A DNA stretch of 63,781 bases, filler included, from Dirinaria sp. TL-2023a (lineage: Eukaryota): NCBI GenBank assembly GCA_051941275.1. It is 10 parts of 10 records of this genome, joined end to end, with 100 filler letters (N's around TTAATTAATTAA, not from the genome) between each part and the next. Parts side by side here need not be neighbours in the genome. Positions count along the whole stretch, not along the records: positions 51,132 to 57,408 come from JAVEBF010001507.1; 9 more parts are not named here. The stretch is one strand, 5' to 3'. The notes below the pieces were generated by a model. The model saw only the letters and a list, made by a program, of their open reading frames with translations. It made no database searches and had not been told where the DNA came from. Shown here piece by piece: positions 1 through 63,781 of the stretch. A program made the translations under genes and the position numbers. The stretch's first letter is position 1; every line of letters begins with the position of its first letter.

Positions 1-3000
1 CTTAAGGGAAATGAGATCAATATCTCCGTCGCTACACTCCTCTTCCTGGGATTCGACGGAAGACAAAATCTAGTGTGGGATTGCCGGTTGCTTCACCTCG
101 ATTTAGACGGGTATTCGTTTAAGTTATGAAACCTTAAGAGAAAGCAGCCATTGAATCATCAGACAACTTCCTGGCAGTCACCAGCACCAAAGCACTTCGT
201 TATCTGTCGTGGTGAACTTAAACCGAATCTCAATAATATTTACTTCGAAGCACGAAATCCAGGTCTAAAGCATCTCAAGTTGACGTCTACTGAGTTAAAA
301 AGTCAGCTGTCAAGGACACTCTAATGATTACTCTGCAACGTTCAACATAATGCGAGATCGCCACAACCCCGAAGATGACAATTCTGAAATCTTATTCGTA
401 TCGCGGGTGTAATGGCTCACACAGATCAGACTTTGTATCTCTTGCGTTCATTTCGGCAAATCGTGCTTGTGTGGCCGCTTATTCAATTTCGAGTTCAATC
501 TCAACAACATGGGCGCTGAGATTTTGGTGCTCTTAAAGAAGACCGCTCAGATCAATAACTTATACAAATATCTTCGCTAATGCCTTCGAGCTCATCATGA
601 TCGTGATGAGATACTCCGAGTTCCTCTATATACAGACTCCCTTCTTTTACAAAGTTCTTTCTCTTTCTTCGTCTGAGGCCTATCCCATTCCGTCCTTTTT
701 ACACGCGGTCTAGGATTTGAATCCGATGCTCTAGCTTCCCATAAAACCTCACTTTCAAAATGGAGCAAGCTCTAGGATGGCAGGGGAAGGTTTCCCTTAT
801 AGTATCTCGTCTTCGCTTCTCTCTGGTTTCTCTGCCGACCGCGCAACTACTGTATATGCGTCGAGGGACGCGCGCAACCGGGTCAAACGGGGACTTTCTC
901 AGGAGTGCCCCCATGGAGAGGTCAGCAACGGCCCTTACATGCACGAAGAAGACTAACTCCTTGGAAGGACCGAAGAAGGATCAATGCACTTTGCAGAATC
1001 GAAATGTAAGTCTTATCCAGCATTAATCGAGCCTCTACTGGGCCCGCTATAGAGGAGACGAAGACCGATGCCGCGTCCTTCGGTCGATATTAAACTACTT
1101 TTGAGAGTAGTTCGCAATCCTCTATCTCTTAAGAAAACAGCAGCTATCGATCTTCCTATTTTCACTGCAAGCCCCTGGAATAAATAAAAACTTAAGCTTA
1201 TTCACAACTTTCATAATCAATCGTGCCAAGTTGAGAGGGGATAACGCGTGCTTGAATTAGATCTATAGATAGTGTGCATAGCTTCGAAACCTCTGCTTTC
1301 TTTTCCTCTTCTTTCAACTGCCGATGTCGAGTCATTATGAGCTTTTTGATGAAATCTTCTATTCTCTGCGAGTTGAGTCGCGAGAAGGTCAAACATACTG
1401 GCAATAGCAGAAAAGAATTTCTACAAAAAACACGTGAACTGGATATGCAAGCAGCGGCCTTGAAAATGAGAGCCATGAGACTTAAAATCATGATGAGACA
1501 GGATATTCTGACTATGATCGAAACAGAAGGCAGTTCATGCACTGAAGTCTTGATCAGTATAGCTGAAGAGCGGGATACTTCTAAATCAGCGCTTTTGCAG
1601 GATAGCGAAGGGCATCGTCTGAGCTGGGAAACGAACAGCATTTATTGAATACCTACAGATTCTTCTGCTCGTCAAGCTGTTGAATACGGAGGCTGCCACA
1701 CATCTTCAAAGATAATCAAAAAGAGGTTCTGGCGATGGAATCCGCCTCGAACTATAGTATTAAAAGATCTTAGTTGGATTATTGCGACGTGACTACTAGG
1801 AGAAGTATATGCCCTATCCATCGGCCATTTGCTGATTATCTCGACTCGAAGGAACAGCCCAACGACATGGTCGGTTCTTAGCAAAATTGGTATCCCTGCT
1901 CCTGACTTCGCATTTTGGGTTGTCTCCAGACTTCAATCGTGATTAAGAGCTCAGATTCATAACTACCAGCGCAGAAAGTCACCGCTTCTCGCTTTTGACC
2001 AACAAAAAAGTACAAACGATACGAATGTATTGCATTAAACAAGAGCATGATGAGATGTCGAATGAGAACTGCTGGTGTCCCACTCGGACCATCTAATACT
2101 ATGCACTCATCAATCCCAATGAGGTTTGATGGAATTACAAAAGACGCTGTGCTAAGAAGGCAAGGACTTGAATAGGAGACCAAGTCTACGTCCGTCCGAG
2201 CTCACAACTTTCTTCTCATAGCAGCCATAGAGGAGCTCTCGTGCTACATCAGAAGCCTCGAGCAGACCGCTAGCTAGCTATCAGCGGATGAAGTGCGGAT
2301 TTTAAGAGAGGGTAACCGCTCCAGCTGCTAGGATCTCGATTTTCAGGAATCCCTCAGAGGATCGCCTTGGTTCCTTGGTCAATCATATGACCCTCGCATA
2401 AGTATATCTTTCAGGCATCTTCCGACTCCCATCCATCCTTAAAGCAGCTATCGTAGCGTTGACACCGTTTCTTGTTTTTTGCAAGTCAGAACTCGGCATC
2501 AACAATTCAAATATTGCCGAGAGATATCAGTCTAAAACAGAAGAATCTTTGGTTGGCGGGTCGTGTTGACGATGTTGATCGCCGTGCCAGTGAGAGGGTC
2601 TGGGATGAGATGGTGACGCTACAAGAGACAGGTTGAGTTCTGTGATCGAAAGAAATTTGGTTCTAAAGGAGTTACAGTCTGCTTGAAATCAGCATTGTAC
2701 TTGGAGACCTGTGCCTTTGAGAATGGAATCATCTCTCGATGTTCCAAGATGTAACGCGCTGACCACGGACTCACGATTTTGTCACAGCATCAAAACAGTC
2801 TTCTTTTTTTGTACTCGCCGACACTGAAGAGCTAACAGGCAACGATCTTGTTCTTTCGAGGCTCTTCCACCGTCCGAGCTAAAACCTAAATGACAGAAAA
2901 TCATGCCGCTTATGACTACTACACACCGATTTCTAAATTTTATGATGATCATAGCTATGACATAAAAGCTATGAAAGAGAAACCAATGATCACTCTCTTA

Positions 3001-6000
3001 TTAATCATCTTCTTACATGTTTTATTGCGAAGTTGTGGCAAAATACACAACGATCCAACGACAAATGCTCAATTTCCTTCGTCGAAATCTTCTCAAGATC
3101 TCGAATTCAATTTCGATGAGCGACAGATGACTTTATGTTCTTGAAGTGTCTAAATGATATCAATAATCCGAATTGACGATCGATCGAGAAAACTTTATCT
3201 AAGCGATTGAGTTAGTCGAGCCATCTCCACGAGCTCAAAGATAAGAGTATCATCTGTCAGGACGAAGTAAAGTCTACTTCAAATAAGTCAAAAAATTAGA
3301 TGGAGAGGTTCTTAAGACCATTGAAATCGTTCTTTTTACAATTGCATAATGTCAGACTCGCATTTGAACTCAGAGAAAATTTATCTGAAATCAAGCTTCA
3401 ATCCTCTAGCGCTGGAGAATTGAACATGCTCTGATCTACTGAGTCTAAGAAGCTAGTACCGGTCATATATCATCAATGGAGAACTCTAGACGAGCACCTC
3501 GAAAGGTGTGGTTATCGAATGATTTGTGAACTTACTCAGAGATAGAAATCCATGAAACTGGAAGCTGAGAAGATGAATAAGAGCTGCCCTCGTTTGAAGC
3601 TTTCAAGGAAGCGTAAGTCAACGCAAAATAGCACAATGTATTGCTCTCATTGAACGACAGTCTTAAAATTGACAAATTCACGAAAGTTCTTTTCATCTTA
3701 GTGTTGAATTCGTTCCATTTCCTTTCATTTCCAACCAGGGATCATATTAAAGGTAACCGAATTTCGACTGAAAAAGATGAACGCTCTTTATCGTTAATGA
3801 CGAGTGACACATCTCGAGCGCGGTCCTGGGGGCGCACACAACGCCTTGCAGGGCAGTCGTATTGACTCACAGTGACAAAAAAGACGAAGACAGCGATGAC
3901 AGCTGTTTAAACAGCGACGTCTGAGGTTTAACTACGGATAAAAAAAGTGCAATTTGACAAAACATGATACAGCCATCGCTGTTCAACACAGACAGACTTC
4001 TAAATCCGTCTAATACGATTTTGTCGAGTTCGTAATGCCGAAAATCGAACCGCGAGCTTTTCAATCCTTCAAAATGACTTCTCGCGTCCAGCTCGCCATT
4101 TTCATCAGAAACGTCGATCTGTATCTATTCAAAGAGTCTTCATCCTCTTTTGCGTGTCGTACTATATCTACTGAACTCAGTGCACAGTCGTCATGTTTCT
4201 TCGTCAATCTTTGATTCCTTAATCGCTGACTTATGTATGATATTTCGAGAGAAAGATCTCAGTCTTTTACTTCGTGGAAAAGAAGAGGAGTTTCCTTCAG
4301 TTTCATCGACCTCATCGACCTCATCAACTATCTGAATCGATTGCCCGTCAACCCAGCAATAACGCTGCTCGTGTTGGATAGGGATGGACTTGACGTAAAC
4401 TCGGACTACATCTATGGCTTTCTGTTTTTTCCTCCACTCATCGACCTCATCGATTATCTGAATCGATTTCCCACCAACCCAGCAATAAAACTACTTATGT
4501 TAGGTTTGGATGAACTTGGCGTAAACTCGGACTACCTCTATCGCTTTTACTTTTATCTACGGTTGATATGACCAAGAAGACACTGTCTGCTCTCGAAGGA
4601 TAAGCAGCTGAAATTAAATTCTAATCTGATTCCGTCCACTTCCTCACTTCTCCTCACTTTCATCTGCCTTTCTCCCCAACCTAAGAGCAAACAAAAATGC
4701 CGTCACAGATCACAATACTACTGATAGTAAACTAATTGCGCCAATTGAGACCTTGACGATGGCGGTCAGAACATCTGTACTTGGGCACGAAACACAATGG
4801 AGCTACTGCGTTCTCTGCAGTCGTACAGAGATAGATCCTAGTAGATTCTGACTCTGGCTAAATTAATCGATAAAGCATGTGTACAGAATCGATATCGCTG
4901 ACTTTTATGAGCATAAATCATCAAATTTCAATCCAATGTGCACGCTTATTGGAGCTGGTCGAATATACTATAATACACTCGTTCCTCAAATTTTAACTTC
5001 AACGCACTGAGTCACTATCATTGAGACATAAAAAACAACAACAACGATCTATCTTTTTTTAGACCACGCTGAATCTCGAGAAATCGGCAGATCTCTCAGA
5101 ATCAGCGAAACTGAACTTTGATCTCATCACTCTCAATCAGAGTTTGAGTCATAAAGCTCGTATCAGTCTCGAATCTGCAAAATCGATCCTCGAAGCTAGA
5201 AATACAATTTACTGAGGATCACGAAAAGACTATTTATGAAGACTTTAGCGAAAGAATTGGGCGCCAGACATACAGCTCAGTCCTAGTGTCTAACAGACAA
5301 ACTTAAATGGACCAGAAAGAAAAGCTCATGCAATTCAAAATTGACGAAACAGATATTACTGAGCTTACTAAGTGAAGTCTTACAACTGGACACACAGATG
5401 AAGACGCTCGATAAGCAGAATGCGAACTCGAAAGAGGGCGACAAAGACTTCAGAACTTTCAAAACACCTAGACGAGAGATCCACGCTACATTGATTAGCG
5501 ATACTGTGAATTTAAGAGCAAATCTGTAGCTCCAGCATGGAGCTGGTTACGATTGAAATAACTCGATGAATTTAACACAAAGAATTTCCAAGCCTCATGG
5601 ATTCTCACTGAGAAACCTGACAATCAAAGAAATCATTTTCAAGCTCGAAGACAGACAACGCTTCTCAAATACGATTATCTATCTCTGAACCGCTGCTTCA
5701 GCCAATACTAAGCCTAGCAAGAAAGGAAAGACCCAATCAGAAGAAAACATCACCCTAGACTTTGAACCAGAAGGAGACCCCAATCAAACCTATTGCACCC
5801 CACACCTCCAACAAAAGAAGATGAATTACATCTGTTACCCCACATCATTATCACAAGAGACGGGCTCGCTTTCTCCATCACCCTGAGACACGACGACAAC
5901 AAGTTCCAGAAATCCTTCTGATATATCGTTAGCAAGAAACTTGGTCAGATAACCACATTCGATGGGACTGTCTTGCTTCGCTGAAGAAGCTCCCTCTCGA

Positions 6001-6304
6001 CCTCAAGCAGACCTTCTTTCCCCAGCTTTTGGACAATATCTACTAACTACAGTACAGACAATTCCAAGAGAAAGGGCTGCAGAAAAAGAAACTCAAGTCG
6101 CGATTCGATCGATGAGTTCGAGTATAAGATGATGAAGAAATTTAAACTGCAGTATGACAAGAGAAAAATGTTCGACTCGATCAAAAAAATGTATGATATA
6201 GTTTTTCAAAAATTGACAACATGTTTGAAAAAATTCATCGATGCTGCGTCTCATGATAACAAAAATATCGATCGTCGCAATTTTCGTCGTATTTTCAGCA
6301 CGAT
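1..6304. other. Degenerate, hypermutated contig (relic coding or repeat DNA; no intact gene recognised)
   Basis: Only short, stop-interrupted ORFs. GA/TC-rich and CC/GG-poor, with no CC or GG in 6077-6304. Contains an internal 126-bp duplication. No family recognised. Confidence 0.55.
4311..4560. repeat. Imperfect 126-bp tandem duplication (2 copies)
   Basis: CTCATCGACCTCATCAACTATCTGAATCGATT...CGTAAACTCGGACTAC starting at 4311 recurs as CTCATCGACCTCATCGATTATCTGAATCGATT...CGTAAACTCGGACTAC starting at 4437. Confidence 0.9.
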
Positions 6305-6404
6305 NNNNNNNNNNNNNNNNNNNNNNNNNNNNNNNNNNNNNNNNNNNNTTAATTAATTAANNNNNNNNNNNNNNNNNNNNNNNNNNNNNNNNNNNNNNNN
6401 NNNN
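6305..6404. other. Artificial contig linker (N44-TTAATTAATTAA-N44); identical linkers at 12704-12803, 19100-19199, 25492-25591, 31883-31982, 38272-38371, 44654-44753, 51032-51131, 57409-57508
   Basis: Identical 100-nt spacers carrying stops in all six frames. Contig lengths fall monotonically: 6304, 6299, 6296, 6292, 6291, 6289, 6282, 6278, 6277, 6273. Confidence 0.98.
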
Positions 6405-6664
6405 AGCTAGTACTCTACGGAACGGATAGAGTTGGCGCGCGGGAGGGGGGCTAAGGTAAGGTAGGCGATTGTAGTGCCGCTACTGGACGGGAGCGGGGCA
6501 GGGGTCAATAATGTTAGGTCCGAGGTCCGAGGTCAGTGAAGGTCACCCTAATTTGAAGTGACATGGGGTTATTTCCAGCAAGCTGTAGCTACCTTATGTA
6601 GTTGTAAGAGAATTTGGTCATATCATATGTATATTCTGCAGATCTGCCATGCTCCCACCGTGCA

Positions 6665-9348
6665 CTATCTCCGTTTCCTTACCCGGAATTTCAGCTCGTC
6701 TTCGCTATCGCTCTCCTCATTCTCCTCTACCAATGTTTTTTGTTTCTTGTTCGGTGGCTCTCGTGCCCTTCCTGGAGCTGGTCGTTTGGCATTAACACTC
6801 TGAAAGCCAGCAGCACTCTCCTCGGCCTCCTGCGCCGCCTCCTGCGCCGCCTCCATGTGCCTTGTGGTTCGTGGCGCATCAACGTCAATAGTCTCGTGTT
6901 CCGCGCCGTTAGTCGCCAATTCGGCTGGTACGTCCATTGTCTGCTGGCTTCTTGCGCTCGAATAAGCCTGGCTTTGCGATTGAGTTTTTCCATCTTTGTC
7001 CCTTCGGCTTTTCTTGCTAGGGTTGCTATCGAGCCAATATTCCTCACCAATCCCAAAATCCTTCTTCTTCACCTCCTCAAGCGGCACCATGACCCTGTGT
7101 CTGTGACCTCGGAGAGCATTGTCAGTTTCCCCTTGCCGTCGGAATTTCTTGAAGTTCCTTCGCCCATTCCAGCGCGGATCCCATCTGGCCCCATCTTCTC
7201 CATTCACTTCGCGGCGTAGAGGCCGGTCGGAACGGTCTGGAAGTGCCATTTCTTCGACGATGGCAAGACTTTTCATCTCTTCAACACTCATGCCCTGTAA
7301 GACCTCGCGCAGGTTCTCTTCGTCTTGGCGTGCTGCTTCTTCTTCAGCTTCCCGCCGTTCACGGACAACGTCTTTGATGTTGATTTCCTTTTTGGGCTTT
7401 TTGGGCTTTGGTAGTTCGGTTTTGGGTTGGGCCTCCAGGAAGGAGGTTGAGACGGGCCTACCCGACCGCCGAGCTTCTTCGGCTTGTTCCAGTCGGCGAC
7501 GCTTGATTGCTGTGGTAGCTGGGAGGATACTGTCGATCATTTGTTGCTCGCCTTCTTCGTCAGATGGCGGCGCGGACCGCTTTCGGGAGTCTTTCTTTTG
7601 AATATTGCCAACGGCAGGGTCAGGCTCTTCGACATCCATCTGTGAGTCGTCATCGATATCCCGTACCTAGATCACACTTAGCTATGGATTTTAAACTGTA
7701 ATTAATCAACACTAACGGCATCTCGCTGTGATCTGATTGAATTGGACACATTTGCTTTGTAAGACTCGCTCGAGGAATTTCGTGATGGTTCAGGGAGGAT
7801 AGTGTCATCTTCATCATCGGCGTCAAAGCCTTTGAAGCGGCGCTGCACAGGTCCTCGGCTTCGACATGGCTTCGAAGGCTGAGAAATATCGGCTTTCAAA
7901 GTACCCTGGGCTGATTGCATCTCCACTGATTGACCGTTCGCAGGATTCATAGAGGCTGGTGAACTTGGTTAGCAAGCAGGAGGTTTAGTTACCGCGGTCA
8001 GTCTAACCTTGCTCGTCCTCGACTTGTAATGGTTTTCTCAGGATTTTGGCATCATTCGTTAAGATTGCATCCATGAACTCGCTCTGCTCAATCAACCGCT
8101 GACCGAGTGCCAATGCCACCTGATTTCCCAGATCCAGCGCCCATTGCTGATGTTGATCGCTGCCGCCCCTGAAGCGGACTACGACGACGCCCTTGCCTGT
8201 GCTGTCATCTTCGAGCTCTCCTAAGCCTTTCTCTCCCGCATGCTCTTTGACAAAGCGTACAATCTCGCCAGTGGTAGTTCTGCCCAGTTGTAAAGGGAAT
8301 TTGAAGGCTTTGCCGCCTCCATTCGTAATCGGCGGCAGTAGCGTCTCGAATTGTACTTGGTCACAAAATATGAAGCTGTAGCCATCGAATATAGCTTGTC
8401 GAGCTGGATTGGGAGCGAAGAACTCAGCCGGACGCTCATTTGGTTCCTTACTTTTTGCAGGCAAGAAATTGAGCGCATTCGGCCAGTGTTTGTCGTAGTC
8501 TTCTTCAAGCAACGACATGCTTTCGTCTTCGTTTAGATTTGTCGGTGTGGTTGCTTCGATTAAAGCATCAGTAAAACTATTTGTTACAACATATTTGGCG
8601 TTGATGAGTGCTTGCAGCCCCTTGGCAGTGTTACGTTTGTTTTGAACGACATGTGTTGTAGTTCCGGGCAAGTACGGTAAGATAGTCTTGATGTCGAGTT
8701 GTTCAAGCTGCTTTCTTATGTCTGCTAATGGGTCTCTCCCACCTTTGGTCTCTTTTGAGCTGAAGGAAAACGTAAGGACTACAGGCTGCCATTTGACCCT
8801 GCATCAATACGATTAGCGGCGTATTTCAGGAATCATGGCAGTTACAGACCGGAAGTAGTGCTCGATCCTGCCCAATCTGAATGTATGTTCACTGCCATTC
8901 AAGATTTTTTCCGTTCCAGCTTCGACTTTCATGCCATCAATCTCGGTCCCCAATTTCGTATTTTCATCCTTGATAGTTATTTCTGATCGAGTGTGTACTT
9001 GTGACTGGGATATTCAGCTTAAGTTCGAGAATCTATCATTGAGAGTAATGCTGACTCCACTGTCGGGCTTCACGGTGGAAACCACCAAGGTAACGTGCTT
9101 GCGGGACACGCTCTTCCAATGGCTCATCCAGTCGTCTGGAACAGATTAGCATATAGTTTCCCTCCGGCATGGTAAGTATTGCCAACCTTTCTTCCACGGA
9201 TTGGTATCGCTGGTCCTGCCCAGCAGGTATCGCTTGCCAGGTCGAAGCCATATTCGTTGGTCTTGGTGATTTTTTCAACTCTGTCACCAAAGGGTCTTGC
9301 AAGCAACTTACTGTCTAAGGCTGGATCATCACACTCCAAGGTCCACAT
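6665..9348 (-). CDS. NBS1: Nibrin/Nbs1 (MRN complex subunit; FHA + tandem BRCT, Mre11- and Tel1/ATM-binding C-terminus), multi-exon
   Basis: Spliced N-terminus MWTLECDDP...RIWLRPGKRYLLGRT (FHA). BRCT segment TTHVVQNKRNTAKGLQALINAKYVV and FAPNPARQAIFDGYSFIF. WNGRRNFKKFRR is the Mre11-binding motif. C-terminal acidic DSEDELKFR motif. GT-AG introns. Confidence 0.93.
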
Positions 9349-9433
9349 CGCAGCAGCAAGCTTGGTATCTATGCGATCGCCGATGACTACTATGAGCTTT
9401 GATTGAAGAGGTTAAGCGTTGGAATGCCACTCT

Positions 9434-9462
9434 ACGCGAGAGACGCGCGCTCAGGTGACGCG
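9434..9462. promoter_or_regulatory. Cluster of three ACGCG (MCB-like) cores in the NBS1/RPEL bidirectional promoter
   Basis: ACGCG at 9434, 9443 and 9458 within the 240-bp divergent intergenic region. Confidence 0.5.
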
Positions 9463-9588
9463 CTAGGCCCCACCTCTGTCAATCCCGAGACCCTTTTATC
9501 ATACCACGGGGACTGCAGCACATGTACTTGTACTCAGCCTATTGTACATGTGCCTTTTCGAACATCATCTTTGAAACAACAAGTCAGC

Positions 9589-10128
9589 ATGGCAGAACAA
9601 ACAGAGAAGACCATTGACGAGACCCCTATCTCCCCAATTGAACGCCGTGATTCGCTGGAGAAGCACCTCCAGATGCGACCTGATGCCAAAGACTTGAAAG
9701 AGAGGCACATCTTACTTGACACCAATGCTGCACCGTGGGTTCTTTTCCTCTAGGTAGGAGACGATCGTACTAAATAGTGGTATAGAGCACTCCAATCCAC
9801 GCAACAAGAGCTCGAGCGGCAACGTGCTACAGATAGTCTGAAGAAAGGGCTGGAGAAAAGGCCAGAAAGGGATGAGCTAGTAGAACGTATGGATTTTGTG
9901 ATTTCCGTTGAAATCGAGGAAGAGCCTGTTGAACTAATCCTCGATCCTGCCTCTCCAGGTAATATCCTTCCAGACTCGACGGCTGCACCTTCGCTGCAAG
10001 GCCAGCAAAGGGAGCTTGAGCGTCACATGCGTTCGGACAGTCTCGAGCAGAAGCTACAGCAGCGCCCGAAACCCGAGGAACTGATCAGGGAGGGCATACT
10101 GGAAGCTGACGAGGATCCGACGAAATAG
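9589..10128 (+). CDS. Small RPEL-repeat protein (3 exons)
   Basis: Three repeats: LEKHLQMRPDAKDLKERHIL, LKKGLEKRPERDELVERNIL, LEQKLQQRPKPEELIREGIL. Introns at about 9735-9785 and 9887-9958. Confidence 0.88.
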
Positions 10129-10270
10129 ACAACAATTCAGCATGGTGGCTTATGGGTTGGCAAAGGAATCGCCACTCCTTGTACGTTAAAAAACAGAGTA
10201 GCTCTCGGCATGACCTTGGAGTCACAGCAAAACAGCTTTTGCAAATCAGTCCTCGCCGGACACATGAATT

Positions 10271-11196
10271 TTAGTAGCTTTCAACAGGCTCTGGCCTTGT
10301 CTCAGAAGCCATATCAGGCACCCAGCCCTTCGGCCGCTCTCGCCCACGAATGATCATTCCGTACACCGCACCCTCCACCTTCTCGACACAAGTCTTCATG
10401 GTCTCCATCTTCTTCTCGATATCTCTCTTCAGGGGTGAACCGTCCATATTCCCGCGACTTGTGTCTAGTGTTTCGAAACATGTCCGTAACGACCTCATGT
10501 CTGCCAGAATATCTCTTTCTGTATCCTCACCCTCCTTGGCCGAACCACGCGGCAGCTCTCCATTTGTAGCCATATTTGTAATAGCGAATCTCATGAGCTC
10601 TCCAACAAGATCGAAGAGTCCAAGCACGTAATCATCTTCCGTAAGCTGCACGCCTTCTGGAAGCTTGGTTTGCGCTTCCTGAAGCGTAATCAGACGCTGG
10701 GTTTCCAGATAGTGCTGAAAGGACAACGCTTCAATGAACTCCTGGATGCCTCCGGAGATCTGTCGCTGGTAGCGCCATGCATTGAGTCCTTGGATATCCG
10801 GGAGTATGGATGTGAAACGATCAAAAATCTCTTTGTAGCGAGGATCTATGTCTTTACGAACATTTGGCGGGAGGGGATGCTGGAGCTTGCGAACGCTGTC
10901 CGAAGTATCAGCATTCAACAAAGCTCCGCGGACGAACAAGCGAGAAGAGGACATACCGCTGCAGCGAGAAGATACTAGCAACGTATGAGCATCATACCTG
11001 CATAATTGCAGATGAAAGCTCACATCTTCTTGCTCTGGGCCGTGATATCCCTGGAGGCTTTGATGACGCGCTCGCGCCTATCGTGGTGCTCGTCGAGCTC
11101 ACTGCGGAAGCTTTCAAACAGGGGCATGAATGGGGAAACGACTTTCGAGGCTTCCATAGCGGTCTGGCTGTACGAGCGCTTGCTGCCCGCACTCAT
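10271..11196 (-). CDS. TSNAX: Translin-associated factor X (TRAX; C3PO nuclease subunit), multi-exon
   Basis: FESFRSELDEHHDRRERVIKASRDITAQSKKI; SGGIQEFIEALSFQHYLE; DDYVLGLFDLVGELMRFAI; KKMETMKTCVEKVE. Two short introns near 10890-11023. Confidence 0.92.
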
Positions 11197-11474
11197 GCTC
11201 AGGGGAAATCTATGAGGAAGAATAGTTCAGGTGTACGGAAGACTAAGGTATCAGACTGTAGACATGCAGAGAGCTTATCGATAACCAGCCCTACGAATCA
11301 TTTCCCAAACATTTCAACCTCCGCGCTCATGTGCGAACCGGAGGATTTCGTCCTCTACACAATATCGCCCGAGCTCTTGCAATTGCTCTTAGAGTCGGGG
11401 AACGGGATGCCATTCATCCCTTCTCTGTGGCCGTTTGCTGTCCACCACACTCACCCACCCTGCTTGCCAGAGCC

Positions 11475-12703
11475 ATGGCGCACTTCTTCACTGCGCGCCC
11501 TGTCCTCGTAACATCCACCCTCCTGCGCATCCTCTTCCTCCTCTACGGGCTCTACCAAGACGCGCACTCTCCCCTGCCCTACACGGACATCGACTACTGG
11601 GTCTTCACCTCCGCCGCCTCCTACGTATCTCAGAACCGCTCGCCCTACCAACGCGAAACATACCGCTACACCCCCTTGCTCGCCTGGCTGCTCGTGCCCA
11701 CAACGTGGGACCCGCAATGGCTCTGGTTTTCCTTTGGGAAGGTGCTGTTCGCCGTCTCGGATCTCGTGGCCGGATGCCTGATGGTGAAGATATTGATGGA
11801 GAAGGATGGGATGGTGCGGGAGACAGCGTGGAAATATGCGAGTCTGTGGTTACTCAATCCGATGGTCGTGACGATCAGTACGAGGGGCAGCAGTGAAGGG
11901 CTGCTAGGGGTGATGGTGGTTGGTGTCGTGTGGGCAGTGGTGAAGCGGCGGATTGGCCTCGCGGGTATGCTGCTGGGGTTGGCGGTGCATTTCAAGATCT
12001 ATCCGTTCATCTACGGGGCGTCGATATTATGGTGTTTAGAGACGCCTACGTCTCCAAGACCTGCTAAGAAGAAAAATCGGAGTGGTAATATCACCGATCT
12101 GCTCAATACAATCTCTCGAGCAGGCCTTACGTTCTTCAATGCGCAGCGCCTGACCCTCCTTTTCACCTCACTAGCAACCTTCACCTCCCTCAACCTCCTC
12201 ATGTACAGCATCTACGGCCAGCCCTTCCTGCAACACACCTACTTGCACCACCTAACCCGCATCGACCACCGGCACAATTTCTCCGCTTACAACGTCCTCC
12301 TCCATCTCTCTTCCGCTTCCGCTTCCTCTCCCTCCCCCAAACTACGTTCCGCAACAAGCGGCTATAGTTTCGAGTCCCTGGCATTCGTCCCGCAGCTGGC
12401 CCTCAGCGCCGTTATCATCCCACTCGTGCTCGCCAAAAGGGATCTGCCGAGCACGATGATGGCGCAGACGTGGGCGTTTGTCGCGCTGAATAAAGTTGTT
12501 ACCAGTCAGGTATGTTCCGCAAGTCCCTTGCTCCCCTCTAGATTAATCCCAGGGGGGAAAAAAAAGAAAGAGCTTTGAATACTAACAAAAAGAAAAATAA
12601 TATAGTATTTCCTCTGGTACCTCGTCCTCCTCCCCTTCTACCTGCCCTCCTCATCCCTCCTCGCAAACCCGAAACTCGGTCTCGCCGCCGCCGCGTTGTG
12701 GGT
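11475..12703 (+). CDS. GPI14: GPI mannosyltransferase I (PIG-M/Gpi14), 3'-truncated by the contig end
   Basis: YTDIDYWVF, SPYQRETYRYTPLLAW, WLLNPMVVTISTRGSSE, HFKIYPFIY, YLHHLTRIDHRHNFS, NKVVTSQ|YFLWYL. Intron 12510-12605. Confidence 0.95.
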
Positions 12704-13071
12704 NNNNNNNNNNNNNNNNNNNNNNNNNNNNNNNNNNNNNNNNNNNNTTAATTAATTAANNNNNNNNNNNNNNNNNNNNNNNNNNNNNNNNNNNNNNNNN
12801 NNNGATAAGAGAATTCGTAAGTCTAAGGCAGGGCAAATGATGTATCTATCCTGTCAACATCGTACCCCAATTTCGCAACTGGCCAACTAACTGACTGACT
12901 AGCACAAATGAGCGGGCCTAGAACATCCATATTGCTGATTCCGTTCTCAGCAAGGGTTTGGACCTTTCCTTCATGGATCAATAGGCATAGTTTTGCGAAA
13001 AAATGGTACTCGGCGAGATTGAATGAAGGAGGAGAAAGCCGCTTTGTAGAGTTTCCAGAAGAAGGCGCCAG

Positions 13072-16000
13072 CTAAAACGTGACGTCCTCGCTGCTGGAAG
13101 GAATATGATTGGGGGAGCCTCTGTAGCGGTTCCGCCGGATCTGCTCGACTTTATCCGGGCTATACTTACCCGAGCTCTGGATCGGGCGAGGGCCCGTCGG
13201 TTTGCGCTGGGGCACGTTGCTGCTGGTTGCGGAGCGCGGTGACGAGGACGCATTGTTGTTGGCCTACATCCCAAAATATTAGCCTCTGAGATCCCGTTGC
13301 ATCACAATCTCTCGAAAAGGATTCTTTCCTTAGATTTATTGTAAGGAAATGGAACGCACCCCTTCAACGACCTTGGGCGGCCTCCCAGGGATCAATGGGC
13401 CGTCGTCTTTGATCTTCGGCGGACGTGGCGGTGCCTGGCTCTGCTCCTCACTCCTCTCGCTATAACCCGCGTCGCTGATGGGGCTCAATGCGCCCGCAGT
13501 GCCACTAAGCCGATTCGGATTCCCGCCAGCAGCGGCTCCAAATCGTGCGAGACTGGGGTTGCTCCCCCATTGATCGCTCGTGGGTGATATCGGGGATCCG
13601 AAGTTATGCGCTTGCGATTCGAGGTGCGTTTGGTACCTGTGAGTTGGACCTGGGCGCGGCTGCGGGTGTTGCAGGTTCTGGCTGTCGCGGTGGGCTTGGT
13701 ATTTTGGTCCCTCTGAGACGTTGGTGGAGACTTGAGAGGGAATTAGTGGGGATGGAGGGCGATTTGCTTGATCTCCGGTTTCCAATGAGTCGTTGGAACG
13801 AAGACGGTCGTCACCGCCAGGGTCGTAGTGCTCAGCGACATTGTAATTGAGGTCAGAACCGGAGCGAGAAGCTTCGGAGAATGGGCGTTGGCGTGGGCCG
13901 CCGGAGCGGGCGTTGTCACCCGTAGAAGATGCTGTGGTTCTGGACCAGCGGGAGATTTTGGGAAGGAAAGATGATGAGTTGGACTTGTGTTTACGTGATT
14001 TATCGGCACCGCTTTTGGGCGTGTGCTCGTTGCTTTGGGCGCCCGTCGGGACGTGGACTTGCGGCGGCGTTGCCAAGGGTACGGAATCCGCCCGAGTGTA
14101 ATCCTTGGTCGGGGTGAGCAATTGCTCGTTGTTCCCGAACTGGTGGTTAGACAGATTCTGCTGCTGAGCCTCAAGCTCTTCGTCACCTTCAAGAACTGTG
14201 CTAACACGATTATGTGATGGTCGGCGTCCTTCCTGACTTCTCATGGCTCCAATACGCCGTGAGGGAGACTCGGAGAAATAACCGGACTGACCACCAGTGG
14301 AAGACGTGCCAGCTTGGCCTTCCGGTTCGTAGCCATCTTGACCTGGAGCTTGCAGATCGTTGTAGGAATTGAAACTGTCACCACGGGTGACCCCAGGTCC
14401 AATACCTTGCACTGCTTTGAGTCCTTCCACATCGCCTAGCAGCTTCATGAGCATGTCTTCAATCTTGGAGAGATCGTTTGCGTTGCGGCTGCCGAGGCCC
14501 TTGAGGGCGCGTTTAAAGACGTTTTGGCGCTTAGTGGCCCTTTCGTCCACATATTCATCATCTGCAGATGAACGGCGCGGGACACGCGGTGTACCAAGTG
14601 GTTGAGGTCTCGGACCGCCAATAATTTTCTGGACTGTCCGTTCGTGCTGCTTGCTGCTGGAGTCAAGGATCATGTCATCTTGCTCAGCAATGAATTTCTT
14701 CATCTCCTCAAACGAATTCCGCATCTCGGCTGCACTTCTTACCAGCGTCACTAAGATCTCTGTATCTCGGGCGTTGCGCTGCGCGTCTCGCACAGTAAGC
14801 TAATAACATGTGAGTAAATGGTGTCTCGAATACATGTTGTGGAAACTTACATGATCCATCAACGCAACGATATCCTTTGATTGAATACGATCCATACCGC
14901 CTCCAGTCGCACTGTCATATAACGGGGACGGCATTCCGTGGGAATTGCCACTGAGATGTCTCGTATGTGTTGCTACGAATGGGTCTTCGTCCTCACCTAG
15001 CATACCAAAGTCGGCGACATTTTGAGGTTCGTATACTCCCTTGTCCCGAGCTTGCATTTTTGGAGTCTGGCCAGCAGAGCGTTGATACGACGACACATAG
15101 CCTTCATCCTTGTTAGCAGGCGGTGTAGCGATTGGCTGGCTCATGTACGAGTCGCGGATGGGCCCAAAATCATGATTGACGCCTTGCTCATATTGCTCTG
15201 CACTCAATGGCCGGCTTTGGCTTTTCAAAGACTGCTCCCTGGATTTGTTTAGTTGCTCACGAGAATGATCTTGACTGGCAAGAGCCGCAGTACTCATGAA
15301 GCCTTTCGCTGCGGCCTTTAGGCTCTCATGAGCGCTGTTCTCATTCGAATGAGAAATGAAATCGCGGTTGTTTCGAGGAGGGGTTGGCTCATACGGCCAA
15401 TGATCGCGATTTTCCTGATGAGAGAGCCCTCCAATTGGACCTTGGATAATGGAAGGGTTTGTGTTCAGATCTGAGTCGGAATCCTTAAAGTATCCTACCT
15501 CTGGTATCGGATCCGTGGTATCTGGCACGGCCGTGTTACCCACAGGTACACGATCCTCATGCTCATCCAGTGATCTAGCAACGCTTTGTCTTGGAGAGTC
15601 TGCAGCGGAGTGTTCTTCGTCTTTGTAAGATCCATGCGGTGATTTAGATTCCGACTGCCGCTCTTCATATTGTTGACTACTAGTGCTATGTAAACCCAGG
15701 CCTGTTGCAGTATCTCCGTGGTAAGAATTATCAAGGTTGTCCTCTTCTACCGATTCGTTATAAGATTTGTCGCCATGCCTGGATCGTACGGAGATGACTG
15801 ATGGATCATGCAGCGAGGCGACAGCGGACTCGACTGCCTCAGGGGTGTGGATGTATTCCGGGTTTGCACCCATACCATGAACAGGTTGCGCGGCCGTGAC
15901 CTTATCAAGGTAAGGTACGTCTAAGCTGTCATCAGTATAATTCGTCATGTGCCTTACGTCTATCAAGGAGTCTCTGTTGCTGCTTTCGGCCATCGATTCC

Positions 16001-18399
16001 CGGTAGCGATCGTTTTTCTCGTGCTCTCGCTCGTACCATTCATCCATCGCGGGACTCCTGGGAGACTCGGTTCCTCGGGAGATGGTCGAATCGCGGAGGT
16101 TGTGTTGGTCCAGAATCGTTTTACCGTCTTCGAGATTAATGCCTTTAGGCCTATTGGAGCGAGCAATGTTGGTGCTCGCAACCGAAGACAGAGATTTGAT
16201 TGAAAGCCCAGATCCTTTGAATTCGCCTTTCTCATCTAATGACAAGGAGCCGGAGCTATGCGTGGTTCGGAAATCCGGATTTGGTGGCTCATCTTCCTCC
16301 CTGTAGCTTGTAACGCTTTGTATAGGACTTAGTCCACGACTATGGGGCTCGTGAACTTGAAGGCCAGCACCAGTGCCATACAAGTCCTTTTCAGAAAAGT
16401 GCTCCACAGCCGTATCGCCAGCTTCTTCCATTTTCGCATGCTGTCCCTGATCATGCAGGCTCCGATCACTGCGAGCACTGTGGTTGCTGTGAATACTGAG
16501 ATTGCCTTGTGATAGATTGCTATAATGTGTTCCCAGGCCTCTTTGAAGGCTGAGTGGCGTTCGAGTAGGTGTTCTTGACGCTGGGGAAAGAACTTCACGA
16601 GGAGAGCCTCGAGCTACTTCTCGAATTTCCTGTCGACGCCGTTCCGAATGTGGTGGAGATGGCTCCTCCGTTCTTGCCGACAAGATGGAGTCACGTGTTA
16701 ATTCGGAGTCCTGAATTTCACTTCGCATCGGCATTGGTGGGACGTCATGTCTGTTAAAGATTTCTTCCGTACTTCCCGCATAACTCACGCTACGGCTATG
16801 GCTTTTGCTGCTTCGTCGGCGATGTTCCTTCCGGTCCACGCTTGACCTCGAATCGTGATGTTTTAGTGCGGCTGCTGTAAGTATTCCCCCCGCCATACCA
16901 GCAGCGGCGACGTCTCGCAGACGGTAGCTATCTTTACTCCGTTTCTGCCGTATCTTGCCATTTTCGCGGGTCAAGGTCTCTTGGGAAGCTCCTCGATGGG
17001 AACTGCGCTCGGAAGGCGAGCCAATGCTCTCCTTCCTCCTACTCTCTTTTCTTCCTTTTGTCGAATTTCCGGAGAGAACCGTCCCCGCGTTATTCTCGTC
17101 CCGATTCAGTACCACCTTGGGTCTGCTCTTAACATCAGGTGCGCTGGCATGCTTTGACATTTTGCGGGGAATCTCCACACGCGGGGCACTGCTATCGGAG
17201 GCTAAAGACTGGTCCCGCTCAAACCGGCTCCGATTTTGTTGCATCTTTTGTTCTCGTTTGAGGGATGTGAGCTCGGGCAGAATTAAGCGTTTGATCGCAT
17301 CCTCAACCGTCTCCAAGAGCTTGGGATTATTAATCGATGACTTGGAGGTGCCTGATCGAAAGGAGTACTGGTCGCCAGACTTGCGCGTTGGAGACAACTG
17401 AGAGGTCAAGAGGCTTGATTCGCCGCCGCTAAGAAGCTCTTCTTCAGGTTGATGCCGACTGGACCTGCGTTTGGATGATTGGGGAGACATTTCAATTTTC
17501 TGCTCCTTGCTGGCGCTACGGCTCCGGGTTTTGCTGCTATGGGTGCGCCGTCCCTCGCTTGTCTGCCGTGACTTCCCTTCGATTTTTTCGATGACTTTCT
17601 GTGCGATCCGCTCCTTGCTCAGACTTCTGCTTCTCCGCCGGGTAGGAGCCTTTAATGTATCCTTCTCATTAACCACGGCGTCGCGGCTCATGCTTCGACT
17701 TCGATGCCGCTTTGGGGTCGCAGTCCCTGCGATGGTGCTTTCTAGCATACTGTCGGGGGGCATGGAAGATATTTCCGACGGATTCTGCTGTATATACCGC
17801 TGCTCTATTGGCGCACCCTTGCCTGACAGCTCACTATCCTGATCCTGGGGTAGAACTTCCACTTCCACGGGGGGGTATCTTCCTGCTAAACTCGACTCTT
17901 CTGCAGCTGAGGTATACGAGCTTATACTCTTGTCGTCAGTTCCCTCGGTAGCTTGTCTCTCTGGCGTAGCTTTTGGGCCCAACGAGATGCGCCTTGTGTA
18001 GGATGGCTTTCGGCTTCCACCCGCTTCTGTGATTTGGATGTGATCGTTCGCGTCTTTGATTTTGCGGGCCGCGGATGGTGTAACCTTGACTCGAACGCTG
18101 GGCCTCGAGTGGACGTTGGGGCCTTTACCGGCTTCAAAGTATTCAATGAGCAGTGAGGTTTGCGAAGGTTGTGAGGCACGAGTCACTGTGCTGTCCTGCT
18201 CCCGATCACGTCTCTCCCTTCTCTTCTTCGTCGAGATCGTGACGGGGCTGCCGTCTTCGGGGATGGAGTAGGAAGTGCGGTCAGTGCGACGCGAGACGTC
18301 AGTGGCGAGATCGTCTCCTGTCACACTATCGCCTGATGTTTGAAGGGTCGATGATTCTGTAGGCGCAGGCAATGGAGGTTTGCGGGCCTCAACACCCAT
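13072..18399 (-). CDS. Large (~1700 aa) Ser/Arg-rich, mostly disordered conserved Pezizomycotina protein of unknown function with a coiled-coil core
   Basis: Exons 18399-14851, 14799-13360 and 13263-13072 join in frame via GT-AG introns. Conserved-looking islands: TSLLIEYFE, PSVRVKVTPS, INNPKLLETVEDAIKRLILPEL, SHGMPSPLYDSATG..IQSKDIVALMDHLTVRDAQRNARDTEILVTLVRSAAEMRNSFEEMK. Confidence 0.85.
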
Positions 18400-19759
18400 T
18401 GCGATGATGAAAGAGGTGTCGAATGAAGGAAAAGGTTTGAATCATGCACCAAGCTTCTTTTACGCCTCGACGAAGCAGCCGGACGAGCGGTGGAGGTATA
18501 CCAGGGTTCGAGCGATCTGATTGGAGTCGGTAAAGCAAAAGCGGGCTACTACATGTGCTTGTACTGTACAGGAGATCCGTAGGTCGTAGCCGTTTGACAA
18601 ATCTCGAGGGCTGGGACCAGAGCAGTAGACGGGCTGCCAGGCTGCGGTAAAGTCATTGAAGGTACCATAGTAAGTTTGACTCTAGCTCCTAATACCTTTT
18701 CTCAGAGTGCAATAATAAAGACTTGAAATGTTGGTGATTGGAGTCTTTTTTTTTTTTTTTTCACTGGGGCTGAACGTTCAGTGCGTGGCTGCAGTGGTGG
18801 ATCGTCTCCCAGAGCATTATTGCTGCACAGTGAAGGGGCTCGAGCTGCGAGTCTACCGGGATCTTTGCACTGCAAATGTGCAATGCTCAGATCTTCGCCC
18901 CGCACAATCGCGCCGTGAGAAGACCGCAGCGGCTATCAAGTCTAATACTGTAAATGACAAGAACAAGAAGAATAATGAGCTGTGGGAAGTGAAGACCGGA
19001 TCCGAGAAAATGATGTTACCTGCCCAAAAAAACAAAGTAATAACCGGGTAGCAATTATTATTGCAAGGCGCTGTCGGAGCTAATAATTGGGGGGGGGGGN
19101 NNNNNNNNNNNNNNNNNNNNNNNNNNNNNNNNNNNNNNNNNNNTTAATTAATTAANNNNNNNNNNNNNNNNNNNNNNNNNNNNNNNNNNNNNNNNNNNNG
19201 GTGTTGTGCACTTTTTGGATCAATGACTGGTGATTCCAGTGATATCGTCCATCTTATATCCTGATATTGATCAAAAGATCCAGAGACCTATGTCTCATGA
19301 GAACCGTCTTAGTGGTATCAATTCTGAAGCTAGCATAAAGCCCCAAGGAAGTCTTGCGCTTCTTTCGCTCGTTCACTCTCCCCGTTCTTATCACCATAGA
19401 TTTTCGTTAGCCCAATGAAAAAAAAATGAGAAGTGCACTTACAAGCTTGTTGGCAGATCATTAATGCTAAGATCATGACACTGCATGTAAGCAGGCTCCA
19501 AATTTCTGCAAGTTCCCACCACCGCCCTCCGTAAGAGACTTCGTACAGTTTTCCTTTGTCAGATTGTTTGCTTCTACAAAGTTTCAGAGATATATATGTC
19601 GCTTATGACTGTTCGGTGGGATCCGGAAACCTAGACAGTCGGCACATTTCTCAATTGGCCCCAATATTGTCGACAATAATTATCTAAGCAGTAGTCGGCG
19701 CCACTACGATACAGCAGAGATTATTCGACCTACAGCCACAACTCAGCATATATACCGAG

Positions 19760-20242
19760 ATGGGAGACCCAAAACCCATGTTATGTGGTATCTGCGACCG
19801 TCGCTTCCGCGACGTTAGTGCTCGGCAAGCCCACCAAGTAGCGAAAATACACTGCTACTGCCGGGAATGTGAGCGATTCTTCCCTCACCCAGACGCAGCG
19901 GAGTAACATCGCTAAGCCCTTCACAACTTTGTTTGCGGCGCTTGCGATCGAACGTTCGTCCGTTCAGAGTCCCTCCTAGATCATCAACGAATGACAGAGC
20001 ACTGCTATTCCCGTCACTGTGCTCGAACATTCGGCAGTATGGATGCCGCCAAGCAGCACGCTGCGGCGGTTCATTCATTCGTATGCTTTGACTGCAATCG
20101 GACCTTTGCTTGGGAGAATGCGCTCGAGGATCATCAGAGGTCTACTGGACATTGTTATTGCGCTCGATGTGACTGGTTTTTTGTTAATTCGACAGCACTT
20201 ATCCAGCATACCAAGTCGTCATGTTCCCATGAAGAACGTTAA
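19760..20242 (+). pseudogene. Tandem C2H2 zinc-finger gene (about 6 fingers) interrupted by two in-frame TAA stops
   Basis: From ATG 19760: CGICDRRF..AHQVAKIH-CYCRECERFF..AAE*HR*ALH-FVCGACDRTF..DHQRMTEH-CYSRHCARTF..QHAAAVH-FVCFDCNRTF..DHQRSTGH-CYCARCDWFF..QH. TAA at 19904 and 19913, with no frameshift. Confidence 0.8.
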
Positions 20243-20535
20243 TCTGAAGCTATGAAGATTCAAGGTTAAATAAGGGTTTATGCGCCGATTCCCCACAGTA
20301 TATGGCGAGACAAGGTGCAAGAGATGATGAACGTTGCTTAGAGGTCTTTGAACATATTTTGGAGAAGGACAGAACACATGTCCTTTGAAATTATTTGAAA
20401 AATTGTGATAGAGTGACCTCTTGATGTTAGATCGTCTACTTTGAGTAGGATGAAAGATATCGAAGTCTTACACCTATTATCATACATGACGTAAATCCAA
20501 CGCCGAACATTACATGCTTCTAGGTTCCTTTTGCT

Positions 20536-21874
20536 CTACGCACTTCTTGAATTTGCAATGTCCAGCACCAGAATGTCTGTCGCGCCCACTGCCGCTAACC
20601 GATCCATAACACCTGCAATCTCCTTCTTCTCTACCATAACACTGATAGCGATCCACCCACTCTCCTCGAGAGCCGTGATGGTAGGGGCGCGCTTGCCGGG
20701 GCTAATCTTGGTCGCCTCGGTGAGGAGGCTGCGGGGGATATTGTACTGGCAGAACACGTAGCGTTGGGCGGTAATGACGCCCTTGATACGGGAGGCGATA
20801 AGGGTGATGAGCGGAAGATTGGCAGGCGAAGGATGGGGAGACTTGATCAGCACAGCGGTAGAGGTGACCAGGGTGGTGAGAGGGTGTAGAGAAGCGGCGC
20901 GCATGGTCTCACCGGATTCTGTATACGGCAGTTAGACTATACTCTTCAGTCAAGAGGACAGGTGGACGGACTACAGGCAGAGCCTTAAACCCTGGAAAGC
21001 AAAGAAGAACATACCAACGAGATCTACAATCCCATCCGCTACACCTAATGCACATGCCGCTTCCACGCTGCCCCCTACAAATTTAATTTTCGTCTTTAGT
21101 TTTCGCCTTCCTCCCTCCTTTTCCCCCTCACCCGCTATAACTCTGCTATTTTCTTCATCCTCGGCTTCCAGCTTCCCAAAATACTCCTCCGTCAACCCCA
21201 CAAAGCTCGTAACGACGTTCTTCCCAACAAGCTGCCGTGGATCTACAATATCCCCCTTCTCAGGAACCTGTACCTGCAGCCTACATTTGCCGAATCCTAA
21301 GTCCATTACCACCTCGATCCCACCTCTATTTCCTTCTCGCCTTCCTTCGTCTTCTTCGACATCTTGTTGAGCTTTTCTATCTGCCGCGCTCCTGCTGCGA
21401 GTTAAGTTGGACGGAGATTTCGGTGTGTTGGTGCCATCTAGCCCACTAGAGTTCGTTGGGGATTCGTGCTGCCGCGCTTCATGCTCCACAACTTGGTCCC
21501 ATCCAGTAATACCCAAATCAACGCGGCCCTCACCGACAAAGGTAGGGATGTCGGCAGCAGGGAGGAAGACAAGGGCGATAGGATGGTTTTTCACAAGGGC
21601 GATGTCGAGACGCGGGGAGCGGTGGAAGGATATGTCGGCACCGGAAAGGAGGTCTAGAGTAGGTTGTTGCAGGCGGCCCTCTATGAGCTTGTCAGCTCTT
21701 GCGGGAAGCAGGGTGTTTGTGTGCTCAAAGCAGTCTAGGGTAAAATACTTTTTGGCACGGCGAACAGAAGCCGACCCTCGAGACTGCCCATGATGTTAGC
21801 TGTGGTGCATAGAGCACAAGTCAAGGGATTTGCGCTTGGCTGGCTGACTTTGCTTACTGATTGACGAGGTCCAT
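20536..21874 (-). CDS. HIS1: ATP phosphoribosyltransferase (histidine biosynthesis), 4 exons
   Basis: MDLVN..LEGRLLFAVPKKGRL; RLDIALV; FLPAADIPTFVGEGRVDLGITG; DLGFGKCRLQVQVP; GGSVEAACALGVADGIVDLVESGETM; ISPGKRAPTIT; GATDILVLDIANSR. Confidence 0.96.
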
Positions 21875-21880
21875 CGTGAG

Positions 21881-21958
21881 TGAGTCAGTATTGACTCCGG
21901 CAACTATGTGAGCCAAGCTACAGATGTGTGGGGAAGAAGTATACAATTGATGAGTCAA
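21881..21958. promoter_or_regulatory. Two Gcn4/CpcA (cross-pathway control) response elements upstream of HIS1
   Basis: TGAGTCA (reverse complement of TGACTCA) at 21881-21887 and 21951-21957, plus TGACTC at 21892, just upstream of the HIS1 ATG. Confidence 0.65.
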
Positions 21959-22353
21959 TGGCTGTTGGGAGCTGTTCGAACTAAATGCCAGCAAATAGCG
22001 CTGCGATTGTATGCTCTAGCTTGTCCAATTATCTTTCAAGCACGTTCATCGTGTCTGATCAAGTAGATTAAGATACCTTATATTGTCGGTTTTCTGTGAC
22101 GAAAATATTGTCAAGCAGCTAGCAGAAGAAGCCCAGGAGTACTCCGTAGCTGTGACAGCCTCACCACACTCTACTAGTCCCTGTCCGCTCTAGCGCGCAC
22201 GACGAACTTTAAGCGAGAATCTTCAAATCCAGTTGCGAACAGTTTCTACAGGTGCAACAGACCGGACACCAAAGCCAGAAACCACCTCATCTTCATTTCT
22301 CTCGTTTCACATACGACCCTTTCAATACCAAAACCACAGATACAGCCCTCACG

Positions 22354-22712
22354 ATGGACGCCGGAAAAGTTCCGGTCAAGCTTGTCAAAGTAACCCGCGT
22401 CCTTGGACGGACTGGTGCGCTTGCCTGCTCTGCCCTTTGCCACTTACGAAATGTCTCTCAAGGGACCGCTTTCGCTGACTGTGGGGTGCATAGGATCCCG
22501 CGGAGGTGTGACCCAAGTACGAGTTGAATTCATGGACGACCAGACGCGGAGTATCATCCGTAACGTCAAGGGGCCTGGTGAGTTGTGCTATTGTTTCCAA
22601 GATGAAGAGTCGGCAAGTGGATGGGCGGCTAACGAGTATGGGGCTGTCAGTGCGTGAAGATGATATCTTGTGTCTACTGGAGTCGGAGCGGGAGGCTAGG
22701 AGGTTGAGGTAG
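22354..22712 (+). CDS. RPS28: 40S ribosomal protein eS28 (3 exons)
   Basis: [68 protein letters not shown]. Confidence 0.97.
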
Positions 22713-23017
22713 TTTTCTTGGGCATACGAAGGAAGAGCTAGGCTGTTGAGTCTAGAGGGAGAGCAGGAGACCATGCTTGCTGGAGAGCAGAAATTGGTGT
22801 GCTGGGATGAATAGTGCAAGAGCATGCAATAGGGATTCACCCTTTCCTGATGCCGATTATCAGGCGCTGCAGAATGTGCCACAACGATTGACTACGTTTG
22901 TCCTTCAGAGGGGTATAAATTGCTTTTCGAATCATACCGGATGTTGGCGCAAGAATTAGGATTCAGATTCGATTTGTTCGCCCTCGCCTCTGTCATCTTG
23001 CCCAACATAAGGCTTCT

Positions 23018-24386
23018 CTACGATCTCTCCATGTTCTCAGGTAAATCCTCTGGCCGGATCTCCCCCTTCAGAATCCTATGCACAGCTGTCAACAGTGGGA
23101 ATTCTGCCTCCTTCCCTCTTGCTTTTAGAAAAGCATTGACATCCTCCGCCGTACTTGTACCCTGCAGCATCTGCCCATTTAGTTCCTCCTTCTCCACCTC
23201 CTGAATACTGACTTTTCGTTCAATACTCTTCTTCGCGCACCGATAATTCCTCCCGCCGCTGCAACTTGTAATCAGGTCCGCTACTCCAGCGCTTTCCTCC
23301 GTAAAGGTGGCAGTATGGGCGCTGTTATTGAAGAAAATCTTCCCGAATTTGACCATCTCGAGCAGCCCGACGCGCATCACCGCGGCCTTTGCGTTATCGC
23401 CCCAGCCAAGACCTGCAACGAAGCCGGCGGCTAAGGCGACGACATTCTTCAGGGCACCGCCTAGCGAGACGCCGGCCACGTCGGATACTACTGAGACGTG
23501 GAAGTAGGGGCGGTGAAAAAGCAACTTGATGGTATTGTGGTCAAGAGGTGGTAACTCCGAGGGTTGGGCTGTAAGGCGGACTTTTGATGTTAAACCCTTT
23601 GAGTCTTTGTGTTCGGTAATCTGGGTGAGATCTAGCTGAGACGCGTATGGAGATTGACCTTTGGGCGTGGATCCCTTAGGAGTAGGATTGCGAGAATCCA
23701 TTGGTGGGGGATCGTAGGCTATAGTCGTTTCCGAGAATTTCTCTTGAGCCACCTCATTAGCAATGTTGGCTCCCGATAGGGCGCCGCAGTATATGCCAAG
23801 CTTCTCGCCGATAGATTCGGAGAAGAGCGAAACATCTTTGCTTGAGACATCAACGCCTTTGATACAAGATATGCCACGAGCATAAGGAAGAATGTGTCCT
23901 TTCATTTGGTCGCAAAGGCCCCCAATGAACTGATGGGGAAGGTTGAAGATGAGGATGCTGGCGCCTTCGACAGATTCTTTGAGGGATGGTGTGGCGATGA
24001 GGTTTGCTGGGAGAGCGATGTTAGGAAGGTATTTGACGTTCTCATGCTAGAACGCGTTAGTTTGGCATCGCTGGTACAAGGATATCACGAACAAAGTGGT
24101 TAATCAATTTTGTGAGCTGATGCGGCTGGGTCGAGAATTTCGATTCGGGATCGTAATGCTTGGAGGTGCTAGGCACGGTGATCTCTTCTTCGTATACCCC
24201 TTCTACATTCAATCAACTTGTGCTTAAAGTATCCTTTGAGCACTTACACATCTTAACTTTCTCTTCAAATAGATCAGGATGCTCTTTGGTGCACTCGGCA
24301 CATATTTTTGCGATTGCGCTTCCCCAATTACCAGAACCAACCACAGTGACACGATGTCTCTTCTCATACACTCCTAGAGTCGCCAT
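23018..24386 (-). CDS. GPD1: NAD-dependent glycerol-3-phosphate dehydrogenase (3 exons)
   Basis: [83 protein letters not shown]. Confidence 0.96.
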
Positions 24387-26542
24387 GTTCGCTTCGTGTA
24401 CAATTCGAGTGTAGTAGGGTCTCCTCGAAGAAGAACGAAGCGAATTAGAGTGCAAAGCAAATCGACGAGACGCTCTTAGTATTTGGAAGCCTATGGTGGC
24501 AGAAATATGTCAAAGCTGGTTTGAAACTGTGAGAGTTTCTTGATTGCTAGATGTGGGCGAGATTCCATAAAGTCCGGAAGCTTGAACAGTGACGTTAGGT
24601 GGCTAAGGTAAGGTAAGGCACATGTAGGTAGGAAACTTAAGCCAAGGGTTACACCAGAGTAAGGTAAGAAAACACCCAGAATCTTATCATATCTAATCTA
24701 GATCCGCCCCTTCACCCAACGTTACAGTACTGTAATCCAATTATCCAAGGTATCTAAGTACTTCACTAAGGTAGGTGCATGGAACCTTACATAAGGTAAA
24801 GGTAGGTCAGCGTACCTACCTTACCTAAGATACTACCACTTCCTTAGGCCGACGATGAGGATCACCTGTACGTGGTGTCGGCTACGAACCTATTGCAATG
24901 CCTATAGAGCCAAGGATCCTCCTGACGATGAGGACATAGTGGAAGCAGTGTGTCCTCGTGGTGACAACTGTGGCCTGATCTGCTACACGCGTCTGGACTC
25001 GAAATTCGCGTCGTCAACGTCGATTGTTCTAAGTCAAGAGAGAAGGTAGAAGAAAGAGCTTGACTTGTTTCACGCGGCTCCGCCTTCAGCGACATCGATA
25101 CTGTTACTGCCGAGAACATCCCCTTCGATTCATTCTTCATCAGCTACAGTACTATGTTTTATAGACTGCTAGCAAGTCCTCCTCGATATTCAACACGTCA
25201 CGAGTACTACGATTTAAGAGATGGAGACCTCGATATTACGAATACAAAGATGTTAATAGACCGAGAAAGAGCTTCAGTTCTAGAGGTTGTTTCTTTACTT
25301 GTTTTCACAGGATGAACCATGAGAATCGAAACGCTCCTCTGAAGTGACAGAAGAAGACGTCGATTAGAGGACCGAGGCGATTGTGCCGAAGGAAGCCACT
25401 CATTAGAAACATCATTATTATTACAGAGAAACCATAGATAGTTAGTTCATGGCCGCATAGCTAGTCGGGAGACGGGCTCCGAGTGCCTAATNNNNNNNNN
25501 NNNNNNNNNNNNNNNNNNNNNNNNNNNNNNNNNNNTTAATTAATTAANNNNNNNNNNNNNNNNNNNNNNNNNNNNNNNNNNNNNNNNNNNNATCTTTTAC
25601 TTGACAGGTTTGGTGAGATGGGTGGTTGATATGGGGCCGGAGATAAGAAAAGGGATAGGGAAGGGAAGGGGGGGAGTGATGGATTGAGAAAAGAGGTAGA
25701 GGGGATGATTTATGATTAGATGCTTTTTGGGATGTTTGGGTTTGGGTTTGGGTTTTGGATGAGAGGATGGAGGGTAGATCCTTCATGAGAACGTTGAAAA
25801 CGGACTTGTATCAGCTCTCCCTTGAACGCATGAAGTAGAGAAGAAAGACAGAAAAAAAGAAAATAGCATCCAATGCCCCTCCTAACTTTATTTTATATAC
25901 ATATAGCAACAGACATCCCCTCATCCCACCCAAAAAAAAGAGAGAGAAAGCAAGAGCCTCGAAAGGGAGGAACTTTTCTTCAAAATCTCGAGTTTGTAAT
26001 GCAGATTGTGTGCTGTGAATGGGGAAGGAATAAAAGGAGAAGATTCTTACCTGAAGAGAGGGGCTGTGGGGAAGGTGGATTGGTAGACGTTTTTATTCGT
26101 TTGGAATAAGCAAGTGGAGTAGGATGAGCCGAGTCAAGTCCCACGCAGTTCAGCGAAGAAGGATCAAAGAGCTTGTATTTGGCGCAACTCTCTCCCGATC
26201 CCTCTCTTTCTCGAAGGAAAAAAAAAAAAAAGGCTGTCCGCGGAACAATGGCTTTGTTTTCCACACATGGAAAAGGAGGAAAAATGGGAAGAACAAACAG
26301 AGACTCTGTTCTCCTCAGCCTTTATATAATCTTGTCAAGCCCCCTTATTATCCCTTTTCGCCAACGTCGCCGCAGTCGTGTGCTCTTTTTCCTTCGAAAG
26401 TAATTTCGGTCTCGGTGGATACACATATACTCTAAAACTTTCCCCCCCCCGGGGCTGCGTTGATACTCCCTTTCAACTTATCTTTAAAGAGAGAATTAAC
26501 GCAGAATCCCCAAGGGAAAGAAAAGAAAGCGGATACAGAAAC

Positions 26543-26896
26543 ATGTGCCACATCCTACTCAGCACAGCCCGGCTCTGCAGCCACGAATGCAGCCGCGAGC
26601 TGATCACCGACTGCTTCTCCGCTTCTTCCCCTCCCCCCACAAACCATCATCACATCACATTCTCAAAAGCGATTCATCCGAGGATCGTTTGCTGCGAAGC
26701 GTGTGTTTCTCAAGCTGTCGCTGCGCTGGGGAGGGTGTATAAGGTGAGGGAAAAGGGGGTGAGTGGAGAGGAGCTAGAGTTGATAAGGGATGAGATGGAG
26801 GATGAGATCAGCGCTTTGAGAGAAATTTGCGGGGGTTCGAGGGGGAGGAAGAGGAAGTGGGATGAAGTGGGGGTGGTTGAAGAGGTTGATATATGA
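26543..26896 (+). CDS. Small hypothetical Cys/His-containing protein (117 aa)
   Basis: MCH..LCSH..DC...CCEAC followed by a charged helical C-terminus and a GRKRKW basic motif. TATATAA lies about 220 bp upstream. Confidence 0.5.
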   Translation: MCHILLSTARLCSHECSRELITDCFSASSPPPTNHHHITFSKAIHPRIVCCEACVSQAVAALGRVYKVREKGVSGEELELIRDEMEDEISALREICGGSRGRKRKWDEVGVVEEVDI

Positions 26897-27904
26897 GTAA
26901 GTAGGCTACTGTGAACGGGTAGTATTGGGAGGTTGTGATGGGAGGCTTCTCGTTCGGAAGATGGGGATTTTCGATGAAGATTGGTATTGAAGTTGGAGAG
27001 TACCGTGTCATCAACTTTGGGAGAACTTCTTCATTTCTGCTGGCAATCACGATCCGGCGATTCCACTCATCAACGCGTCATCTGTTTTCCATCCGCCACG
27101 ACATTCAGCAGAGCTGATCTCGATAAGGAAAAAAAGCTGTTCCCCGCATATTATACATGTGCGATGTCCTTAAACTCATTTAGACTTAAGGTGTAGGTTT
27201 CTTGCGTTCGTTCCCTCATGCAGCGCAAGGATATTATCCGCTTCACCCGCAAGGTGGGAGTTCTCGAGAAATGGGTTGTTCTTCAATCATGTCTTCGTCT
27301 AATGGTAAAGTAATGCAACATCTCGGAAAAGCTCTTGTTCCATATTCAGCTCGCCATGCGGACATTGGGCGCTGGCGTGAAAGCAGCTTAGAAGGAACTT
27401 TTCGGATCCACTTGTAGCAAGCAATGAGACTCGCCAGACATTCATAATTTTAGAAGTCTCCGAGATTGTCTCGACGGCCTTCGTCTGCTTAGGAAATATT
27501 TTTACCCTGGTTCGCATAACAATTATGCCTTCAAAGGTAGTGAGGAGCCGATATGTGGAGGTGAAAAGAGTGCGTGGTGGAGAGCGGAGGGACTCACCCC
27601 ACGCGAAAAGTCAATGACGGCTCATATGTGGCATGAATATGCCTGTTGACCCCCAATGTCCACCTGATGACCAATGTCAATCACCTCCACCTCTTGCTTA
27701 TCGCTAGACAAGGTTCGTGAACAACCGTCAGCAATTGGCTCGGCCGCTTATCCCGTTAAACGCTCCCCCCGGATCGCCTATTACTTGCATAGGCATATTT
27801 GCGCTCTCTGAGGTTTTCGTATACGTACAATGACTTCTCAAGAGGTTACAAAGTGGTCGCCACAGGCCTTCGATATTGAGAGGCACAGTAGAAGAACTCT
27901 CAAA

Positions 27905-29171
27905 ATGCTTTCGAGGGTCCTTTGCGTTTCGCTCAGCTCCTGCCTCTTCATCGCGCACGCAAAACCGCTGCACATCCCGTACGCTTTCTCCACTCCTTAC
28001 ATCAATATATCGGCTTCATCGTCGACTAACCACCTTGATGTCCAATGCGACTCGCGATACGGGGTCAATCTTGATATACTAGACTGCCGGAATGCCATAT
28101 CAAATTTAAATTCCGGACCTTTGCTGCTGAACCTCGCAGATCGAGACAATCTAGGACCAGGGGAGCATAATCTACCACTACCATATCGAATAATGGGAAG
28201 TAAGTAGTTTGCCGCTCGGATTCACAAGCATTCTCGTTTCAGCAGAGGAGGCTTTGCGCTCTGGGTTACTTACAACAGCCGTAGATTCAGCACATTGCTA
28301 TGTGCAGCCTGTATTGGTAGGAGGGGCAGCCTCGGGGAAAGCAACACTTGATCAGATTAAGTCGGCTGCCGACCATATAGTATCTCGATGCGCGTTCACT
28401 CCCAGCTCAGGTGGTGTTGCGAGGAACATTGGTAATATTGCGATAGCTCGTTCGTTTCATCGAACAGCACTGACCTGTACCTCGTTTAGGACGCGATGGA
28501 AATGTCGCAATCATCTTGGGCAAATATGAACCATCGGTGACATGCCGTGGGACAATCCAGCATTGGCGCTCGTGTATTGCCATCCTGTACAGAATGAATG
28601 CTGGACACGACGAATTATACTTTGGTCCGCAATCGGATGCTCGCTCTCAAGTCGGCCTTCCAGCCATCATTTCATCCGGTAAGCCTGAATACAATGGTAT
28701 AACTGGTTACTGACAAGCCGTGATGTAGATGAAGATAAGTGCGTTGCTCGTATCTTTAGTAGAGCATCGGCAGACACAACCTCTTGGTATGAGCTGTGGG
28801 GTAAAGGATTCTAGATCTCATTTTTCATCTTCTTTTCTATATGCGACACTGGCTGTGAGCGCGCACTCCGGAGATAACGCATATTGTTTTGGTGTCTTAT
28901 CGTCCTGTAATTTCCAGGTCCGAAAGACTAACACAGAGCTGCATCAGAGGCGTTCGTAGCCATCTATTCCGTTTGTGGGAGACATGGTCTCGGAGGCTTC
29001 TATCCTGGCCTAGGTAAGCAGTCATTGCTGACTCTTCGTCGCAGAAGTGAGCTTACAAGACACTCAGGGGACGGACAGAATCTGATTACTAGCTTGAGTA
29101 GTCATCCCGGCGAAGCTACCAACCTTACAATATCGGCTGACATCGGTAATGCAAGTATTACAGAAGTGTAA
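27905..29171 (+). CDS. Secreted cysteine-rich protein with two tandem related domains (effector/KP4-Ecp2-like fold by inference); paralogue A, 6 exons
   Basis: Signal peptide MLSRVLCVSLSSCLFIAHA. Spliced product ...CDSRYGVNLDILDCRNAI..LPLPYRIMG..CYVQP..IVSRC..GGVARNIG..YEPSVTC..SCIAIL..LPAIISS..CVARIF..DTTSWYELWEAFVAIYSVC..GG. All introns GT-AG with branch sites. Confidence 0.8.
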
Positions 29172-29853
29172 AATGGGGCTGAATGAGATATGCTTCGTTT
29201 TCAGACCAACCTCACCCAATTGACTCTTTAATCTCGTAGCCTCCATCTGCTCCTTCATGTCTCGAATGGAGCCTGCGAATGGCTTATAGGAGCGGGAATG
29301 GACCCACTGACACTCTACGAACATGGGACATCTAAGTGCCACAAGCTGTCTGCCTTGTGGACACCTCGGTTATTGGACCAGCTACGAAGCTGGTAGAGAT
29401 AAGTTCGCTCATTGTCGGTCGGCTTGGAGATGGTAGGTGTTTGGGAAAATGACATGGTTCTATGAGTGGCCATCAGGGACAACCGTCCGATGCAAAAGTC
29501 CAAAGCTTTACCGGTGATCTTCAAGTGTATTCCCTTATCATCCGGCGGGTCTAGAATCGAGATACCATGAGCTTTAGAAGGAAAACGCGCCGCAGAAGCG
29601 AGGACAGATAAGTAACAACATGAACTATTGATACCCGTGATCTGCTTAGACAAGACGCTTCCTGAAGGCGCGCTTGAGGGATCTTCCAGCCTCGCGTCGA
29701 ATAGAGAATTGTATGCGGCGGCAATAATACGCGCAAGATTGTCGCATAATTGTCCGATGGTTTATCCGCTTTGAGTATCTAGATTAGATTCCATTCCGAG
29801 GAAACGACCTAACTCTCTGCCTGATATGTTCCAGCTGGCCGATTCTCACAACA

Positions 29854-30980
29854 ATGCCATTGAGACTTTCGATATATGTGGTTGTTCAAATTTTAACTTG
29901 GAGTTTTGTCAGGTCTCTGCCATCCGCGAGAGAAACTTCGCTGCTTGACACTTCCACCAATGCTTCTCTTACCACCAGACCCAGGATCACGTGCGATGCA
30001 CATCGATTTGGTTTTGATCCAGACCTTGCAGATTGCAGAGACGCGCTTTCGGCTATACCGGTCATTCGCTCGAGAATAACATTCATGGATCGTGAAATTG
30101 TGCCGCCGCAACGAGGTGGGAATTTGATGCCGTTACCATTTCGACTTATGGGCCGTAAGCCAAGTTCTCACACTTCGATACAAGGTCGATGTTGCTAAAA
30201 GTGAGAAGAGGCGGCGCGTTGCTACTTCGAGGTAATTCTCACGGGTTCGGCCACAGTCGGCGTAGCAAGTGTGAGCGAGATTGACAATGCTGCGTCGGAG
30301 CTCATATCCAACTGTGCGTTCCGGGCAGACTCCGGTGGGCTAGCTACTCATATAGGTTCGCTACCCCTTAAATATCGTGGGCGAGATTGATCCAAAGTAT
30401 GCTAGGCGACGACGAGAATGTTGCAATTGTCCTGGGGACCTACCAGCCTTCTATCCGTTGTCTGGGGACGATCGCAGCGTGGGAATCTTGCCCTGCTATA
30501 CTGTACTCGATGGAAGCTACGACAAGATCCGAAGTTTTTGGCCTTGGATCGGACCCAAGGAGCGAGGTTGTCCTACCGGCTATCGTTTCTTCAGGTAAGT
30601 GCGTCCCAGGTCCGGAATCGAACTGTTAGAAGTCCTGACACTGCTTGTTCAAGACCGTGGCTTGTGCGAGATGCGAGTCTTTACTACGAGAGATTCAGAT
30701 ACCACCTCGTGGTACGAGCTTTGGGAGGCTACAGTGGCGTTATATCACGCTTGTGCAAAGCAAGATAAAGGCGGAGTTTTCTCTCGTCTTGGTCAGTTTG
30801 GAGAGAAGTAAAGCTGTTTTTGCATACCAGCAGGTGCTGATTCGGACAGGTGATACACATAAGTTATTTCTTAGTTTGACCGGGTCAGCGCGCTTGTCGG
30901 TTGGCTCGCATAACGTGACCATGGAAGCATTGGAGAAGAACGCCAGCCTTCCCGTTGCGGAGCAGATTCTAGTCTCCTGA
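29854..30980 (+). CDS. Secreted cysteine-rich protein, paralogue B (5 exons)
   Basis: Signal peptide MPLRLSIYVVVQILTWSFVRS. CDAHRFGFDPDLADCRDAL..MPLPFRLMG..CYFEV..LISNC..GGLATHIG..YQPSIRC..SCPAIL..LPAIVSS..CEMRVF..DTTSWYELWEATVALYHAC..GG. Colinear with paralogue A. Confidence 0.82.
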
Positions 30981-33077
30981 TTGATTGGTAGCTGAAGGAG
31001 ATTCCAGCGCGTCATGATTGAATGGCATGGCTTCGACCATTTGAGCACCAACTAGAAGGTTCTGCTTGATTCTGTGTTAATGTGTCTGTAAGAATATCGA
31101 GTCAGCTTAGCAGATTTCAAGAGCCTTTGGCTTGGCCAAATGTGAATGAAACACTTACATGAAGCTCATGGAATCTTTTCGCTGTTCGACAGTCATGAGA
31201 ATGCCACAAAAAGGTGCCTAGTTTGGTAGAGGGAAGTGTCTAGAAGCCGATGCCGGGTCGTCAGGGTCATTGATGTCACCTCCGGTGTGCATTCGCCATT
31301 CCGTACACAAAGAAATATCCTCACCTCAATCCATCTAACAGCCCAATACCCAACATAATTCCAATATGTATTCTCTCTTCTAGATCTTCAAACCCCATCT
31401 CAGCAGTTCTTCAAACCCTATATAACACGACGAAGATAGACGATATCTTCCGCACCTCCTCTAACATCCACAACATCTTCAACATCGCCATCGATATCAT
31501 GTTACAGAAACTCCCTTTGACCCATCCACCCACTACTCTATATATCAGCAACTGAGGTAGAGAGAGTTATTTGACACCTAGGGCAGCATTTCAAGGCAGT
31601 TTTTGCGTGATATGTAGTCATCTCTGCCTATCGAAGAGGCTCAAAATCGCGAAGATTAAGATTATGGTTTTTGACAATGCTTGTCCATGGGAAATGGAGG
31701 CACTTTCGTCTACCGAGCTTAGTACGAGGTCTTGCTGTAAGGTAAGGTAAAGTGAAGTAGGTATCGTTACCTTTGCCTTGAAGTAGGTGATGAAGTCAAG
31801 GGTGCATTAACCCTACAAAGACCCTAAAATCCAAAACCCCTCTCTTGTTCCATTCTACTACCCCTTCATCCCACAATCATCCNNNNNNNNNNNNNNNNNN
31901 NNNNNNNNNNNNNNNNNNNNNNNNNNTTAATTAATTAANNNNNNNNNNNNNNNNNNNNNNNNNNNNNNNNNNNNNNNNNNNNGGGTGGGGGAAAGGGGAT
32001 TCTGAAGAGCGTGGGAAGGGACAGGGATGGGAGGTTGAGGGTCGTGAATGAATGAATGAATGAATGCCATTCGGAGCCCGAGGGGGCTGGGGCATAAAAG
32101 GCAGGAGTTCAGGACCCTGGAGACTGGAAAAATGGAAAATCATATGGGAGTGGACCCCAAGGAGGGTGATCAGGCAGAGGATATTTGTTTTCTCCAGACA
32201 TCTACCTCCCAAGCCCAGCAGGCAAGTACATCCATACAGTACTGTAAGCTACAGTACGAGCGTCCACAGTACCTTCCCAGTATTCTCTCGCGAGAGAGAA
32301 ACTGGAAGCTTTTTCTTTTTTTTTTCTTTTATGGTGGATACAAATCTCCACCACCAACCTCTGCCAGCATCGGCTCCTCAATCCCGTCTTATCTGTACCT
32401 ATCTATCTATCTGTTGTACATAAAATATATTACAGTTACGTTCTAAAATCGTTTTAAAGTAATGACGCTGCGGAATCCTGATCAATTCTATAGAGGACAC
32501 ACAGAGGGGAGGGGGTTGCTTTTTCGATTTGAATCCGCGTGGAATATTCTCTTGTTCGTCTTTCATTCATGAGTACTTGTAGAACTGGAACGCATTTTGA
32601 GTTTGAATACGAGTACAGTAGTTATGTGCGATATCAGAGAATAAGAGTTCGGGGGAGGCTCTGGCGCGCATGTCGTCGCATGGGATATATATTGAATATT
32701 CAAGGCTTGGGATTTCTGCGGGCTCATTCATAACCAACATCTGCATGGGCGAATCGGAGAAAATGCGTATGTTGAACAAATGTAAACATATTGAATTCCA
32801 ATATCCTTCAAAATATTTGAACGAATTTCTGTAGAGCGAGGGGTATCTGACGCTCTACTCTGATGGGGGTTGAACGTATTTGACGATATATAAGGTAAGG
32901 TATGAAAACGAGAGGATTTTCCCGCGCAGGTTGGTATAAAATACCCTAACTGGCCTGCCGCAGGAAAGAGGGGAAGGGGTATCGTCTGATCCAAAAAAAA
33001 CTTTGCTTTGTATGAAAGCTACGCCGTCGCAACTTTCGTTCCAGAAAACCGCCATAGTGTATCCCGTCCACAAACTT

Positions 33078-34946
33078 CTACGCTCGCTCGGACATGTCTT
33101 CGATGGGAACTTTCTCGCCGGGAGGGGAATCCTCGCCTTCGACGCCGATGATGAGTTGCGCTTTGACGCGCGGGCCGGTGTAGTAGAAGCGGCCGGCGGC
33201 GTACCAGTAGATGACTGCGAAGAGCATGACGGCCACGATCAGGACGGTGACGTAGTTCATCTGGTCACAGATATTTGATTTTAGCAGAAAAGATTGAAGA
33301 AAATCACGTGATTGAATTGTTTTTCAAATACTGAGAGGAAAAGAGAATGATAATGGGTTTTGAAGGGACGGAAAACTTACATTCTCAGCAGTCACCGGCA
33401 TTATCGTGGGGAAGACGTAGATGACCGTGACGAAAGTGGTCCAAATGACTGCCCATGCGTTTATATACGGGCTGGCCTTCCCCAGGTGCATGGGTCCTCG
33501 CTCGAAGCGGCCGCCGAAAAGTTTGCAGATGATGGGAATGCAGTAGGACCAATCGAGCGCGATGGCCGTCAAGTTGAAGATGGCGGCGATGGCCGTGTAC
33601 GAACCGAGACCAATGAGATTGATCAGCACGCAGCAGAGACAGAACAGCCAGACCGAGTACAAAGGTGTATCCGTCAGCGGGCTGACCTGGTACCAGATGC
33701 GCGAGCCGGGCAACATCTCGTCTCTCGCGTACGCCCAGATGGTCCGCGAGCCGGCTTGAATGGCTGTGATGGCCGTGAAATTCAACACGATGAACGCAGC
33801 TACCGTAAAAAAGATCCCGCCGCCTTTCCCAATGACGTCGTAGAAGATTTGCGCCACGGGTTGCTCCACAGGCGAATCGAGGATTGCTGCGGGGTCACCC
33901 ATACAGTATGCCAGCACGATGGTGAAGAGCCAACCTCCGACGTAAGTAAAGCCCAAAGCTGTGGCGATCGACCACGCGGCTTTGATTTCCGGGTCTTTGA
34001 TCTCCTCAGCAATGTGCGCCGTCGCGTCGTAATCCGTCATGGTCCAAGACGCGGACAGGAACCCGAAAAGAAAGGACCAGCCTGTGGGCGACCAGCCAGA
34101 GTCATTGTAGACTGTAGTCCAGACGTATGACGAGCTATGTTTGTCCTTCTTCATCACCAGAAGGGTTATACAGCAGCTTACGAGAATGGCGACATGCCAG
34201 ACTACGTAGGTTTTTGTGATTTTCTCAAGCCAACTGGTTTTCAAGCTGTTGATGACCGTATGCAGCGCTGTTACTGCTGCCATGACGCCTACGGTCTGAC
34301 GGTCCGTGGGAATGTAAGTGAAGTTCGAACCCATGGAAGCAGCTGCCAAGAGCAATTGGGCGCATCCATATTCGCTCGATGCAGCGCCGGCAATTTGTCC
34401 CAGCAAATTGAGCCATCCACAAAGCCAACTGATTTCCGGCACCCAGTTCTCCGGCGCAAGGTATTTGCAGGTAAAATACAGTCCGCCGCATGTAGGGTAT
34501 GCGGAGACCAGCTCGGCGACAGAAAGCGCAATGCAGTAGCATCCAAAGCCCGATATCAACCAGCCCCAGACCGCAGAAGGCGCACCTCCCGCCTCCAATG
34601 GATAGATAAATGTCGTGGAAACACTGGCAAAAAGGCCAGAAATCGATAGGGCGAAGGAGAAACAGGAAAGCCATGAAAACTCCCGCTTATATACCTAAGG
34701 CTCGTAGCGCAGTCAGCAGGCGGAGGCGCTCTAGAAGAGAGCACGAGAAAGGCTAACTTGCACATAGCCCATCTCCGCCAGACGGCGGTCGGCGGCGCTG
34801 AGCTCCTCATGGTTGAGGACTTGCGCATTGGGGTCTACCACAGACGATTTCCGATGGTCCATCACCGATCTTTTGCGGGTAGTTGCGTCGCCCTTGGCCT
34901 CGACATCCGTCGGCAAGTAACCCTGAGACATGGCGCGTTCAGCCAT
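33078..34946 (-). CDS. APC-superfamily amino acid/polyamine/GABA permease (Uga4/Tpo5-like), 3 exons
   Basis: LAEMGYVQVYKREFSW; AGGAPSAVWGW; SVAELVSAYPTCGGLY; GWLNLLGQ; WTMTDYDATAHIAEEI; SRTIWAYARD; FERGPMHLG; PVTAENMNY. Exons 34946-34758, 34694-33381, 33260-33078. Confidence 0.93.
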
Positions 34947-36874
34947 GGTTCGCAATGGTTCTGAAAAAAATACAGACGACACACAATTGAGAGAGAGAGA
35001 AAAAGGCAGAGAGCCTGACCTGAGTGGCCAAAAGCGTGGGACTTGGCTAGACTTAAGAAAATTGCACCCCATAGCCAAATCCTAGCGTTACCTCGGAGAA
35101 TGTGCCTAATGCATAATTGCGAGTAGTGCCTCGTGGGCTGCCAGTCCGCCTCGGTCCTGGGTGCGGGCCTCTGGTTTCCTTGCACCCAGGTCGCTGGTAG
35201 GTCTTCTAGCATCTGCAGAGGGCCCCGGCCGGTCGCTGTTAGGCTTCGCTTTGCCCCATGCTGACAGCCGTCAATTGGCTGCTCTGGCCCGAAGCACCCC
35301 ACACCGCATCAGGGTTTATCTCATTCTTGCAGCGGTCTGCCAGTTGGGATCGACTCTCGGGTCACGAGAGCTTACCTATGGGGTCTGTTTTGAAGATCCG
35401 TCGTTCAAACTCCCTACTAGTATCAACTATCATATCCCAAATCTCGACCGGAGCGCAGCGCAGCGCAAAGTAAGAGGAGACTAGGGCTGCTTCTTTTGGG
35501 AGCCGCAAAGGCGTTTTCCCACCATGGCTTTGGCGCCGTTTTGGTTGGTCAAAAGCTTCAGAGCGAAGGATGAAACTCAGGTAAGTGCCGTTCAACGTGC
35601 CGGCATATCTGAGGGTTATGGTAGGGTTCATTTCTGTGCCGAGAAGTAAGACGGAGTTCGCCGTCTTCGGATTCTGTCTATCTTACCTACCTTAGTGAGC
35701 TAGTGTCTACCTACCTTACTTACCTCAGATAGCTCCCTTGCCTGCGAGAATTGGCTAGGGGCATGCCCAAATCAAGAAGATCAGACTGAAAACTGAAAAA
35801 TAGATGGGCTGGAAGTCGCAGATTTTTGGAAGCAGTGCCTCAGCAATGAAGGTAGCTGAGTGACTTGACGAGCGTTTGCCAACGGTGAGCTGATGCATTC
35901 TTTTTTGGTTGTATCGATGACTTGGTCGATCAAACGGTGCTGGAACTGGCATACTTTTTAGAATTTTGATATACGCCAAGACCGCCGGTCATTTCCTGCG
36001 AAGAATATCTATCCTCTGTGGCGTTATGTGATCGCTCGACCATTGCTTCTACATTCTGTTGGAATATTTGTTTCTTCAGCGATTTACACGTATTTTGTGA
36101 CTAATTGAGCAAAATTGTCCTTTTCAAAGGCGGTTTCTTTCATTTGTGTCATTGTGATTGGCGGTCAATTCTCATTTTGTCGTTCTTTTTTATCAAAATT
36201 GATCATGGTCGCATTCAAGGCACTCGCAGGATAGAAGGACCAGGCTTATTTGAAGCGTTCTCATTTCTTCTTTCCTCGAACCAACGTTATACAGGAAGAC
36301 AGCTCAGCAATGGTTTGTGCTGGACGTTGGGGCAACGACTTATTACTTTTCCTGCGGTTCTGGTGGCCGTGATAAGGAATCCATCCATGAGAGTACAGTG
36401 GTCGACTTTTTAGCCATGGAGCAGGGCAAGCAAAGTCTCGTCAAAAATTATGGAAGGTTTCCATGGGTTATCCTAGCTTTACTCAGGGTTGGTAGTTGAT
36501 TAGACGCATTTTGTCACTGCATCCCCGATATTCCAAAACTTTAAATGTTGTTGATGTTGACGTACTAGGCGAACACTACTCAGTAACGGAAATATCAACA
36601 TGACGTCGAGCAGCAAGCTCCAGATTAAACACTCGGATGATCAGATTGAGAGACCAATCTATGTGCGGTTACGACTCAAGCATTAGGCGTTTCGCGCTTC
36701 TACCAGCCGCTCTCAGAGAACATCCCGACGTGGGGCGTTCTATTCTTAAGCGGATAGCCGCAACCCGTCCTACAAATCTTATCATTACCTAGCACGCATA
36801 CAAATATGTCACCGATCGCACGCATATTCGGCCTCTTGAATTGTTTGTCATAGCTGCCTTTGGCCGTATGTGCA

Positions 36875-37546
36875 ATGCGGCATATTCTGCAAAGGTTATT
36901 GGCTGTCCTGGTTCTAATAGTAAACACTCTCGTCACCGGTAGCCCGCTTGATGAATTTGATAGTGGGGGAACGAGCGCTGCCAGCCGCAGTCAACATGCA
37001 GGACAAAAAAGGACAATCGATCTCCCCCTCGTCAATTACGCGAGCCTGTCTCCGGAAAGCTCCATATCGGCAATGCAAGGAGAAACCATCCCTTCAGCTC
37101 CAATACGACGGCATCCACACAAGACACTTAGCGATCTCACAGGTGCATCGCTCCAACGCCGCGGCCCCAAAACGTTCAGTGGTCTGACCTACCGTTACCT
37201 CCAAGTCTACGTCATCCAACCTGTTACCGAAGGCTTCAGTGCTTTGGACGCAGATTTAGATGCCGCTTACGTGTCGTACCTGCGGGCGTTGAAGTCCATC
37301 AAAGCCGATCATCCGCCGCTGTTCCGACTCCGATTCACCTACGGAAAATTGCAGCTGACATTTACGTGCGCGAACCCGTTGAACCTGGAAAGCGTGCAGG
37401 AAGCCATCGGTCTCTTGTTGTTTAGCGTGAAGATGTTCTGGGCGGCTTATTGCCATATTGCTTTTTGGAGCGTGAAGGCGGGCGTGTTCTTCATGGTTTT
37501 CACCGTTGTACCTGAGATGGCTGGTGGCCAGAATATAATCGCCTGA
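36875..37546 (+). CDS. Hypothetical secreted pre-pro-protein (~223 aa, intronless)
   Basis: Signal peptide MRHILQRLLAVLVLIVNTLVTG|SPL. Dibasic Kex2-like sites QKR and QRR. Globular C-terminal domain containing FRLRFTYGKLQLTF. Confidence 0.7.
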   Translation: MRHILQRLLAVLVLIVNTLVTGSPLDEFDSGGTSAASRSQHAGQKRTIDLPLVNYASLSPESSISAMQGETIPSAPIRRHPHKTLSDLTGASLQRRGPKTFSGLTYRYLQVYVIQPVTEGFSALDADLDAAYVSYLRALKSIKADHPPLFRLRFTYGKLQLTFTCANPLNLESVQEAIGLLLFSVKMFWAAYCHIAFWSVKAGVFFMVFTVVPEMAGGQNIIA

Positions 37547-38419
37547 ATATTAGTGCAACGCCAGCGGAATGAGCGGTCGGCGCGGAGGAAAATAACCAGC
37601 TATGTTCCTTTGACTAAGCCGCGAGTGGTCGATCTGCTAGATCTGCACCGCTTTCGAGGCGCAAGTTATGGATCTTGAGTCGTGGAAAAACTATACCCAA
37701 GAGGTTAGGATCAGTAAAAAGCCTGTCACGGATCTTTCGAGGTGTGAGAATACCAGGACTTCCAACGGCTATATGGAAGGAAAACGCCTCTCTGTATTCG
37801 GCATCGACAACACTTCGGACTATCCGATTCTAAGAGGGGTAGAAGGATCTTGTACGGATTGAGGGGTCGAGCTAGGCATAGTCCTCGATATTCAGCCACC
37901 CCGTAATCGTACGAGGAAAAATATGACCAGACAATCCCAACCAAAAAGACATGAAGGCAAACTCTATGTACTGTACGCATGTGCAGTACTGAAATATGCG
38001 GCCTTGAGTATCCTGTGAGACTCACATTCTCCATCTTATGCAGAGGTACAGACACGGCAATTAAACTAAAACCTACACAAAGAGGTAGTTTTAGCATCGA
38101 TTCGATTGCGTTAGTGCATAGACGCAACCCATCTCCGGTTGAGGTCATCAGCTCATTCTGGATCCTAAACAATAGCAGAAGCAAAGAACTGAAAAGGCCC
38201 AATGGACCACAACATTGTTTCTACGTACCTATAATGCCTCTCTAAGTACGAAGTCATCAGAGACAACAGAANNNNNNNNNNNNNNNNNNNNNNNNNNNNN
38301 NNNNNNNNNNNNNNNTTAATTAATTAANNNNNNNNNNNNNNNNNNNNNNNNNNNNNNNNNNNNNNNNNNNNGCCTAAAAAAAATTCAGGCTGGCATTCTA
38401 GAAAATGTTCATCAAATCT

Positions 38420-39070
38420 TCTGAGCAAACCTTGAGGTCGATATATGGTACCATAATAAGGTACTTCGAGTCTTTGGAATGGTTCGTCTGTGACACAGTA
38501 TGCGTGGAAGACTCAAGGATCTATATCATTGTTTTCATCACTTTAAAACTCAGGTTTTGCCATGCCGGACTGGAGATCTCGCAATGTTTTCCTAGTCGAG
38601 AGGTTAGTCTTAATACGTAAATCCTCTTTGGTAATTGCATTATTGTTGTAAATGTTGCTCGTAGATATGAATCAAGTAGCGGTTTCAAGCGAGGAATGGT
38701 GCTGCGTTGTGAGAACATTGCCCATAGCTCAGCTTTTTTGAAGAGGTGCTTGGTGCCGTTCGGCAGCACTTTGGAACGAGTATGAGAAATATGCTCTTAT
38801 CTCTCAGCTTTGCACGCCATCAAAGCTGATCAAAGCAAGCTCTTTGTTGGCAATAGTATCCTTGATCATAAGATGGCTCACTACTAGAAGGCATGGATCG
38901 CTGTGCCGGTTGGGATCTGGGTGTAAACGGCTGCGTTTGTTTTCAGAGTACAATCTTCGAGCATTTCTCTTACTCAAAATATTCAACGCGATTTATAATT
39001 ACGGTACCGAGGGCACGAGCGGGAACTGCTTAGTACCGTGAATGAGTGTAATATCGTGGCGAGGACCATC
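38420..39070 (-). pseudogene. Possible heavily degraded cytochrome P450 N-terminal relic
   Basis: Across frames and stops, fragments recall the order of fungal P450 N-terminal motifs (AVPA..., NKELALISFDG, HLFK..AMFS, SNIYNNNAI). Recognition by eye only. Confidence 0.25.
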
Positions 39071-42051
39071 ACGATATCTCGGGTCGTCTATTGGTTCAAT
39101 ATGTCCAGTGACTGATCAGCTGATGCGGAGCATAAAGCATTAGCTCTACCATACATATACATTGAACGATAGCAACAGTCGTACCATAAGCTGTGCGACA
39201 TGATCGAGTACTGGTATAGTATAGTGGTCCGTTGAAGGATCTAGGATCGCATGCTCTACTCCCGCCGGATTAGTCTCGCGTCAACAAGATGCCTTGATGC
39301 GGACAGTAACCGGCGCACCGCCTAATCGCATTCGCTCCTAGAGGGCTGCGCTAATTACGGCTCAAATCCACTGTGACTCCATGTTCACTTCGCTTGTCTT
39401 TCTCTTTCTCGACCTCTAAAGAGCCAAGATCAACCGGATATTCGACTGGCGCCGACCTGATATAGCAGTGGTAGCAAAGAGTAGAGCAGGCAATCTTGGT
39501 AGAACAGAAGATATCCGGCGTGCGAACTCAAATTTGGTCTTTTTCTCTTGACAGCCGCAATCTGCGATGGAAACTTCCCTCGCTCGGGCCGAGCCAAAAT
39601 AGGTAATAGCCGCGGAATGCTAGGGGTAGAGAAGGATTCCCCCATGCCGTCCATGGTAGAGACAGGTCTTGTGCACAGACTTCCTCAATATGTGGCATGT
39701 GCGCGTGCGTGCGAATTGTTCCCTCATCCCCGGCGGGAGACTCGCTAGACTGATCCTGCGAATGTATGAGGAATCGAGGAGTCAACTTTTATTACTTCGA
39801 TAGCGTCTTCAGCGCTCTCCGCGCCTAAGGCCGGCCAGGTAAAGCTCGGATCGGCTGAAGCGGTACTAGCGGCTTTTAGCAAGTTTTGGTTTCCCTGATG
39901 TTACCTCATCCTACCCATCCCCATTCCACAGTGAGTGCTAATCCCGACGATCCGAATGTTTGGATAAGTTACCTGCGCTAAATCAGGCTCATCTGAATGC
40001 CGACTTCGTCGTTTGAGCGGGATACCCTCAAGTTAATTCGGTTTCTGCAACTGTAGGTCTTCCAGTGGCCGAAGGCAATTCTTGTTCGTCCAATCCATTG
40101 GTACCGGTGTCTGTACACATGTGATTGGATGGACAACTTTGATTTTCTGGCGAATTCTTCTCCCTATCTCCACCAGTGAACCTGTACCTGACGACTGTAC
40201 AAACTGAACGTGAGCCGAGTCACCTTCATAGAGACGATAGCCCATGACCACTTTTAGGTTCATCGCTGTAGCTACGTGGGCTAGTCTTACGACGATCTCA
40301 TACTTAACCGGGAAAATGTGTGGCATCCAGTAGCGGTGATTGGTGTTTTCTTGCTCATATTGAGTAGTGCCATCTCCATTGGCAGGTCTGATTGAATGGT
40401 CAAGTCCAAACCAGTAATAATCTCTTCTACACGGCCTAGACCATACAGCTGTCGCTCTTATAAAAAGAATCGATTCACATACCCTAACATCTTCGAAAGA
40501 TCAACGCACCACGCTCAGTGAAGACGGTACTGAGACTAGAAGCGTACGTTGGACGGAATTGTGCCTGAAGCCTTGAGTTCACAGAATGTCTTGAAACAGA
40601 CGACAGCTTTTTCGTCATATCCAGTCGACTCGATGTCGTTAAGAGTATAGTCTTTATTGTTGCCATCCGCAAACACTATCCACCCCAACGTGACTGCACA
40701 ACCGTTTCCGGAAACACAGAACGCTGCTATCTAATATAATTTGCCAAGATACAAGTCTCGTCAACTAGAATCTGATGAAGATGACTGAAGAAAGCCTTAG
40801 AGCTCGTGCTACAGAGCTCTGCAGCGGAAGACTGAGGGCCACTGCCCGTAAGAAGCACCTCTAATGGCTTAACCTGATCATCCATCTCGCCTGCCGCACC
40901 CAATGACTTGCTCGATCGATTACGCTCCAAAGATGGCCAGAATTTATGGAGGAATTGTCGTCGTCTCAATAGCTGTGTGGGTGCTCAGCGGTCTGGCTAT
41001 ATTACCATGACTCCGCCTTTGCTGAGTCTAAGCACAGTCTCAAGTTCTGGCTGTGGTGTAGTAGGGCACTCAGCGACTCCGGTGACGCCACAAGTATGAA
41101 AACAAAGGCTGTAAAAATGTTGAATGGTTGAGCTCAGAGTTGAATGCTGAAAAATATCTTAGAAAGTTACACGACTGCTTGAGCGGAGATGCTGGTTGAA
41201 AGGTGATAACGGCTAACAAGGTGGTACGAGGGTGATTGCATAAGTCCCTGCTAGCGTCATCCTTGAGTCGACTGGCAGGAGTCCATCTGGGAGGCCACCC
41301 AAGATTTTCAACTCAGAATAGGCAGTGCAATCTACTCTCAATAGTGCGCCTCAGCAAAGCGCACCTCTGGTCTCTTTCACCGATCCAATCGAGGAATATA
41401 ATGTGCCAGCTTTGGTTCTTGGTGTGACGCTACGCCCCGCACAATTGTGCTTCGAGGAGCATAAAGGTACTATGAACGAGGATTGGACATTTCTAATTAA
41501 TCGTACTGGTGACCGTGAACGGGTCAGTCATTTTATGGATTTTAACTCCGTACCTTAGCGCTGCGCGGCTAATGCTTTTTTCGTACAGAGCGGGGTATCG
41601 ACAGCGTACATGTATATGAAGGTATGGGTCTGTACTTTGGTTAGAACCTCCCAACGCCCTACCGCCACAAGGGTCCATGAAGGTCCGAGAGTCGCTATCG
41701 TCATGGGCAATGAGCGCGGCGTGGGTCGTCAGGAGTACAACGACACTGGCTCGGACCCCCCCCCACCCTCTCCCCCCCCAATACATGTGGTGTGTGGGTG
41801 AATCGCCAAAAGTTACCATGATAGGACGCAAGGAAGCCCAAGTAAACACACTGCATATATTTCGCCTCCGAGAGGTCCCGCTGTCTTGGCATCAAAAGCC
41901 CACACAAATTGCGCGAGAGCCAATCGTACAAAATCGTGGACACCCACCTACAATTCCGTGTGCGGCACATTCGTTGACGTCGAATACTTAAGAACCAAGT
42001 TTGTTCTTGGTGTCGACTCTTAGCCGAGGAGAGTCTTCGAGCCAAGCAATT

Positions 42052-43445
42052 ATGGCGGAATCTATTCCACCAGCGCAACTGCAGTACTATGAGAAACATG
42101 CGAGCGACAACATGAAACCCAATCTCATTGCAGCCGCTGTGCTAGGCCTTGTTATCGCCTGTATCGCGGTGCTCCTCAGATTCATTGCTAGATGGAAGCA
42201 GCGTGCATCTGTCAAGGCAGATGACTGGCTCATCCTGCTTGCTTTGGTACGAGCCTTCAGGCAGTGATCGGGTCGAGGTTTTGCTGGATTCAGTTAATGA
42301 TGTAGCAGCTTCCTTTAGCCGGATTTACGATATTTCTTTGCTTCGGCGTTCATTATGGTGAAGGCAGACACATCATCTTTATTGAGAATCAGAAAGGATT
42401 TGTGCAAGTGGGTATCTAGTATAGCGGTACCTCCATTGTTAGGCTAACAGTCATCTTTTCAAGGTCTATATAGGTGGAGTGGTTGTTTACGCTTTGACCG
42501 TTGCCCTCATTAAAGTTTCCATACTCTGCCTCTACCATCGAATATTCGCCTCGAGGGGAATATTCATTGCAGCGGCTCTACTGGCAGCTCTCATCATAGT
42601 CTATAATACTGCTCTGGTCCTCGTCGCCTTCTTACAATGCATTCCGCTCTCAACGTTGTGGACTGACGAGTCCGGCGGCAAATGTATCTCACCTGAAGGT
42701 GCTTATGTCACATTGGCGTGCGTACTGTCGATTGTTATATAGGCTAAGCTAACTCGTGACAGAATCATCAATGTTATCACGGATTTCATGATCCTATCCC
42801 TGCCCATCAGATCAATGATACGTCTGCAGATGAAATGCCCACGGAAGATTCAGGTGTTCATCGCCTTTGGACTGGGTGGAATGTAAGTCTACCTTGATCG
42901 TCCAATTCGTACGTGATAACTGATACTTGGCAGTGTCACTATATTCGGTATCGTGCGATGCTTTTATGTTTCTCAAGCCTCATCAACTGATCCGACGTGC
43001 AAGTTATGACCCGCGGCAAAAATTGTATGTGCTAATCTAATGCAATGTAGGGACTGACGCGCGTGTTCGACTTTGGTCACAAGTCGAAATATCTTTAGGC
43101 GTTGTCAGTGCCTGCCTACCAGTATATCGCCCACTTTTTAGACAGAGGGCCCATTCACCGCATGCAGGCCACTTAGAATACCGAGGTCAAGTAATCGACA
43201 GATTGCCGAGAAGTCCTTTGTCCGATGGTAGTGACGTTTTTGGCGGCTGGTCTTCTGTTGAGGTAGCAAAGGCCATCAATCTTGACGTGGAATGCAAGCC
43301 GTTGGAGGGACCAGCAAACTCGGAATTCGTTCAGCGCGATGCAACCTTCAAGGACTCTAGTGAACATCCTGGTCCGGAACTCAAGAAGCAATTTACCAGA
43401 ACTACTCAATCTCAGATTGCAACCGGCTACAAACTTACTTTATGA
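42052..43445 (+). CDS. PTH11-like (fungal rhodopsin-domain) 7-TM integral membrane protein lacking CFEM, multi-exon
   Basis: AVLLRFIARW..KADDWLILLAL; HYGEGRH; IKVSILCLYHRIF; FLQCIP..W..GKC; NVITDFMILSLPI..LQM..KI; GIVR; DPTW; WSQVEISLGVVSACLPVYRPLF. Confidence 0.9.
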
Positions 43446-44840
43446 AAAAGGCTGTCAAGGCTTTATCATTGTTACTGCCTACATGGTGGTATCGGGGATC
43501 CTATTCATCATCGAAACAGTGAATACAAGTCTCGCTGAAAAGACGCTGCTGAAATTTAAGCTCGACTTGCCAAGATTGCGTTAGATGTCTCCTTTTGGAG
43601 GACAAAGACTAGTTATTACACCAGCACGATCATCTAATTGTTTCATCGAAGTCATATCATTAGTATCAGCCTCTCGACATTAACCAAGATATTTGGTTCT
43701 GCAATACGCCATATCCTGATCTCGACTCTGTGACACTTCAGGTATCGTCCGAGGTGACAACCGGAACCTCGCCCCAATAGCTTTCAAATAAATGTCTTCA
43801 GCAGTCAACGCATGAAACGGCCTCTAGAAACATGTTAGCCTCACATCAAACCAACAATTGTTATGAATTACCAAGCTCGGCATCTACCTCTCATACAGCC
43901 ACAAGAGCCGTAGCGTTGAGGACCGCTGGGTCGAAGACGAGAAGGCTGACAAGGCTGGAATGCATATTTGCTTCGGTGAGCGTTCTGTAGTCATGGCTGG
44001 GTTGTGGAAAATTGATGCTGCTATCTGTTACGCTGATATTTCCCTGCTCTGAAATTCTCTACTCTGAAAACGTTGAGAACTCAGTTCACGAGATCGAAGG
44101 CTATATCTTCGTGTCTCACAAAAATGCAGTCGCTTCAGCCCGGCCCTACTCTCGCATCCCACATCACGTGCCACCGACACCTTTCCAGCAATACAATCAA
44201 AACCCTGACAGGGCGCATATTCATTTGTATCGTAGGCTTATCATCTATCAAATAATCTCATAGTGTATTGCTAGCACTCAAGAGAAAAAATAATAAGGAG
44301 GGAAAAAGGCAAAAGCTCAGGCCTACTCGGCCAATGTACCCGCTTGTTGATAACATGTTCTCTAATTTAGAAGTATATAGTGTAATTAAGGTATACTATC
44401 TCTGATTCCATTTCAACACCTTCAATTTGGGGAGTAAGCTCACAAATGTCTACTTTACTTATTTTGTTCCACACTACGGTCATTACCTATCTTCTCTAAT
44501 ATACATATTTCTCCTCTCCAGTCGGTCCTGCCTGTTCAAGCAGATGTGTTGCCCCATAGTGTTATACCTAGAGTGCTGCCTGGCACTAGCGTGGTTGCCT
44601 CGGTGAGTTCTACCTTATTAGAACTCACCCACATACATTTATAGACTTTAGACNNNNNNNNNNNNNNNNNNNNNNNNNNNNNNNNNNNNNNNNNNNNTTA
44701 ATTAATTAANNNNNNNNNNNNNNNNNNNNNNNNNNNNNNNNNNNNNNNNNNNNTCTCTCTCCCCACCTCTCTTCTCTCTCCCCCCCTCTCTCTCGGGAAT
44801 TCTTCCGCTAATTACCATTTCCCGTTAAAACGCGCTGCAG

Positions 44841-45270
44841 TCGGACCGGACTTCACGCGGCGGCCGGTGAAATACGAACGCTTCATCCGGCCCATGGGCC
44901 TGCGCTACAAAAAAGCCAACGTGACCCACCCGGAACTCAAAGTGACCGTGCAGCTGCCCATCCTGGGCGTGAAGAAGAACCCGCAGAACCCGATGTACAC
45001 GCAGCTGGGCGTGCTGACGCGGGGCACCGTGGTCGAGGTCAACGTGTCGGAGCTCGGCATCGTGACCGCGGGCGGGAAGATCGTGTGGGGGCGCTGGGCC
45101 CAGGTGACGAATAACCCGGAGAATGATGGGTGTGTGAATGCGTATGTATTTTCTCTCCTTTTTTTCCTATTCTTCTTTTTTTTCTTTTAAAAAGAAAAAA
45201 TCAGAGAGAGAGAACATGGTTGAGCATGTGTTCCACCAGCTAATTCGCATATAGATTATTGTTGGTTTAA
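44841..45270 (+). CDS. NSA2: Ribosome biogenesis protein Nsa2, 3' portion only
   Basis: [33 protein letters not shown]...[58 protein letters not shown]. Intron 45142-45254. Confidence 0.96.
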
Positions 45271-46180
45271 AAAGAAAGTTTCCATCTTTGTAATGAGAAT
45301 TGTAGAATTGCGCATAGCGTGGCGTGGCGTGGCGTGGCGTTTCTAAAAAAGAGGCTCGGAATACCTTTCCAGAGCAGCCTCTAGGTCTACCTTTGCAGCC
45401 CAAAAAAAAGGAAGAAAGAAAGGGAGAGAAAGAAAACCGCAGCAATTCCCAAGAAGCGGGGACGAAAGCCAGGCAGGGACGGGCGATAGAAGAGCTAGAA
45501 ATATACGAAAATGCCGCTCGTAAACTAAGTTAAATAATCGCACTTCGATTTCAAGACGTTCTCGGGTGGGATACATGCCATTGACGGCGGATGCAAGTTC
45601 ATTGGCAGCGGGAGCAGCAGCAGCAGGCGTAGAAAAGTATGTGAGAGGATAAGAGAATGAAAGTTTGGGGTCCGGGCCTCGTATATAGCAAAAGCTACCT
45701 TACCTACTCCTTCTGAGAACGGTGGTTCTTCATAGAAAAACGGAGCTTCTTCTACCAACATGTCTATTTCGCAGTGGCATGCAACGGTCGAAGAATCGCA
45801 TATCCCAAATACATGATATAAACGAGCAAAAGCGTCAGGCACACCACCGAATAGCGTCCAATCACAGGAAATAATCAGTTGAGAGCAGGTTTTCCCATTA
45901 GGGGAAAAAAAAAAAAAAAAAAAAAGACCCCTAATAAGTGACATTCCTACGTTGTGTGGTATCTGAAACAGCCGTCAAAGTCCCCCTTCCGTCCTCCCAG
46001 AAAAAAGAAAAAAAAAAGAAAGAAACAAAACAAGGCCCATGACTGCATTATCCGCAAGGAAAAGGATCCTCCGCTAGACTAACCCTCATTACATGGTAGA
46101 GTAGATGCCGTCAAAGTCATCGAAAAACATTTCCCAAAACTCTTCCTTTTCCCACCAGTGAAAAATTCAATACAAAGGTC

Positions 46181-46370
46181 TCAATACCCATAGCTCTGTC
46201 TCTGCTCATGCTGGAACAGAGTATTGCCACCGGAGACTTGCGAAAAGCCTATATGACTACCAGGGTTGTACTGCATTGGCGCACTCGTGGGAGCTCCCTG
46301 TGAAAATGGAGTCACTCTCGGGCTACCCGCTAGTCCATATGAAGATGGATCCGCAGCAGTGGAGAAATAT

Positions 46371-46402
<32 letters not shown>

Positions 46403-49400
46403 CTGATACGGCGTCGGAGGTAGGAAAGGGCCAGTCTGCGCGTAACGTGCTGGATGCGACTGTGCCGACTGAATGGTGTGCATGCTGTTGTAAAGGTTCT
46501 CGGGAGATTGCGATTGTGCAACAGGGCCCAGTTTACTATCGACGGGCATGAAAGATGCGGTTGTGGGAGCGTCGTAGGATGGATAGGATTCTGCGCTGTA
46601 AAGGTTGGCGTGAGGCGGGGGAAACCTCGAGCTGGGCGTAGAATGAGGTATTTGAGGCGGATAGGTCGCCGACATGTCGCCTGGAAGCCTGCTTACGGTG
46701 GGGCCCTGGACCATGTTGGGAGGGTAGTATGCTGCCGGCGGCTGCATTGGTGCGAATTGGCTGGCCATGCCGGTAGAAGGCATGCCGTAATTGGACACGC
46801 TCGAAGCAGGGTGAGGGAACGGGCTTTGGAGAGGAGACATGACGGGCTGATTGGACGAGCGCTGTTCGATGGGACTGATTATGGTCTCAGGCGTAACATC
46901 TTTCTTTTCCACAATGCCTATCACGGGCATACTGATCTGCTCCATATGTTTGGAAAGGTGGACGGTAAGCTTCTTCCAACTATTGCAGATGTTTCCGCAG
47001 AATTTGCAGGCTTCGTCTTTCGGATTCTTCTGCGTCTCGTATCGACATGCCTCAACAAGTTTCCAGACCTGATCGATCTCATCAGGGAACTTCTCTGCAG
47101 CCTCCTCCATTTGCCTTCGAGCTTTTTGAGCGGACGGCCCGCGGACTGCGGGCTTACTGGCCTTCGCCGTCTTCATCTTCGGCTCGGGCAATTTGTGTTC
47201 ACGTACCAGATGCTGCACGAAATTGTCTTTGCGGTAGCATGTGTGATTGCAATCATTGTAACTGCAGGACCACCATTCCAACTGGCGATGACGCTCATTC
47301 TCGTGCCGCACCCAATCGGCCTTGCGCTTGAAGGATTTCGGTTCGGCGCAGTTGACGAAAGTACAAGTGAAGGGCTGCACGTCCTCGTGTACGTGCTTCG
47401 ACCAGTCTGAGGGCTTGTGGAATTTTTTGACTTTGAAACAAAGCGAGCACTCGAATTCGGCAGGCAGACGTTTGACTGGCGGCATTGGGACACCAGGAGG
47501 GAACTGTGCCGGAGTTACAGCACCCTCCAAAGCATTCACGTCGTCGTCTGACTGACCAAGGCCTGCAACGGAGAATCCAGTTTGCGACCAATCCGGTTCT
47601 TTGGTATTCGACTTGGACTGGACATAGGTGGGTTCACCTCCTTGTACAAGACAATGCTTACCCGAACCACACTTTCCAGCGGTAGTTGCTTGAAGGTGCT
47701 TGACCTTGAATTCAACCAGCTTCTTATAGCGGCGAAGTTGTTCCTGCGAGATTCTTTCAATCATGAACAGCGGCAAGCGAGGATTGAGCTCCTTGACATT
47801 TGCCTTGAAGCCCTCCAGAGTCGGGATGATAGGATCGCCTCGCAAAGTAAGGTCGATCACTATGCCTTTCTCATCTCCACCTTCCTCATCATCGTCTTCG
47901 AGCTCTTCGGAATGCTCAGCCTGGATAGATTTCGTCTCTTCCTTTTGGGAAGCCGCAAGAGCAGGCATAGGCGGTCCACCTTGTTTCATCCAAAGCTCTG
48001 TCAAATTCGTCGATGATCCTGTACCTTTCGGAAGATCACTCCGACTCCTCGAACGCTTCATAGTGTTCTTAGCAGAGGCCCAAGGGCTGGTGGGGGTAGG
48101 AGTAGCTGAAGCGCTGACAGGGCCACTGGTACCGGCGCCCAAGGAAGCCACACTGATCATGGCGGCCACGGCACTGCCAGTGTTGATGCGTGGAGATTTT
48201 GGTTTCTTACCCAGACTTGGCACTCGTTGAAGTGGTCTAGGAAGACCTAAGCTTCCGGAACTGTCCTGCTTGCTGTGCTCCAAAGTAGCTGGACGCGACG
48301 CAAGTCTTGGAGACCCGCTTTCTTTACGCTTCAGCATGCTGCCGCTCCTTTTTGGCCTCAACTTTGCTGCGGCTTGCTCCAAGAAAGTCCCTCGGCGACT
48401 GCCTTGAGCCTTTTCACCGGCTTCCGCTTGGCTACTGATTGACATGCGATGCAAGACGCTTGCCAGATCACCGTCGCTCACACGGCGAGTGCCCCAAGTA
48501 GCAGCCCGGGAAAGAGTCTCTAGCTCCGCAGCTTTCTGCTCGAATTTGTACATGGCTTCGTTGGATGTCCCCGGTTGAGCTTTCACGCCAAGGTTTGTTG
48601 AATCATACAAAGGATCTTCCCACAGCTTGAGTCGATATAGAGGTGGTCGTTCGATGGCGGGATTGGCAATGGAGTATTCCTCGCTGTTTTGCGCTCCCTG
48701 ATCGATCACGTGCATGGCGGCGGGAGGAGACGCTGGCCGATCAATGTGCTCGTCTTCTTCGTCACTTTCGTTCAAGTCTTCGTCATCCTCATCACCGCTT
48801 TCTTCATCAATAAGCACGCCCGGGCCCGGTATATGAAAGTCAGCAGGCGAGCGGCGAGTTCCTCTAAAACTTTCGAGGTTTTCACGCGAGAGACTATCGC
48901 CGGTGCTTTTCGCTCTTTGGCGCCTACTGAAAGTTGGTAACTCAAGGGGCTTAGACGGCAGCGCTGCTTCGCCCTGAACCTCACTGCTTGCTTCACTTTG
49001 AGCCAACCATTCCTGTACGTCGGCCATTCTCAGTGCAGTCTCGGCGTTAACATCCTGATCATGGAAATTCGGGATTTCGTCACTATCAACTTGTAGCCTT
49101 GCATGCGGATCTAGACCAACCCGATGGGATGCATCCAGTGGTCTCCCATGTACTGTGGGACTGACGGGTGAGTCCGCATGGGTACCGGGAGCATCGTGAA
49201 CCTCAAACCTCTCTCCATCCTCAAGACTCCCAACGTCTGGCTCAACAGCCAAATGGGACGAACCATGACTACGCTTGCTTGCGGCTCGAGCCAAACCGGC
49301 ACTACGAGCAGGTGAGTCACCCCTGCTGTAGGATTCTATGCGAACGACAGGGCTAGCAGCAGGGGCCGTCTCCAATCGTGTAAAGCGGTCCGGGCTGGTG

Positions 49401-50248
49401 CCGTTGGAGCTGCGTGTACCTCTGGAGCTACCGGTGAGAGCCGGTGTTGTTTGCTGTGCGGAGCCTCCGGGGCCTCCGGAGACACCAATTGCCATATTGT
49501 CTCCGCTGTTCAATACTGTGTTCGCCGCAGCTTCCGCCTTCAGATCTCTTTCGTCCGCAAGAGGACTTTCTTGCCCTACTCCTGAGCCTGGGCTGGCAAT
49601 ATCGGTCAAGATAGGGCTCATCAAGTGCGAGGACAAGGTTGCGGTACCGAGAGAGGTCCGGGTAGCGTTGGTGTCATGCGATTTGTGTGTGGTCGTGCTC
49701 ACTGGGTCGGAAATCTCTCGATCCCGAAAGTCGTCCTCGTCTCTCGTTTCGTCCCCTGGCTGGCTGGCTAGGTGGCCCGGGAAATCGGGTCCTGATAGCC
49801 AACCAAAATCGTTCTCTAGGTGGCGATAAAAGTCATCGCCGTAGTCTGGACTTCCTGTGTGCTCACTCGACTCGGTATAGCCATTCTCGGATATATAGGT
49901 ATTCGGACTCAAGAACTCATAGTTGGTTTCTGTGGTGAACGGGTCTTGTAGAGTTTGGGAGGGTGTGGCTTGCTGATGGACGGGAGTCAGTAGGCTCTGA
50001 GAGTGTCCCAAGCCATTTGTATAGTTGTTCTGTGGCGGCGTCAGGGCAGCGGCAGAACCGTTGGGCAGAGCTGGGGAGAGGGATGCAGGGTGGGGTTGCG
50101 GGTTCGGTGACAGCTCGGCCGCTGCAACTTGGAACAATTGCTCGTCGTCCAGCGAGGAAGGGAAGAAGGGATCGTAGGAGTGATCATTGAAGCCCGTCGC
50201 GCGGGAAGGCTGCCGGCTCCCCGAGGGAGAAGACCTTATAGTCGACAT
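46181..50248 (-). CDS. Large intronless C2H2 zinc-finger protein (putative transcription factor, ~1355 aa)
   Basis: FECSLCFKVKKFHKPSDWSKHVHEDVQPFTCTFVNCAEPKSFKRKADWVRHENERHRQLEWWSCSYNDCNHTCYRKDNFVQHLVREH, then ACKFCGNICNSWKKLTVHLSKHMEQI. Disordered flanks and a Q/P-rich C-terminus. Confidence 0.92.
46371..46398. repeat. (CTG)n microsatellite encoding the polyQ tract of the C2H2 protein
   Basis: TGCTGCTGCTGCTGCTGCTGCTGCTGCT corresponds to QQEQQQQQQQQQQ on the minus strand. Confidence 0.9.
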
Positions 50249-51134
50249 TCTTCGTTCGTAAGGGCCGAGGGAGCAAGCCAGCAATGCACAACGCTTGAGC
50301 GAATTCTCACGGCGCACTGTTGTTTCAATGCAGCTGTCGAGGTCACTTGACCTCGGGGATGGTGGAGAGGCAGGCTGATGATCGGCATGTAGGGTAGGAG
50401 TTTATCGACGCCGCAACATGAAACGCATCCCCGACAAACGAGCTTCGAGGACGAATTTAGCCTGATGGCGTACGGAACCGGCCGACGAATACGTGGAACG
50501 TTGGTGCGGCGAAGCGCAAAGGCTATTCTCGTCCAGCGGATTGGTGTTGAACTTGGGAGGGACAGAGAACGGGGTGGAAAAGGGCGTCGATAATTGGGGA
50601 TTGGGAACCTCGATCAGAGTCAGGGTAGGATGGGATCAGTTATCACACAGCGAAGATCGGGAGGTGGGGGCTGAAGGGTGGTAGGTAAGGTCGTTGAAGG
50701 AAGGACGAGGTGCATTCAAGGTGGTATCATATCATGTACACGTAAGTAAGGTAGGAGATCTCTTGACCAAGTGACAGAACAGTAATAATGGAACAGGAAT
50801 GAATCATGGTGAGGTAGTAGTAGGTAGGTTGAGTAGAGTTGCGCAGGAGGGAAAAAGACCAAGCAGGCAGGAGTAGCTTAGTCAGCATCACTGGATTACT
50901 GGAGGGTTTGGTAAGTAGATTACTATGTAAGTAAGTATTGTAGAGTAACGGAAGAGCCCAGCTAAGGTAAGAGCACCGATGGCAGCTCGGCAGAATCTGG
51001 GTGTCGGTGTCTGGGACGGGGAGATCGGGGANNNNNNNNNNNNNNNNNNNNNNNNNNNNNNNNNNNNNNNNNNNNTTAATTAATTAANNNNNNNNNNNNN
51101 NNNNNNNNNNNNNNNNNNNNNNNNNNNNNNNATT

Positions 51135-51303
51135 CCAAGGTTACCACGTAGCACGGTGGTGGTGTAGCGGCAGGACTCCGCGAAAGGCCTTGGCTTTCCA
51201 TAGTCTAACCCCCACCCGATACGGCTGCACCATTTTTTGGCAATCCTAAGGTACATAAGCTACAAGGTCGGAGGTTCGAATCCTGACATGCCTATTTTTT
51301 TTT
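51135..51303 (+). ncRNA. Putative Pol III structured ncRNA / tRNA-derived element, copy 1
   Basis: A box TGGTGTAGCGG 51160-51170; T6 51233-51238; B box GGTTCGAATCC 51273-51283; T-run 51295-51303. Stems CCAAGGTT/GGCCTTGG, GCGG/CCGC and TGGTGTAGC/GCTGCACCA. Confidence 0.6.
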
Positions 51304-51480
51304 CCTTTGCTCTTAAAGCTGTTGGCTTATTCAAACTCAAACAGAGAAAACATTACATGTAAATTGATTGCAACTTAAATGACTTAAGGTTACCGTAGAG
51401 TAATATGGTGGCTTAACGGTATAGATAATTGAAATGAAGGGAGAAAAAAGAATATATATTATAATTGTAACAAAGGTTTT

Positions 51481-51650
51481 TCAAGGTTACCACGTAGTAC
51501 GGTGGTGGTGTAGCGGCAGGACTCCGCGAAAGACCTTGGCTTTCCATCGTCTAACCCCCACCCGATACGGCTGTACTATTTTTTGGTATGTTTTGAGATA
51601 TCTTGTAAGGTTGGGGGTTCGAATCCGCATACTCACGTTTTTTTTTTTCT
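51481..51650 (+). ncRNA. Putative Pol III structured ncRNA / tRNA-derived element, copy 2
   Basis: TATA-like ATATATATTATAA about 30 bp upstream; A box 51506-51516; T6 51579-51584; B box GGTTCGAATCC 51616-51626; long T-run from 51638. Core near-identical to copy 1. Confidence 0.6.
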
Positions 51651-51808
51651 TTTTTTTCTTTTCTCGCTTAACGTTGGAAATATAAATAGAAAACAAGGAG
51701 TAAGAGTCTTAGATCATATAGCAAGCTTGTGACTGAATGGCATAGAGAATTCAAATGGAAAAAAAGAAAACAGAAAAAAAGTATATATATAATGATTGGG
51801 ACAAACAT

Positions 51809-51960
51809 CCCAGAGGTTACCACGTAGACGGTGGTGGTGTAGCGGTAAAGTGTCCAGTGTCCGCGAACAACTTTGGCTTCCCATCGTCCCACACCCACCT
51901 TATACGGCTGCACCCATTTATTTATTTTTGCTGAGAGTTCGAGTCCTCATGTGCGCAGAA
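51809..51960 (+). ncRNA. Putative Pol III structured ncRNA / tRNA-derived element, copy 3 (divergent)
   Basis: TATATATATAA at 51782; A box 51835-51845; GCGG/CCGC stem kept with an expanded loop; ATACGGCTGCACC then a T-rich tract; B-box-like AGTTCGAGTCC 51936-51946. Confidence 0.55.
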
Positions 51961-52608
51961 TTTCCCCCCCCCCCCAATTTGACACGCTGGGTCGGATGTC
52001 TTGATTGCTATATTATATGAAGGCGTCTCCGCACTCTTTACGTGTTCCCGACAATGCCGGCTTGTATTCTTCCGTTACAGTTACAATTAGGACTAGTAAT
52101 TGCCGATATACTGTTGGCTTGAAGTAGAATCCCACCTGAGCGTTCAGAAGCCGGTCATTATTACATTCAATATTTTGATACTCTAGGGGCATGCCGAAGC
52201 GTTCCTCTTAGATATCGAGAGCTCATGCACTACCCATAATTCCATCATAACCTGACTTTATGAATGAGTTACATTTATATAGAGCGCTAGTAGAGAAATT
52301 ATGGAAGACGATTTCAGAGGCAAAAGGGATCGCATACAACTGCTGAATATAGACTTTTCCCCGGATCTGCCTCTACGTCTTGGCAAGCGGCTAGATCCGC
52401 CCAATTACGTAAATGTCCCGAAGTCTCTAATTTCAGCCCATGTTGCACATCCACCCAATTTGTCCGCATACTTTGCCTTTCTCTTCCTTCTCCCCCTCCT
52501 TCTCCGCCTCCTTCTCTCGCTTACGTACCAGAAGAATGATTCTCCATATCCCCATACGCTCTTGAGATCGCAGACATATCCTCGCTAATTTGAATGCTAT
52601 AGCACCGC

Positions 52609-53734
52609 ATGGGGCCACCAACTGGAGGTCTCAACCTCGACATTACAGCCCTTAGCGGCATCTGTGGGTTCGTACTACCCACCGTTGCTCTCTTGCGACG
52701 AATGCTAAATCGGGTGACCTAGTTCAATATCAATAGCCTGCTGGATCGTGGTATTCACACCTCAAATACTCGAGAACTTCCAGCGCCATTCTGCCAGCGG
52801 CCTATCCCTTCTTTTCATTATTACCTGGCTCCTTGGCGATGTCTTCAATATCCTTGGCGCTATTTTACAAGGCGTCCTTCCCACCATGACGATTCTAGCA
52901 GTCTACTACACCCTCGCTGATCTCGTTTTACTCGGGCAATGTTTCTACTACCGAGGCTGGACATTGAGCGATTACCCTAACGAGGAAGAGGAGGAAGAAG
53001 AGGAAGAGGAGAGACCTTTACTTTGGAGGGACGATCCGCCAGTTTCCCAGCGAAAGCATTTGAGTGCAGCAGACGCGGGTAGGAGGCCCAGTGGCGGCTC
53101 GTTCGGGTCATTCCACGAACACCTGCGGGCAGTGGATGGGACGCATTTGTCGCCTGCAACGCCACTGCGGCCGGCTTCGAAAGCTACCGATACTCCTCCT
53201 TCGCATGCTGTCAAGACCCAGTCGGCACTTATAGCCACGATGTACAATAGCAGCGCCATACTTCTTGTCTGCGCAGTAGGGGTTTTCGGATGGTGGCTTT
53301 CTACGCGACAATATCCGTATCACAGACACGGGGATCAAAGCACGCCTGTGGAAAAACAAGTGCATTTTGACCTCTGGGGCCAGATCTTCGGGTATCTGTG
53401 CGCGGTTCTGTATCTGGGGAGCCGGATTCCGCAATTATTGCTCAACTTCAGAAGGAAAAGCACGGAGGGCGTTAGTATGCTGTTCTTCCTCTTCGCCTGT
53501 GTTGGGAACCTTACCTACGTCTTGTCGATCTTCGCGTATGAGCCAAGCTGTGCGCGATTGGCAAGCGTTGACGAGCTGCGGGAGTGTGAGCAAGGAGAAT
53601 GGAGCCATGAATACGGTCGCTACATCCTTGTCAATACCAGCTGGCTCATTGGCAGCGCTGGAACCTTATTGTTGGATCTGATGATCTTTGCGCAATTCTG
53701 GATATATCGCGGGAAGACGGAGGCGGAATCTTGA
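52609..53734 (+). CDS. PQ-loop vacuolar cationic amino acid transporter (Ypq1/Rtc2-like), 2 exons
   Basis: ALSGICG|SISIACWIVVFTPQILENFQRHSASGLSLLFIITWLLGDVFN; GQIFGYLCAVLYLGSRIPQLLLNFRRKSTEGVSMLFFLFACVGN; WLIGSAGTLLLDLMIFAQF. Confidence 0.93.
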
Positions 53735-55056
53735 GTAAAGACTTGCTGCGGATCATCCATCTCCGAAATGTCGATTACGTTGGAAAACAATAAAAAAAGT
53801 ATGGAGTCTTGGGCAGGATCAAAAGTTGCCAAATTTTATAGCATGGGCGCCACGAAGGGGAAAAAAAGGGCAAGTCGGCTACTCAAAAAAACAAAAGGAG
53901 GGAATTCTCGTCGCAGGTTGGGAAAAAGTCCTCGTTTTTGTTTTATGTATATACCGCGAAAGAAGCTTCTGTCGATATTGCTCGTCTTGGGTCATTTTAT
54001 AGGATGGGTATCGAAACTGGGAATTTCGTTTGTGTGTGTATATATGGATAACTAGGAAAAATATCTGTGCATATCATTAAGCTTTGAAACTCACAATTCC
54101 GATTTTAGAAAAGATCCTTGATTTCAACTTGAAAACCACTATCCGAATATTCTTCTACCACCTTAAGGTGCCAACGTCCTTCCGGCCCGCAACCCTGTCC
54201 GCCCGCAACCAGGAAGAAAAAGCCTCCAGGGAGTCCCGGCCCCCTCAACAGAACCAATGTCCAATATCCACCTTTTTTTTTTCGCCAGCCACAATATCTT
54301 CCATCCACCTCGATTCTCTCACACCCCCTTCTCAATCTCGTACCGCAAGATATTCTATACCCTGCTATGCCTTAAAGAATACAATACACTAAACCTCTTC
54401 CGCACGGGGATTCCCTTTCCGCAGAATGCCCCGCCCCGTCACCAGGCTCTCACCCTCGAATCCTAGTCCAGTCCAGCGCCGGAACGTCCACGGCAAAGGC
54501 TGCGAGGATCAATTTAAAAACCTGCTACGAGAACTATTCTTTGGCATTAGATTGTCAAAGGCAAGAGAGAAAACTTAGAAGTGGATAGTGACTACCGAGG
54601 TAGAAGAATTGTGCAGCTGCATCTCATGTACATTAAAATTCAACCTGACACTGAATGCTCTCCATTATGATATTTGCTGGCAGTAAGGTCACGATAGCTT
54701 CAGCAGGTCATGACCTGGACTGAGACAGACCGGGTATGCTCACGTGAATACGTGGGAAAGGGACAATAAAACCTATAGTTGTTTTGGAAAATGCAAGGAT
54801 TCGGCGCCTGACAACGGAGCATTGAGGATACTTGCAAAGCTGACAGCCTTTCAAACGGATTTCGAGGTCTAGAAATCGGGGGACGATTGCGCACGCAAAT
54901 AGAAGGCGCCAGGAACACTCTTATTATTATCAAGCTAAAATCGCTTACGACTACCTTAGTGAACCATGACTCAGTGGAAAGACAATAATACACACAAATC
55001 TTCTCCAGCTCTCCCGATTCAGAAAGCTAGTCCGATCCGCGCGGCACACGCGACGA

Positions 55057-56287
55057 TTAGCGGAGAGCGTTCTCTTTCCTTGGGCCTTCTCCTTCGTCCG
55101 GGTCTACAGCGGCAAACTTGCGTTTACGTAGGTTATCTTCTAATGTAATGAGTATCACCTCCTGCGTGAGTGGAAACGATCCTTCATAGGCCAGGTTGCA
55201 GAGCAGGGACGGAATGATTGTGGCCAGCTTTGTCCCAATCTTAGCTTTCCCATCTGCTAAAACAACACTCTTTGAATCCAAGGCTTTGCCACTCTTAACA
55301 TCGATCATTTTGGCTTGCAACAAGTGATCTTTGAAGAGTTCCTTGCCCTTCCCACGCACGCTGGGCATCGAAGGTTGAGGTAGGAAGGAGTAGAGAACTG
55401 GCGATGCATGAATCTTGATGGCCAAATCCACTGCTGGCTCGATGACCTTTTCACGTAACAACAGAGAGCTTGTGTTGCTGCGCTTGACGATAGGAAAGTA
55501 TGGTACGATGCTGTTGAAGATAGATTCTGCAAGCTCTATCGTCGCTTCCTGGAGCCTGGCAGCGAAGACGACGGTCCCAGATACATCTGCCAACGTCTTG
55601 GTACGCCAGACTCTGGTAGCTTTTTCGTCTGCAGCAAGCTCAGTCAGCCCTGGACCAGATAGACTAATGTACCAAGAGGCCTTTCTTACCTTTATCCGGC
55701 TGGAGAGATTTCATACCGCTGTCAACGCCTTGGGGAGGTTCAGGCACATACGGTGAGAGGAGTGCCTTAAGAAAAGTGTCGTCTTTGAAGAGCTTGTCAT
55801 GTAACATCCACTGCAGGCGGTACTGAACATTATATTCTTGAGTACCATCGGGCAAGGAGGCTAGAAGCCACTTCGCACTTGGGTACTCATTGTCACCATC
55901 GAGTCTCGGAGGACTGTCATGGCGTTTCCGCCAACTGTCCAGATATGCAGGGATCTCATTCTCGATCCATTCGCATATCAAGATACCGAGATTTGCGTAC
56001 TCCTTGACTAACGCCGAACCTGGAACCTGACTCGCAGGCAGTCCTCGAAAGAGTTCGTCTTTCCATACGGCCAATACTTCTGCTAGCATCAAATTCTTCT
56101 CTCGCAAGGTAGCCAGCTCCCCTTCATCTTTCATCCTTGCCTCTTCTAGCAATTCTTGCATTCGCAGCGGTTTTCCGGTGAGCTGATCACTGATGGCGGC
56201 GTTCAGCTGGCGTATAAAATTAAGGTCACGACGCCGATCTTCTGAGCCAAGTTTGGATGTCATAACGTGCTTCCGAGAGGGATCCAT
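55057..56287 (-). CDS. Hypothetical protein with an N-terminal coiled coil (2 exons)
   Basis: The 231-aa and 178-aa ORFs join in frame through intron 55689-55629 (GTAAGA...GCTGAC...CTGCAG), giving ...QPDKDEKATRVWRTKTLADV.... Confidence 0.7.
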
Positions 56288-58747
56288 AGTCGATGCCTTG
56301 ATAAGATTCTGCTCGAAAATAAAGCTATGGGTCGCGGGTTCGTAGCAGAAATACCTCAAGGTAGTGGAAGAGAAGACAGTGCTACAAGGCTTGCCAAAAG
56401 GCTTTCGGGAGATCAGCTGTTTCCACCTTCCTGGCGGGAATCTCTTGCTTACTTAGGGATCTACAACTGGTAAGTAAATGGAAGGAGCGATGTTGTGAAG
56501 ATCTCTGAGGATTTCCTGCATTATGTCAAGTTCGCCTGCTGGGCTTGCTTACCTTATCTATGTATCCTTGTCTCTTTTTCTGTACCTCACATCGCTTTTC
56601 TCTTTAGCTTTCCCCGTCAGTGTGTGACTGCTGGAAGGCAATCAGCGGTACGAATGAGAGAAATCATGTGGAAGGTGAGGAGTGTACCCTATAAGCAAGG
56701 AAGGTAGGTACGCCAAAATTGTTGAGTCCTCATTCCACTAGCGTGGCTTTCAACTACCACAGGTGTACTAGCCCCATCCAATTGATGAGGTTTCTGAATC
56801 CGCTCCTTCAACCAAATCCTTTATTGCTGTTACATCCGATTTGTCCGTTGAGCTGGAAAGACGCTTGGCGTTGGCGGCGGCTGGTACTTTACCATAGCTT
56901 CGTCTGTCAAGGATCTTGGGTTGACCATTTCCATATTGCTCTGAGCCTTGTGGCCGTTTAAGAAACGCCTGAGATGGCGGACAATCGCATATTGACGATA
57001 GCGGTTGGCTTTCGAGGACTTTACCGAAAGGCTCGCTCCGAGTTTCTAGTTGGATATCAACAAGTAGCACGGATTATCCTAGCCTTGCCTTGGTACAAAC
57101 ATGAAAGGGCGCCTATCAGTCTTGGGGAGTTGTGATGTTGAGCCCGCCTCGACTTTCTCTGAAGCTAGAGATTCCGCCACCCATCATGTTGTTGCTTGAA
57201 GATACGTCGATAGGGTTGGCAGAATTGATTGGTGGCGGAGTCCCAACGTAAGTGCGGATCTCCACTTCACAATGCGAAGAAATCCTTCCAGCTCAGACCA
57301 TCGTACAGGGGAGTGGAACATGTCAGGCAGAAATACACGCGGGGCTTTCAAGCTTCAGATTTTGGTAGCGATATTAATCGTTTGAATCAGGACCTAGTCC
57401 AACTGATTNNNNNNNNNNNNNNNNNNNNNNNNNNNNNNNNNNNNNNNNNNNNTTAATTAATTAANNNNNNNNNNNNNNNNNNNNNNNNNNNNNNNNNNNN
57501 NNNNNNNNGTATGCAGAAGGGGGCCTTTTCTGGGACATGGTCAGATAATAATACTGCAATCCCACGCCAAGTGCCAGTGTCAAAACCCGGAAATCACTTG
57601 CCTAAGGCTCCTTGACTGTTTGTACCTTGCCTGAAGAGCGAAGAGGCTCAACCTCCATGTGCAGCATGATGCAGCAAGCGGCAGCAGCATCATCATCACC
57701 ATTGAGGAGCTGGTGCCAAGATACCGTATCCTCTATGAGTTGGCCCTACCTGAGGCCACGGGTATCTTCAGGAAGTCATGTATTCCCGGGCCATGTCGAT
57801 TACTGGCTCTGATGAAAGCCGCAGAAAAGCCTGGTCTAATCCGTGAGAGCTCTACCAATCTCCCCCCACCCCCATCCAAGCTGTGGTCGGCTATCGCAAT
57901 GGAAGTAAGCAACGGCCTGCATGCTGTTGCATGACCGTGGGAAGCCTGCATATCTCGAATACGACATGTTGCATCTGACTGATCACTTCAATTCAGCATC
58001 AGCTCCACCCCCCTTCGTACCACCGAATTTTAAACCTCATACTACGACTGTCCACACGAAAAAAGCTTCACCCGCCAAATCAGGCATCTGGTTCAACCCA
58101 ATACCTGCACGGCACGCACCCAACACCCCCCTCCCCCACCATCGTCCCTGGCGATATCGTCGAAGCGTGCCACCACAGCAGATCGCCTGCTGTCACATCA
58201 CACGTACAGCTGTCACCTGTTGTATCGTCAGCTCGGTAATCGCTGTCTGCACCATGGATCCTGCACGATGCTGTGCCACCCCACTCATCTCTCCTGTTAG
58301 GGCAGGGAACGGAGGACTGGCCCGAAAGAGCGTGACATACGTGACGGCGGAACCTTTCCGGAGGTAAGATGGGCTTTTGTTAAAAATCGGGCTGGAACCT
58401 GGCGCTACAGGAGCCACGCATTTTGCAAGAAAGAGGTTGAAACACTGCACGAGTGACATTTGACATCGGGCAAAAGCGGGCATTTTTAGCTGAGGGGTGG
58501 AGTACCCTCAGCAACGATCCTGCATTGGTGTGCCATAGAGCTCGCAGGTGCGCGTTGACAGACGTCAGGGGGAAACTGCTGTCAATGCTCACTGAGGTGG
58601 CTGCCAACAATGGTCGCCTTCGACAAACCCCCAGTTTGCTGACAGCAACTCACGAACCTTTCAAGACCGACCCATTTTCACTGCACAGAGTGATGTTCTT
58701 CCAACATTCCTCCCTGCGAGCTGTATTCAGGCAACCCCTAAACGACC

Positions 58748-60902
58748 ATGACCTTGAACAGAGTGACGGGCCAGTCGATAACGCGATCCATGGCCCCGCA
58801 ACCCACGGCAACGCCAAATCATCACCGTGAACGTGATGCAAGACGTTTTCCTACATCGCGGATCTCCCAGAGCACATATATCACCGCTGGCCAACAGATC
58901 GAAGGATCGAGTTCTGGCTATGAAAATGACTATCCCGGTGCCGTTGCCCTTCCCTGAACCAGTGGCTACGAACACTGACGGTTGAGCAGGCGGAGATGTT
59001 CAACAGATGAGCCCGGCAACAGACCTGTTTCGTCACAGAGGATTGGAAATCCTGCTTCCGGCCACATTGTCGGCCCAGGCATTGCCGCACGCGTCCAACG
59101 CAAGCCAATCAATCTCGCGGCCGAACATCGCCGTTAGCCCGGGAGAGCACCGTAATCATGTCGATACGCTAGCTAGCAGTGGTAATGCTGTCCCCCACTT
59201 CGACACGCCATTGGGGCACAATCAGAGCGTCGACCCCGACTTTAGACCCCCACGCGTTATCGTTGGCCTGGGAGCAGAAAGTACGAACCTTTCGCTGGTG
59301 CAAGCGCGGTCTGAAGCCGAGGCTTGGGTAGACTTTAGTGACTGGTTTGACCCAGACCGGCCTTATCCAGTGTATACCTCCAGGAGACCTAAGAATCTGC
59401 GTATTGCAGATTTTCTTAATCGGTGGAAAGCAAAGCGCGGACTCCAGGCGGCGGACCATTCAACCGCAAGTCTCAGCCATGTTCCAGCCATCAACCCTTG
59501 GCCCGACCATGGCGAGGTGCAGAAAGATCTTGAGGATAGAACAATTCTTGCCTCTGACCTTAGTCCTGAACGTTGTGACTTCCAGGGTTTTAACTGGGAG
59601 GCGCTCGGTACGACGGAGCACGCAGTTCATGAAATGCGTAGGAAGACTTATGTGCATCATGCGAACGAGATTCCTCATGCGTCTTCTCCGCAATATGTTG
59701 TTGTGAATGGACCCCGGCGCATGCGGCGATATCTCGATAAGAACGGCATGGGCTGGGCTAAAGACCTGGCAAACCATGACAGCCATTTTCGCTTTCGGCA
59801 GATGGATATGCGGCAGAAACCAGTCTTCGGTCATTTTCAGCTTCGCCATCTTATCTCGGCAAGTTCCAAGAACGCTGTATTCTATCCAGGCAATACAGAG
59901 GTCTTGTGTCTCAACCCGGAAACCGGAGATCAGGACGGTGTCATCTGCTTTGAACAGGATCGGCCTGATTTCATGGGCATCGCGATGAGAGGTGTAGCTA
60001 CGTTGACCGCCACCCACGATATGTTGATCGTTGGCGGATTTGAAGGCCAGTACGCGATCAAGTCCCTACTGACCGACAATGATAACGTCTACACCAAAGG
60101 CCGAATCACTACCTCGGTGCAAGATGGGAGCACAAATCACATCCATACCTATCTTGCCCGCCACAGTGGTTTGCCCCAAGCTGTTTTTTGCTCTAATGAT
60201 TCCCATGTTCGGACATTGGACTGCAACACTAATCGAGTTTTGATGAGCCGCCATACTGGCTGGCCCGTCAATTGTTCGGTGACAAGCCCAGACGGCCGAT
60301 TGCGACTTGTGGTAGGTGATAATTTGGAGCCGTGGATCATTGACGCGGATAGTGGGCAACGGCTTATTACTCTTCCCAACCACAAGGATTATGGCTTTGC
60401 TTGCGACTGGGCTCCGGATGGTGTCCATGTAGCTTCTGGTAATCAGGATGGCATTGTTCAGATTTTTGACTGCCGCAACTGGGTTCAACCTGTGCAAGTC
60501 CTTGCCGGCGAGTTGGCCGGCGTGCACACGTTGAAGTTTTCTCCCCTTGGCAGCGGTAAGCGCGTGCTCGCAATGGCCGAACCTGCGGACTACATCTCTG
60601 TGGTTGATGCGCAGACGTTTCAAAGCCAGCAGCGATTTCAGTGCCTGGGCGAAATCGGGGGACTGACGATTACACCCGATGGCTCGAAACTCTTCGTCGC
60701 CAACACCGACCCCGACTTCGGTGGCATTCTCGAATTCGATCGTGCCGGAGACGGCCAACTGTACGGCTTTGCCTGCGCTGACCGGTCAAGCAAAGGCGAC
60801 GAGTGGTGGACCGATCGGGACATGCAGCAAGATGATGAGATGTTGCACACGATGACGAAGCGTAAGCGGCGAGGACTGGATCTGGGAGAAGTTTTTTTCT
60901 GA
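58748..60902 (+). CDS. WD40-repeat protein (DUF2415/YGL176C-like)
   Basis: HFQLRHLIS; LIVGGFEGQY; STNHIH; VFCSNDSHVR; WPVNCSVTSPDGRLRLVVGD; HKDYGFACDWAPDG..ASGNQD; LKFSP..AMAEPADYISVVDA; GEIGG. A probable first exon 58748-58937 joins in frame via intron 58938-58989. Confidence 0.88.
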
Positions 60903-62251
60903 AATAGTCCTTAAGATACCCGGCTGCCGTTGGCCAGATGTATCTTACTAATATTTTCCAAGGTAAGGTCCATAATAGGCGGGCTACCGTGCCCGATGAT
61001 GATGATGCTGATGACGGTTATGATAATGATGATGATGGAGCTTCATTCTGTCTCCTCTTTTGACACTTCTTCTTATTTGGCAATCATTATTTGGATCTTT
61101 GTGTCAATTATCTTTTTGTTAAACATTCTGAGGACGTTATACTGCAGCGAGCATTAATTATTTAACCTTTGGCAAGATTTGCGACTCGAGGAGAGCTTTG
61201 CTTCATCACAGTTAAAAAAGTCCAAGACAATCATAACATCAGTCGCGAGTCAAAAGTCGCATTATTTATTACGGAGTTACTCTGCTTTCCCCACTCCTGG
61301 AAATGCTACAATGCGGGTTTCCGGCGGTCGCCTTGCGCAGAAAAGCTGGCTAACAAACACGGTATCTTACCACCATGATCATTATTATTATTTGCCCGAG
61401 GAAGGAAATGAGGTCTTAACAAAGCCAGGCTAAGGCAAATTGGGGATGGATACAGTTACAAGCGCCAGCAACGCACGGATTATTATTATTATCTAAATGA
61501 TGGTCGATGACGATCGCCGTCATGTAATTTGCAATCTTTAGCGAGCCAAAGCTCCCGCTTCTGCTTCCTTTGTACGAGGTACGAGTACCTCTTACGTTCA
61601 AGTATTATTAAGGTACTTCCACATCTCTCTTACACGAGGTATCGTTCAGCACTCTTTGACTCGGGAATCAACAGCGACTATGATTCTCCAAATTTCTGTG
61701 GATTTGCGACTATATTCTATGGAAGTATCTCCTCTGTGACCAGCTCCTCAGGCGCGTTGCTGGGCACAAAGCGCATTCGGGGGTGTATCTGCGGTTGTGG
61801 TTGAAGGATAATCTCCGCTACCCCAGATGTTTTGCCGCAGGCTAGCTAGTAGTAGGTACATTGCTACCAAACTACAGGCGCCGGCCATAAAAGGATTCGC
61901 TCTCTAAACCTCATCTGGATATTTTTCATTTCCCATGTCCGGCCCCCCTCAGCGCCATCGTTGATGATGTTCGCTCTTTCTGCTCTACTTTTCTCTTGTT
62001 CATCTTTAACTCTTTTACCTGGAGTTTTATTATAATTTTCTAGTAATTCTAATTCAAAATTGACACCTTTACTGCGTGTCTTCTCCCACCGCTTCACTCG
62101 TTCAGCGGCCTCTGCGTGACTGTTGCTATCTCAGATGATTACGATATTGTTAATATTTTTTTGAAAATATAAAGTACATTGTTATCATCCTTGAAATTTC
62201 AGAGGTCTATTTCTACCTTGGCTGCTTCGTTTCTCTTGAGACATTTCTACC

Positions 62252-63736
62252 ATGAAGTCATACTACGCAGTCACGGTGTCGGTGTTGTTTGGGTATGCCA
62301 TTGCAGGTCATCACAACGCGCATGAGGTCTATCATAATAAAGTGCGAGATCTCGCCTCACGAGGCGACAATGCGACGTGTGGGTGTACTACGTACTATAC
62401 CACCATCGTCGGCCCCGGAACTTGTAAGTAGAACCTATCGACGCTTTATGCGAATCAACAAGTCATAGATCAGGCTAATCTCCAAGTGATTGAAGTGGTA
62501 CAAGACATCCAGCCGAACACCACAACGACTCACATAACCCGTACCGAGCACGTCAAAGTGACTGTCATCCCTGAAGCCAATTCCACCACCTCCGCGCCGT
62601 CGACAGAGATAACGTCCCACCCGGCGCCTTTACCAGCTTCTCCTAAATCTTACGCTCAATCATCATCATCACCATCTCCCCCTGCTTCAGCTCCTACCAG
62701 CCCCGAGGTTGCTTCCTCAGCCTCCGCTAACTCTCCCATCAATGCCTCCCCTCAACCAGCTCCGGCGCCTTACAAGGCCGCGGCAAAGCCAGTCGCAAAA
62801 CCAGTCCCAGCGCCAGAGAAAGCAGCACCCAAGCCAAACACAGGATCCCATCCCGTTGAACAAGCCCCTGCCCCGAAACCCAACGCGGGTGCTCCAGCGC
62901 CAGAGCACGCTTCAGCACCCATCGCTTCCGGCGGCAGCCAATGGTGCATGACCTACTCGCCCTACACGGCGTCGGGCGGCTGCAAATCCGCCTTAGCCGT
63001 GTCATCGGACGTCGCCGCCATCGCCGCCAAAGGCTTCTCCTCCATCCGGCTCTACAGCACGGACTGCTCGGGCCTGGAGAACGTCGGCTCGGCCGCGTCT
63101 TCGCACGGCCTGAACCTCGTGCTCGGGGTGTTCATCTCGGAAACGGGCATCGGCGCCGCGGCGCAGGAGCAGGTGGACGAAATCACCAATTGGGCCAAGA
63201 CAGCGAAGTGGGACACCGTGGAAATGATCGTGATCGGCAACGAAGCCCTCTTCAACGGCTACTGCACTCCGTCCTCCCTCGCAGAGTTCCTCTCAAACGC
63301 GAAAACCGCGCTCCAAAAAGCCGGCTACACGGGTCCCGTCACGACCACCGAGCCCCTCAATGTCCTACAGGAATACGCCGCCACGCTGTGCCCCGTCATG
63401 GACGTCGCCTCCGCCAACATCCACCCCTTCTTCAACGCCGACGTTACGGCCGCTAGCGCGGGACACTTTGTGGCGACCGAGTTAAGCCTCTTGGCCGCGC
63501 TCTGCCCCGGCGGCAACAAAGATACATATAATCTGGAGACGGGGTGGCCGAACCAGGGCCGTGCGAATGGGGCTGCGTGTCCGGGTGTCGAGGAGCAGAG
63601 GGAGGCTGTGGAGAGTATAAGGCGGATGGCGGGCGGGAAGAGCGCGTTTTTTAGTTTTGAGGACGATCTGTGGAAGGCGGAGGGCGAGTTTGGGGTCGAG
63701 AGGAGCTGGGGCTGTGCCAGTCTTTTTGAGGGGTGA
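62252..63736 (+). CDS. btgE: Secreted GH17 beta-1,3-glucanase/transglycosylase (BtgE/Scw11-like) with a Pro/Ala/Ser-rich linker, 2 exons
   Basis: Signal peptide MKSYYAVTVSVLFGYAIA; CGCTT; WCMTYSPY..GGCKS; IRLYSTDC; VIGNEAL; GYTGPVTTTE; NIHPFF; LETGWP..G.ANG; FSFEDDLWK..FGVERSWG. Confidence 0.92.
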
Positions 63737-63781
63737 TTTGATTTGGATTATAATGTCTTTGGTTGGTGGGGGGAAGGAAAG

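Follow-up and report, generated by a model that had tools for sequence, protein, structure and literature searches.

Three tandem candidate Pol III genes with an SNR6-like promoter layout in Dirinaria sp. TL-2023a

Known promoter systems and the layout of the array

Fungal Pol III RNAs are thought to form a small and ancient set, comprising tRNAs, 5S rRNA, U6, RNase P RNA, SRP RNA and a few more. According to PMC9136082, the SNR6 gene of S. cerevisiae is preceded by a TATA box at –30 and contains box A, whereas its box B lies outside the gene, past the terminator; 202 bp separate the two boxes. In the rodent 4.5SI and 4.5SH RNA genes, as presented in PMC10137851, boxes A and B lie within the genes and a TATA-like box at –31/–24 is required. 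Fungal tRNA-related SINEs are reported to carry target-site duplications (PMC5063351), and in the dicistronic tRNA-5S rRNA genes described for Yarrowia lipolytica the tRNA is placed upstream and is co-transcribed (PMC2566860).

The window analysed here is the whole stretch of 63,781 bases from Dirinaria sp. TL-2023a (assembly GCA_051941275.1), composed of ten pieces of approximately 6.3 kb with N44-TTAATTAATTAA-N44 linkers between them, and the array is situated at the very start of the piece at 51132-57408. An earlier note on this DNA placed copy 1 at a contig edge; it does adjoin the edge of the piece, but that edge is the cut at an N44-TTAATTAATTAA-N44 linker and no true contig end. As copy 1 adjoins the linker, the array may extend further upstream, and since the piece begins at 51132, the upstream promoter region of copy 1 is outside the window. 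Proteins encoded on the pieces include a PIG-M mannosyltransferase, a PQ-loop transporter, WD40 proteins and an amino-acid permease; the nearest atlas cluster of the PIG-M protein is mostly from Ascomycota, and the source was accordingly taken to be an ascomycete fungus. The GC content is 56–60% in the cores, 31–32% in the spacers and 49% in the remainder of the piece.

The array consists of three direct copies whose starts are 346 and 330 bp apart, as originally described, with GGTTACCACGTAG found exactly at 51139, 51485 and 51815 on the plus strand. These are its only exact matches in the window, and in a control 4 of 100 shuffles gave three or more matches at up to two mismatches. A second block, GGTGGTGTAGCGG, is exact at 51158, 51504 and 51833; if up to two mismatches are allowed, it has nine matches in the window, the remaining six being elsewhere and having one or two mismatches each. 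A repeat finder grouped the three copies into a single family of 108 nt, in which the other two members are 94% and 60% identical, without gaps, to the reference copy. The cores are GC-rich and approximately 95–103 nt long, and begin with a 32-nt block, AGGTTACCACGTAG(N)ACGGTGGTGGTGTAGCGG, invariant in the three copies except for one variable or missing N. This block is followed by a GCGG/CCGC hairpin and a more variable 3' half ending with GGCTGYACY. The hairpin stem is invariant, while its loop, as the earlier note stated, measures 7, 7 and 15 nt in copies 1, 2 and 3. In the alignment of the three copies the core of copy 3 carries an 8-nt insertion and a 1-nt deletion, which excludes a shared reading frame.

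The candidate promoter and terminator elements are listed in Table 1. The A-box-like element TGGTGTAGCGG is invariant in all three copies and departs at two positions from the A-box consensus TRGCNNAGTGG; counted from the inferred start, it occupies +24 to +34, that is, an intragenic position. Every core is followed by a T-run and then by a B box, in agreement with the initial description: the B box begins some 30–40 bp past the T-run in copies 1 and 2, and is 3' of the T-run in copy 3 too, so that a run of T5–T6 separates the A-box-like element from the B box in all three copies. When scanned with GGTTCGARTCC at up to one mismatch, the window yields four matches, three of which are the B boxes of the array, and both changes in the B box of copy 3 remain within RGTTCGANTCC.

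Upstream of copies 2 and 3 an A-tract and a TATA run are present about 20–30 bp before the AAGG/AGAGG core starts, also as previously noted. We infer the start to be the purine of AAGG/AGAGG at 51483 and 51812, and at 51137 by homology. Relative to this start the terminator would be at about +96 to +118 and the B box at +125 to +137, with the TATA run at about –30 to –20, a spacing read from the sequence with the start inferred; the A-to-B distance is approximately 101–113 bp. The layout is that of the SNR6 type, with the TATA some 30 bp upstream (copies 2 and 3), an intragenic A-box-like element, a T-run and a B box beyond the terminator, and the likeness to SNR6 drawn in the earlier note thus agrees with the arrangement given in PMC9136082.

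Table 1. Positions of the array features in the window and of the model helices in the three-copy alignment
Feature	Position	Strand	Remark
Core 1, predicted RNA body (AAGGTTACC...GGCTGCACC)	51137..51231	+	covariance model 132 bits
Core 2, predicted RNA body	51483..51577	+	covariance model 131.9 bits
Core 3, diverged copy, predicted RNA body	51812..51914	+	covariance model 106.5 bits
A-box-like element TGGTGTAGCGG, copy 1	51160..51170	+	
A-box-like element, copy 2	51506-51516	+	
A-box-like element, copy 3	51835-51845	+	
T6, predicted Pol III terminator, copy 1	51233..51238	+	
T6, predicted Pol III terminator, copy 2	51579..51584	+	
Interrupted T-run TTTATTTATTTTT, predicted terminator, copy 3	51917..51929	+	
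B box GGTTCGAATCC, copy 1	51273..51283	+	followed by 11 nt, then T9 (51295-51303)
B box GGTTCGAATCC, copy 2	51616..51626	+	followed by 11 nt, then T11 (51638-51648)
B box variant AGTTCGAGTCC, copy 3	51936..51946	+	no long T-run after it: TTT, then a C12 run
Upstream conserved block before copy 2	51408..51474	+	A-tract and TATA run at 51453-51466
Upstream conserved block before copy 3	51729..51805	+	A-tract and TATA run at 51782-51793
PQ-loop transporter gene	52748-53734		array about 800 bp upstream of the gene
Model helix YCAAGGTT / RRCYTTGG (5' helix)	alignment columns 3-10 with 62-69		
Model helix ACCAC / GTGGT	alignment columns 11-15 with 24-28		
Model helix GCGG / CCGC	alignment columns 35-38 with 54-57		
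Model helix GGTGTA / TGYACY	alignment columns 29-34 with 102-107		

Conservation, proposed fold and identity of the core

Conservation within the array is selective. Cores 1 and 2 are identical at 90 of 95 positions, and this high identity does not extend past the first T-run: from there to the B box the same two copies agree at 25 of 41 positions, and in the spacer after the second T-run at 71 of 115, that is, 61–62% in the flanks (core-versus-flank contrast, Fisher p = 8e-10), a non-homologous control pair involving the copy 3 flank showing 51% identity. Core 3 is more distant, matching core 1 or 2 at 80 of 105 positions. Outside the cores, the B box is identical at 11 of 11 positions in copies 1 and 2, while 8 of the 11 bases that follow it differ, and the upstream blocks of copies 2 and 3 align with a local score of 40 versus a shuffle maximum of 28. 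A candidate partial copy of the core 5' part in spacer 1 (AAGGTTACCGTAG... at 51386) was discarded, its score of 20 being not significant against a shuffle maximum of 26. Such islands would be expected if purifying selection acted on a small gene together with its promoter elements; alternatively, they could have been kept alike by gene conversion limited to exactly these parts.

For the RNA fold, four helices (Table 1) were scored on the three-copy alignment A3. In this model, drawn from the same three sequences on which it is scored, 68 of 69 cells form standard pairs, compared to 35–48% in slid controls. The GGTGTA/TGYACY helix crosses the 5' helix and hence forms a pseudoknot with it. In these two helices, which are those named in the earlier note, 7 of 8 varying pairs are still standard, owing to one-sided changes, five of them as G-U pairs on the plus strand; the one broken pair is in copy 3. 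This G-U pattern favours the plus strand and the helices first proposed. The minus strand was rejected, as the boxes and T-runs would be wrongly oriented on it and the G-U pairs would turn into A-C. No changes on both sides of a pair are seen in the three copies, either with the four-helix model or with RNAalifold, and the minimum-free-energy folds of the copies are no more stable than those of shuffled sequences (z from +0.24 to –1.05). RNAalifold itself prefers another, rod-like consensus, with two one-sided compatible changes and three broken pairs.

The repeated core was compared with known RNA families. The early view that it is no tRNA is borne out by ARAGORN, which finds no gene in the window at default settings and none at 51132-52200 with introns allowed; at 80% of the threshold only poor models appear, one of them with the T-run as the anticodon, and a search for tmRNA in the window was negative as well. 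A hairpin resembling an anticodon arm (GAAAG/CTTTC, loop of 7 nt) was drawn by hand for copies 1 and 2; its pairing fails in copy 3, it competes with the better-kept 5' helix, and it was not retained. Rfam 15 gives no match over the whole window at gathering scores. At E<=10, for the array and for copy 2 alone, it gives only junk, namely a Phe leader, plant miRNAs, an 11-nt piece of a tmRNA T-loop and a mycobacterial sRNA, and hence no match to tRNA, U6, U6atac, 5S, SRP, Y, vault or snRNA families.

The exclusion of U6 and 5S made in the earlier note also holds. ACAGAGA is present in none of the three cores, in addition to the lack of a U6 or U6atac match in Rfam; within the array this motif occurs a single time, at 51341 in a spacer, and its 14 matches in the window are within chance expectation. 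For 5S, there is no Rfam match at either the gathering threshold or E<=10. Several likenesses that had come to mind were dropped for want of Rfam support: to 5S rRNA (the loop E region and bacterial helix II), to the SRP Alu domain, to U6atac, and to the telomerase template (CUAACCC), this last motif being lost in copy 3.

When a covariance model was built from the three copies and run on the window, it recovered these three alone, with the next match at 8.9 bits and no further copy in the other nine pieces (about 57 kb of genome). A metagenome scan with the invariant 18-mer yielded at least 119 loci, none related among the matches listed; the loci listed are GC-rich and prokaryotic-looking, no B box lies within 140 nt of any of them, and upstream of them GGTTACCACGTAG is matched with 4 mismatches in 13 positions at best. 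A 23-base pattern has no loci in bacterial and archaeal contigs and none in viral contigs, these collections not being meant for fungi, and a protein search for translated relatives of an 83-aa chance ORF over copy 2 returned no candidate.

A search of the literature on Pol III ncRNAs of filamentous fungi found nothing fitting, and five core motifs searched as text gave only chance primer matches, in three papers. The 17 conserved fungal RNAs of PMC8216456 comprise H/ACA-like and UTR structures, Pol III being unmentioned in the available part of that article, and six Pol III-related terms have no occurrences in the available text, supplements apart, of a small-RNA screen in A. fumigatus (PMC2377427). 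By calling the RNA undescribed we mean no more than that it is absent from Rfam 15 and was not found in the literature searched, supplementary sequence lists apart.

Proposed reading and its alternatives

Taken together, the data are best explained by three tandem paralogous Pol III genes with an SNR6-like split promoter, each predicted to encode an RNA of about 95–103 nt from a family outside Rfam. We assign this reading a probability of about 0.5, the whole case resting on three paralogues at one locus. The assignment of Pol III gene anatomy (TATA, intragenic A-box-like element, T-run, and B box past the terminator) is supported by the island-like conservation of exactly these parts. TFIIIC and TFIIIB have established roles in Pol III transcription, and their action at the array is deduced by analogy. 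TFIIIC would bind the intragenic A-box-like TGGTGTAGCGG and the B box, approximately 125–137 bp from the start and behind the first T-run, and TFIIIB/TBP would occupy the TATA run, some 30 to 20 bp ahead of the start. Pol III would then initiate at the purine of A(A/G)AGGTT and terminate in the T5–T6 run, releasing a predicted RNA of about 95–103 nt with an oligo-U tail. This RNA may fold by pairing its 5' end, AAGGUU, with an internal RRCYUU, and GGUGUA with UGYACY at the 3' end, so as to form the pseudoknot, the GCGG/CCGC hairpin being free to vary in loop length. Its most likely role would be as the RNA component of a small RNP, in which the invariant 32 nt at the 5' end may act as the working surface.

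In a tRNA gene the B box and the terminator are separated by the three final bases of the T stem, the seven of the acceptor strand and the discriminator. Exactly 11 nt likewise separate the B box from a long T-run in copies 1 and 2, which is the geometry of a tRNA gene 3' end, so that the downstream module probably descends from the 3' half of a tRNA gene and has retained only its B box; in the proposed mechanism it would serve solely as a promoter element. Acceptor-like pairings can be drawn by hand at nearly the same register, AGGTA/TGCCT in copy 1 and TGAG/CTCA in copy 2. The T stems of the tRNA-like module pair poorly, copy 3 has neither an acceptor 5' strand nor a second T-run, and the three downstream modules fold neither alike nor better than shuffled sequences (z from +0.46 to –0.86).

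The same tRNA-like boxes and 3'-end geometry (B box, 11 nt and T-run in copies 1 and 2) could be produced by a decaying local tandem duplication of a tRNA-gene-derived sequence, that is, a pseudogene array with no functional RNA, in which the cores were homogenised by gene conversion or recent duplication. The lack of two-sided covariation and of excess folding stability is consistent with such decay, as is the fact that nothing related was found among the metagenome matches listed or in the bacterial/archaeal, viral and protein searches. We nevertheless consider it unlikely, as the conversion tracts would have to end exactly at the predicted start and terminator and, separately, to keep the TATA run and the 11 nt of the B box intact amid AT-rich spacers that have diverged. 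Copy 3, which differs at a quarter of the core positions, yet retains the first 32 nt, all helices and the boxes, fits poorly with this scenario too.

A longer transcript of approximately 160 nt would have both boxes inside, as in a type 2 promoter, if the first T6 were leaky and transcription ended at the second T-run; RNase P and RNase Z would then remove the tRNA-like 3' module and free the core. The strong second terminator (T9 or T11) exactly 11 nt past the B box in copies 1 and 2, as well as the acceptor-like pairings of these copies, are what such processing calls for. However, most Pol III transcription should already end at a T6 run, copy 3 has neither the acceptor-like 5' strand nor a second T-run, and the stretch from the T-run to the B box is merely 25/41 identical. 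As, in addition, the downstream modules do not stand out from shuffled sequences (the z values given above) and Rfam finds no tRNA there, we regard the longer transcript as improbable.

The interpretation in the earlier note is supported in part: the Pol III-type anatomy with an SNR6-like layout and the exclusion of tRNA, U6 and 5S hold, whereas the alternative it offered, a tRNA-derived SINE-like element, is disfavoured, since the terminator precedes the B box and the copies stand in tandem, with upstream promoter sequence common to them. Such a retroposon or its fragment, amplified locally, would account for the tRNA-like boxes, and tRNA-related SINEs have been described in Aspergillus fumigatus (PMC5063351). 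As each of the three copies has a terminator between its two boxes, however, the transcript could not carry its own B box, and an upstream TATA and A-tract shared by head-to-tail copies are not expected of a retroposed copy. Among the direct-repeat families listed for 51133-52100 there is neither an A-rich or simple-repeat tail nor flanking direct repeats, and the other nine pieces (about 57 kb) contain no copy recognised by the covariance model; a SINE origin is therefore very improbable.

Two further readings have, in our estimate, hardly any chance of being correct. In a Pol II gene for an Sm-class snRNA the TATA run would be a Pol II element and AUUUUUUGG an Sm site rather than a terminator. 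The consensus of Sm sites is Pu-A-U(4-6)-G-Pu, most of which AUUUUUUGG fits in copies 1 and 2; still, the A is preceded by C or U, and RATTTTTTGG accordingly has no match in the window, copy 3 has TTTATTTATTTTTG in its place, no conserved 3' stem-loop is seen in the downstream stretch, which is poorly conserved and folds no better than shuffled sequences, the conserved B box would be without a role, and there is no Rfam snRNA match. Equally doubtful is a role at the DNA level only, in which a cluster of TFIIIC sites (three B boxes spread over less than 700 bp, with the PQ-loop transporter gene about 800 bp further downstream) would act as an extra-TFIIIC-like chromatin boundary upstream of that gene with no meaningful RNA, as this leaves unexplained the conservation of the 95-nt core far beyond the boxes, the plus-strand G-U pattern and the gene-like positions of the T-runs and TATA.

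Relation to described systems

The reading of the array as tandem Pol III genes may be extended, tentatively and with less confidence than the reading itself, to a lineage-specific, multicopy family of Pol III RNAs of about 100 nt in filamentous ascomycetes, having an SNR6-type promoter, a B box captured from a dead tRNA gene, a pseudoknot fold and the invariant 32-nt 5' part. If true, this family would have its counterparts outside the fungi in lineage-restricted Pol III RNAs, the 4.5S RNAs of rodents for example, and a young, multicopy, selectively maintained RNA belonging to no known family would enlarge the fungal Pol III set. It would also provide a second natural example of the unusual SNR6 design, in which box B follows the terminator, and illustrate how such a promoter can come about through capture of the 3' half of a tRNA gene. 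On the practical side, the compact TATA/A-box/B-box unit could drive guide-RNA expression in filamentous fungi. If, on the other hand, the array is only a decaying duplication, the locus is ordinary.

Of the described systems, S. cerevisiae SNR6, as characterised in PMC9136082, shares with the array the TATA at about –30, the A box approximately 20–30 nt into the RNA, the T-run and the extragenic B box; it differs in that the array RNA is not U6, the A-to-B distance is about 101–113 bp in the array versus 202 bp in SNR6, and the array has three tandem copies. The rodent 4.5SI and 4.5SH RNAs, tRNA- or 7SL-derived, are similar as lineage-restricted Pol III RNAs of about 100 nt with A, B and TATA-like boxes in the account of PMC10137851, while the B box of the array is behind the terminator and no sequence relation is seen. 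Fungal SINEs, e.g., the AfuSINE2 families as covered in PMC5063351, likewise have tRNA-derived Pol III boxes, but the copies of the array are tandem, have a common upstream promoter sequence and place the terminator before the B box. In the Yarrowia tRNA-5S genes of PMC2566860, as in the array, a non-tRNA Pol III RNA is coupled to a tRNA-gene module supplying the promoter function; the tRNA-like remnant of the array, however, is downstream of the terminator, and the array RNA is not 5S.

Finally, tRNA genes with their type 2 promoters have in common with the array the A-box-like and B-box sequences, and, in copies 1 and 2, the succession of a B box, 11 nt and a T-run, whereas the array has no cloverleaf and carries a terminator between its two boxes.

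Composition and coding content of the window

Ten pieces of about 6.3 kb make up the window, strung together by linkers of the form N44-TTAATTAATTAA-N44, and pieces that adjoin here are not necessarily adjoining in the genome. Approximately 800 bp downstream of the array of three candidate Pol III small RNA genes lies a gene for a PQ-loop repeat transporter, the product of which carries ten consecutive glutamates. The window also contains two very long open reading frames, neither of which matched a Pfam family in a search with E up to 0.001.

Features of the window
Feature	Position	Strand	Remark
Linkers (nine)	6305-6404, 12704-12803, 19100-19199, 25492-25591, 31883-31982, 38272-38371, 44654-44753, 51032-51131, 57409-57508		
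Second A-box-like words in spacers	51386-51424 and 51729-51745		
PQ-loop repeat transporter gene	52748-53734	+	Pfam PF04193, E = 5e-34
Two long open reading frames (1199 aa and 1355 aa)	14800-18399 and 46181-50248	both -	
C-rich stretch with CTAACCC	51200-51216		
12-C run	51964-51975		

Words in the cores and spacers

CTAACCC, which resembles a template word for the TTAGGG telomere, is present in cores 1 and 2 (the predicted RNA bodies) inside a C-rich stretch that is predicted to be single-stranded in the four-helix model. As the alignment of the three copies shows that the word is not kept in copy 3, we give this likeness no weight.

Cores 2 and 3 each have a second A-box-like word in the spacer, roughly 75 bp upstream of the core (TGGCTTAACGG and TGACTGAATGG). 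In the spacer between copies 1 and 2 it is preceded by AAGGTTACCGTAG, an echo of the core's start; with a score of 20 vs. a shuffle maximum of 26, however, the similarity between this spacer and the core does not reach significance.

C run behind copy 3

Directly 3' of the B-box module of copy 3 there is a run of 12 C, occupying the place where copies 1 and 2 have the second T-run.
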